Source: Verrucomicrobiota bacterium | GTDB lineage: Bacteria; Verrucomicrobiota; Kiritimatiellia; JAAZAB01 | Assembly (NCBI GenBank): GCA_018898455.1 | Contig: JAHIJO010000232.1 | Span: 1 to 32,831, forward strand | DNA: 32,831 nucleotides | Direction: 5' to 3' | Shown here: positions 1 through 32,831 of the stretch, piece by piece | Numbering within the stretch: the stretch's first letter is position 1 | Layout of the letters: the number at the start of each line of letters is the position of its first letter | The notes under the pieces: model-generated | Told to the model about the DNA's origin: nothing | What the model saw: the letters and a program-made list of their open reading frames with translations, nothing else | The model's database searches: none | Translations under genes and position numbers: made by a program

Positions 1-36
<36 letters not shown>

Positions 37-58
37 CGGATGCTTTAGTCAGCCGGTT

Positions 59-669
59 GTGGGCGCGGCCATGACAGGAATTGCCATTCTACTGCTGGTA
101 GCCTCCGCGTTTGTGCATGCCGGATGGAATCTGCTGGGAAAACACCGCAATCCCACTTCCGCCTTTTTCCTGTTGGCCGCTCTTTTTGGGACCCTCCTGC
201 TCACTCCTGTAATTTTATGGAACTGGACTCTGCTGGCGGCTTTTGGCAGCGCAGGATAATACTCCCGGTGTGATGAGGAAGCGTTGCGCGTGTTGCGATC
301 ACAATGGGTGATGTTGAGCAAGATACAAATTTATCTCCTGTATGGCGCCCTGGAAGCGTGGACCAGCACGATTACCCTGGCCTGGTTGTGTTTTCCATTC
401 CGGCTCAACGGGCGGAATTGAAAGAAGATTTTAGAACCGGGAAACAAGACGCTTTCTTGATGGGCATTGGCATCTAGCTAGCCTATATCCTGGTATTAAT
501 AGCCATGGGCTTTGCCGGGAACATCAGCTATGTCGTGGCGTTCCGTCTACTGGGCATTCCGCTCGCGGCGTTGTTGGGGATTTTGATATTGCGCGAGTCT
601 CGTCATCCGCCTAAATTCGTTAGGGTGGCGCTCATGTTTGTCGGCCTCATTCTCGTGGCAACCGGATGA
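59..669 (+). pseudogene. Degraded EamA/DMT-superfamily transporter, interrupted by frameshifts and stops.
   Basis: ORF 59..259 encodes a hydrophobic N-terminus (MGAAMTGIAILLLVASAFVHAGW...). A different frame at ~477..669 encodes a typical EamA C-terminal helix pair (LAYILVLIAMGFAGNISYVVAFRLLGIPLAALLGILILRESRHPPKFVRVALMFVGLILVATG*). The stretch between them (260..476) gives hydrophobic fragments broken by stops in every frame. Total length is about 200 codons against ~290-300 for intact EamA proteins. Confidence 0.5.
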
Positions 670-804
670 TGCTGAATGCCATGCCTGCTTCTGCACCATC
701 TTCAATCCGCAACCCGACTCGCCAAAGACAAGGCTTGCACACAGCAACGAGCTACCCTTATCATTCTTTAATCGCTGGTTCGGGCTGGCGTTGTTCCAGC
801 GCCA

Positions 805-857
805 TAGCCCGCATTTCCCACGCAAAGCGTGGGAAATGCGGGCTAGCAACGATTTTT
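805..857 (+). terminator. Perfect 19-bp-stem hairpin (loop AAA) followed by a T5 tract. It is a candidate rho-independent terminator or regulatory stem-loop between the transporter remnant and the glucan synthase gene.
   Basis: TAGCCCGCATTTCCCACGC-AAA-GCGTGGGAAATGCGGGCTA at 805..845 has exactly reverse-complementary arms. It is followed by GCAACGATTTTTG with the T-run at ~853..857. The T-tract lies 7 nt after the stem, which is further than in a textbook terminator. Confidence 0.45.
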
Positions 858-910
858 GAATCTATCCGCCGTTTGCGGCGCGGATAAAAACTTCAGGAGG
901 TATTGTCGCC

Positions 911-3900
911 GTGGTCGCTTTTTCCAACCTCGGATCCATCAACCGCGTGATCGAGCAATTCCGGCGCCGCTCCGGCCGCCATGGTCCCCTGGACGTGTGC
1001 GAACCGCCCTTGCGCGCCGAGCTGTTTGGTTTAGAGCAATTTGGCAACCATGGAGAGGCTCTGGCCGCCGCGCATGATCTCGATCCCAAGTCGGGCGCCG
1101 AGTGCCTGTTGCCGCGGCTTACCGAAAATGCACGTGTCATTCGCCATTCATACGACGTTGTCGCCGAGGCCGTCCACAGTGGTCAGCAGATGGCGCCGGC
1201 CGCTGAATGGCTGTTGGACAACTACTATCTCATCGCCGAACAGATTGATATCGCCCAGATGCATCTTCCCAAAGGCTATAGTCGGGCATTGCCCCGGCTA
1301 CGGACCGGTCCCTTAAAGGGATTTCCTCGAATTTACGATCTGGCCCTGGAACTGGTCTCGCACACGGACGGTTGCGTGGATGCCGATAATGTAACCCATT
1401 TCGTGAAAGCTTATCAGCGCGTGCGTCCCCTGAAACTGGGTGAGCTGTGGGCCATCCCCATCATGTTGCGTCTGACGTTGCTGGAGAATCTGCGGCGGGT
1501 GGCCTATCGCATCGCCTGGCGGCGGCAGCATCGCACCATGGCGCTTGAATGGGCCCGGCGCTTCGTTGCCGTGGTCCAGAAAGACCCACGATTGTTCGTG
1601 ACCGAACTGGCCGACTTTGTACGAGCCAATCCGCCCATGTCGCCGCCTTTTATCGCCGAACTTTATGCCAACATCGAGGGAGTTCACTCGGTTATCGGGC
1701 TGGCCGTCAATTGGATTGAACAGGAACTGTCTCAGCAAGGGCAGACGATCGAGTTGATTCAACAGGCGGAGAGCCAGGACCAGGCGGCCGACCAGGTATC
1801 CATCGGCAACACCATCACCAGTCTCAGGACCTTGAACGCCATCGACTGGCAGAAGTTCGTGGAAGCCCTCAGTGTGACTGAAGCCGCGCTGCGCCGCGAC
1901 CCGGCCGGGATCTATCCCCTGATGGACTTCCGGACCCGAGACCGTTACCGGCATGTCGTGGAAGACCTGGCCAAGAAAAGCGATCGGCCGGAAGAGGTCG
2001 TGGCGGAAACGGCAATCAAGCTGGCTATGGAGCGCCGGAATCCCACCGCCGCAGAACTTCGGGAGCTGCACGTCGGGTATTTCCTGATCGATCACGGGTT
2101 GCCCGAACTCCAGCGGGCGGCAGGGTACCGGCCGGGACTTATCCGGCGCATCAGCCGGTTTTGCTCACACCGGTCGTTCGGATTGTATCTCCTGATCTTC
2201 GGCGGGCTCACGGCTCTTCTGACCATCCCGCTATTTGCTCAGATCTACCTGCGGTTGACGACGCACTGGGGCTGGGGTGTATTGGCAGCGGGTGTTATCC
2301 TGCTGGCCGTTTCACGTTCGGCGCTTATGCTCGCCAACTGGATCATCACGCTTCTGGTTCCGCCGCGGCCTCTGCCCCGGATGGACTTTTCCAAAGGCGT
2401 TATCGAGGATCACCGCACCGCAGTGGTCATTCCCACGTTGCTCTATTCGGAGCCAAGCACGAGAAAGCTTATTGAGCATCTTGAAATCTGCTACCTGGCC
2501 AATCGCGAGACCAACCTGTTCTTTGGGCTTCTGCTGGATTTTCCGGATGCGGCGCAGGCGGAGCGTCCCCAGGAGATATCCTTCCTCGATGCAGCTGTCG
2601 CGGGAATTCGGCTGTTAAACAGGAAATACGCCGCGGCCGGCGGATCGTTATTCTTCCTATTGTATCGTCCCCGGGAATGGAATCCAGCCGAGCGGGTATG
2701 GATGGGCCATGAACGCAAGCGAGGCAAACTGGAGGCGTTTAACCGGCTGGTGTACGAAGGGGACCGCGGTCCGTTCACCGTCATCGAAGGAGACCTGGCC
2801 GTATTGCGCTCGATCAAGCATGTAATCACCCTGGACGCGGATACTCAGCTTCCGCCGCAGACCGCGGCCAAATTGGCCGGCACTATCGCTCATCCGCTCA
2901 ATCAACCGCAAATCAACCCGGCCACGGGCTGTGTGAAACAGGGCTACGGAGTGCTCCAGCCGCGGCTGGGGACCAGCCTGATCGGATCCCAGCGCTCCCG
3001 GTTTGCCCGGCTGTTCGCCGGAGAAACCGGCCTGGATCCCTATACCCGCGCGGTATCCAATGTCTACCATGATCTCTGCGGCGAAGGACCATTTGTCGGC
3101 AAGGGTATCTATGACGTGCAAGCCTTTTACGCGGCGACGGGCAAGCGATTTCCGCTTAACCGAATCCTCAGCCATGACTTGATCGAGGGCTGTTATGCCC
3201 GGTGTGGATTCGTCAACGATGTGGAATTGATCGAGGACTCCCCGCCTTCTTATCTGGCCGATTCCCGCCGCCATCACCGGTGGATCCGGGGAGACTGGCA
3301 GATTGCCCAATGGCTTCTGCCCCTGGCGCCCGGTCCGGATGGAAAGCGGGTGGTCAATCCGCTCGGGGCACTGGCAAAATGGATGATCTTCGACAACTTG
3401 CGGCGCAGCCTGGTCCCGGCCGCTCTTCTGGCAGCCTTCATCCTCGGCTGGGCGGGGATGCCGGACGAAGCGTTGCGCTGGACGGCAACCCTGCTCGCCC
3501 TCTATTTTCTGCCTAGCCTGGCGCGATTGGCGCACGCCCTTCTGGCCAAGGCCAAACAAGCCGCTTGGTCACCGCACCTCGGACGTGTCCTGGTCAATGA
3601 ATCGAGGGTATGGACGATTGAGGGCATGGAACTCATGTTCCTCCCGTTTCAAACCAGCGTGTATCTCGACGCGATTTTGCGGGTATTCTGGCGCCTGGGC
3701 ATCAGCGGACGCCGGCTTCTGGAATGGCAAACGGCGGCGGAAACGGCTCGGACCGTTTCCGACGGACTCCTGGCAACCGCGCGAACCCTATGGATTGCAC
3801 CGGCGGCGGCGCTGGGAACGGGGACTGTCCTCGTAGCCGCCGGTACGGCAGGCTGGATCCTGGCCGGACCAATTCTGGCGCTGTGGTTTGTCGCTCCGTT

Positions 3901-6900
3901 AACCGCTTGGATTTCGGGCCGGCCATTTGGTCTGCGCCCATCGCAGTTGACGATCGAGCAAGCCTTCTTTCTCCGAAACGTGGCGCGGCGAACCTGGGCC
4001 TTTTTTGATCATTTTATCGGACCGGAGAATCACTGGCTGCCGCCGGATAATTTCCAGGAAGTGCCCCATCCCCATGTCGCGTTACGCACCTCTCCGACCA
4101 ACATGGGCATGGGCCTGATCAGCACTCTGGCGGCCTATGATTTCGGATACTTGTCCGCCGGCCGCCTCATCGCTCGCACAGAACAGACATTGGCCACCAT
4201 GGAGAAATTGGAGCGCTACCGCGGACACTTCTACAACTGGTACAATACGCAGACGCTCAATCCGCTCCACCCGCTCTACGTGTCCACGGTGGACAGCGGC
4301 AATTTGGCCGGCCACTTGACCACGCTCAGCGAAGGGCTCCGGGAATTACCGGGCGCGCCGATCTTGCCACCGCACTGGCGGGAAGGATTCGAAGACACCA
4401 TCCGGATACTACTGGAAGAAATAGATCGCCTGCCGGCCAGCCGCCCGGAATCGGAAGCCGGTTTCATTGCGGACTCTGTCCGGGAGAACGTCCGCAGGCA
4501 GATGGCGTCACTGCGGCAAGCGCCCCCGTCCCTTCCGGCTTTGCACCGGGCACTGACGGACTTTATTTCCCTGCTGGCCGGATTGGCGCCGGGGATATCC
4601 TCCGACGACCAGGCTCCGCCGGAGCGCTTCGCCCAAGCGAGAGACGTGACATTCTGGCTGACAGCTTTGGGCGCGGAATGCGATGACTTCCTGAGTGAGC
4701 TCCGGTATTTGGCTCCATGGCTTGATGAAGCGCCTCCGGCGGCAGATGCGGGGTCCGGCCCGCCCACACCTGCCCGCAGTGCTATGCACAGCATTACAGG
4801 CGGGTCGCTACGCGAAGTGTTGCGGGCGGGAAAACAAGACGATGCGCTATGGGAGATATTGTCGGCCGAGATCACCCCTGGGATTACGCTGAAGGATTTA
4901 GCCACCTTGGCTCAGCGCCTGGCGCCACGGGTGGACCAAATCCGCCGGGAATATCCGGATTCGCCCCGCGTCGAAAGGTTAAGCAAGCTTCTGGCAGTGG
5001 CCAGTGAGCATGCGACAGAGCGCATCGAGGCCATCCAGGATCTCATGGCCCGGTGTGAGGAATCAGGCGAGATGGATATGGAATTCCTGTATGACCCCCT
5101 GCGGCACTTGCTGTCCCTGGGATACAGCTTGGAAACGCGCCGGAGCGACACGGGTTACTACGACCTCCTTGCATCGGAAGCGCGATTGGGCAGTTTCCTG
5201 GCTGTAGCGCGAGGTCAATTACCGCTCGATCACTGGTTCCATCTGGGCCGGCAGCTTGCCCCCGGCGGCGGATCGCCGGTGCTTGTGTCGTGGAGCGGGT
5301 CGCTGTTTGAGTATCTCATGCCCTTGCTGGTGATGCCGACTTTCGACAATACCTTACTGGATCAGGCGTGCCGGCGGGCGGTCAGGCGGCAGATTCAATA
5401 TGGCCGGCGACATCATATCCCCTGGGGATTTTCCGAGTCCTGCTACAACCAGGTGGATTCCCAAATGACCTATCAGTATCGGGCGTTTGGTGTGCCCGGT
5501 CTGGGCTTGAAACGCGGGTTGGCCGACGATCTGGTAGTGGCCCCCTATGCCAGTGTGATGGCACTGATGGTGGCCCCCCGGGAGGCCTGCCGGAACCTCC
5601 AGACCTTGATCGGCCAGGGTCTGGCAGGCCGGTTCGGAATGTATGAAGCAATCGATTACACTTCGAGCCGGCTGCAAAGCGGCGAGCGATGCGCTGTGGT
5701 TAAGACTTACATGGCACACCACAGCGGGATGAGCCTTCTGGCCCTGGACTTCGCCTTGAACGGACAGCCGATGCAACGCCGCTTCCTGTCAAACCCGCCA
5801 TTCCAGTCCGCGATCCTGTTGTTGCAGGAACGCATTCCGGTGGCCGGCATCAAGCCGCAGACCGGTAGGAATGTGGCCGAAACGCCGGATCGTAATCTTG
5901 CGGATAAAGCGACCGAGACCATTACCCGATTTTTTACAACAGCGGACACGCCCATTCCCGATGTCCACCTGCTTTCCAACGGCCGCTACCATGTTATGGT
6001 GACCAATGCCGGGGGAGGTTACAGCCGCTGGCAGAATCTGGCGCTGACCCGATGGCGGGAAGATGTGACCCGCGATAACTGGGGCACCTTCTTTTATATC
6101 AAGGATGTAGGTTCGGGCCACAGCTGGTCGACAACCTGGCAACCCCTATGCCAGGATCTGGACCGCTATGAAGGGACGTACTCCCAGGGGATGGCGGAAT
6201 TTCGTGCCGTCAAGGACCAGATCGAGGTGCATACGAAAATTTCCGTCTCGCCCGAGGACGATATTGAGTTACGGCGAATGACGGTGACCAACTTTTCTCG
6301 CAGCAATCGCATCCTGGAGCTGACCAGCTACGCCGAGGTGGTGCTGCTGGAACCCCGCGCGGAAACTGGGCATCCGGTCTATCAAGGCCTCTTTATGCAA
6401 ACCGAATTGCTGCCTCACAAGGCCGCGATTTTATGCACTCGGCGACCCCGCTCTGCCGAAGAGCATTGGCCTTGGCTCTTCCATGCGATGATTGTCCGCG
6501 GCCAGTCCGCCGGGCCGCCGCCTTCGTTTGAAACAGACCGGTCCCGGTTCATTGGCCGGGGACGGACACCGGCCTCGCCATCCGCGTTAACCAAACCCGG
6601 TTCCTTGTCCAACAGCACCGGGAACGTTCTCGATCCGGTCATCGCCGTTCGACGCCAGCTTCGACTCCACCCCGGGGAAAGTATCGTCGTAGATGCCATT
6701 CTGGGGGTTGACAAGAGCCGGGAAGGCGCTATTTCCCTGGTGGATAAATACCATGACCATCGCCTGGCCGATCGGGTGTTTGACGTGGCTTGGATCCATA
6801 ATCAGGTTCTATTGCACCAATTGCGGATTAGCGAAGCCCAGGCTCAGCATTTCGGAAGACTGGCCAGCTCAATCCTCTACGCCGATGGCCGCTATCGGGC

Positions 6901-9796
6901 CAATCCCGGCCTGATTGCCCGGAACCGCAAAGGATCGTCAGGCTTGTGGAGTTATGGCATTTCCGGCGATTTGCCCATCGTCCTGCTACGCATGAGCGAC
7001 CCGGCAAATCTCGATTTGGCCCGTGAATTGATCCATGCTTATGCTTACTGGCGCCATAAAGGGCTGCGCGTGGACCTGGTCATCTGGGCCGAAGCCTTCT
7101 CCGGTTACCGCCAAAGTCTTTTCGACGCCATCATCGGCCTGGTCCATGGCGGGCCCGAAGGACTGACCCTCGATCAATCCGGAGGGATTTTCGTGCGGAA
7201 CATTGACCAGGTTCCGGAAGATGATCGCTTGCTGATCCAATCAGTCGCCCGCCTCATTTTCGGCGACCGCTTCGGCAGCCTGAGCGTACAGCTCGAGCGA
7301 AGAATTCGATCGGAAGCGACCCTCGAAAACGCGCTGATTGACCTCGCGCCGGCCAAACTGGTTCCCGGCGAACGGGAGATTCCGAAGCGCGACCTGGTCT
7401 TCTTCAACGGGCTAGGAGGATTCACCAAAGATGGCCGGGAATACGTGATCCTCCTGTATCCGGACAAGGTAACTCCGGCCCCCTGGGTTAATGTTATAGC
7501 CAATCCCGTTTTCGGTTCGGTTATCAGCGAAACAGGGAGTGCCTACACGTGGTTCGCCAATGCTCATGAGTTCCGGCTCACACCCTGGCACAACGATCCG
7601 GTCTGTGATTCGAGCGGCGAGGCTTTCTATATCCGCGATGAAGAAACGGGGCGGTTCTGGTCGCCGACGCCGGGACCTGCCCGGGGTATCAATCCCTACG
7701 TGTGCCGGCACGGACTTGGCTACTCCGTGTTCGAGCATACCCAGGACCGTCTTTTTACGGAGATGTCTACCTACGTGGGCGTGGAAGCACCCGTCAAGTT
7801 CACTACCATCAAAGTGCGCAATCTATCCGACCGCACCCGCCGGATCAGCGTCACCGGTTACTGTGAATGGGTTCTGGGCGAACTGCGAGACCAGTGCGCC
7901 ATGCACGTGGTCACCCGGCTCGATCCGCAGACGGGCGCTATCTTTGCCCGGAATGCCTTCAACGGCGATTTTTCCGGCCACACGGCCTTCTTGCATTGCA
8001 ATGAGTCTGATCGCAGTCTGACAGGCAACCGGGCGGAATTCATCGGACGGAACGGATCCCCGGCCGCGCCCGATGGAATGCGCTACCAACACCTTTCTAA
8101 CCGGGTCGGCGCCGGGTATGACCCCTGCGCAGTCATCCAGGCCTATCTTGAAATTCCGCCCGCTCAACAACGGGAAGTGGTTTTTGTTTTGGGCGCAGCG
8201 CCGAGCGAATCGGAGGCCAGATCGCTTCTGCGGTCTTTCAGCGGAACCGATGGGGCCCGGCAGGAGCTGGAAAGGGTCTGGCAGTTCTGGAAGCACCAGC
8301 TCGGCAGTATTTATGTCGAGACGCCGGATTCGTCGGTGAACTTCCTGGCGAATCACTGGCTGTTGTACCAGGTGTTGACATCACGGTTCTGGGGGCGTAG
8401 CGGGTATTATCAATCCAGCGGGGCCTACGGATTCCGCGACCAGTTGCAGGATTCCCTTGCATTCCTGTACGGATACCCGGGGCTGACCCGCCAGCATCTG
8501 TTGATTGCGGCCGGACATCAGTTCGGCGAAGGCGACGTGCAACACTGGTGGCATTCGCCGTCCAGCCGCGGTATCCGGACGCGCATTTCAGACGACTACC
8601 TGTGGTTGCCCTATGTTACCTGCCAGTACGTTGCGGTCACCGGGGATACCGGAATCCTGGATGAGGAGATTCCCTTCCTGGATGCGAGACCCCTGGACGC
8701 GGCTGAGGAATCCAATTTCGACCGGCCGACTATCAGCGACCATCGGGCTTCGTTGTACGAGCACTGCGTTCGGGCGATCAAACATGGTCTAGCTTTCGGT
8801 GATCACGGCCTGCCGCTTATGCAGGGAGGGGACTGGAACGACGGCATGAACCGGGTCGGGCGCGAGGGAAAGGGCGAAAGTGTCTGGCTGGCTTTTTTCC
8901 TGCACGACGTGCTCACTAAATTTACTGCGCTGACCACCCAGCGCGGGGACGAGATCATGTCCCAGCTGTGCGGTGAACAGGCAACACGGCTCCAAAGTCG
9001 AATCGAGGCCGAGGCCTGGGATGGGGCCTGGTACAAACGCGCTTTCTTTGACGATGGGACGCCTCTCGGAGCGACGGAAAATCCCGAATGCCGAATTGAT
9101 TCGATTCCTCAGAGTTGGGCCGTCCTCAGCGGCGCCGCCATTCCCGAGAGAGGCGTACAGGCGATGCAATCGGTTTCCAAACACCTCGTGGACCGGAAGC
9201 TCGGCGTGATCAAACTGTTCGACCCGCCTTTCGATTCGGCGCCGTGGGATCCAGGATACATCAAGGGGTATATCCCCGGGGTTCGGGAAAACGGCGGCCA
9301 GTACACCCATGCCGCCGTCTGGACGGCCATGGCCTGGGCTACCCTCCAGCGCCCCGACGAAGCCTGGGACTGCTTCACCCTGCTCAATCCGATCCGCCAT
9401 GCCATGACGCCCGAGCAGATGGCGATCTACAAGGTGGAGCCTTACGTGGTGGCGGCCGACATTTATACGGCCAAAGGCCAGGAGGGCCGCGGTGGCTGGA
9501 CCTGGTATACCGGGGCCGCCGGGTGGATGTATCAACTCCTCGTGGAGAAGCTCCTCGGATTGAAGTTGCAAGCGGATCGGCTGACCCTGGCGCCGCTTTT
9601 TCCCGCGGATTGGCTTGAGTTTAAGATTCACTACCGTTACCGAAACACGTTCTATCACATCCAGGTTATTCGAACGGAACCCCGGGAGTTGCAGGTCCGC
9701 CGTCTGGTTGTGGACAACGTCGAACAACCCGACTTGACAATTCATCTCGTGGACGATCGCCAAGAACATGTCGTTCAAGTGGAAGTCCGGGCCTGA
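911..9796 (+). CDS. cgs: Cyclic beta-1,2-glucan synthase-like giant multidomain protein. It has an N-terminal region, a membrane-embedded GT84-type glycosyltransferase and a C-terminal GH94-type (cellobiose-phosphorylase-like) domain.
   Basis: A 2,961-aa uninterrupted ORF starts at GTG 911, with AGGAGG at 895..900 (10-nt spacer). The N-terminal AAEWLLDNYYLIAEQI motif resembles Cgs/NdvB/ChvB N-termini. A cluster of TM helices (LYLLIFGGLTALLTIPLF..., VLAAGVILLAVSRSALMLANWIITLLV) precedes a GT2-like fold (VVIPTLLY...ITLDADTQLPP). The C-terminal half carries GH94-like motifs (FGSVISETGSAYTWFANAHEFRLTPWHNDPV..., GYYQSSGAYGFRDQLQD). The size matches known 2.8-2.9 kaa cyclic glucan synthases. Confidence 0.8.
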   Translation: MVAFSNLGSINRVIEQFRRRSGRHGPLDVCEPPLRAELFGLEQFGNHGEALAAAHDLDPKSGAECLLPRLTENARVIRHSYDVVAEAVHSGQQMAPAAEWLLDNYYLIAEQIDIAQMHLPKGYSRALPRLRTGPLKGFPRIYDLALELVSHTDGCVDADNVTHFVKAYQRVRPLKLGELWAIPIMLRLTLLENLRRVAYRIAWRRQHRTMALEWARRFVAVVQKDPRLFVTELADFVRANPPMSPPFIAELYANIEGVHSVIGLAVNWIEQELSQQGQTIELIQQAESQDQAADQVSIGNTITSLRTLNAIDWQKFVEALSVTEAALRRDPAGIYPLMDFRTRDRYRHVVEDLAKKSDRPEEVVAETAIKLAMERRNPTAAELRELHVGYFLIDHGLPELQRAAGYRPGLIRRISRFCSHRSFGLYLLIFGGLTALLTIPLFAQIYLRLTTHWGWGVLAAGVILLAVSRSALMLANWIITLLVPPRPLPRMDFSKGVIEDHRTAVVIPTLLYSEPSTRKLIEHLEICYLANRETNLFFGLLLDFPDAAQAERPQEISFLDAAVAGIRLLNRKYAAAGGSLFFLLYRPREWNPAERVWMGHERKRGKLEAFNRLVYEGDRGPFTVIEGDLAVLRSIKHVITLDADTQLPPQTAAKLAGTIAHPLNQPQINPATGCVKQGYGVLQPRLGTSLIGSQRSRFARLFAGETGLDPYTRAVSNVYHDLCGEGPFVGKGIYDVQAFYAATGKRFPLNRILSHDLIEGCYARCGFVNDVELIEDSPPSYLADSRRHHRWIRGDWQIAQWLLPLAPGPDGKRVVNPLGALAKWMIFDNLRRSLVPAALLAAFILGWAGMPDEALRWTATLLALYFLPSLARLAHALLAKAKQAAWSPHLGRVLVNESRVWTIEGMELMFLPFQTSVYLDAILRVFWRLGISGRRLLEWQTAAETARTVSDGLLATARTLWIAPAAALGTGTVLVAAGTAGWILAGPILALWFVAPLTAWISGRPFGLRPSQLTIEQAFFLRNVARRTWAFFDHFIGPENHWLPPDNFQEVPHPHVALRTSPTNMGMGLISTLAAYDFGYLSAGRLIARTEQTLATMEKLERYRGHFYNWYNTQTLNPLHPLYVSTVDSGNLAGHLTTLSEGLRELPGAPILPPHWREGFEDTIRILLEEIDRLPASRPESEAGFIADSVRENVRRQMASLRQAPPSLPALHRALTDFISLLAGLAPGISSDDQAPPERFAQARDVTFWLTALGAECDDFLSELRYLAPWLDEAPPAADAGSGPPTPARSAMHSITGGSLREVLRAGKQDDALWEILSAEITPGITLKDLATLAQRLAPRVDQIRREYPDSPRVERLSKLLAVASEHATERIEAIQDLMARCEESGEMDMEFLYDPLRHLLSLGYSLETRRSDTGYYDLLASEARLGSFLAVARGQLPLDHWFHLGRQLAPGGGSPVLVSWSGSLFEYLMPLLVMPTFDNTLLDQACRRAVRRQIQYGRRHHIPWGFSESCYNQVDSQMTYQYRAFGVPGLGLKRGLADDLVVAPYASVMALMVAPREACRNLQTLIGQGLAGRFGMYEAIDYTSSRLQSGERCAVVKTYMAHHSGMSLLALDFALNGQPMQRRFLSNPPFQSAILLLQERIPVAGIKPQTGRNVAETPDRNLADKATETITRFFTTADTPIPDVHLLSNGRYHVMVTNAGGGYSRWQNLALTRWREDVTRDNWGTFFYIKDVGSGHSWSTTWQPLCQDLDRYEGTYSQGMAEFRAVKDQIEVHTKISVSPEDDIELRRMTVTNFSRSNRILELTSYAEVVLLEPRAETGHPVYQGLFMQTELLPHKAAILCTRRPRSAEEHWPWLFHAMIVRGQSAGPPPSFETDRSRFIGRGRTPASPSALTKPGSLSNSTGNVLDPVIAVRRQLRLHPGESIVVDAILGVDKSREGAISLVDKYHDHRLADRVFDVAWIHNQVLLHQLRISEAQAQHFGRLASSILYADGRYRANPGLIARNRKGSSGLWSYGISGDLPIVLLRMSDPANLDLARELIHAYAYWRHKGLRVDLVIWAEAFSGYRQSLFDAIIGLVHGGPEGLTLDQSGGIFVRNIDQVPEDDRLLIQSVARLIFGDRFGSLSVQLERRIRSEATLENALIDLAPAKLVPGEREIPKRDLVFFNGLGGFTKDGREYVILLYPDKVTPAPWVNVIANPVFGSVISETGSAYTWFANAHEFRLTPWHNDPVCDSSGEAFYIRDEETGRFWSPTPGPARGINPYVCRHGLGYSVFEHTQDRLFTEMSTYVGVEAPVKFTTIKVRNLSDRTRRISVTGYCEWVLGELRDQCAMHVVTRLDPQTGAIFARNAFNGDFSGHTAFLHCNESDRSLTGNRAEFIGRNGSPAAPDGMRYQHLSNRVGAGYDPCAVIQAYLEIPPAQQREVVFVLGAAPSESEARSLLRSFSGTDGARQELERVWQFWKHQLGSIYVETPDSSVNFLANHWLLYQVLTSRFWGRSGYYQSSGAYGFRDQLQDSLAFLYGYPGLTRQHLLIAAGHQFGEGDVQHWWHSPSSRGIRTRISDDYLWLPYVTCQYVAVTGDTGILDEEIPFLDARPLDAAEESNFDRPTISDHRASLYEHCVRAIKHGLAFGDHGLPLMQGGDWNDGMNRVGREGKGESVWLAFFLHDVLTKFTALTTQRGDEIMSQLCGEQATRLQSRIEAEAWDGAWYKRAFFDDGTPLGATENPECRIDSIPQSWAVLSGAAIPERGVQAMQSVSKHLVDRKLGVIKLFDPPFDSAPWDPGYIKGYIPGVRENGGQYTHAAVWTAMAWATLQRPDEAWDCFTLLNPIRHAMTPEQMAIYKVEPYVVAADIYTAKGQEGRGGWTWYTGAAGWMYQLLVEKLLGLKLQADRLTLAPLFPADWLEFKIHYRYRNTFYHIQVIRTEPRELQVRRLVVDNVEQPDLTIHLVDDRQEHVVQVEVRA

Positions 9797-9825
9797 AGCG
9801 GCAGGACATCGGGACAATTCCCGGT

Positions 9826-10398
9826 ATGGATATGCAATCAAAACTGATCCTGGCCTCGGCTTCGGCGCGGCGCCGGAAAATTCTGACCGCGCTGGGCGTG
9901 GCATTCGACGTGGTGATTCCGGAAGTCGAGGAAGTGCAGTATGCGCTCGACGCCCGGCGCACGGCGCATGAAAATGCGGCCCGCAAGAGCGCTTGGTGTC
10001 GGGCGCGCCATCCCCAACGCTACTCCCTGGCCGCGGATACACTCATCGAGTTCGAGGGGCGGTGCATCAACAAACCCCAAACACCGGAAGCAGCTCTCGC
10101 CATATTGCAAATGTTCTCCGGTAAAACACACCGGGTGTACACGGCAGTCGCCATGGCGCATCCGCGGGCCGATCCGGAGTTGGTACTGGCAGAGTCCGTG
10201 GTCCGGTTCCGCTCTTTGAACGAAGATGAAATCCGCGCCTACGTTGCCCGCGTGAACCCCATAGACCGGGCCGGGGCCTACGATATTGACGCGTTGGGCG
10301 ACACGCTCATGGAATCCTACACCGGTTCGCGCACCAACATCATGGGGCTTCCCGAAGAACCGGTGGCCGGGTGGCTGAAGCGGGAGGGACTGCTGTGA
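9826..10398 (+). CDS. maf: Maf-like nucleoside triphosphate pyrophosphatase / septum formation protein.
   Basis: The 190-aa ORF carries the Maf signature LILASASARRRKIL near its N-terminus. Its stop TGA overlaps the GTG start of the next gene. Confidence 0.8.
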   Translation: MDMQSKLILASASARRRKILTALGVAFDVVIPEVEEVQYALDARRTAHENAARKSAWCRARHPQRYSLAADTLIEFEGRCINKPQTPEAALAILQMFSGKTHRVYTAVAMAHPRADPELVLAESVVRFRSLNEDEIRAYVARVNPIDRAGAYDIDALGDTLMESYTGSRTNIMGLPEEPVAGWLKREGLL

Positions 10399-11435
10399 CG
10401 CTTAAGCCGCTCCGCATCGGCGCCGTGAAGGTGGATTTTCCGGTCCTGCTGGCCCCCATGGCCGGATATACCGATGCCGTCATGCGCGCGTTGGCCAGGC
10501 GCTATCACTGCGGCATGGCGTTTACCGAAATGGCCAATGCCGAAGGCATTGTGCGCGGTTCCAAACCGATAATCCACATCCTCGAAACCACGCCCGGGGA
10601 ACGGCCGGTGGCGGCCCACATTTACGGAGCGCACCCGGATACCCTCGCCCAAGCCGCGGCGATCATAGAACAGACGGGCCGCTTTCAGGTAATTGACTTT
10701 AACTGCGGGTGTCCGGTAGCCAAGATCGTGTCCAAGGGCGCCGGCGCCGCCTTGATGAAGCATCCGGACAAAATAGCGCAGATCGTCCGGGCCATGACCC
10801 AGGCGGTCTCCTTACCGGTCACCGTTAAAACCCGGTTGGGGCTGGCGCCCGACCACATGAACATCTCGGAGATTGCCCAAGCGGTGGAGGAAAGCGGTGG
10901 GAGCGCGATCACGATTCATGCCCGGTTTGCCGACGGGCGCCATGCGGGGCCGCCCGATTGGCCGGCGCTCGCGCGCATCAAATCGGAACGCACGATCCCG
11001 GTGATCGGCAACGGCGGAATAACGTCGGCGGACAACGCGCTCCTGATGTTGACCGAAACGGGCGTGGATGGGGTGATGATCGGCCAGGCGGCAATCGGGA
11101 ATCCGTGGATCTTCCGCGAAACCTGGTCGGTTCTGCGAGGCCAACGGCCGCTGCCGCATTCGGTCCGGGAACACCGGGCCATCATCGAGGAACACCTTCG
11201 CCTGCTCATCGCCCACAAGGACAAGGCCATCCGGGCCAAGCAACGCCCACGGCGCTGCAATGCCGAACGGGACGCTGTGCTTCATTTCCGGGCCCATCTG
11301 GCCGGCTATATCCGAGGCTTCAAAAAGAGCGCGGCGTGGCGAAAAAAATTATCCACCCTGCAATGCTTGGCCGACGTCCTGGCCATGCTGGAAGAACTGC
11401 GGGCCGCCCCTGGCTTTGACCGACTGGAACACTGA
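10395..11435 (+). CDS. dus: tRNA-dihydrouridine synthase (Dus family, FMN-dependent TIM barrel).
   Basis: Motifs LAPMAGYTD and DFNCGCP (the Dus D-x-N-x-GCP signature) plus IGNGGI are present. I chose the start at GTG 10395, preceded by GGGAGGG and forming a GTGA overlap with the maf stop, rather than the upstream in-frame start at 10371 given by the ORF track. Confidence 0.8.
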   Translation: MTLKPLRIGAVKVDFPVLLAPMAGYTDAVMRALARRYHCGMAFTEMANAEGIVRGSKPIIHILETTPGERPVAAHIYGAHPDTLAQAAAIIEQTGRFQVIDFNCGCPVAKIVSKGAGAALMKHPDKIAQIVRAMTQAVSLPVTVKTRLGLAPDHMNISEIAQAVEESGGSAITIHARFADGRHAGPPDWPALARIKSERTIPVIGNGGITSADNALLMLTETGVDGVMIGQAAIGNPWIFRETWSVLRGQRPLPHSVREHRAIIEEHLRLLIAHKDKAIRAKQRPRRCNAERDAVLHFRAHLAGYIRGFKKSAAWRKKLSTLQCLADVLAMLEELRAAPGFDRLEH

Positions 11436-11868
11436 CTTCCAACGGATCAATATGGTCAATGTCCAGTTGGCCCATACTGAGAAACAAATCGATCGGGTCG
11501 TCGCAGATGAAGCACTTGCCTGTCTGCCGATCCAGCAGGCGCTTTTAGAGAGCCTTACGGGTCTCGGCATCGAGTTTAGCTAGAAATTCAGAAGGTACTG
11601 GCATGTTTTATGTCTTCTTCATGTAACCTTGACTTCCTGAGCCATTGCGAATCATCCTTCCTCACCCATGTCAGATCAAGTTCGCCTTTACGCTTTGCCA
11701 TAGCGTTCGTTCCGGCGAGCCGGCCAGACAACGCCTCCAAATGGCCTTCCGGAGGCCCGGGCCATATCACGGGCGGTCCGCTGGAGGCAAATCAGGGCAT
11801 CCAATTTGCGGGTAAAAGGCAGGGATGCCAGTTGCCTCCGAACGCGTTGTTTGGTGTCACCAATTGAT

Positions 11869-12411
11869 TCAACCTTCATGGTACCGTTTCCATTTCTCTG
11901 CGAGTTTATACCGCTTCAGAATATCAAGGAACAAAGATTTATCAAACACCACCCCTTCGTTGCTTGTCAGCAAGTCCAATTTGGCGCGATCCTTGGGCCG
12001 ATACAGCTCCAGCATCAAGGCGGCCAAATATTCGGCGCGCAGGATTCTGGTCTTTACGCCGCAAACGGATACGGGCTTTGCCTTATTCAAGGCTTCTTCC
12101 ATCAAACCAGGCGAAGCCGGAATAAACTGAACCGGCACACCATTGATTGTCACGCGATCTTCCTTGCCGAATTTGAAGCCCCATTCCCCGAGTTTCTTGA
12201 ATATCGGCGATGGATCAATCAACGGCCCCTCGCCGGGAAAACGGCAGACAACATCAAAATCGTAAGTCAGAACAGGTTCGGTGTAGTAGAGAGCGGCCAC
12301 TCCGCCGGCAATGGCATATTCCAGAATAACCTTCTCGGCAAGAAGCCTGTTGATTATCCGGAGCGGCTCGCCCAAAATGCCGGTTTTCATTGACGAATTA
12401 TTTGAATTCAT
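11869..12411 (-). CDS. Small nucleotidyltransferase-fold protein (minimal NTase; function unknown, possibly a toxin-antitoxin or defence-type component).
   Basis: AIAGGVAALYYTEPVLTYDFDVV fits the NTase signature hG[GS]-x(9-13)-Dh[DE]h. A C-terminal R-x-K-D-x-x-D element (YRPKDRAKLDL) is common in MNT/KNTase-like proteins. A 35%-GC AT-rich 164-bp spacer separates it from the upstream flotillin gene, suggesting its own promoter. The ATG at 12411 (MNSNNSSMKTGILG...) is preferred over the TTG at 12468. Confidence 0.55.
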   Translation of the reverse strand: MNSNNSSMKTGILGEPLRIINRLLAEKVILEYAIAGGVAALYYTEPVLTYDFDVVCRFPGEGPLIDPSPIFKKLGEWGFKFGKEDRVTINGVPVQFIPASPGLMEEALNKAKPVSVCGVKTRILRAEYLAALMLELYRPKDRAKLDLLTSNEGVVFDKSLFLDILKRYKLAEKWKRYHEG

Positions 12412-12574
12412 CGCGCATGGTCTCTCTTGGCGCTCTACAAACACCAATTTTCCTATTATCAACAACAATATGTTGAATACATGAGAAACGACAAACGTTC
12501 ATCCGGATATATCGGCTTCCGTCGTCCCATTGCGGGACGTTATTTTCCTGGCTTTGCAGGAAAAATTTAGATCC

Positions 12575-14128
12575 CTATTTTTTAGGCTGGCTGGGCACCG
12601 GCATCTGGGCCGGCGCTCCGGGTTTGGGCGGTTCCGCGATGGTCGGCTCGGTGGTCTTCGTTTTGCCGGCCCCCACCTTGCCAAGGTATTCGGGCAGATC
12701 CAAGCCCACCTGGCGCGCCAGTTCATGCATCGGCGGCAGGGCGCCCATGATCTTCTTGCCAAGCCCGGACATACCGCCGCCTTCCGCGCCACCGTCCCAG
12801 ACAATGATCTTTTCGATCGGCAGATCCTGGATCGCCTTGGCCTGAATATTGGCGATTTCGGTCAACCGTTCAATCATCAAGAGGGCTGTAGCCACCTGGG
12901 GATCGCCGGCGGCTTGCACCAGGTTGCGATAACCGGTGGCTTTACCGTCAAGCACGGCTTGGATACCTTTGCCTTCGGCGGTCATCCGGGCGATGGTGGC
13001 TTCGGCTTGTCCCCGGGCAATGAGGATCGCCTGTTCCTTCTGGGCGTCAGCGGCGATAACTACGCGTTTCTTGTCCGCTTCCGCCGGGACAACGATTTCG
13101 GCGTTTAACCGCGATTGCTCGCGCAGGGCCCGGGCGTCTTCGGCTTTCTTCTGCGCTATTTCCTGGGCCACGCGGATAGCCCCATCGGCATCTTTGGCCG
13201 CGGATTCGCCCTTATTACGGGCTTCTTCTTCGGCGACTTTTTGTGTGGCCCGGTAACCGGCTTTCTGGGCATTGGCCGCAGTTTCGGAATTGACGGCTTC
13301 GGCATCCAGTTTGGCGACTTGCTGACGCTTGTTTCTCGAAGCAGTGGCCTCGCCGATTTCAGCATCGGCGGTTGCCGCGGCCACGGCCACGCGCTGATCG
13401 CGGTTGCGTTCCGCCACACCGATTTGTCCGCGCCGTTCCTGTTCAGCCACATCAACATTGGCTTGGTTGATGGCTTCGGCGGCGGCTTTCCGCCCAATGG
13501 CTTTGATGTAGCCGGATTCATCGTCGATATCCCGGATGTTGACGTTGATCACCGTCAACCCGATTTTTTCCAGCTCCACGGCCACGGCCTCATTCACCTT
13601 CAACATAAATGACTGCCGGTCGCGATTGATGTCCTCGATTTTCATCGTGGCAATCACGGCGCGCATCTGGCCGATAATAATATCCTGCGCCTGGGCTTGA
13701 ATCTGCTGGGTACTTTGGCCCAGTAAACGCACCGCGGCGTTCTGCATGATCCCGGGCTGGTTGGATATGGCGGCGGTAACAGTCGTCGGCACCGATACCC
13801 GGATGTTTTCCTGCGAGAGGGCGTTGGCCAGATCGATGGGCACCACGAACGGTTCCAGGTCCAGGTAATCATAGGCCTGAAAAAGGGGCATGACGAACGC
13901 CGCGCCGCCATGGATACACTTGGCCGCACCGCTGTTTGTTTTTCCATAGATGACGAGAATTCTATTCGACGGGCAGCGCCGGTAGCGGCGCACAAAGGTG
14001 ATGAATAAAACCAGCACGATCAGGGCCAGGAGCAGCGTCAGGAAAATACCGACGGGAGAACCGTCGGCGGCCACGGGAACTCCCGGCGCGGCGGCCAGGG
14101 TGAATAGATGAATCATCAGATTGTTCAT
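12575..14128 (-). CDS. Flotillin-family SPFH/band-7 protein (YqiK-like).
   Basis: It has an N-terminal TM helix (IFLTLLLALIVLVLFITFV) and an SPFH-like region. A long Ala/Glu/Lys/Gln-rich coiled-coil with EA-type repeats follows, typical of bacterial flotillins. An ATGA start/stop overlap with the upstream NfeD gene indicates an operon. Confidence 0.8.
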   Translation of the reverse strand: MNNLMIHLFTLAAAPGVPVAADGSPVGIFLTLLLALIVLVLFITFVRRYRRCPSNRILVIYGKTNSGAAKCIHGGAAFVMPLFQAYDYLDLEPFVVPIDLANALSQENIRVSVPTTVTAAISNQPGIMQNAAVRLLGQSTQQIQAQAQDIIIGQMRAVIATMKIEDINRDRQSFMLKVNEAVAVELEKIGLTVINVNIRDIDDESGYIKAIGRKAAAEAINQANVDVAEQERRGQIGVAERNRDQRVAVAAATADAEIGEATASRNKRQQVAKLDAEAVNSETAANAQKAGYRATQKVAEEEARNKGESAAKDADGAIRVAQEIAQKKAEDARALREQSRLNAEIVVPAEADKKRVVIAADAQKEQAILIARGQAEATIARMTAEGKGIQAVLDGKATGYRNLVQAAGDPQVATALLMIERLTEIANIQAKAIQDLPIEKIIVWDGGAEGGGMSGLGKKIMGALPPMHELARQVGLDLPEYLGKVGAGKTKTTEPTIAEPPKPGAPAQMPVPSQPKK

Positions 14129-14757
14129 TTCGAATTATCCTTTCCTTCAATCGGGCTTACGGCAACGACCTCGACAATATTGGGGCCAAGCACTTTCACC
14201 ACCCGCGCCTCAGCGCCGGCTTTCAGGGGCTTGCCCCCGGCGGTTCTGGCCCTGAAATGCGTCATGACTCCGCTGCAGGCGACGCGGATTTCCCCCATCC
14301 CTTCGACGGGAATATCGAGATGCACGCTGCCCGTAGAGCCAAGGCAGGAATCGATCTGCATATTCCCGGTTTCGGTCATGCGACGCAGCAGATGCATCAG
14401 CAATGAAACGACTACCATCGCGGCCAAACCCCAGATCAGGGCATAGGTCAAAGCCGTGGAAACCGGTATACCATGATCAATATAAAGCGCGCCCGCCCAG
14501 GAGAAAAGCGTTGCAAACGCGATGAGCGAGCGGATGCTTAACAGTTTGAAGACGAACATCGTGTCATGCGCATCGGCGGGCGAGTCATGTTCCCAGGAGT
14601 GGTCCGCGGCGGAATCAAGGACCGTGTCGCCGGCGCCCAGGCCGATGACCGCCATGATCAGTTGCCAAAGGAAAAAGGCGCTGAAAAACAGCGCGGCAAT
14701 GTAAAACCCATGATTGAGCGTAGTCAAGCCGGCCCACCATGCATTCAAGGCTTCCAT
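14125..14757 (-). CDS. NfeD-family (YqiJ-like) membrane protein with C-terminal OB-fold, the usual partner of flotillin.
   Basis: N-terminal multi-TM segments precede a C-terminal beta-rich soluble tail (GSVHLDIPVEGMGEIRVACSGVMTHFRARTAGGKPLKAGAEARVVKVLGPNIVEVVAV). It shows the classic nfeD-flotillin gene order with a 4-nt overlap. Confidence 0.7.
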   Translation of the reverse strand: MEALNAWWAGLTTLNHGFYIAALFFSAFFLWQLIMAVIGLGAGDTVLDSAADHSWEHDSPADAHDTMFVFKLLSIRSLIAFATLFSWAGALYIDHGIPVSTALTYALIWGLAAMVVVSLLMHLLRRMTETGNMQIDSCLGSTGSVHLDIPVEGMGEIRVACSGVMTHFRARTAGGKPLKAGAEARVVKVLGPNIVEVVAVSPIEGKDNSK

Positions 14758-14977
14758 AATAACACCCCTTACATGTTGACGATAAAAAATCTGGAGGGCA
14801 TGATACCGTTTGGGAATGTTATCGGCAAGAGGTAAATATCGGACTCATTGCATGGCTCGGGCTGGGATGCTATCCTTATCAGCATTGAAAACAGATGCTA
14901 TCCCCGAACACCGAACACCATAGTAACCTGTCGGATTAACGCCCTTTTCATGAATAATCCATAAACAAGGTGCCATC

Positions 14978-15808
14978 ATGCTGAAATTTACCGTGAAGGA
15001 TAAACGCTGCACCCGGTGCGGACTGTGCGCCGCCGACTGTCCCGCCGACATCATCAAACAGGAAGGCAAAGCGCTCCCCGCCATTCAACCGGACCAGAAA
15101 GCGGAATGCCTCCAATGCCAGCACTGCCTGGCCATCTGTCCCGTCGCCGCCATTTCCATCCTGGGCAAAAATCCGGATGACAGCTTCCCGCTGTCCGTCA
15201 AAAGCTTCCCCAAGCTGACCCAGATGATCCGGCTGGTCCGCGGCCGGCGCAGTATCCGGAAGTATAAGGATGAAAATGTGGACCCGGCTTTAATTAAAAC
15301 TTTGCTGGCCACCCTGGCCAATGTCCCCACCGGCTGTAACCAGCGCGAACTGACCTTCACCCTGATTGACGACAAGGCCGTCATGCAGTCCTTCCGGGAG
15401 AAGACCCTGGAAGCGCTCGCCGCGGGAGCCAAGGCCAACCGCATCCCGGAACAATTTGCATTTATCAAGGAAGCGGCGCCGGCTTATGCCGAGCGGAAGG
15501 TGGACATCATCTTCCGCGGCGCGCCCCACGCCCTGATTGTCTCCGCGCCGCCCGATGCCCCCTGCCCCGGTGAAGATGTGGCGCTGGCTGTCGCCTATTT
15601 CGAGCTCCTGGCGCAGTGTGCCGGGTTGGGCACAGTCTGGTGGGGCATGCTCAAGATGGTCCTCGAAACACTGCCGGAACTGAAACCGCTGATCGGCCTG
15701 CCGGCCGATCAGGTGTATTATGCCATGCTCTTCGGACATCCCGCCATTCGTTTCCGCCGCACCGTCCAGCGCGACGGCGCCGCGATCGTCAAGAAGGTGT
15801 CATTTTAG
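14978..15808 (+). CDS. 2x[4Fe-4S] ferredoxin domain fused to a nitroreductase-family (FMN) domain.
   Basis: Two C-x2-C-x2-C-x3-CP motifs sit in the first 60 aa (CTRCGLCAADCP, CLQCQHCLAICP). A nitroreductase-like body follows (RRSIRKYKDENV...). The start has an AAGG context. Confidence 0.7.
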   Translation: MLKFTVKDKRCTRCGLCAADCPADIIKQEGKALPAIQPDQKAECLQCQHCLAICPVAAISILGKNPDDSFPLSVKSFPKLTQMIRLVRGRRSIRKYKDENVDPALIKTLLATLANVPTGCNQRELTFTLIDDKAVMQSFREKTLEALAAGAKANRIPEQFAFIKEAAPAYAERKVDIIFRGAPHALIVSAPPDAPCPGEDVALAVAYFELLAQCAGLGTVWWGMLKMVLETLPELKPLIGLPADQVYYAMLFGHPAIRFRRTVQRDGAAIVKKVSF

Positions 15809-15818
15809 AGGTCTAGCC

Positions 15819-16031
15819 ATGCGCCTGACATGCACGTTCCTTTCCGAACAGGAAAAACAACTCATTCACGAAGACCGTCTGGCGATCCACTCCACCATCG
15901 GCGTGAAATTCATGAGCGCCAGGGCCCTCAAGACCGCGCCCCAATCTTTTGTGCTCGGCGCCGTCGTCTGGCCGAATGTTGTCCTGGACGATATCCCGCG
16001 CCGCGCCGACCGGGATCTGGTATCCGATTAA
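15819..16031 (+). CDS. Small hypothetical protein (71 aa) between the nitroreductase and the radical SAM gene.
   Basis: The ATG at 15819 has GAGGT ~14 nt upstream. Third-codon positions are strongly GC-biased like neighbouring genes. I recognise no family. The ORF track's longer 15720 start overlaps the preceding gene. Confidence 0.4.
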   Translation: MRLTCTFLSEQEKQLIHEDRLAIHSTIGVKFMSARALKTAPQSFVLGAVVWPNVVLDDIPRRADRDLVSD

Positions 16032-16071
16032 TAAAAAAAAACGTTCAATTAGGCCACCAAGGCTCCCAATC

Positions 16072-17193
16072 ATGGATACGCTCGCTAAACTCAAAATTCT
16101 TTCCGCGGCCTCGCAATATGACCTGGCCTGCGCCTGCGGGACGCATGACCAGGACCACCGCCGGCGTGGCACTGATGGGAAATGGCTGTACCCCGTTACC
16201 CTCGCCGGCGGCGGACGGGCAATTATGCTCAAAACGCTGCTGTCGAATGCCTGCACCAACGATTGCAAGTACTGCCCCTTGCGCCGTGACACCAACATCC
16301 GGCGCTGCGCATTGAACCCGGATGAAACGGCCCGGACTTTTATGGACTATCTCGCCCGACGTAATATTTTTGGGTTGTTCCTGAGTTCCGGCGTGATTGG
16401 TTCGCCGGACCGGACGATGGAGCAATTGAACGCCGTGGCTGCTCTGCTTCGACGCAAACACCGGTTCCGGGGCTATATTCACCTGAAAATTATTCCCGGC
16501 GCCTCCGACGCAGCCATCCGGGAAACCCTTTCCCTGGCCAGCGCCGTTTCCATCAATATCGAAACACCCGGCGAGGCCCATTGCCGCAAGCTGTCCGGCC
16601 GGAAGCGTTTCCTGGAGGACATCATTCATCCGCTCAAACTCGTGGCACGGCTGACTGCCAAGGGAGAACGCTATGCGCGGATCAGGACCACCACGCAATT
16701 TGTCGTCGGCGCCTCGGACGAGACCGACGCCGAGATCGTCAACTATATGTTCGGGCTCTATGACCGCCTGCGCCTGAACCGGGTCTACTTTTCGGCCTAC
16801 CAAGCCGGCCTGGGCGCCCCCGATATTCCCGGTGAAACCGGCGGCGAGCTCAATCCGCAAGACCGGCTCCGGCGCGAGCACCGGCTTTACCAGGTTGACT
16901 TTCTGATCCGCAAGTACGGCTTCAAGACAGAGGACATCCCGTTTGACAGGCGCAATAATCTCAGCCTCGACCAGGATCCCAAGGAGCACTGGGCGGCGCT
17001 TCACCCGGAATTCTATCCCATCAAGGTAAACCAGGCGGATCGCGAAACGCTCCTGCGCGTGCCGGGGTTGGGCCTCCTGACGGTGGCCCGGCTATTGGAC
17101 CGCCGGCGGGAAGGCCGGCTGAACGATCTGCAAGGCATGAATCTGCGCGGCCACCGCCTGCAGAAAGCCTTGGCGCATATCCGATTCGATTGA
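16072..17193 (+). CDS. Radical SAM protein of the putative DNA modification/repair family (TIGR03916-like) with a C-terminal helix-hairpin-helix.
   Basis: The N-terminus MDTLAKLKILSAASQYDLACACG resembles that family's LxKLKIL..A..YD.SC start. The radical SAM motif CTNDCKYC (C-x3-C-x2-C) is present. A C-terminal HhH-like element (RETLLRVPGLGLLTVARLL) follows. The start is placed at ATG 16072, downstream of the ORF-track start, because the upstream extension has no homology-like features. Confidence 0.65.
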   Translation: MDTLAKLKILSAASQYDLACACGTHDQDHRRRGTDGKWLYPVTLAGGGRAIMLKTLLSNACTNDCKYCPLRRDTNIRRCALNPDETARTFMDYLARRNIFGLFLSSGVIGSPDRTMEQLNAVAALLRRKHRFRGYIHLKIIPGASDAAIRETLSLASAVSINIETPGEAHCRKLSGRKRFLEDIIHPLKLVARLTAKGERYARIRTTTQFVVGASDETDAEIVNYMFGLYDRLRLNRVYFSAYQAGLGAPDIPGETGGELNPQDRLRREHRLYQVDFLIRKYGFKTEDIPFDRRNNLSLDQDPKEHWAALHPEFYPIKVNQADRETLLRVPGLGLLTVARLLDRRREGRLNDLQGMNLRGHRLQKALAHIRFD

Positions 17194-17353
17194 CGGCCGC
17201 ACGAACAGATACAAGGTTGTTGATTTGGATGGCCAGACTGAACGTACTGCATGGAATGCATCTGCTGTCCCGCGCAATACGGAACAAATTCAGCCGTTGC
17301 CGTTCTGACGAACGGCCGCTACATCCGGTCGTCCGTCATCTGCCATCCGGTTT

Positions 17354-19411
17354 TCATCTCCGGCTGACTTCTGATCTTTGACCTCTGATATCTGCTTCCA
17401 CTGCTTCCACCTGATCCACCAGCAAGGGAATTTTAGCCAAGGACCAGAGCGCATCTGTCAGAACGAACTGGTTCAAACCGGGCTTCAGCGGAACGCGCTC
17501 TATCCGCCATTCCACCAACTGCAGGTTCTGGAAATCAGCCTGACTGAACATGCCGAAGCGCACGCGCTTGGCCCCATTGGCAGCCATACCGCGAATGAGC
17601 AGCGTGACGATATTGGTTTGCGGCGTGAGATTATACACATCCAGCGTGGCCTTGTCTTCCAGGATTCGCCAATCGCGGAAGTCCTTCAACTGTTGCCACA
17701 GTTTGACATAGCCCCAGGAGGGAGCATACAACACCAGTGTACTCCGCCCCTGCTCGCGCGCATGTTGAATGACGTCGTCGCGGGTATTGTAAAAAATGGT
17801 CGAAATAATTCTATTCGTGGCAGGATCGTAAAAATCATCGCGATATGCCAGCCCCAACTTTGCCAGTTTGATCCCGGCCAGATTAGTAAAAACGACCTGG
17901 CGGGCGAAATGCCAATTGGTAAGCACCCCCATCCGCGCTCGCTCGCTATTGCAATATTCCAAATAGGCCGCATCGGGGAACTTTTCAAAAAATACTTTAG
18001 CCGTTGCCGGCCAATTGAACTGCTTGAATAAATCTTCAGGCTCCGACGGCACCGTAAAGGTAAAATAGACATTGGTGGAATTATGCACCCGCAGTTCATT
18101 CCACGGATCAAACCAGCGCTCGACGAGGACGAGAGTCCGCGGAGGCAGATGCGAGTCGCACCACTGCGCAATTTCCTTGAATGGCGCCGGTTTGCCGGTC
18201 AGTTGGGTGCAAAACCAGGCGGGTTGAAGACTCAGCGCCACGGCAATCGCCGTAATACCATAAGCCGGCGCCCGCCGCCAAACCGGGGATTTGATCATTC
18301 GGCGAACAAAGGGAATGGCGGACACATGCCAAACGCCATAGGCCAGCATGGCTATATATAGCGGCATTAAAAAGGCTACATGGCGCCGGCTATACGCAAA
18401 CGATCCGGTTGCTATCAGCGAGAGATAATAGACACAAAACCCGCCCAGGATAAACAGGAACACAATCCAAGCCCGCCGATATCGCATCCGATTGAATAGC
18501 AATCCCATGATCGTCAGAACACCGGTAACCACAAGGAAAACCGCCCGCCACGGGGTCGCGCCCCAAGAGGCGCTTTTTACGAGTTGCCATACGAATGACG
18601 CCATGGGCGTCTTCACCTGCCCGTGAACACGTTTGACCTGTTCTTTCGTTTCTGGACTTAACTGGTCTTTCAGAAAGTACGGCAATCCCCACGCCATAAA
18701 CAGCAACGGGAGGCCGAGCAAAACCGTAACGATCAACCACCACCAGAAATCCGGCCGTGCCTGCGGCTCACGCCATGCCCGACGCCCTAAAATCCACCCC
18801 AGAAACGGAACAAATAAGGCTCCGACCCACCAGCCCGAAACATGGCTGTATGTCATGAGGAAAAAACCGACCTGGGTCAGCAGGTGAAAGCTGATCGGGA
18901 AGGGTGTGCGCCGGTTGCGGTGCCGAAAAGCCCACAGACAGGCCCACGCCTGCAACGTCACGCCCAACAGCATCGCGGAATAAAAGTAGGCCTCGCGACT
19001 CAATTGGATATGGAACGGATTGACCGCCAGCCACAATGCCAGCGCCAGTCCAAAGACGCGCCCCGCCATTTGACGGCCTAACAGATACATACACCATACC
19101 ATCAGAATACCGAAGACCGCATTCGGCAAACGAATTATGAAGGCCGTTGGAGCGAGATGAAAGACATCAATAAACAATTTGGTAATGGCCAGCGAAAACG
19201 GAAACTGGGCCGTACGCCCCATCAACTCCATCCACTGGGTAAAAACCACCCAGCCGCTCACCGGACGGTGGCAGATATCAAAAAAGAGCATGGTGTCGGC
19301 GCGAAACGAGGAAACACCCAGATGATAAAGGCGAAAGCCCGCGGCCAGGGCCACGATAAAGACCAGGGCAACGACCGGCCATTTCTTTCTCGCTGTAACA
19401 ATATTATTCAT
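17354..19411 (-). CDS. ArnT/PMT-family (GT39/GT83-like) polytopic membrane glycosyltransferase using lipid-phosphate sugar donors.
   Basis: The ~685-aa protein has more than 10 predicted TM helices in the N-terminal two-thirds and a soluble C-terminal domain. The ATG at 19411 (MNNIVTARKKWPVVALVFIVALAAG...) is preferred over the track start at 19510. A truncated paralogous 5' fragment occurs at 21065..21403. Confidence 0.55.
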   Translation of the reverse strand: MNNIVTARKKWPVVALVFIVALAAGFRLYHLGVSSFRADTMLFFDICHRPVSGWVVFTQWMELMGRTAQFPFSLAITKLFIDVFHLAPTAFIIRLPNAVFGILMVWCMYLLGRQMAGRVFGLALALWLAVNPFHIQLSREAYFYSAMLLGVTLQAWACLWAFRHRNRRTPFPISFHLLTQVGFFLMTYSHVSGWWVGALFVPFLGWILGRRAWREPQARPDFWWWLIVTVLLGLPLLFMAWGLPYFLKDQLSPETKEQVKRVHGQVKTPMASFVWQLVKSASWGATPWRAVFLVVTGVLTIMGLLFNRMRYRRAWIVFLFILGGFCVYYLSLIATGSFAYSRRHVAFLMPLYIAMLAYGVWHVSAIPFVRRMIKSPVWRRAPAYGITAIAVALSLQPAWFCTQLTGKPAPFKEIAQWCDSHLPPRTLVLVERWFDPWNELRVHNSTNVYFTFTVPSEPEDLFKQFNWPATAKVFFEKFPDAAYLEYCNSERARMGVLTNWHFARQVVFTNLAGIKLAKLGLAYRDDFYDPATNRIISTIFYNTRDDVIQHAREQGRSTLVLYAPSWGYVKLWQQLKDFRDWRILEDKATLDVYNLTPQTNIVTLLIRGMAANGAKRVRFGMFSQADFQNLQLVEWRIERVPLKPGLNQFVLTDALWSLAKIPLLVDQVEAVEADIRGQRSEVSRR
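19105..19340. repeat. Copy A of a ~240-bp duplicated segment (the 5' coding end of the GT39-like gene). A ~145-bp core (19192..19336) is near-identical to 21175..21319.
   Basis: Direct comparison of the two stretches shows CGAAAACGGAAACTGGGCCGTACGCCCCATCAACTCCATCCACTGGGTAAAAAC...GCGAAAGCCCGCGGC shared with 2 mismatches. Flanks are ~85-90% similar. Confidence 0.8.
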
Positions 19412-19775
19412 ACTCACATCAGCGCTCCCGACCAGAGTTACCCGCAGAAATGGCAAACCGGCAAAACGTGAATTCCGTCCTCCGTTTTCCGCGGAGCATT
19501 CTCCATGCAAACAACAATTGCTTTCGCCGGTTTGGGTTCTCCCATGAGCGCGCGGAGTCCGCGAATATGACGGCCGCCAACCCGTGCAAAACGCTTGACC
19601 TCAATCACCAACGCGGATTGTGCCCGCAACCCAGAATGAAGATACACGCAAAAATGTGTATCTTTACGGGAAAGCGTCTAATGCCCTGAAGGCTATCCAT
19701 TCGACCGCCATGCCCTGCCGTCCTTCATAACTTGTCCTGGTGAGAACCATGCCCTGGCGAATAAACACTCCGGCT

Positions 19776-20954
19776 TCATTTTGCCCGATGCGAAGCAATT
19801 TCCCGCGCCAGTGCCGCCCGCCATTCGCGAGGCGCCGCCGGCAAAGCGCAGGCAGATACCCGTTCGGCAATCGGGAAGGAATGCCGTCCCGCATGCACAA
19901 TCCACAGATGATCCAGTTTCAGATCCGCCAGGGCGGTATAAACCGAACGGCTGGCCTGCGGCGCTTCCGCGTATTTGAATTCAAACCCATAGCGCCGCCC
20001 GTTGCCCATCACCAGCAAATCCAATTCAGCGCCGGAATAAGCGCCCCAAAAGTAAGCTTCTGGCACACGCAACATCCTCAATATCTGCTCCAGCGCGAAG
20101 CCTTCCCATGACGCACCCACCCGGGGATGACTTGCCAATGCATCGTAATTGTATAATGCCAGCAGACTGTGCAAAAGACCGCTGTCGCGAAAAAATATTT
20201 TCGGCGACTTGACTTGTCTTTTGCTCAGGTTCTCGTGCCACGGTTGCAGCTGCCGCACCATGAAAGTTTCCGTCAGCACGTCCAGGTAACCACGCACCGT
20301 TTTATCGCTGAGCCCCAGGGAGCCGCCAACCTCCGACGCATTCCAAATCTGCCCGTGATAATGCGCCAACATAGTCCAGAATCGCCGCATGGCGGGCGCC
20401 GGCACACGAATGCCCAACTGGGGCAAATCCCGTTCAAGAAACGTCCTGATAAATCCCTCGCGCCAGGCGACACTATTCTCCGGCGACTTTGCCAGAAACG
20501 ATCTTGGAAAACCTCCCTGCACCCATAATCGTTCGCATTGATCCACTCCCGTTTCCCATAATCCGAACCCCCCCATTTCGACGAACTCCACGCGCCCAGC
20601 CAGACTTTCGGAAACTGCGCGCACCAGTTGCGGCATCGCACTGCCGAGAATCAGAAAACGCGCAGGGAAGCGGGGACGATCGACCAACACCCGTAAAATT
20701 GGAAACAAATCCGGCCGACGCTGGATTTCATCCACCACGATAAGCCCCTTCAACGCGCCGAGCGTCAACTCGGGGTTCTGCAACCGCCGCTCATCCTGAA
20801 TGGATTCCAAGTCAAAAATAACAGACTTACGCCGACAGGCAATAATTCGCGCCAGCGTGGTTTTCCCGCATTGGCGCGGCCCCAGCAAAGCCACAACCGG
20901 AGAACGTCGCAAAGCCGTTTCAACGCGATTCTGATACTCATTGCGAGGAATCAT
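19776..20954 (-). CDS. AAA-family ATPase with a C-terminal DUF4143-like domain (an 'ATP-binding protein' of unknown function).
   Basis: Walker A LLGPRQCGKTTL and Walker B IVVDEIQ motifs are present. The ~390-aa size and overall layout are typical of AAA_14+DUF4143 proteins. It lies between the two GT39 5'-end copies. Confidence 0.7.
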   Translation of the reverse strand: MIPRNEYQNRVETALRRSPVVALLGPRQCGKTTLARIIACRRKSVIFDLESIQDERRLQNPELTLGALKGLIVVDEIQRRPDLFPILRVLVDRPRFPARFLILGSAMPQLVRAVSESLAGRVEFVEMGGFGLWETGVDQCERLWVQGGFPRSFLAKSPENSVAWREGFIRTFLERDLPQLGIRVPAPAMRRFWTMLAHYHGQIWNASEVGGSLGLSDKTVRGYLDVLTETFMVRQLQPWHENLSKRQVKSPKIFFRDSGLLHSLLALYNYDALASHPRVGASWEGFALEQILRMLRVPEAYFWGAYSGAELDLLVMGNGRRYGFEFKYAEAPQASRSVYTALADLKLDHLWIVHAGRHSFPIAERVSACALPAAPREWRAALAREIASHRAK

Positions 20955-20955
20955 G

Positions 20956-21015
20956 GTTGCAATCTATCCTTGAATATTCGGATTGTCAATCCGAATATTC
21001 AAGGATCTTTGCAAC
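20956..21015. promoter_or_regulatory. 60-bp imperfect palindrome with a 37-bp perfect core (18-bp arms, 1-nt centre) immediately upstream of the ATPase start codon. It is a candidate operator or RNA hairpin sequestering the RBS.
   Basis: The core CCTTGAATATTCGGATTG-T-CAATCCGAATATTCAAGG sits at ~20968..21004. It is flanked by 7-bp outer arms GTTGCAA / TTGCAAC. On the minus strand the palindrome ends 2 nt before the ATG, and its right arm contains the only SD-like AAGGA. Confidence 0.6.
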
Positions 21016-21064
21016 TATTCAGGAGCCGGAATTCTGTCTTCTGACTAATTGTGAGCTGTGAAAT

Positions 21065-21403
21065 TTATGCAATACCAAACACAGTCAGAATACCGAAGAG
21101 CGCATTCGGCAGGCAAATGATGAAGGCCGGCGGGGCCAGATGGAACAGATCAATCAACAACTTGGTGATTGCCGGCGAAAACGGAAACTGGGCCGTACGC
21201 CCCATCAACTCCATCCACTGGGTAAAAACTACCCAGCCGCTCACCGGACGGTGGCAGATATCAAAAAAGAGCATGGTGTCAGCGCGAAACGAGGAAACAC
21301 CCAGATGATAAAGGCGAAAGCCCGCGGCTAAAGCGATAACACCGATCAACGCAACGATCCACCATTTTGTCCTGACGGCGAGCGTGCTCACATGTTTTTT
21401 CAA
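21065..21403 (-). pseudogene. Truncated paralogous copy (N-terminal 112 codons) of the ArnT/PMT-family glycosyltransferase.
   Basis: Its 53-aa stretch ALAAGFRLYHLGVSSFRADTMLFFDICHRPVSGWVVFTQWMELMGRTAQFPFS is identical to residues of the full-length gene at 17354..19411. The ORF terminates exactly where the palindrome/ATPase cassette begins. Confidence 0.65.
21085..21320. repeat. Copy B of the duplicated GT39 5'-end segment (see 19105..19340).
   Basis: It has the same orientation as copy A, with a near-identical 145-bp core at 21175..21319. Confidence 0.8.
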
Positions 21404-21486
21404 TGACCATCTGTTATTATTGATTGAACGAAGGCAAATTTATCTTGGATTTATACTCATTTTAACCGAAAACCTGTCCAATGGAT

Positions 21487-21495
21487 GGGGGGGGG
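21487..21495. repeat. G9 homopolymeric tract in the intergenic region at the boundary of the lower-GC sugar island.
   Basis: ATGGATGGGGGGGGGCTCAC contains nine consecutive G. It lies between the truncated GT39 fragment and the 3' end of the GHMP kinase gene. Confidence 0.6.
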
Positions 21496-21577
21496 CTCAC
21501 AGTATATTTGATTAATTTACTTCACTCATCTTTGACTGACAACAGATATCGCTTCATGCTTCAATACCATCTCCTTA

Positions 21578-22558
21578 TTAATCTTGAACGTAGATGATCT
21601 TACCGCCCTGAGGCTCGAACGTGAACGGGGTTTCCTTAAGACCCAAAAGAGCTTTGCGCACATTGGCCTGATGCTCTTTCTCGCAATAGAACAGAAGGAA
21701 TCCCCCGCCGCCAGCTCCCAGAAGCTTTCCTCCGACTGCCCCAGCTTCCAACGCTTTCTGATAATACCCGTTGATCTCAGGATTGCTGATGCCGCCCGCA
21801 AGGTCTTTCTTTAAGAGCCAGCCCTCATGCAGGATCTCCCCGAATCCGTGTAGGTCATTCGTTTGAAGTTTCTTGAGAAGCTTATGAGACAATGCAACAA
21901 TATCATCCAGACGAGCCATATTCTTCTCCGTGTTCTCACCCTGTTCTTTGAGGATTGTCGAAGATACCCGTGTTGTGCCTGTATAAAAAAGCAGGAGCTT
22001 ATCATTCAGGATTTTCTTTGTCTCGCTGGAAAAAATGACCGGATCAACAAAAACGCTCTCATCACTGTTGAACTTGATATACTGGAACCCTCCGTAAGCT
22101 GCGATATATTGATCCTGCTTGCCGATCGGATTCTTCAATATCCCAATCTCGATCTCACAGGCCTCACGGGCCAACTGGTCTGCTGAGACATGCCTTCCCT
22201 GATACGCATGCAGCGCATTAAGAACACCTACCGCCAAGCTGCTCGATGATCCAAGGCCAATGCCCGCCGATCCCAATGGAACATCCCCCATATAAACGAC
22301 CTCGATCCCCTTCTTGACCCCTACCATCTTCAAGGCCTCACGGATAATGTTATGTTCGACTTCATCCGTTGATCCGACAAGCTCGGTCTTGGAATAGCTG
22401 ACGCGCACGAGGTCATCGAACTTCTTGTTCACGGTAATGTATATGTATTTATCGATCGCTGTTGAAACAACGGAGCCTGTTTTCTGCCTGTAATAGGCCG
22501 GCAGATCTGATCCGCCCCCGGCAAAACTCATCCGCAACGGAGTTCGCGAAATAATCAT
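21578..22558 (-). CDS. GHMP-family sugar kinase (HddA-like; D-glycero-D-manno-heptose 7-phosphate kinase type).
   Basis: The N-terminus MIISRTPLRMSFAGGGSDLPAYY is typical of HddA-like kinases. The GHMP ATP-binding motif PLGSAGIGLGSSSSLAVGV is present. An ATGA overlap with the upstream SDR gene indicates an operon. Confidence 0.65.
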   Translation of the reverse strand: MIISRTPLRMSFAGGGSDLPAYYRQKTGSVVSTAIDKYIYITVNKKFDDLVRVSYSKTELVGSTDEVEHNIIREALKMVGVKKGIEVVYMGDVPLGSAGIGLGSSSSLAVGVLNALHAYQGRHVSADQLAREACEIEIGILKNPIGKQDQYIAAYGGFQYIKFNSDESVFVDPVIFSSETKKILNDKLLLFYTGTTRVSSTILKEQGENTEKNMARLDDIVALSHKLLKKLQTNDLHGFGEILHEGWLLKKDLAGGISNPEINGYYQKALEAGAVGGKLLGAGGGGFLLFYCEKEHQANVRKALLGLKETPFTFEPQGGKIIYVQD

Positions 22559-23448
22559 CGTTCACCTCCCCATGAATGAATGCATTCTTGAAGACCCTGC
22601 TCAAGGCTGACACCTGCCCGCCACCCTAATATCTTCTCGGTCTTGGACATATCGGCCCAAAATTCAGCGGTCGGAGCCGCTGTTGAAGCGCGCAACTGTT
22701 GAGCATATTCCGGCTTCCTCCCCATCGACCGCTCCAGTATCTCACACACCTTCCAGACAGGACAAGCCCAACCAGTCCCCACATTATAAATCCCTGTCAG
22801 AACATCTTTCTTCGCTGCCAGCAGCAGTGCCTTGGCAGCATCATCGACAAAAACAAAGTCGTTTGCATTGGCCGGAGTCTTAACAACAGGGAGATCCCCC
22901 TGCTTCAAAGACCGGATGAGCGTCGGGATCAGGGACTCTGACCGCTGGCCAGGGCCATAGACATAAAATAACCGCATCCAGACGAATGACAACTGGTATT
23001 TTGCGGCAAGCATGAGCCCCATATCACACAGGGCATGTTTGGCCCAGACAAAATAGCTACTGGTCGCCACCGTATCATCTTCACGGCAGGAACCTAAGGA
23101 CTTGCCGTATTCCCAACAGCTTCCCAATGCAACGATCCTGCAACATCCACATTCCTCGGCCAGGAAACGGAACAAGGCAGTTCCCTGTTCCAGGTTTTTT
23201 CGGGACGCCTCAAACCCATAATCGGGGAGACCCTGCCAGGCAAGATGGATGCACACATCCGGATTAATCTCCGCCAGCCTGGCGGAAAAAGAGCTTAAGT
23301 CCGCGAGGTCACCCAAAACCACCTTGACACCGCTTCCCAGTGAACCCAAACTTGGAAGGCACAGGGCGTAAATCTCATCCGCCGGATCAATGAACTTCTC
23401 CAACCGGCGACCGATAAACCCTGTGACGCCTGTAATCAGTACTTTCAT
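22555..23448 (-). CDS. NAD(P)-dependent epimerase/dehydratase-family SDR (candidate nucleotide-sugar 4-reductase).
   Basis: It has the N-terminal Rossmann motif MKVLITGVTGFIGRRL and is 297 aa, the size of an extended SDR. Confidence 0.6.
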   Translation of the reverse strand: MKVLITGVTGFIGRRLEKFIDPADEIYALCLPSLGSLGSGVKVVLGDLADLSSFSARLAEINPDVCIHLAWQGLPDYGFEASRKNLEQGTALFRFLAEECGCCRIVALGSCWEYGKSLGSCREDDTVATSSYFVWAKHALCDMGLMLAAKYQLSFVWMRLFYVYGPGQRSESLIPTLIRSLKQGDLPVVKTPANANDFVFVDDAAKALLLAAKKDVLTGIYNVGTGWACPVWKVCEILERSMGRKPEYAQQLRASTAAPTAEFWADMSKTEKILGWRAGVSLEQGLQECIHSWGGER

Positions 23449-23458
23449 CGTATCCCCG

Positions 23459-24022
23459 TCAACACTCCAACCCTTTTTCCTTCACTACGAATTCCGAAAA
23501 GCTCATGGCCCCGACATCCTTGTCCGAAATGATCGGCGCCCCTTCCAACGGCCAAGGAATCCCAAGGTCCCTGTCGGCCCAGTTAATGGTCCCGGCGCTT
23601 TGCGGATGATAGGCTGTGTCCATTTTGTACAACAAAGAACAATCCGGGGTCATCGTGCACATGCCCAGCGCCAAACCTTTCGGCACATACAAGAGCTCAG
23701 GATCGGACGCGACGAGGGTCACGCCGTCCCATGAACCAAAAGTCGGCGCCCCCTTGCGCAAATCGACAAAAGCCATGAACGCCTTTCCATGGGCAATACG
23801 GACCAGCTTTGTTTCTGCATAAGGAGGACGCTGAAAATGCAAACCCCTCACCGTGCCCTTTTGGGCCGAAAAGGAGTGGCTTTCCTGGATCCAGTCCACG
23901 GGCAGTCCCTGGGGCGCAAAAAACTCCTTATCATAAGTCCGCGTGAAGAATCCTCGGTTGTCACGATGGATATCCAATCGTATCCTGAAAGCGCCGGGAA
24001 CCTTTAACGCGATCTTTTCCAC
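23459..24022 (-). CDS. RmlC-like cupin (dTDP-4-dehydrorhamnose 3,5-epimerase family) nucleotide-sugar epimerase.
   Basis: At 187 aa it has the RmlC-like motif VRGLHFQ and cupin-type beta-rich composition. AAAGGAAG lies upstream of the ATG. Confidence 0.65.
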   Translation of the reverse strand: MEKIALKVPGAFRIRLDIHRDNRGFFTRTYDKEFFAPQGLPVDWIQESHSFSAQKGTVRGLHFQRPPYAETKLVRIAHGKAFMAFVDLRKGAPTFGSWDGVTLVASDPELLYVPKGLALGMCTMTPDCSLLYKMDTAYHPQSAGTINWADRDLGIPWPLEGAPIISDKDVGAMSFSEFVVKEKGLEC

Positions 24023-24038
24023 GGACAGGATCTTCCTT

Positions 24039-25271
24039 TCATTCTACCAAGAATGGCGTTTTCGGGAACGGGACAAGGTACGGCCCCGCATATCCCGAAC
24101 CACGGCATTCGCGCATAATCTCATCCTTGAAATTCCAGGCAATGATAAAAACAAGATCCGGCTTGAGCGCCAAGCCCTTATCTCTGGAAATGATGGGGAT
24201 ATTGGAACCCGCCGTCCATCGTTCCTGTTTAAGCCCATTATTATCAATGATGGCTGCAATCTCCTTGGTGCTCAACCCGCAAAAATTCAAATATGTCGAA
24301 CTGCGCGCTGATGCGCCGAACCCCACGACGGTCTTCCCTTTAAACTCACGAAGGATCTCGATTGTTCTCGTTTTATGTTCCTGGCTCCTCAGGGCAAAAT
24401 CCTTCCAGCCAGCGACGGTATTTGTTCCTGCCTTGTCTTCAGCCGCAAAGGCTTCCGTATACGACCCATTAACAGGACATTGCGTCTTGGAAAAATAAAT
24501 AACATTCGACCCACCACTGATCGGGCTGACATCCATATGAAATGGGTACAAGCCAAAACGGCCCAGAAACGCTGTCATGGACCGGGTCGTGAAATAACAC
24601 AGATGCTCATGATAAATCGAATCATAATGCAGTTCACGTGCAATAATGCCACCGTCATGAAATTCGATAATCCCCACCCCGTCATCCGCCAGGACATCAG
24701 AAATCCCGAGAATGACATCATGGAGCTCGCTCACGTGCGGGATGACATTGCGCGCCATCACAACCCTGGCTCTGCCATGTTGGGCGACCACATCAGCCGC
24801 GGTTTCTCGGTTCCAATAAGCGCATAACGTCCGAACACCCGCTTCCTCTGCGATCTTGGCGATATTTTTTGCCGGCTCAATACCCAGTACGGAATGCCCC
24901 GCGTCAACAAAGGACTTTAGAATCGTGCCGTCGTTGGAGGCGATCTCGACGACGAGGTCTCCCACCTTCAAACCCGTGCGTTTCACCGTGCGATCGAAGA
25001 AGACCTTTGCGTAATCCCGCGCTGCCAAAGACGTCCCCGTGACCCAAACGTACGAATCAAATAGTAGTTCTTTGCGGACCGTGTCCTTGAGCTGAAATAA
25101 GCCACAATCCAAACAAAAGGCTGTCCGCAACGGATAACGTCGAGCCTGCTCTATTGCCGAACCCAACAGCGCATTGGCCAGCGGTTGTGGTCCAAGATCA
25201 AGAATACCCACAAGTTTCGCCGAAGAACAAGAACGGCATTCTTTGATCGTTTCAAACTCGGCGTGCTTCAT
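24039..25271 (-). CDS. TylCIII-type NDP-ketosugar C-methyltransferase (N-terminal Zn-ribbon plus class I SAM MTase plus C-methyltransferase C-terminal domain).
   Basis: A CxxC...CxxC zinc ribbon (CRSCSS...CLDCG) is present. The SAM motif I is VVEIASNDG. The conserved C-methyltransferase motif is YHEHLCYFT. An ATGA overlap with the upstream SDR gene indicates an operon. Confidence 0.65.
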   Translation of the reverse strand: MKHAEFETIKECRSCSSAKLVGILDLGPQPLANALLGSAIEQARRYPLRTAFCLDCGLFQLKDTVRKELLFDSYVWVTGTSLAARDYAKVFFDRTVKRTGLKVGDLVVEIASNDGTILKSFVDAGHSVLGIEPAKNIAKIAEEAGVRTLCAYWNRETAADVVAQHGRARVVMARNVIPHVSELHDVILGISDVLADDGVGIIEFHDGGIIARELHYDSIYHEHLCYFTTRSMTAFLGRFGLYPFHMDVSPISGGSNVIYFSKTQCPVNGSYTEAFAAEDKAGTNTVAGWKDFALRSQEHKTRTIEILREFKGKTVVGFGASARSSTYLNFCGLSTKEIAAIIDNNGLKQERWTAGSNIPIISRDKGLALKPDLVFIIAWNFKDEIMRECRGSGYAGPYLVPFPKTPFLVE

Positions 25272-26314
25272 CTTTTCCCTTTATCCACCCATGAAAGGTC
25301 CGGACCCAGCAATCCTTCCGACCGCAGGTGATGGATCTGCTTCAGCCGGATGCACATCCGGCCTCGGAAATGCTCTTCTGTAAAATTGATCCTCTTGAAC
25401 AGGTCAGTGAGATCTTTCCCTCCCCGATCAAGGCCCCATTCGGGCTTGAAATGATCTTTGAGAACGGTGAAGATCTTCTTGAAGCTCACGCGATACGTCC
25501 TCGAATCATTGCCATGTTCGCCGGTAAAAACAAGCGAGCTGCCCGGGACCGCGCGTTGAGCGGCTTCGGCCAGATCGCGCACCATGAAATTCCCGTTCGG
25601 GATCCCGACATTGAATGCCTGGCCGGAAACAATATCCAGCGGGGCTTCAAGTCCGGCAATGTAAGCATTCGAAACATCGTGCACATGGACAACAGGACGC
25701 CATGGAGTTCCATCGCTTTTGATCTCTATTTTGCCCGTAGTATAAGCACAGGCAACAAGGTTGTTGTAAACGATATCACAACGTAATCGCGGACTGGCCC
25801 CGAACACCGTGGACGGGCGGAAACAGATCACGTGAAAATTCTTGTCCGCCATCTTCCTCAGTTCGCACTCGGCATCCCATTTCGTACGGGCGTATGCCGT
25901 CAAAGGCTGCTTTGCGCTGTTGTCCTCTTCGATCTCAGCATCCAACCTGGAAATGCCATACATGCTCTGTGAGGACGAATAGATGAACCGCTTCACGCCA
26001 GCCTTCTTGGCCGCTTTTCCCGCGAGGACCGTTCCACCAAGGTTGATCTCTTCAGTCAATCCAGGCGTGAGCTCACCCAACGGATCATTGGAAAGCGCCG
26101 CGAGATGGATAAGGGCGTCACATCCTTTCATATCGGTTGCCTTGATATCCCGGATATCTTTGGATATCTGGACGATCGATGGGTTATGAGGATACAAAAG
26201 GCAATCCTTGTAATAACCCACATCCAATCCAACGACCTCATACCCCTTCGCAAAAAGCATATCCACAAGGACGCTGCCGATATACCCCTGATTTCCCGTA
26301 ACCAGCACCTTCAT
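25268..26314 (-). CDS. NAD-dependent epimerase/dehydratase-family SDR (candidate nucleotide-sugar dehydratase or epimerase).
   Basis: It has the Rossmann motif MKVLVTGNQGYIGSVL and the catalytic YARTK (YxxxK). It is 348 aa. Confidence 0.6.
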   Translation of the reverse strand: MKVLVTGNQGYIGSVLVDMLFAKGYEVVGLDVGYYKDCLLYPHNPSIVQISKDIRDIKATDMKGCDALIHLAALSNDPLGELTPGLTEEINLGGTVLAGKAAKKAGVKRFIYSSSQSMYGISRLDAEIEEDNSAKQPLTAYARTKWDAECELRKMADKNFHVICFRPSTVFGASPRLRCDIVYNNLVACAYTTGKIEIKSDGTPWRPVVHVHDVSNAYIAGLEAPLDIVSGQAFNVGIPNGNFMVRDLAEAAQRAVPGSSLVFTGEHGNDSRTYRVSFKKIFTVLKDHFKPEWGLDRGGKDLTDLFKRINFTEEHFRGRMCIRLKQIHHLRSEGLLGPDLSWVDKGKR

Positions 26315-26510
26315 ATCAGACCTTCCTGCTTCCTATTTGATAGATACCAACAGTAATGTCTAATGGGCCGTTTCCATGATATAATATTCTTTGCTGTCGA
26401 CCAAGAAATTAAGATCGTCGGGCTTGTTTAAGAGATATCCCGGTCCAATATTTTTTCCCTAGCCACCCTACGGATCACCACACATATCCCGTCAAAATAG
26501 TCTATAAAGA

Positions 26511-27260
26511 TCATCTTATATCTTTCTGCTCAAGCTTCTGGAACCCCTTCGACAGGGTCACGGCCTCAAAATTTCTTAAACTATCGAGCGAGGTGATAAA
26601 ATAATATTGCTCATCTGTCATGAATGCGCCGAGCCGCCCTTCTGCCGCCAGCTGCGCTAGGATCTTCTTCTCAAAAGAAATATTCCCTGTCTCCGAGACA
26701 TCCAGAACTTTCTTCTCGACAATAAAAAACCCGATATCGATACCATTCAATCCCGGCGCGCGCCGGGTCTTGTCATACGCCCCAACCCTGCCGGAGGCAT
26801 CAACAATGACATTGTTCTCATGACCGTATTCGCCTGTCCCCTTCTTATTGCTAAAGACGGTTGTTGTAACGGGAAGGCCTAACCTCTCATAATTTGCGGT
26901 CATTTTCTCCATAGGTATTGGCCAATAATTGTCGCCATACAACAGCAGAAACCGGTCGCTTAGCTTCTCATACGCATTCAGCAGGCGGCGTCCCGTAAGG
27001 TCTTCTTCCGTGCCCACGGAATACTCGATTTGGACACCGCAGGCCAGACAATCCCCGTAATACGCCATGATCTTCTCGGCCTTATAACCGACAAGAAAAA
27101 GCACCCGCATAATCCCGGCATCCACCAGAGACCGCAGCAGATAATCCGTAAAAGGAACGCCATGCACGGGGGCCATGGGCTTGGGTAATTCATCCGTTAA
27201 CGGCCGCAGGCGTTCCCCCCGACCTCCCGCCAATATGACAGCCTTTTCTATCTTTCCCAT
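26511..27260 (-). CDS. Sugar-1-phosphate nucleotidyltransferase (HddC/GDP-heptose or dNDP-sugar pyrophosphorylase type).
   Basis: The N-terminal motif VILAGGRGERLRPLTDELPKPM is the G-x-G-x-R-x-PLT signature of the NTP_transferase family. Confidence 0.7.
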   Translation of the reverse strand: MGKIEKAVILAGGRGERLRPLTDELPKPMAPVHGVPFTDYLLRSLVDAGIMRVLFLVGYKAEKIMAYYGDCLACGVQIEYSVGTEEDLTGRRLLNAYEKLSDRFLLLYGDNYWPIPMEKMTANYERLGLPVTTTVFSNKKGTGEYGHENNVIVDASGRVGAYDKTRRAPGLNGIDIGFFIVEKKVLDVSETGNISFEKKILAQLAAEGRLGAFMTDEQYYFITSLDSLRNFEAVTLSKGFQKLEQKDIR

Positions 27261-27415
27261 CTGCCGCCTTCAACTCAGAGCGCATCACGCTTAAATCGAT
27301 TGCGATTCCTGTAACCACAGGACTTCTGGATCAACTGCTGAAAACAGCCGTTAAGCCCTTCCGCGGCCACACTGCTCAGGTTGTAGCGGAATGTATCCAT
27401 GTTCGCCATCCCGGT

Positions 27416-28252
27416 TCACGGCGTGGAGGCCGTCCTCCTCTCGCGCCAGCGTCTCCGCAAGGCCAGGTATATAAAGAAAAGTCTCTTTTCGATTAGCGTC
27501 AACGCGAAGTGAACGGTCATCCACGCGACTTCAATCGGGATCAGATGCACACCGTGTTTGGCCGCCGTCATCAGCATGTAGCGCCTCGCCATTGGCGCGT
27601 ATCGCACCGTCTCATTGGCCCCATGATACCGGTTGCCGATCAACAAATCCGGGATATGGTAGATTGGCGCCTCCCGACAGATCGCTATCGAAAGGTCAAT
27701 GTCCGAGGTGTAGCAGATCGTCTGATCATAACACTGCCCCCGCATGGATGAAGTGCGGATCAGCAGGGGAATGCCGAACCAGTTCCGAGTGGTCTTGAAG
27801 CACTGCATGGCGATCGACCGGGAATCCGCCAAGCCAGAGCGCCCGAATCGCCTGACGGCCACGATCCGGTCCTCCTCGTCAATGTAGGCAAGATCGCAGT
27901 AGACTGACGGCACCTCCGGGTGGGACTCCATAATGGCGAAGGCCAGCGCCAATGCCTCCTTGTGGAACAATATGTCGTCACTGCACAGCATCATATAATA
28001 GGGCGTACGGACTTGTTCCAGACATCGGTTGGCATTGGCAACGAAGCCGCCGTTTCGCGCGTTTTCAATCATTACAAGCCGTTTATCGCCACAGAAAGAC
28101 CGAACGACGTCACGCGTGCGGTCCGTCGAGGCGTTGTCGGAAACCACAATCTGTAGATCGGCGAACGACTGGGAAAGCACTGACTCGATCGCCTTCCCAA
28201 CGAACCGTTCCTGATTATAGACGGGAATCAGAATTGTAATAGCCGGCTTCAT
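27416..28252 (-). CDS. Family-2 glycosyltransferase (GT-A fold), possibly a polyprenyl-phosphate sugar synthase of the ArnC/DPM1 type.
   Basis: MKPAITILIPVYNQERF...SDNASTD plus the CSDDIL DxD-like motif are present. There is a single C-terminal hydrophobic stretch (VAWMTVHFALTLIEKRLFFIYLAL). The ATG at 28252 is preferred over the track start at 28309. Confidence 0.65.
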   Translation of the reverse strand: MKPAITILIPVYNQERFVGKAIESVLSQSFADLQIVVSDNASTDRTRDVVRSFCGDKRLVMIENARNGGFVANANRCLEQVRTPYYMMLCSDDILFHKEALALAFAIMESHPEVPSVYCDLAYIDEEDRIVAVRRFGRSGLADSRSIAMQCFKTTRNWFGIPLLIRTSSMRGQCYDQTICYTSDIDLSIAICREAPIYHIPDLLIGNRYHGANETVRYAPMARRYMLMTAAKHGVHLIPIEVAWMTVHFALTLIEKRLFFIYLALRRRWRERRTASTP

Positions 28253-28941
28253 CCGTCGGACTTTTAGGTACTTTTCGTGAAGCGCTGCACGCACATTTGC
28301 CCATGACAATCAATCCGTGCACACTCTATATGACGCGTCTGCGGATTGACAGCAAAATCCGCCTCCATAAGCAATGGCGATCAGCCATTGAGGGTTTCGA
28401 CGACACAGGGCCAAAATACGACCGAATCGTCCCGCGATTCCTTCCCATGTATACCTGATGGAATTTGCCAAGGCCATCCCAAGCTTGACATTCATCGGTC
28501 CGTTTTATATGACTCGGACGAATAGAGCGTGATGATCTCGGAAATATCGAACAACTGATCCAGAACGGAATCGAGACTCATATCGAGCCGGTCCTTGGCC
28601 GCGGTTCTTTGAAGCATGAAGGAGGGTCAGGGCCAGCACACAATAGAAGGCATGCACAGGTAGCGGCCTCATCAGGCACTGGACAAACGAACACCTCCGA
28701 AGGTATATTCCGTCGAGATTGAGTTGCGCCCGCCCCCGACCACCCACAATGGACGGAGAGGAAAGGCAAATAAAAAGGTGGAACAACGAGCAACCATTAG
28801 CGTATCCTGCAATCGGAACTGTCCAACCAACGGGGAGAAGCTCTCGAACAATACATAACTATGAAACGCGGGACAGCCTGAACAGAGGATCACCCGTACG
28901 AAAGCCGCTGCGGCGAAGGGTTGCCCCATAAGGAGATGGTC

Positions 28942-30108
28942 ATGACGGCCCTGTGTCCGCTGTGCGGTTCTGCGCGGCATGAACAGATATACCACCAGAA
29001 GGCTCTGCCGCTTGTCAGCAACACCGTGTACGGAACGGCATCCGAAGCCATTGCATGCGCCAAAGAACCTGTTATCCTGCATCTCTGCCGGCAGTGCGGC
29101 CTTGTGTTCAACCCCTCCTTTGATTCGAGCAAGATCGCTTACGATACGCACTACGACAACCGCCGGGATTCTTCTCCGCGGTACCGGCGCTATCTGGACG
29201 AATTGACGACGACCCTCAAGAATGCGTATGGGCTGACAAGAAAAAATGTTCTCGAGGTGGGATGCGGCCAGGGGGACTTTTTGCGTCTATTTACACAGGT
29301 GAGCGAATCAAGCGGAGCGGGGTATGACCCTGCGTATCAGGGACCTGAACAGTTCGGGGCAACATCTTTCGTGCGCGCCCCATTTGTTCCGGGCCGGCAA
29401 ACGACGCCCTACAACACCTTGATCCTTCGCCACGTTCTGGAGCACATTGAACAACCAGGGCTGTTTGTTCAAGCTGCTCTTGACAGCCTGGTTACGGCGG
29501 ATGATGTTAGTGTCGTTGTCGAAGTTCCCTGTTTTGCCTGGATCCTTGACGCTGGCGCCTATTGGGATATTGCATACGAGCACTGCAATTACTTTACCAG
29601 GGAATCCTTGTCTTTCCTCTTCGACCAAGCGGGGATAGAGGTTATGGATGTACAGAATGTCTTCGAAGGCCAGTACTTGCTCGCCGTCGGCAAGGCTCGC
29701 CAACGATCCCGACTGCCGCACGCTTTTTGTCAGCGTCCCGTCCCGCAGAAGGAATTCGAACATGCTCTATGCCCGAAGCTCAGGACCTTTGAACAAAAAC
29801 GTGCGTCGATTACCCATCAGCTGGGGCAGTTCGATCAGTTTACCATCTGGGGAGTAGCCGGAAAGGGAGTTACCTTTGTGAATCTGCTCGATCAAGATCA
29901 GCTGGACAAAATCCCCTTTTTGATCGATATGAATCCGAACAAGCAGAGAAAATACTGCCCCGGCACGGACAAGCTGATTGTCCCACCCTCCGTCTTGGCC
30001 GGCGAAACGCAAGTACGCGTCATCCTTTTGATGAACCCCATCTATTATGACGAGATAACGGAACAAACGAACACGTTTGGTAATACGTACCACCTGTTGG
30101 TTCCTTGA
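28942..30108 (+). CDS. Second TylCIII-type C-methyltransferase, distantly related to 24039..25271.
   Basis: A Zn ribbon (CPLCGS...CRQCG) is present. The SAM motif I is VLEVGCGQGDFL. The C-methyltransferase motif is YEHCNYFT. AAGGAG lies 6 nt upstream of the chosen ATG 28942, and the track ORF starts at TTG 28921. Confidence 0.65.
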   Translation: MTALCPLCGSARHEQIYHQKALPLVSNTVYGTASEAIACAKEPVILHLCRQCGLVFNPSFDSSKIAYDTHYDNRRDSSPRYRRYLDELTTTLKNAYGLTRKNVLEVGCGQGDFLRLFTQVSESSGAGYDPAYQGPEQFGATSFVRAPFVPGRQTTPYNTLILRHVLEHIEQPGLFVQAALDSLVTADDVSVVVEVPCFAWILDAGAYWDIAYEHCNYFTRESLSFLFDQAGIEVMDVQNVFEGQYLLAVGKARQRSRLPHAFCQRPVPQKEFEHALCPKLRTFEQKRASITHQLGQFDQFTIWGVAGKGVTFVNLLDQDQLDKIPFLIDMNPNKQRKYCPGTDKLIVPPSVLAGETQVRVILLMNPIYYDEITEQTNTFGNTYHLLVP

Positions 30109-30119
30109 AGGAGATGACC

Positions 30120-30842
30120 ATGCGCGACGACATTTCACCCCTGCGAAAATATGTTGCTGTTAATAAAGATAAAGACGAGCTGGCTTTACAGACGCAAGCT
30201 CGACAATGGATATGTCTCGCTCATCAGAACAAATTATCCTATGAAATTGACTGGCTGGGTGTTCCAATTATTCAGACACCGGAAGACATGGTCTTGATGC
30301 AGGAACTTCTCTACACCGTGAGACCGGATATCCTCATCGAAACGGGAATCGCCCACGGCGGGTCCCTCATCTACTATGCCTCGCTGTTTGAACTCATCGG
30401 AAAGGGCTTGGTCATTGGCATTGACAGGGAAATCAGGCCAAATAACCGCGCAGTGATAGACGCTCATGCCATGAGAAAGCGAATCGTGATGATCGAGGGA
30501 GATTCCGTTTCTGACGAGACGCTGATAGCCGTGCGAGACCTGGTCCCCGAGGGCAAACGCACGGTTGTTTGTCTCGACGCCGATCACACGAAACAACACG
30601 TCCTCCGCGAACTTGATCGGTACCATCATTTCGTGGATATCGGGTCGTACCTAGTTGTGTTTGATACGTGCAGTTCCATGTTGGCGGAGCATGGGGTCGT
30701 CGGTCCCGAATGGCGCCATAATGGCCCGAAAGAGGCCGTCGCCGAGTTCCTCAATCTCCACAAAACCTTTGCGGTGGATACTTCCTACGATAAATTGTAT
30801 GTATCCCATAATCAAGGCGGTTTTCTCAAGCGTATCGCCTGA
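30120..30842 (+). CDS. CmcI-family class I SAM-dependent methyltransferase (sugar O-methyltransferase type).
   Basis: At ~240 aa it has a layout like CmcI/rhamnosyl-O-methyltransferase proteins (WLGVPIIQTPEDMVLMQELLYTVRPDILIETGIAHGGS...VIGIDREI). AAGGAG lies 6 nt upstream of ATG 30120. Confidence 0.55.
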   Translation: MRDDISPLRKYVAVNKDKDELALQTQARQWICLAHQNKLSYEIDWLGVPIIQTPEDMVLMQELLYTVRPDILIETGIAHGGSLIYYASLFELIGKGLVIGIDREIRPNNRAVIDAHAMRKRIVMIEGDSVSDETLIAVRDLVPEGKRTVVCLDADHTKQHVLRELDRYHHFVDIGSYLVVFDTCSSMLAEHGVVGPEWRHNGPKEAVAEFLNLHKTFAVDTSYDKLYVSHNQGGFLKRIA

Positions 30843-30880
30843 GCGACGCGCTTGATGGCTGCAAACCTGGTGCCCTACTC

Positions 30881-32557
30881 GTGCCAACTATACTGCTACT
30901 GGTTATCCCAAATTATTCGATCAAAATGCTAGAAGAAGATGCCGCCCTTGCTCGCGGCGGCCAAGGTGATTTCACCAAGAGCGTTGACTGGGGGATATCC
31001 GTTCCCATCGGGATCTTGTATATTGCGGCAAACCTCCGGGCGCATGGCCATGAAGTGCGCATTCTTGATTTGCACAGAGCTTTTAAGCAATGCCGCGATA
31101 ATGGCTATTTTGCCACCCACACGTTGCCATCTTTCTTTGAGGAATTCTTTGATGAAACGGTGCGGGACATGTTGCCGGATATTCTCGGATTGAGTTGTCT
31201 GTTCAACGTTTCGTCAAGCACGGCTCTTCATCTTGCGCAGCGCTGCCAACAGTTCTTTCCATCAGTGGCCGTGGTCATGGGAGGACATTACCCTACCAGT
31301 GAGTATCCCGCTCTGGTCCGTGATGGTAGCGCTAACTATATTCTCCTTGGAGAGGCGGAAGAGTCGTTCGCTCTTTTATGCGATCACTTTACCGATCCCG
31401 ACCGCGACGCTCTTCTCGCGGCCTCTCCGGGCATTGTTCAGGCAAAGGCGCTTTCTGCTTATGACCACAGGGCGGTAGTGGTTCAGGACCTAGACGCATT
31501 ACCCATGCCTGATCTGGACATGTTGCCACACCGGGATGAGTATCTTCTTGCTTCGTTACATGCCGAACGGGTCGGGGTAGCGTTGGCTGGAAAGACGATC
31601 AAGGCAGCGCCTCTTTTTACCACCCGCGGATGCCCGATGCACTGTACATTTTGCGCTTCATTCGCTGTCCATGGCAGGAAAGTCAGGGCGCATTCCATAG
31701 ACTACCTGATGAGATGCATCAACGTTCTGGTGGCTCGATACGGGGTCAACCATCTGCTGATTGAAGACGATATGTTCAACTATTCCATATCGCGTTCATG
31801 TGCCTTTTGCGACGCTGTTTACAAAAGGTACGGAAACCATTTCACGATCGAGTTCCCCAACGGGTTCGCAATATGGAATCTTAACAATGAACTGGCCGCC
31901 AAGCTCAAGAAGATCGGTCTGTCTTCGGTAACGGTGGGAGTCGAGAGCGGCAGCCCTTATGTCCAGAAGCATATTTTGAAGAAGAATCTCAACTTGACAC
32001 GCGTACGCGAAAACATACGTCTTTTTCAGGCCCATGGAATCGGGGTACGCGCCTTTTTTATCGTCGGCTTTGTCGGCGAGACACTTAAAATGATGGAGGA
32101 GACGGTGCAGTTTGCTCTGAGTCTGAATATCGACTGGGCTGAGGTCAAGATATTCACTCCGCTGGTCGGCAGCGAGATGTATGCGTGCGCGCATGATAAG
32201 GGGTATCTGATCGGCGACATGAGCGAGCACGTGTATGGTCGCTGTTGCGTTAAGACCCCTGAGTTTTCGCCTGAAGAGGTCAAACAGGTCCAGTATGACG
32301 CCAATATCAGGATTAATTTTCTTAACAACCTTTTTTTGAGAGAAAAGCGTTTCATGGAAGCAGAGAAAGTATTCAAGGGGCTTTTGGCTCGATTTCCAGG
32401 ACATGTCTTTGCCCAGTGGGGTTTGGAACAGGCTCTGGCTGGTCAGGGAAAAGAGAAACAGGCGCAGGAGGCACACGACGATATGCTGGGGATGGCAGAC
32501 CGTTCCACGCTCGTAGCAGAGTTGCTGAAGAAGTATGGCATCTTGCGCTCAGATTAG
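30881..32557 (+). CDS. B12-binding-domain radical SAM enzyme (class B radical SAM, candidate methyltransferase).
   Basis: An N-terminal Rossmann-like B12-binding region (TILLLVIPNY...GILYIAANLRAHGHEVRILDL) is present. The radical SAM cluster motif is TTRGCPMHCTFC (C-x3-C-x2-C). It is 558 aa. The GTG start at 30881 lacks a clear SD, and the alternative ATG at 30926 would drop the first beta-strand of the B12 domain. Confidence 0.7.
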   Translation: MPTILLLVIPNYSIKMLEEDAALARGGQGDFTKSVDWGISVPIGILYIAANLRAHGHEVRILDLHRAFKQCRDNGYFATHTLPSFFEEFFDETVRDMLPDILGLSCLFNVSSSTALHLAQRCQQFFPSVAVVMGGHYPTSEYPALVRDGSANYILLGEAEESFALLCDHFTDPDRDALLAASPGIVQAKALSAYDHRAVVVQDLDALPMPDLDMLPHRDEYLLASLHAERVGVALAGKTIKAAPLFTTRGCPMHCTFCASFAVHGRKVRAHSIDYLMRCINVLVARYGVNHLLIEDDMFNYSISRSCAFCDAVYKRYGNHFTIEFPNGFAIWNLNNELAAKLKKIGLSSVTVGVESGSPYVQKHILKKNLNLTRVRENIRLFQAHGIGVRAFFIVGFVGETLKMMEETVQFALSLNIDWAEVKIFTPLVGSEMYACAHDKGYLIGDMSEHVYGRCCVKTPEFSPEEVKQVQYDANIRINFLNNLFLREKRFMEAEKVFKGLLARFPGHVFAQWGLEQALAGQGKEKQAQEAHDDMLGMADRSTLVAELLKKYGILRSD

Positions 32558-32566
32558 TCTGACGAC

Positions 32567-32661
32567 CATGCGTTAAGCCACGGTCTCAGGAAAACTGACA
32601 TGATCTTAGCCAACGAAAAGAGTCAGGCAACCATTATCAAAATGTTCATGCGTGGCTTAAG
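32567..32661. repeat. Inverted repeat (10-bp arms TTAAGCCACG / CGTGGCTTAA, each preceded by CATGCG) downstream of the radical SAM gene. Significance is unknown.
   Basis: The sequence reads CATGCGTTAAGCCACG...(~68 nt)...CATGCGTGGCTTAAG. The spacer holds no convincing ORF. Confidence 0.3.
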
Positions 32662-32831
32662 ACCCACACATATCTAGAGCCTGTCCCACGGGGGAATAAA
32701 TTTAGATACCCCCTGGGCGATCAATACCCCAACAGATAACATTTTCCGGCCGGGTAATTCCAATTTCACATATCGCCGCTAAAACTCCCGCAAAACGGGG
32801 TATAACGATGGGCGTGTTTTTAGCCCATTCC

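What the first reader, a model, noticed from the sequence alone, without database searches (positions are those of the whole stretch)
21404..32557. Lower-GC ~11-kb nucleotide-sugar island encoding a deoxy/branched sugar pathway with four methyltransferase-type enzymes
The GC content shifts from about 60% to about 47-50% at ~21.4 kb, by hand count over sampled 60-nt lines. The island holds two divergent operons around a 0.69-kb control region. The minus-strand operon runs GT2, then sugar-1-P nucleotidyltransferase, SDR, TylCIII-type C-methyltransferase, RmlC-like 3,5-epimerase, SDR and GHMP (HddA-like) kinase. The plus-strand operon runs a second TylCIII-type C-methyltransferase, a CmcI-type methyltransferase and a B12-radical SAM enzyme. 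The combination of kinase, pyrophosphorylase, dehydratase, epimerase and reductase resembles GDP-heptose or 6-deoxyheptose pathways. Two C-methyltransferases, an O-methyltransferase-type enzyme and a class B radical SAM enzyme point to an unusually heavily methylated, possibly doubly C-branched, sugar. I do not recognise that as a described pathway. Gene order with ATGA overlaps argues these are co-expressed.
Basis: partly seen in the sequence, partly recalled or inferred. Interest (0 to 1): 0.7.

Follow-up and report, generated by a model that had tools for sequence, protein, structure and literature searches.

The report
Gene cluster for a heavily methylated heptose
This stretch of an uncultured Kiritimatiellae/Verrucomicrobia genome carries ten genes that most likely build and attach a seven-carbon surface sugar decorated with several methyl groups; the same uncharacterised gene set recurs in many uncultured bacteria and at least one archaeon, and the sugar it makes is unknown.

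Summary
The ten genes and their family assignments are real. The composition shift is real but smaller than reported: 51.6% GC against 57.9% for the left flank.

The locus is not a one-off. Orthologous clusters in Omnitrophota, a Thermoplasmatales archaeon and many metagenome contigs also carry GmhA and a GmhB-nucleotidyltransferase fusion. The substrate is therefore a sedoheptulose-7-P-derived heptose.

The 348-aa SDR resembles the GDP-heptose C4 oxidase Cj1427 and lacks dehydratase residues. The pathway is therefore not a 6-deoxyheptose route.

A TylC3-type C-methyltransferase, an RmlC epimerase and a second SDR follow mycarose-like logic. The second SDR has FxxxK instead of YxxxK in all heptose-type clusters.

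The second TylC3-like enzyme keeps the Glu-His dyad, but its regiochemistry is unknown.

The radical SAM enzyme belongs to a subfamily specific to heptose clusters. It is paired with, and once fused to, the CmcI-type methyltransferase. Its nearest solved relative is AprD4, a diol dehydratase that does not bind cobalamin, so methylation is unproven.

An adjacent GT-C glycosyltransferase probably installs the sugar.

I found no described pathway like this. I rate it a new variant of a known kind, of moderate-to-good interest.

The parts
21578..22558 (-). [quoted passage not shown]
   Evidence: It matches PF00288 and PF08544. The best NCBIfam hit is HddA NF049969 at 1e-42, far below the equivalog cut-off. 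The best PDB hits are heptose kinases: 3k85 at 4.9e-41, and 4n3o and WcbL 4usm at about 5e-35. It is 56-72% identical to kinases in loci that also encode GmhA.
22555..23448 (-). Extended SDR of 297 aa with an atypical FxxxK motif; nominally the 4-ketoreductase position of the cassette, true role uncertain
   Evidence: It matches PF01370 at 3e-30 and has only weak PDB hits (MoeE5, Rmd). All 15 heptose-type orthologs have FxxxK, while the CDP-hexose-type orthologs keep YxxxK. It is fused to the second TylC3-like enzyme in P0005.
23459..24022 (-). RmlC-type cupin 3,5-epimerase, probably acting as a C5 epimerase after C3 methylation
   Evidence: It matches PF00908 at 4.6e-54. TIGR01221 scores 157.2 against a cut-off of 155.75. 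PDB RmlC entries match at 1e-40. The His, Lys, Tyr and Asp catalytic positions can be read directly in the sequence (RGLHFQ, ETKLVR, LYK, SDKD).
24039..25271 (-). TylC3/TcaB9/MtmC-family nucleotide-sugar C-methyltransferase (C-MT1)
   Evidence: It carries PF08421 (Zn ribbon), PF13489 and PF08484. PDB matches are MtmC 4rv9 at 2.5e-58, KijD1 at about 1e-49 and TcaB9 at about 6e-47.
25268..26314 (-). Cj1427-like NAD-dependent nucleotide-sugar C4 oxidase (348-aa SDR); not a 4,6-dehydratase
   Evidence: The best PDB hit is 6vo6 at 4.3e-35, 33.8% identity over 314 aa. That 6vo6 is Cj1427 rests on my recollection. The motif SSSQSMYG stands where dehydratases have T-D/S-E. Matches to dehydratase families are very weak. 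It is 47-67% identical to its orthologs in most GmhA-containing loci.
26511..27260 (-). Sugar-1-phosphate nucleotidyltransferase; nucleotide unresolved, GDP slightly favoured
   Evidence: It matches PF00483. NCBIfam hits are the Man-1-P guanylyltransferase family at 2e-31 and HddC at 9e-23, all below cut-off. It is 45% identical over 229 aa to the transferase domain of the NTPt-GmhB fusion in L010. The HAD domain of that fusion passes the GmhB cut-off.
27416..28252 (-). Family-2 glycosyltransferase, first gene of the minus-strand operon
   Evidence: It matches PF00535 at 1e-21. A GT2 gene follows the radical SAM ortholog in L095, L096 and L016. Whether the acceptor is polyprenyl phosphate or a glycan was not determined.
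28253..28941 (.). 689-bp divergent intergenic region
   Evidence: No gene is called here in the database records. There is no Rfam match even at E<=1. Promoter- and terminator-like sites are at chance level. No GmhA or GmhB remnant is present.
28942..30108 (+). Divergent TylC3-like nucleotide-sugar methyltransferase (C-MT2)
   Evidence: It matches PF13489 at 9e-19 and PF08484 at 1.7e-7. MtmC matches at 1.6e-12 over residues 10-379. hhalign against the C-MT1 family gives 99.9% probability, E 1.3e-33, over 376 columns. The four Zn cysteines, His168 and Glu213-His214 are conserved, but the Tyr220 equivalent is not. The start is ATG 28942, with AAGGAG at 28930-28935.
30120..30842 (+). CmcI / rhamnosyl O-methyltransferase-family methyltransferase
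   Evidence: It matches PF04989 at 1.1e-63. The PDB hit is CmcI at 1e-8. Its gene is adjacent to the radical SAM ortholog in L102, L108, L113, L116 and L128 and fused to it in P0155.
30881..32557 (+). Class-B-like radical SAM enzyme of 558 aa: N-terminal B12-binding-type domain, CxxxCxxC core, C-terminal helical repeats
   Evidence: It matches PF02310 at 55.9 bits and PF04055 at 63.7 bits. About 58 ortholog clusters lie at 46-56% identity. Heptose genes accompany orthologs at >=49% identity in 11 of 16 loci and paralogs at <=34% identity in 0 of 28. The AF2 model has pLDDT 86.6. The nearest PDB fold is AprD4 at 1.2e-20, followed by the Cbl-dependent methylases. The GTG 30881 start is supported by alignment to P0122.
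17354..19417 (-). GT-C-fold membrane glycosyltransferase (GT39/ArnT/STT3-like) with a C-terminal CBM-like beta-sandwich; probable installer of the sugar (outside the reported coordinates)
   Evidence: It has weak PMT_2 and STT3 hits. Homologs are named GT39 and carry PF13231 or PF02366. The AF2 model has pLDDT 89.6, and the top 32 PDB fold hits are all GT-C enzymes. The gene directly follows the kinase in L003. Orthologs in L178 and L179 sit beside other sugar-tailoring gene sets.
21065..21403 (-). Truncated duplicate of the 5' end of the GT-C gene (not a functional part)
   Evidence: A 296-nt direct repeat, 21072-21367 against 19089-19384, is 86% identical overall and nearly identical in its core.

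Best explanation

Inferred steps:
1. Heptose 7-phosphate is made from sedoheptulose 7-P by a GmhA encoded elsewhere in the genome.
2. The HddA-like kinase phosphorylates it at C1.
3. A GmhB encoded elsewhere removes the 7-phosphate.
4. The nucleotidyltransferase makes the NDP-heptose. I favour GDP slightly.
5. The Cj1427-like SDR oxidises C4 without dehydration.
6. The 4-keto group allows the TylC3-type enzyme to methylate C3 and the RmlC-type cupin to epimerise C5. This is the mycarose TylC3/TylK/TylC2 logic applied to a heptose.
7. The keto group is then reduced, either by the atypical 297-aa SDR or by the oxidase giving back its hydride.
8. The plus-strand operon adds further decoration. 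The second TylC3-like enzyme adds a methyl group, at C5 in the NovU manner or on an oxygen. The CmcI-type enzyme and the radical SAM enzyme act as a pair. I think they most likely act on the heptose-specific C6-C7 side chain, with a cobalamin-dependent C-methylation plus an O-methylation.
9. The GT2, and probably the adjacent GT-C enzyme through a lipid-linked intermediate, install the sugar.

What the evidence shows directly: the family assignments, orthology to clusters that contain GmhA and GmhB, the absence of dehydratase residues, the gene fusions and the synteny. Every chemical step, the nucleotide, the positions methylated and the acceptor are inferred.
For: Heptose origin:
- The kinase's best matches are heptose kinases.
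- Orthologous clusters share kinases at 56-72% identity and mostly the SDR348 at 47-67% identity. Several share the NTPt at 43-59% identity, or about 45% to the transferase domain of the fusion in L010. These clusters carry GmhA-like SIS genes and NTPt-GmhB fusions.
- In C. jejuni, GmhB is likewise encoded outside the heptose cluster (PMC10680097).

C4 oxidation rather than dehydration:
- The best PDB match is 6vo6, and the dehydratase acid/base residues are absent.
- Cj1427 is the GDP-manno-heptose C4 oxidase (PMC10680097 and PMC7949155).

C-methylation and epimerisation:
- C-MT1 is a clear TylC3-family member, and the RmlC model is passed.
- The five-gene cassette C-MT1/RmlC/SDR/C-MT2/CmcI recurs behind CDP-glucose 4,6-dehydratase in other phyla. 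It therefore acts on 4-keto nucleotide sugars.

The plus-strand operon belongs to the sugar pathway:
- All these genes sit on one strand in L007, L008, L010, L012 and L016.
- There is an SDR297-C-MT2 fusion, P0005, and a radical SAM-CmcI fusion, P0155.
- Heptose genes accompany radical SAM orthologs in 11 of 16 loci and paralogs in 0 of 28.

Installation:
- The GT-C fold is confirmed, and its orthologs sit beside variable sugar clusters.
Against: - No GmhA or GmhB gene or remnant lies in the 32.8-kb window.
- The kinase, the nucleotidyltransferase and both SDRs score far below every curated equivalog cut-off.
- The nucleotide is unresolved. The same tailoring cassette, and SDR348-like proteins at 42-47% identity, work with CDP-glucose enzymes elsewhere.
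- SDR297 has Phe where SDRs have the catalytic Tyr.
- The radical SAM enzyme's closest solved relative is AprD4, a dehydratase that does not bind cobalamin.
- C-MT2-like genes occur in 2-4 copies in some clusters. That is more than the two enolisable carbons can absorb, so some family members probably do not C-methylate.
- There is no expression, chemical or glycan data.
Confidence: 0.55

Rival explanations
1. The pathway is the same heptose route, but the radical SAM enzyme is an AprD4-like radical dehydratase, or performs another non-methylating radical reaction. It would remove or rearrange a hydroxyl of a vicinal diol, for example the C6-C7 side chain. A partner SDR (SDR297) and the CmcI-type methyltransferase would then process the resulting carbonyl or hydroxyl. 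The product would be a deoxy or keto O-methyl heptose, not an extra C-methyl sugar.
For: - AprD4 is the top solved relative by sequence (6fd2, 1.6e-20), by NCBIfam family (1.6e-29) and by fold (E 1.2e-20, TMt 0.73).
- AprD4 acts on a sugar diol and does not bind cobalamin, although it sits in the B12-radical-SAM similarity network (PMC12931638).
- The SDR297 ortholog lies immediately upstream of the radical SAM gene in L095, L096 and L103. This recalls the AprD4/AprD3 dehydratase-reductase pair, which I cite from my own knowledge.
Against: - The AprD4 family model aligns only to the core, residues 180-469.
- The N-terminal domain instead matches PF02310 above its gathering score (55.9 against 32.1). 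It also aligns with full-length B12-methylase families from about residue 41: Sden_1168 at 1e-32, ApyD, BchE and HpnR.
- TM-scores to CysS and TsrM are similar to that for AprD4.
- SDR297 lacks the catalytic Tyr needed for a reductase partner.
Confidence: 0.3
2. This is an ordinary deoxysugar locus: a 6-deoxyheptose (Ddah/WcbK-type) or a 6-deoxyhexose of mycarose/vinelose type. One SDR would be the 4,6-dehydratase and the other the reductase.
For: - The gene set kinase, pyrophosphorylase, two SDRs and an RmlC-like epimerase looks like the 6-deoxyheptose clusters.
- The same tailoring cassette sits behind a true CDP-glucose 4,6-dehydratase in type-B loci such as L020 (TIGR02622 at 499.9 bits).
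Against: - Neither SDR in the window matches a dehydratase family meaningfully. SDR348 scores 1.2e-6 against dTDP-glucose dehydratase and 7.5e-4 against CDP-glucose dehydratase, and does not hit Gmd.
- SDR348 has SSSQSMYG in place of the Thr-Asp/Ser-Glu motif, and its best match is the non-dehydrating oxidase Cj1427.
- SDR297 lacks the catalytic Tyr.
- A kinase would be unnecessary for a hexose-1-P route.
Confidence: 0.08
3. The kinase and nucleotidyltransferase form a salvage pair, like fucokinase and its pyrophosphorylase. They would activate a free hexose or another sugar taken up from the environment, and the heptose reading is wrong for this organism.
For: - No GmhA or GmhB is present in the window.
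- The kinase also hits the fucokinase domain at 1.6e-26 and 3e-18.
- L007 and L016, the closest relatives, also show no SIS or HAD gene in the sequence available.
Against: - The kinase is 56-72% identical to kinases in GmhA-containing clusters, and the NTPt is about 45% identical to the transferase domain of the L010 GmhB fusion.
- L012, whose kinase is 71% identical and whose NTPt is 50% identical, has GmhA in the cluster.
- A heptose cluster lacking GmhB has a precedent in C. jejuni.
Confidence: 0.07

Closest known systems
[quoted passage not shown]
   Same: Both use a GHMP (HddA-type) kinase, a small nucleotidyltransferase, an SDR that oxidises C4 without dehydration (best PDB match 6vo6, 33.8% identity), a cupin epimerase acting on the 4-keto-heptose, and a second SDR. 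In both cases the cluster can lack GmhB (PMC10680097).
   Different: The C. jejuni pathways have no C-methyltransferase, no CmcI-type enzyme and no radical SAM enzyme. The epimerase here is closer to true RmlC than to Cj1430. The second SDR is unrelated to the GFS-like Cj1428 and has FxxxK. The nucleotide here is unproven.
TylC3/TylK/TylC2 (L-mycarose), TcaB9, KijD1 and MtmC: C3-methylation of dTDP-4-keto-6-deoxyhexoses
   Same: C-MT1 has the same three-domain architecture and scores 2.5e-58 against MtmC. The gene order methyltransferase, RmlC-like epimerase, SDR mirrors the sequence methylation, 5-epimerisation, 4-reduction.
   Different: The substrate here is a non-deoxy heptose made through a kinase route. 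The genes sit in a cell-surface glycan locus of an uncultured PVC bacterium, not in an actinomycete antibiotic cluster. A second, very divergent paralog is present (18% identity at profile level).
NovU/NovW/NovS (noviose): C5-methylation of a 4-keto sugar
   Same: It provides a precedent, cited from my own knowledge, for a TylC3-family enzyme methylating C5. That is the only other enolisable carbon next to a 4-keto group, so it is a possible role for C-MT2.
   Different: I could make no sequence comparison with NovU. C-MT2 lacks the Tyr220 equivalent. Its family occurs in multiple copies in CDP-glucose clusters, so O-methylation is equally possible.
AprD4 (with AprD3): radical SAM diol dehydratase of apramycin biosynthesis
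   Same: It is the closest solved structure to the radical SAM enzyme by both sequence and fold, and it acts on a sugar.
   Different: It shares only 21-22% identity. AprD4 has no cobalamin, whereas the protein here has an N-terminal domain that passes the Pfam B12-binding model. The substrate context here is a nucleotide-heptose, not a pseudodisaccharide.
Cobalamin-dependent radical SAM C-methyltransferases acting on sugars or nucleotide-linked substrates (GenK, GenD1, Fom3; solved examples TokK, CysS, TsrM, MgmA)
   Same: They share the domain order of a B12-type Rossmann domain followed by a CxxxCxxC radical SAM barrel. Fold matches lie at E 1e-15 to 1e-11.
   Different: No curated family model is passed; the best is 113 bits against a cut-off of 575. 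There is no evidence of cobalamin binding. The association with heptose clusters appears to be undescribed.
CmcI (cephamycin 7-methoxylation) and the mycobacterial rhamnosyl 2-O-methyltransferase Rv2959c (PF04989)
   Same: The Pfam match is strong, at 215 bits.
   Different: The protein scores only 81 bits against the rhamnosyl O-methyltransferase equivalog, whose cut-off is 400. Here it is paired with, or fused to, a radical SAM enzyme, not partnered with an oxygenase.
ArnC/ArnT- or GtrB/GtrC-type two-step glycan modification (a GT2 makes a polyprenyl-phosphate sugar, a GT-C transfers it in the periplasm)
   Same: A small GT2 and a GT-C-fold membrane enzyme lie next to a single-sugar synthesis cluster. 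There is no polymerase, flippase or exporter gene in the locus.
   Different: The GT2 has no clear C-terminal transmembrane helices and no specific match to ArnC or GtrB. No GtrA-like flippase is present. The link between the GT2 and the GT-C enzyme is inferred from adjacency only.

Membership tests
[quoted passage not shown] | HddA-type GHMP kinase | tested here: inconclusive
   HddA is the top family (1e-42, 146.8 bits) but the equivalog cut-off is 600. The top PDB hits are heptose kinases. The protein is orthologous (56-72% identity) to kinases in GmhA-containing clusters.
[quoted passage not shown] | GmhA isomerase and GmhB phosphatase encoded with the pathway | tested here: not met
   No SIS or HAD gene, or remnant of one, lies in the window. 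Both are present in the orthologous loci L008, L010, L095, L096, L100, L103 and L128. They may lie elsewhere in this genome, as GmhB does in C. jejuni.
[quoted passage not shown] | HddC guanylyltransferase (GTP specificity) | tested here: inconclusive
   HddC scores 81 bits against a cut-off of 300. The Man-1-P guanylyltransferase family scores 109 against 440. UDP- and CDP-type families score similarly. Specificity cannot be read from the sequence.
Cj1427-type nucleotide-heptose C4 dehydrogenase | Extended SDR with the Ser/Tyr/Lys triad, no dehydratase Glu, and similarity to Cj1427 | tested here: met
   6vo6 matches at 4.3e-35 with 33.8% identity over 314 aa. YARTK is present, SSSQSMYG replaces T-D/S-E, and the motif FRxxTVFGxSPRxRxD is shared. 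That 6vo6 is Cj1427 rests on recollection.
Cj1427-type nucleotide-heptose C4 dehydrogenase | Tightly bound NADH recycled by alpha-ketoglutarate (ping-pong) | not testable with these tools
   This needs a biochemical assay.
GDP-heptose / NDP-hexose 4,6-dehydratase route (6-deoxy sugars) | A 4,6-dehydratase-family SDR with the Thr, Asp/Ser-Glu and Tyr-x3-Lys residues | tested here: not met
   Neither SDR matches a dehydratase family beyond background. The motif is absent. A true CDP-glucose dehydratase is easily recognised in L020.
TylC3/TcaB9 nucleotide-sugar C-methyltransferases | Zn-ribbon N-domain, class I SAM domain and PF08484 C-domain (C-MT1) | tested here: met
   PF08421 scores 58 bits, PF13489 38.8 bits and PF08484 115.7 bits. 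MtmC matches at 2.5e-58.
TylC3/TcaB9 nucleotide-sugar C-methyltransferases | The same architecture and catalytic residues in C-MT2 | tested here: inconclusive
   PF08484 scores 31.6 bits and PF08421 is not detected. The profile alignment is end to end, and the four cysteines, the His and the Glu-His dyad are conserved. The Tyr220 equivalent is replaced. Whether the enzyme methylates carbon or oxygen cannot be tested here.
RmlC 3,5-epimerases | The curated equivalog score and the catalytic His/Lys/Tyr/Asp residues | tested here: met
   TIGR01221 scores 157.2 against 155.75, which is marginal. RmlC structures match at 1e-40. The residues can be read in the sequence.
Cobalamin-dependent (class B) radical SAM methyltransferases | CxxxCxxC cluster motif and an N-terminal B12-binding-type domain | tested here: met
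   The motif GCPMHCTFC is present. PF04055 scores 63.7 and PF02310 scores 55.9 against a cut-off of 32.1.
Cobalamin-dependent (class B) radical SAM methyltransferases | Actual cobalamin binding and methyl transfer | not testable with these tools
   The nearest solved relative, AprD4, lacks cobalamin. No curated methylase family cut-off is reached.
CmcI / rhamnosyl O-methyltransferase family (PF04989) | A Pfam domain match above the gathering score | tested here: met
   The score is 215.1 bits against a cut-off of 23.2. The equivalog for the rhamnosyl O-methyltransferase is not reached (81 against 400).
GT-C glycosyltransferases (for the adjacent 687-aa protein) | A multi-helix GT-C membrane fold with a first-loop acidic motif | tested here: met
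   The AF2 model has pLDDT 89.6. The top 32 PDB hits are all GT-C enzymes. R39-A40-D41, with D41 invariant, lies in the first loop. The TM-scores are only 0.3-0.6.
Horizontally acquired genomic island | Atypical composition together with mobility hallmarks (tRNA, integrase, IS, flanking repeats) | tested here: inconclusive
   The composition shift is real. There is no tRNA and no integrase or transposase among the gene calls. The only repeats are the 296-nt duplication around the AAA_14/DUF4143 gene. Lower GC is also usual for glycan loci.

The most novel reading that the evidence does not exclude
The heptose-specific radical SAM subfamily and its CmcI-type partner may carry out a radical modification of a nucleotide-activated heptose that has not been described. 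Candidates are C-methylation that extends or branches the C6-C7 side chain, or its deoxygenation, followed by O-methylation. Combined with one or two enolate C-methylations, this would yield a new class of poly-methylated, C-branched heptose or octose surface sugar. That sugar would be shared by uncultured anaerobic bacteria (Kiritimatiellae, Omnitrophota) and Thermoplasmatales archaea, and might be carried on a nucleotide other than GDP or ADP.
Probability: 0.4. Interest if true: 0.72.

Novelty: new variant of a known kind. Interest (0 to 1): 0.55.

Why it matters
Heptoses are signature sugars of bacterial envelopes. Their known modifications are epimerisation, deoxygenation and O-methylation. 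C-methylation by TylC3-type enzymes is known almost only from deoxyhexoses of antibiotics and a few O-antigens.

This locus, and the dozens of related loci recovered here, indicate three things:
- a widespread, uncharacterised branch of heptose chemistry in anaerobic, uncultured lineages of both Bacteria and Archaea;
- a radical SAM subfamily that appears dedicated to nucleotide-heptoses;
- an SDR that has lost its catalytic tyrosine.

Each is a concrete, clonable target for enzymology. The product would be a new glycan building block and a possible antigenic or phage-receptor determinant. None of this changes a general principle, so the interest is that of a good new pathway, not a new kind of system.

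Tried and rejected
- **Riboswitch or other RNA in the 689-bp divergent region.** I had a cobalamin or SAM riboswitch upstream of the radical SAM operon in mind. Rfam gave nothing at gathering score for the whole window, and nothing at E<=1 for 28200-29000.
- **Promoter and terminator scans of the island.** Counts were at chance level. They say nothing about operon structure.
- **GmhA/GmhB remnants or other lost cluster genes in the window's intergenic regions.** tblastn at E<=10 found none.
- **tRNA as an island border.** None was found.
- **Literature.** None described such a cluster. The library lacks most subscription papers, so this is weak negative evidence.
- **Verifying that PDB 6VO6 is Cj1427.** This failed. 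The identification rests on my recollection and on the PDB molecule name.
- **6-deoxyheptose or mycarose-type known pathway.** Considered and rejected because no dehydratase is present.
- **Plus-strand operon unrelated to the sugar.** Rejected because of the fusions and the synteny.
- **Kinase as a hexose salvage enzyme.** Rejected because of orthology to clusters that contain GmhA and GmhB.
- **orf112 as a GtrA-like flippase.** Rejected: it is a duplicated fragment of the GT-C gene.
- **Genome-collection scan.** It did not find the window's own species; the best C-MT2 match was 35% identical. Genome-wide questions, such as the whereabouts of gmhA and gmhB, could therefore not be answered.

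Full report
**Source and observation**

The window is nearly the whole of a 32,853-nt metagenome contig, ENA ERZ27247108 k141_7203. NCBI names identical proteins as coming from a Verrucomicrobia or Kiritimatiellae MAG.

All ten ORFs in the finding exist, and Pfam confirms every family call.

- Minus strand: GT2 (27416-28252), NTP-transferase (26511-27260), a 348-aa SDR (25268-26314), a C-methyltransferase with PF08421, PF13489 and PF08484 (24039-25271), an RmlC-like cupin (23459-24022), a 297-aa SDR (22555-23448) and a GHMP kinase (21578-22558).
- Plus strand: a second methyltransferase with PF13489 and a weaker PF08484 match (28942-30108), a CmcI/RMNT-family protein (30120-30842) and a B12-binding plus radical SAM protein (30881-32557).

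Two ATGA overlaps are confirmed, at 22555-22558 and 25268-25271. The third junction is more likely an 11-nt gap with a good Shine-Dalgarno sequence. The divergent gap is 689 bp.

The 15 residues that database gene calls omit align to orthologs.

**Composition**

The island is 51.6% GC, against 57.9% for the left flank and 59.7% for the first 11.5 kb. GC3 is 0.56-0.64 for nine of the ten island genes (the GT2 is 0.72), against 0.68-0.76 for seven of the eight flank genes (a 199-aa ORF at 11869-12468 is 0.575). Tetranucleotide usage switches at about 20-22 kb. The shift is therefore real but about half the size the finding stated.

The neighbouring 687-aa membrane-protein gene (17354-19417) has intermediate composition. 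The right border is set by a convergent periplasmic-binding-protein gene, seen in the longer relative L002. There is no tRNA, integrase or transposase.

**The locus belongs to a recurrent cluster family**

I searched with the second methyltransferase and the radical SAM protein. I then read the neighbourhoods of the hits, scanned genome and metagenome collections, and ran tblastn with all window proteins against 170 fetched loci.

Three architectures emerge.

- **Type A**, to which the window belongs, has the GHMP kinase. Its members include L007, L008, L010, L012, L016 (an Omnitrophota MAG), L095 (a Thermoplasmatales archaeon MAG), L096, L100, L102, L103, L108, L110, L116 and L128.
- **Type B** has the same five-gene cassette (C-MT1, RmlC, SDR, C-MT2, CmcI). 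It sits behind a bona fide glucose-1-P cytidylyltransferase and a CDP-glucose 4,6-dehydratase, both above NCBIfam cut-offs.
- **Type C** has the cytidylyltransferase, an SDR348-like protein (42-47% identity), C-MT1 and two to four C-MT2-like genes. It occurs in cultured Alphaproteobacteria such as Mesorhizobium qingshengii, Ruegeria, Psychromarinibacter and Chthonobacter, in an uncultured Acidimicrobiia genome (four copies) and in many other uncultured lineages.

**Why heptose**

- The kinase's best curated family is HddA, and its best solved relatives are heptose kinases (3k85, 4n3o, WcbL).
- Type-A relatives share a kinase at 56-72% identity and, in most loci, the 348-aa SDR at 47-67% identity. 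They also encode a GmhA-like SIS protein, whose top NCBIfam hits are all phosphoheptose isomerases.
- They also encode a nucleotidyltransferase fused to a HAD domain. That domain reaches the GmhB cut-off in L010 (180 bits against 178).
- The window's unfused nucleotidyltransferase is 45% identical over its full length to the transferase half of that fusion. This fusion links it to heptose 1-phosphate.
- The window itself has no GmhA or GmhB gene or remnant. In C. jejuni the capsule heptose cluster likewise relies on a GmhB encoded in the LPS cluster (PMC10680097). A Gram-negative PVC bacterium plausibly does the same, but that is an inference.

**No dehydratase**

The 348-aa SDR's best solved relative is 6vo6 (4.3e-35, 33.8% identity over 314 residues). 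[quoted passage not shown] Cj1427 oxidises C4 without dehydration and recycles its NADH with alpha-ketoglutarate (PMC10680097, PMC7949155).

The window protein has YARTK, but SSSQSMYG stands where 4,6-dehydratases carry Thr-Asp/Ser-Glu. It barely touches the dehydratase families. The sugar probably keeps its C6 hydroxyl at this stage.

**The cassette**

C-MT1 is an unambiguous TylC3/TcaB9/MtmC-family enzyme (2.5e-58 to MtmC). The cupin passes the RmlC equivalog model, narrowly, and shows the catalytic residues.

The order oxidase, C-methyltransferase, epimerase, SDR reproduces the logic of mycarose-type pathways: C3 methylation next to a 4-keto group, then C5 epimerisation, then 4-reduction. 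That comparison rests on established knowledge of TylC3, TylK and TylC2.

An unexpected detail weakens the last step. In all 15 heptose-type orthologs, the 297-aa SDR has Phe in place of the catalytic Tyr (FxxxK; SSYFVWAK in the window). The orthologs in the CDP-6-deoxyhexose cassette all keep YxxxK. The NAD-binding motif, Ser110-Cys111, Glu113-Tyr114 and the Lys are invariant. I cannot explain this.

Type-C clusters have no second SDR at all. The Cj1427-like oxidase may therefore return the hydride itself, leaving the FxxxK protein some other role.

**The second TylC3-like enzyme**

Profile-profile alignment with the C-MT1 family is end to end: 99.9% probability, E 1.3e-33, 376 columns, 18% identity. 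The four Zn-ribbon cysteines, the His of the N-V-x-x-H motif and the Glu-His dyad are conserved. The Tyr two residues before the dyad is not conserved.

In one relative the protein is fused to the FxxxK SDR (P0005). It is therefore a nucleotide-sugar methyltransferase of the same fold with an altered active site.

C5 methylation, for which NovU is the precedent, is possible. However, type-C clusters carry up to four copies beside C-MT1. A 4-keto sugar has only two enolisable carbons, so the family probably includes enzymes that do not methylate carbon.

**The radical SAM enzyme**

About 58 ortholog clusters exist at 46-56% identity, none of them characterised.

- Of 16 loci of at least 6 kb with an ortholog at 49% identity or more, 11 also carry the HddA-like kinase, 11 carry the Cj1427-like SDR and 9 carry GmhA.
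- None of 28 loci with paralogs at 34% identity or less carries the HddA-like kinase or the Cj1427-like SDR.
- In L095 and L096 the gene order is kinase, GmhA, oxidase, NTPt-GmhB, (C-MT1 or an aminotransferase), cupin, FxxxK SDR, radical SAM, GT2.

This subfamily therefore belongs to the heptose module, not to the methyltransferase cassette. Its gene is adjacent to the CmcI-type gene in five further loci and is fused to it in P0155.

Its chemistry is open. The N-terminal domain passes the Pfam B12-binding model. Full-length alignments are best to B12-dependent methylase families, all far below cut-off.

The closest solved protein is nevertheless AprD4, by sequence (1.6e-20) and by fold (AF2 model pLDDT 86.6; Foldseek E 1.2e-20, TMt 0.73). 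It ranks ahead of MgmA, CysS, TsrM, TokK and OxsB. AprD4 is a sugar 1,2-diol dehydratase, and a recent review states that it does not bind cobalamin (PMC12931638).

I favour cobalamin-dependent C-methylation on the heptose side chain, at about even odds. A radical dehydration is the main rival.

**Installation**

The cluster has one GT2 and no polymerase, flippase or exporter gene.

The 687-aa membrane protein next door has only weak PMT_2 and STT3 sequence hits. Its homologs are annotated as GT39. A confident model (pLDDT 89.6) matches only GT-C glycosyltransferases among its top 32 PDB hits, and it has a C-terminal CBM-like beta-sandwich.

In the related contig L003 this gene directly follows the kinase. 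Orthologs at 77% and 66% identity lie beside different sugar-tailoring gene sets, one of them another kinase, NTPt and GmhA set.

The picture is a strain-variable glycan-decoration locus anchored at a conserved GT-C gene. This also accounts for the lower GC without invoking a mobile element. That the GT2 makes a lipid-linked donor for the GT-C enzyme is inference from adjacency.

**Comparison and verdict**

The closest known systems are:

- the C. jejuni GDP-heptose Cj1427/Cj1430/Cj1428 pathway, for the activation and C4-oxidation half;
- the TylC3-type branched-sugar pathways, for the C-methylation half;
- AprD4 or the class B methylases, for the radical SAM step.

No single described pathway combines them, and my literature searches found none. 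Those searches cover open-access papers only.

It is wrong or unproven on three points: the dehydratase, the reductase, and the fourth 'methyltransferase'.

I rate the locus a new variant of a known kind. It offers three concrete enzymological puzzles: the heptose-specific radical SAM enzyme and its CmcI partner, the FxxxK SDR, and the divergent TylC3 paralog.

Noticed in passing
window 19089-19384 and 21072-21367 (with 19776-20954 between them): A 296-nt direct repeat is 86% identical overall and nearly identical in its core. It duplicates the 5' end of the GT-C gene, and the second copy forms the 112-aa 'ORF' at 21065-21403. An AAA_14/DUF4143 ATPase gene lies between the copies. The related contig L003 lacks both the ATPase gene and the duplicate, so this is a recent insertion with duplication.
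   Followed up: partly
window 22555-23448 and orthologs in L007, L008, L010, L012, L016, L095, L099, L102, L106, L108, L109, L110, L118, L163: The 297-aa SDR has FxxxK instead of the catalytic YxxxK in every heptose-type cluster. Orthologs in the CDP-6-deoxyhexose clusters keep Tyr. This is unexplained.
   Followed up: partly
window 911-9796 (+): A 2961-aa protein carries GH94 supersandwich and catalytic domains, a glucoamylase-like domain and a faint GT2 region. This is the architecture of a cyclic beta-1,2-glucan synthase (Cgs/NdvB-like).
   Followed up: no
window 15949/16072-17193 (+): A radical SAM protein best matches TIGR03916, 'putative DNA modification/repair radical SAM protein' (287 bits, below the 343.5 cut-off). 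A 70-aa gene is called next to it in L001. It appears unrelated to the sugar cluster.
   Followed up: no
window 11500-12500 (ORF 11869-12468, -): A second small low-GC patch (0.50) contains a 199-aa ORF with no family match in Pfam or NCBIfam.
   Followed up: no
window 12575-14757 (-): An SPFH/Band-7 protein (517 aa) is preceded by a 210-aa membrane protein with a faint NfeD C-terminal match, and the two genes overlap by 4 nt. This is the usual NfeD-SPFH pair.
   Followed up: no
L095 5451-7289 (Thermoplasmatales archaeon MAG, GCA_030640375.1): A triple fusion joins the nucleotidyltransferase, GmhB and a uridine-kinase/PRK-like P-loop domain (612 aa). The kinase-like domain might hint at a pyrimidine nucleotide for the heptose, but the match is weak (65 bits against a cut-off of 180).
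   Followed up: no
L039, L085, L087, L090, L062 and about 30 other loci: A widespread cluster type has glucose-1-P cytidylyltransferase, a Cj1427-like SDR, one TylC3-type gene and 2-4 divergent TylC3-like genes, with no second SDR, cupin or CmcI. It occurs in cultured Alphaproteobacteria (Mesorhizobium qingshengii, Ruegeria, Psychromarinibacter, Chthonobacter), in cyanobacteria and in Acidimicrobiia. It implies an uncharacterised poly-methylated CDP-hexose.
   Followed up: partly
L007, L010, L012, L016: Other heptose-type clusters carry a different radical SAM trio: a MiaB/RimO-like protein of about 390 aa, a SPASM protein of about 305-325 aa and, in L007, L012 and L016, a B12-type radical SAM protein (KedN5-like in L012). 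This stands in place of, or beside, the window's subfamily. L012 and L016 also carry a TylF-type methyltransferase and an ABC exporter.
   Followed up: partly
window 30881-30925: Public gene calls for the radical SAM protein (543 aa) start 15 codons too late. The upstream residues ILLLVIPNYSIK align to orthologs, so GTG 30881 is the likely start.
   Followed up: yes
L094 (ENA ERZ27252164 k141_281892): The radical SAM-CmcI fusion sits among LuxC/LuxE-like acyl-reductase and acyl-protein synthetase genes, an AMP-binding enzyme, a carrier protein, three more B12-type radical SAM genes and a CMP-sugar synthetase-like gene. This suggests an acylated, nonulosonate-type glycan context.
   Followed up: no

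Follow-up and report, generated by a model that had tools for sequence, protein, structure and literature searches.

The window, i.e. the whole stretch of 32,831 nucleotides that was analysed, carries at its end a gene for a B12-binding radical SAM enzyme, about 270 nt past which the contig stops. This gene, its neighbours and the features of its 558-aa product are listed in Table 1. Both diagnostic Pfam domains score above their cut-offs. The B12-binding domain (PF02310) spans aa 41-164 (55.9 bits against 32.1, E 4.8e-15), and the Radical_SAM domain (PF04055) covers aa 247-412 (63.7 bits against 29.5, E 3e-17). The HMM check proposed in an earlier, sequence-only reading of this DNA has thus confirmed what that reading saw in the ORF.

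Table 1. Genes of the cluster and features of the radical SAM gene, in order of position in the window.
Feature	Position	Strand	Evidence or remark
GHMP kinase, HddA-like (D-glycero-D-manno-heptose 7-phosphate kinase)	21578..22558	-	Pfam GHMP_kinases_N, _C
SDR (297 aa), candidate C4-ketoreductase	22555..23448	-	PF01370, 106 bits
RmlC-like 3,5-epimerase	23459..24022	-	PF00908, 183 bits; TIGR01221, 157.2 bits (cut-off 155.75)
Canonical zinc-binding sugar 3-C-methyltransferase (TylCIII/TcaB9 type), 410 aa	24039..25271	-	Pfam Methyltransf_13, _23, _14
SDR (348 aa), candidate nucleotide-heptose C4-dehydrogenase	25268..26314	-	PF01370, 141 bits
Sugar-1-phosphate nucleotidyltransferase (mannose-1-P or heptose-1-P guanylyltransferase-like)	26511..27260	-	PF00483
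GT2 glycosyltransferase, divergently transcribed	27416..28309	-	PF00535, 78 bits
Divergent TylCIII-family methyltransferase, CxxC...CxxC N-terminus	28921..30108	+	Pfam Methyltransf_23, Methyltransf_14
CmcI / rhamnosyl O-methyltransferase family methyltransferase	30105..30842	+	PF04989, 215 bits; CmcI structure 2br3, E 1e-8
B12-binding radical SAM enzyme	30881..32557	+	558 aa, GTG start; ORF, Pfam, AlphaFold2 model
N-terminal cobalamin-binding Rossmann domain (aa 1-180)	30881..31420	+	Strand beta-1 (aa 3-8) needs the GTG start
Downstream cobalamin-binding motif G103-L-S105-C-L107-F108-N109 (Gly-x-Ser-x-Leu)	31187..31207	+	72 homologues
Gly-Gly motif G134-G135, strand beta-4, predicted pocket for the dimethylbenzimidazole tail	31280..31285	+	
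Gly-Glu motif G157-E158, just before helix alpha-5 (model helix H159-168)	31349..31354	+	
Radical SAM [4Fe-4S] cluster motif C251-P-M-H-C255-T-F-C258	31631..31654	+	Read from sequence
TPR-like helical repeat domain, C-terminal (aa 464-551)	32270..32533	+	Model all-helical; family profile

As described in the sequence-only reading, the radical SAM gene follows genes for a TylCIII-like and a CmcI-type methyltransferase in an operon lying within a sugar cluster. The likely true starts of these two genes are ATG 28942 and ATG 30120, the latter preceded by the Shine-Dalgarno sequence AAGGAG. The TylCIII assignment holds at the level of the family, with a full-length match (E 1.6e-12) of the product to the D-mycarose 3-C-methyltransferase structure 4rv9, but the protein is divergent: the canonical enzyme of this type is the 410-aa protein encoded on the opposite strand (4rv9, E 2.5e-58; TcaB9, E 6e-47), with which it shares 23% identity.

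The genes on the opposite strand resemble those of a nucleotide-heptose pathway. For the GHMP kinase, HddA is the top NCBIfam match by a wide margin (146.8 bits, cut-off 600); the kinase orthologue at locus L008 likewise has HddA as its top match, below cut-off. The nucleotidyltransferase scores 109 bits with the NCBIfam mannose-1-P guanylyltransferase model and 81 bits with HddC, both below cut-off, and in other loci its orthologues form fusions with a GmhB-type phosphatase. The closest solved structure to the 348-aa SDR is 6vo6 (E 4.3e-35), which we take to be C. jejuni Cj1427, while the PDB relatives of the 297-aa SDR are epimerases, dehydratases and reductases. Judging from sequence, the window contains an SDR of the C4-oxidizing type and a second SDR as well as an RmlC-like epimerase.

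Start codon and domain architecture

The NCBI record of the protein (P0001) starts at ATG 30926 and has 543 aa. Between the upstream in-frame stop and this ATG, GTG 30881 is the sole start codon; it has no Shine-Dalgarno sequence, in contrast to most genes of the cluster. The 15 residues that it adds fit the family consensus K-I-L-L-x-V-S-P-N-F-S-I-K-M-L and are found in 20 of 22 homologues, and residues 3-8 form a beta-strand in the AlphaFold model (pLDDT about 95). Because these residues are conserved and modelled as strand beta-1, we rejected ATG 30926; on the evidence of alignment and model, GTG 30881 is the right start and the 543-aa call is too short. Both the dependence of the first B12 strand on the GTG and the missing Shine-Dalgarno sequence had been noted in the sequence-only reading, and both observations stand. 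Its reservation that the B12 region might be lost if translation began at ATG 30926 can be dropped, the added strand being conserved in those homologues.

In the AlphaFold2 model of the 558-aa protein (mean pLDDT 91.7), the N-terminal domain has a Rossmann fold with five strands, strand 3-8 among them. The three cysteines of the CxxxCxxC motif (C251, C255 and C258) are invariant in all alignments. At the C-terminus, the family profile matches consensus TPR proteins at positions 478-546, and several homologues have precomputed TPR Pfam families; this tail may serve as a docking surface. Full-length orthologues fall into about 58 clusters with 43-56% identity, while relatives at E <= 1e-30 make up about 1,400 clusters at 50% identity.

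Cobalamin motifs and relatives of the enzyme

Three motifs, whose definitions and roles were taken from the literature (PMC9204698), mark the N-terminal domain as a putative cobalamin-binding one. Among 72 homologues, the Gly-x-Ser-x-Leu motif keeps its G in 68, S in 59, L in 58 and the following F in 68, and N109 pairs with Trp76 of TokK in an alignment of the N-terminal domain read by hand. The Gly-Gly motif is kept in 72/72 homologues and in 51/51 distant relatives, and the Gly-Glu motif in 71/72 homologues. Between strand 3-8 and helix 43-54 lies a long loop in which no His is conserved. It is because these motifs are invariant or near-invariant in the 72 homologues and 51 distant relatives that use of the cofactor is argued here. 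The profile of the N-terminal domain alone matches TokK, OxsB, methylmalonyl-CoA mutase, the B12 domains of MetH and corrinoid proteins, and AprD4 is absent from its matches. Sequence and model thus identify a class-B-type radical SAM enzyme with B12-binding and radical SAM domains, which is predicted to bind cobalamin. In the window, an Rfam scan gave no match at all, and hence no cobalamin riboswitch, and no cob or btu genes are present.

The 558-aa protein belongs to none of the curated families of NCBIfam, nor does any of 50 distant relatives. The curated methylase models compared were those of Sden_1168, PhpK, HpnR, KedN5, RiPP C-methyltransferases, the MCR glutamine methylase and TsrM; no cut-off was reached, the best score being that with Sden_1168 (113.3 bits against 575) and all others being lower. 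The cut-offs of BchE (90.4 bits against 481) and HpnJ (92.3 bits against 578) were not reached either, and these scores are about those of the methylases. By sequence as well as by fold, the closest solved relative is AprD4, with the genuine B12 methylases MgmA, CysS and TsrM close behind. The kinship with non-methylating families that the sequence-only reading had envisaged is therefore partly borne out by AprD4, but it does not extend to the N-terminal domain, which keeps the cobalamin motifs and matches true B12 domains and not AprD4. It should be noted that the majority of characterized cobalamin-binding radical SAM enzymes are methylases (PMC12931638; PMC9204698).

Linkage to nucleotide-heptose genes in bacteria and archaea

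Gene neighbourhoods were counted at 17 separate orthologue loci, which represent at least six lineages (Kiritimatiellae, Thermoplasmatales, Dehalococcoidales, Deltaproteobacteria, Anaerohalosphaeraceae and Nitromaritima). An HddA-like kinase is present in 12/17 of them, a CmcI-type methyltransferase in 11/17 and a GmhA-like isomerase in 7/17. Counterparts of the 348-aa SDR with 62-67% identity occur in 9/17, eight found by tblastn and the ninth, at the P0054 locus, assigned from size, position and Pfam. GmhA, GmhB and HddA are the top NCBIfam matches for the partner genes. Neither GmhA nor GmhB lies in the window, where the contig ends just after the radical SAM gene, and candidates for both are present in seven orthologue loci (GmhB with 172-174 bits against 178; GmhA as top match, with 75-112 bits against 209). 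One orthologue locus also contains a transketolase and a transaldolase. At most orthologue loci a GT2 gene sits beside the radical SAM gene, orthologues of the divergent TylCIII-family gene adjoin it in L089, L103, L105 and L106, and the gene of the 297-aa SDR lies directly upstream of it in L001, L003, L105 and L106. L089 was the one further orthologue retrieved by a metagenome scan with a single protein query.

The association with the CmcI-type gene extends to a natural fusion of the two proteins (P0035), at a locus whose gene order agrees with that of four unfused loci. It is unlikely that this is a gene-calling artefact, considering that order and the fact that the locus translates to a full 796-aa protein. 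The association is not universal: L001 keeps the radical SAM gene without CmcI and without a C-methyltransferase, and L003 has a C-methyltransferase and no nearby CmcI. In L005 and L007 there are no heptose genes within 10 kb, and nucleotide-sugar and glycosyltransferase genes surround the radical SAM gene.

The radical SAM gene is therefore tightly and repeatedly linked, in bacteria and archaea, to genes for a GDP-D-glycero-D-manno-heptose-type sugar and to a CmcI-type gene. Conservation of the neighbourhood across phyla, together with the CmcI fusion seen in one homologue, makes for a strong link to sugar modification, and to this extent the modification of a polysaccharide sugar proposed in the sequence-only reading is upheld. 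What has to be revised is the generic nature of that sugar, as the gene assignments point for the "sugar island" specifically to a nucleotide-heptose pathway and not to a generic hexose one.

That reading had also considered such a modification rare for cell-surface glycans. B12-radical SAM genes are not rare in the glycan loci of uncultivated anaerobes: one homologous locus carries six of them in 21.7 kb. Related enzymes crowd the sampled glycan loci of uncultivated anaerobes, and part of microbial surface-glycan chemistry may consequently escape current annotation.

Proposed reaction and comparison with known systems

Because its gene travels with a heptose pathway in anaerobic bacteria and archaea, the radical SAM enzyme is likely to introduce an unusual modification into a sugar of the cell surface. 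As to the nature of this modification, we give about an even chance to the enzyme being a cobalamin-dependent class B tailoring enzyme of the nucleotide-heptose pathway, which would C-methylate an unactivated heptose carbon destined for a cell-surface glycan. In the proposed pathway, the HddA-like kinase and the nucleotidyltransferase would turn heptose 7-phosphate into a nucleotide-heptose, and the 348-aa SDR would oxidize it at C4; the TylCIII-type enzyme would then C-methylate beside the ketone, the RmlC-like enzyme epimerize, and the 297-aa SDR reduce. The operon at 28921-32557 would add further decorations afterwards. The radical SAM enzyme would cleave one SAM to a 5'-deoxyadenosyl radical, and this would abstract hydrogen at an unactivated sp3 heptose carbon, purely by analogy with GenK and Fom3 most likely a carbinol carbon of the glycero side chain (C6 or C7). 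Methylcobalamin, regenerated by a second SAM, would donate a methyl group to the substrate radical, while the CmcI-type enzyme would O-methylate a neighbouring hydroxyl. The substrate could be either the nucleotide sugar in its free form or a glycan linked to a lipid. Tentatively, the anaerobic bacteria and archaea may carry on their surface, as the product, a heavily methylated heptose that is either chain-extended to eight carbons or additionally branched.

Since the cluster already encodes three SAM-dependent methyltransferases, the methyl count requires no fourth methylating enzyme, and the sugar-acting relatives OxsB, HpnJ and AprD4 are non-methylating. Radical chemistry of a non-methylating kind has to be taken seriously as an alternative. 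The enzyme might use cobalamin and act on the heptose by ring contraction, skeleton rearrangement, cyclization, or anaerobic oxygen insertion with subsequent O-methylation by CmcI. This reading, which has parallels in OxsB, HpnJ and BchE and in the hydroxylate-then-methylate logic of CmcJ/CmcI, appears somewhat unlikely: the protein falls into no curated family, such reactions are a minority among characterized cobalamin radical SAM enzymes, these organisms are not known to make any sugar with a skeleton of that kind, and the gene also occurs without CmcI. A radical 1,2-diol dehydratase like AprD4 would instead abstract hydrogen from the C6/C7 glycol or from a ring diol and eliminate water, leaving a keto or aldehyde deoxy-heptose for an SDR to reduce. 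It would provide another route to deoxy-heptoses, and the first SDR of the cluster indeed resembles a C4-dehydrogenase and not a 4,6-dehydratase. However, AprD4 binds no cobalamin (PMC12931638), while the family of the 558-aa protein has three near-invariant cobalamin motifs; the N-terminal domains of the two proteins could not be aligned in any sequence search; the score with the AprD4 model (NF033070) is 103.1 bits against a cut-off of 500, in an alignment covering aa 180-469 only; and both SDRs are already explained by C4 oxidation and reduction. We therefore regard dehydration as quite unlikely.

Chain extension of the CysS/TokK kind, by which the methoxy group installed by CmcI would become ethoxy or isopropoxy, or the methyl of the C-methyltransferase ethyl, is very unlikely, because a pre-installed methyl cannot always be the substrate when L001 has neither methyltransferase and L003 no nearby CmcI. 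As for a substrate other than a sugar (a lipid carrier, a peptide or a cofactor), with the place in a glycan cluster being incidental, the TPR tail is a protein-interaction module and L005 and L007 are devoid of heptose genes within 10 kb. Even these two loci, however, lie among nucleotide-sugar and glycosyltransferase genes, and with a fusion in existence and synteny with heptose and methyltransferase genes recurring across bacterial and archaeal phyla, we consider this extremely improbable.

The enzyme represents an uncharacterized family in a new pathway context and a clean orthologous group, whose likely substrate is defined by the pathway partners. In the literature searched, no relevant connection emerged between cobalamin radical SAM enzymes and heptose, O-antigen, capsule or nucleotide sugars; a Lactococcus paper that recurred among the matches proved irrelevant. 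If correct, C-methylation of the heptose would be the first described B12-radical SAM step in primary cell-surface glycan biosynthesis; it would carry B12-dependent radical chemistry beyond antibiotics, cofactors and peptides into everyday cell-surface sugar biosynthesis, and would predict heptose derivatives so far unseen by glycan chemists. The enzyme would also belong to a very large radiation, as yet uncharacterized, of related enzymes in glycan loci. Characterized Campylobacter enzymes can supply the intermediates, which brings the question within reach of a direct test.

In C. jejuni, modification of GDP-heptose involves GmhA, HddA, GmhB, HddC, the C4-dehydrogenase Cj1427, C3/C5 epimerases and C4 reductases, an enzyme list with no C-methyltransferase, CmcI-type or radical SAM enzyme (PMC10680097). 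Taken together, the window and the orthologue loci have a similar set of putative enzyme types, comprising the HddA-like kinase, a GmhA-like isomerase, a GmhB-type phosphatase fused to the nucleotidyltransferase, the 6vo6-like SDR, the RmlC-like epimerase and a second SDR; beyond this set, the window encodes the B12 radical SAM enzyme, the CmcI-type protein and two TylCIII-family enzymes. The combination of a zinc-binding 3-C-methyltransferase with an epimerase and a reductase acting on a 4-keto nucleotide sugar also recalls the TylCIII/TcaB9 branched-sugar pathways (mycarose, tetronitrose, virenose), which, however, concern 6-deoxyhexoses and use only nucleophilic (enolate) methylation. To our knowledge, no pathway of that type has a B12 radical SAM enzyme.

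AprD4 (PDB 6FD2), a radical SAM diol dehydratase of apramycin 3'-deoxygenation, acts on a sugar without methylating it; it has no TPR tail and works in an aminoglycoside antibiotic pathway, in contrast to the surface-glycan pathway proposed for the 558-aa protein. The cobalamin-dependent radical SAM methylases MgmA/QCMT (9CCB), CysS (9N1B) and TokK (7KDX) and the non-radical TsrM (6WTE) show 17-19% identity, have other C-terminal domains and no TPR tail, and act on peptides or on small aromatic or beta-lactam molecules. The best chemical analogy is with GenK, GenD1 and Fom3. As class B enzymes that methylate carbinol carbons in aminoglycoside sugars or a CMP-linked alcohol, they act on an unactivated, hydroxyl-bearing sp3 carbon of a sugar or nucleotide-linked substrate. 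This analogy, drawn partly from the enzyme list in PMC12931638, is one of chemistry, and it connects actinomycete antibiotic pathways, on the one side, with cell-surface heptose pathways of anaerobes and archaea, on the other.

The reading frame and its predicted cobalamin-binding domain

Frame reading and Pfam bore out the ORF proposed in the sequence-only reading: residues 41-164 make up a B12-binding domain (55.9 bits, cut-off 32.1), residues 247-412 a radical SAM one (63.7 bits, cut-off 29.5). A record from a Kiritimatiellae MAG holds the identical protein, there called with 543 aa (i.e. starting at ATG 30926); the contig with this protein is up to 32,853 bases long and ends about 270 nt 3' of the gene. 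No ATG, GTG or TTG other than GTG 30881 lies in the interval from the preceding in-frame stop to ATG 30926. The 15 residues that it contributes (P-T-I-L-L-L-V-I-P-N-Y-S-I-K) agree with the family consensus K-I-L-L-x-V-S-P-N-F-S-I-K, found in 20 of 22 aligned homologues, and form strand 3-8 of an AlphaFold2 model (pLDDT about 95 here, mean 91.7), in keeping with the earlier claim that the N-terminal Rossmann strand needs the GTG start. The reported absence of a Shine-Dalgarno sequence at GTG 30881 also held, and extends to ATG 30926; such a sequence precedes most genes in the cluster. The gap from the CmcI stop codon to the radical SAM gene is 38 nt.

Solved cobalamin-dependent radical SAM enzymes share a Gly-x-Ser-x-Leu motif that follows strand 3, Gly-Gly on strand 4, a Gly-Glu pair at helix 5 and a long His-free loop at the site of the MetH His ligand (PMC9204698). 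The enzyme carries G103-L-S105-C-L107, G134-G135 and G157-E158, positions kept in 58 to 72 of 72 homologues, with G134, G135 and E158 invariant among 51 more distant relatives; according to the alignment and the model, the loop from strand 3-8 to helix 43-54 is long and without a conserved histidine. Searched against the PDB, a profile built from the first 178 residues alone matched TokK (E 1e-6), OxsB and methylmalonyl-CoA mutase B12 domains, as well as corrinoid proteins, MetH, CysS and TsrM; AprD4 was not among these matches. The profile alignment places N109 opposite TokK Trp76, the residue beneath the cobalt. Cobalamin binding is a prediction well supported by sequence, and the enzyme, which has the sequence-defined features of class B, is expected to work like a member of that class. 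Its C-terminal 90 residues are TPR-like, a tail seen in none of the solved relatives.

Family placement

None of the curated NCBIfam models was passed, and the best matches all lie within one low band: Sden_1168 P-methyltransferase (113 bits, cut-off 575), ApyD (105, 750), AprD4 (103, 500), HpnJ (92, 578) and BchE (90, 481). In a second comparison the highest value was that of AprD4 (31.4), followed by MgmA (29.6), CysS (28.2), TsrM (28.0), RimO (25.1), MiaB (22.6), TokK (20.9) and OxsB (17.0). AprD4 dehydrates sugar 1,2-diols and binds no cobalamin (PMC12931638). The enzyme's radical SAM core therefore has a non-methylase as its nearest relative, and its N-terminal domain has true B12 domains; this partly bears out the objection foreseen in the sequence-only reading, a clustering with non-methylating families. 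Neither fold nor sequence is decisive for the reaction. An exhaustive search merged the orthologues at 50% identity into a single cluster scoring 680 bits; the runner-up scored 407 bits, and 1,395 clusters reached E <= 1e-30. The family is thus well delimited, within a very large radiation that is still uncharacterised. Judged by sequence, the enzyme belongs to no named family.

Gene neighbourhood in the window and elsewhere

Features of the window (positions 5' to 3')
Feature	Position	Strand	Remarks
GH94-type ORF	911-9796	+	2,961 aa; two GH94 supersandwich domains, GH94 catalytic domain, glucoamylase-like domain
Ferredoxin-nitroreductase fusion	14978-15808	+	upstream of the next gene
Second radical SAM protein	15949-17193	+	unrelated to the enzyme studied; best match TIGR03916 ('putative DNA modification/repair radical SAM protein'), 286.9 bits, cut-off 343.5
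718-aa ORF	17354-19510	-	no Pfam or NCBIfam match
AAA_14/DUF4143 ATPase	19776-20954	-	where the housekeeping part, higher in G+C, meets the glycan island
297-aa SDR	22555-23448	-	divergently transcribed
Zinc-binding sugar 3-C-methyltransferase, canonical	24039-25271	-	4rv9, E 2.5e-58
348-aa SDR	25268-26314	-	closest solved relative 6vo6, E 4.3e-35
GT2 glycosyltransferase		-	divergently transcribed
Nucleotidyltransferase		-	divergently transcribed
RmlC-like epimerase		-	above TIGR01221 cut-off
GHMP kinase		-	top family match heptose 7-phosphate kinase HddA
TylCIII-family methyltransferase, divergent	28921-30108	+	395 aa
CmcI-family methyltransferase	30105-30842	+	215 bits (Pfam)
Radical SAM enzyme	30881-32557	+	558 aa, GTG start
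Cluster motif C251-P-M-H-C255-T-F-C258	31631-31654	+	read directly from sequence

The two methyltransferases lie upstream on the same strand, as anticipated, the TylCIII-family member being divergent. As listed, both ORFs open with TTG; since AAGGAG precedes in-frame ATGs a few codons into each (28936/28942 and 30114/30120), the true starts are probably ATG 28942 and ATG 30120. The Shine-Dalgarno sequence of CmcI shares bases with the preceding gene's stop codon. Over residues 331-380 the 3-C-methyltransferase gave weak whole-sequence matches with TAL-effector repeat proteins (E down to 4e-14); no stretch passes alone, and they are probably a compositional artefact.

G+C is about 0.59 over the first 20 kb and drops to about 0.47-0.56 across the glycan cluster (window about 21000-32831). 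Surface-glycan islands typically show such a drop, which would also fit horizontal transfer. The orthologues are spread patchily over bacterial and archaeal phyla. The architecture of the 2,961-aa ORF, for which no NCBIfam model matched, recalls cyclic beta-1,2-glucan synthases.

Orthologues (43-56% identity) were examined at 17 distinct loci, from lineages including Thermoplasmatales, Dehalococcoidales, Deltaproteobacteria, Anaerohalosphaeraceae, Nitromaritima and the window's Kiritimatiellae. An HddA-like kinase is encoded at 12 of them, CmcI at 11, and an SDR of the 348-aa type (62-67% identical) at nine, eight by tblastn and the one at the P0054 locus inferred from size, position and Pfam. 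Seven have a GmhA-like SIS isomerase (top match GmhA), in most cases accompanied by a fusion of nucleotidyltransferase and GmhB-type phosphatase (GmhB 172-174 bits, cut-off 178), and one also encodes transketolase and transaldolase. Where unfused, the CmcI gene adjoins the radical SAM gene or sits within one or two genes; the homologue P0035 carries CmcI as a C-terminal extension of the radical SAM protein, and another locus has a CmcI-acetyltransferase fusion. In four loci (L089, L103, L105, L106) the radical SAM gene is flanked by an orthologue of the 395-aa methyltransferase, yet it is kept in L001 without C-methyltransferase or CmcI, and in L001, L006 and L104 where an aminotransferase-type enzyme is added. 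What stays with the gene while the methyltransferases vary is therefore the heptose core pathway and not any one methyl group.

Three loci encode triple fusions of about 605 aa (L003 5451-7289, L008 4671-6491, L104 3801-5612) of nucleotidyltransferase, GmhB-type phosphatase and uridine-kinase/PRK-like domain, whereas in L103 the kinase-like part has a separate gene. At L007, without heptose genes, a pterin-binding DUF4346 protein and TonB-dependent receptor plug fragments (9288-9641, 12633-13525) flank the radical SAM gene.

Proposed reaction and known systems

The 348-aa SDR's relative 6vo6 is presumably C. jejuni Cj1427. Cj1427 is a GDP-heptose C4-dehydrogenase (PMC10680097). Alongside the demonstrated architecture, motifs, synteny and CmcI fusion, a pathway can be proposed in which a nucleotide-heptose would be oxidized at C4, C-methylated beside the ketone, then epimerized and reduced, after which the + strand operon would contribute further decorations. 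The most likely reaction of the radical SAM enzyme would be B12-dependent radical methylation of an unactivated sp3 carbon of the heptose, to which we give about even chances; the best guess for the target is the side-chain carbinol C6 or C7, by analogy with GenK and Fom3. Methylation is suggested by the strongly conserved cobalamin motifs, by the fusion or adjacency to a methyltransferase, and by the fact that most characterized cobalamin-binding members of the class methylate (PMC12931638, PMC9204698).

A cobalamin-dependent rearrangement or oxygen insertion without methylation is rather unlikely, while AprD4-like dehydration of the side-chain glycol, chemically attractive but hard to square with the conserved cobalamin motifs, is more doubtful still. 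CysS-like extension of an already installed methyl group, weakened by the loci without such groups, appears improbable, and a non-sugar substrate highly so.

We found no literature that connects cobalamin radical SAM enzymes with the synthesis of heptose, O-antigen or capsule. The rarity for surface glycans claimed in the sequence-only reading stands for characterized systems alone; such genes are common in glycan loci from metagenomes, L001 having six B12-binding radical SAM genes in 21.7 kb. Many paralogues occur in glycan loci of uncultivated organisms (L001, L003, L005, L008, L013), and giant radical SAM, GT2, TPR and methyltransferase fusions exist (e.g. a 1,877-aa protein in L006). The enzyme is a well-defined, testable lead rather than demonstrated new chemistry. 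The pathway around it is similar to the C. jejuni GDP-heptose modification system, from which it differs by the additional TylCIII-type, CmcI-type and radical SAM steps.
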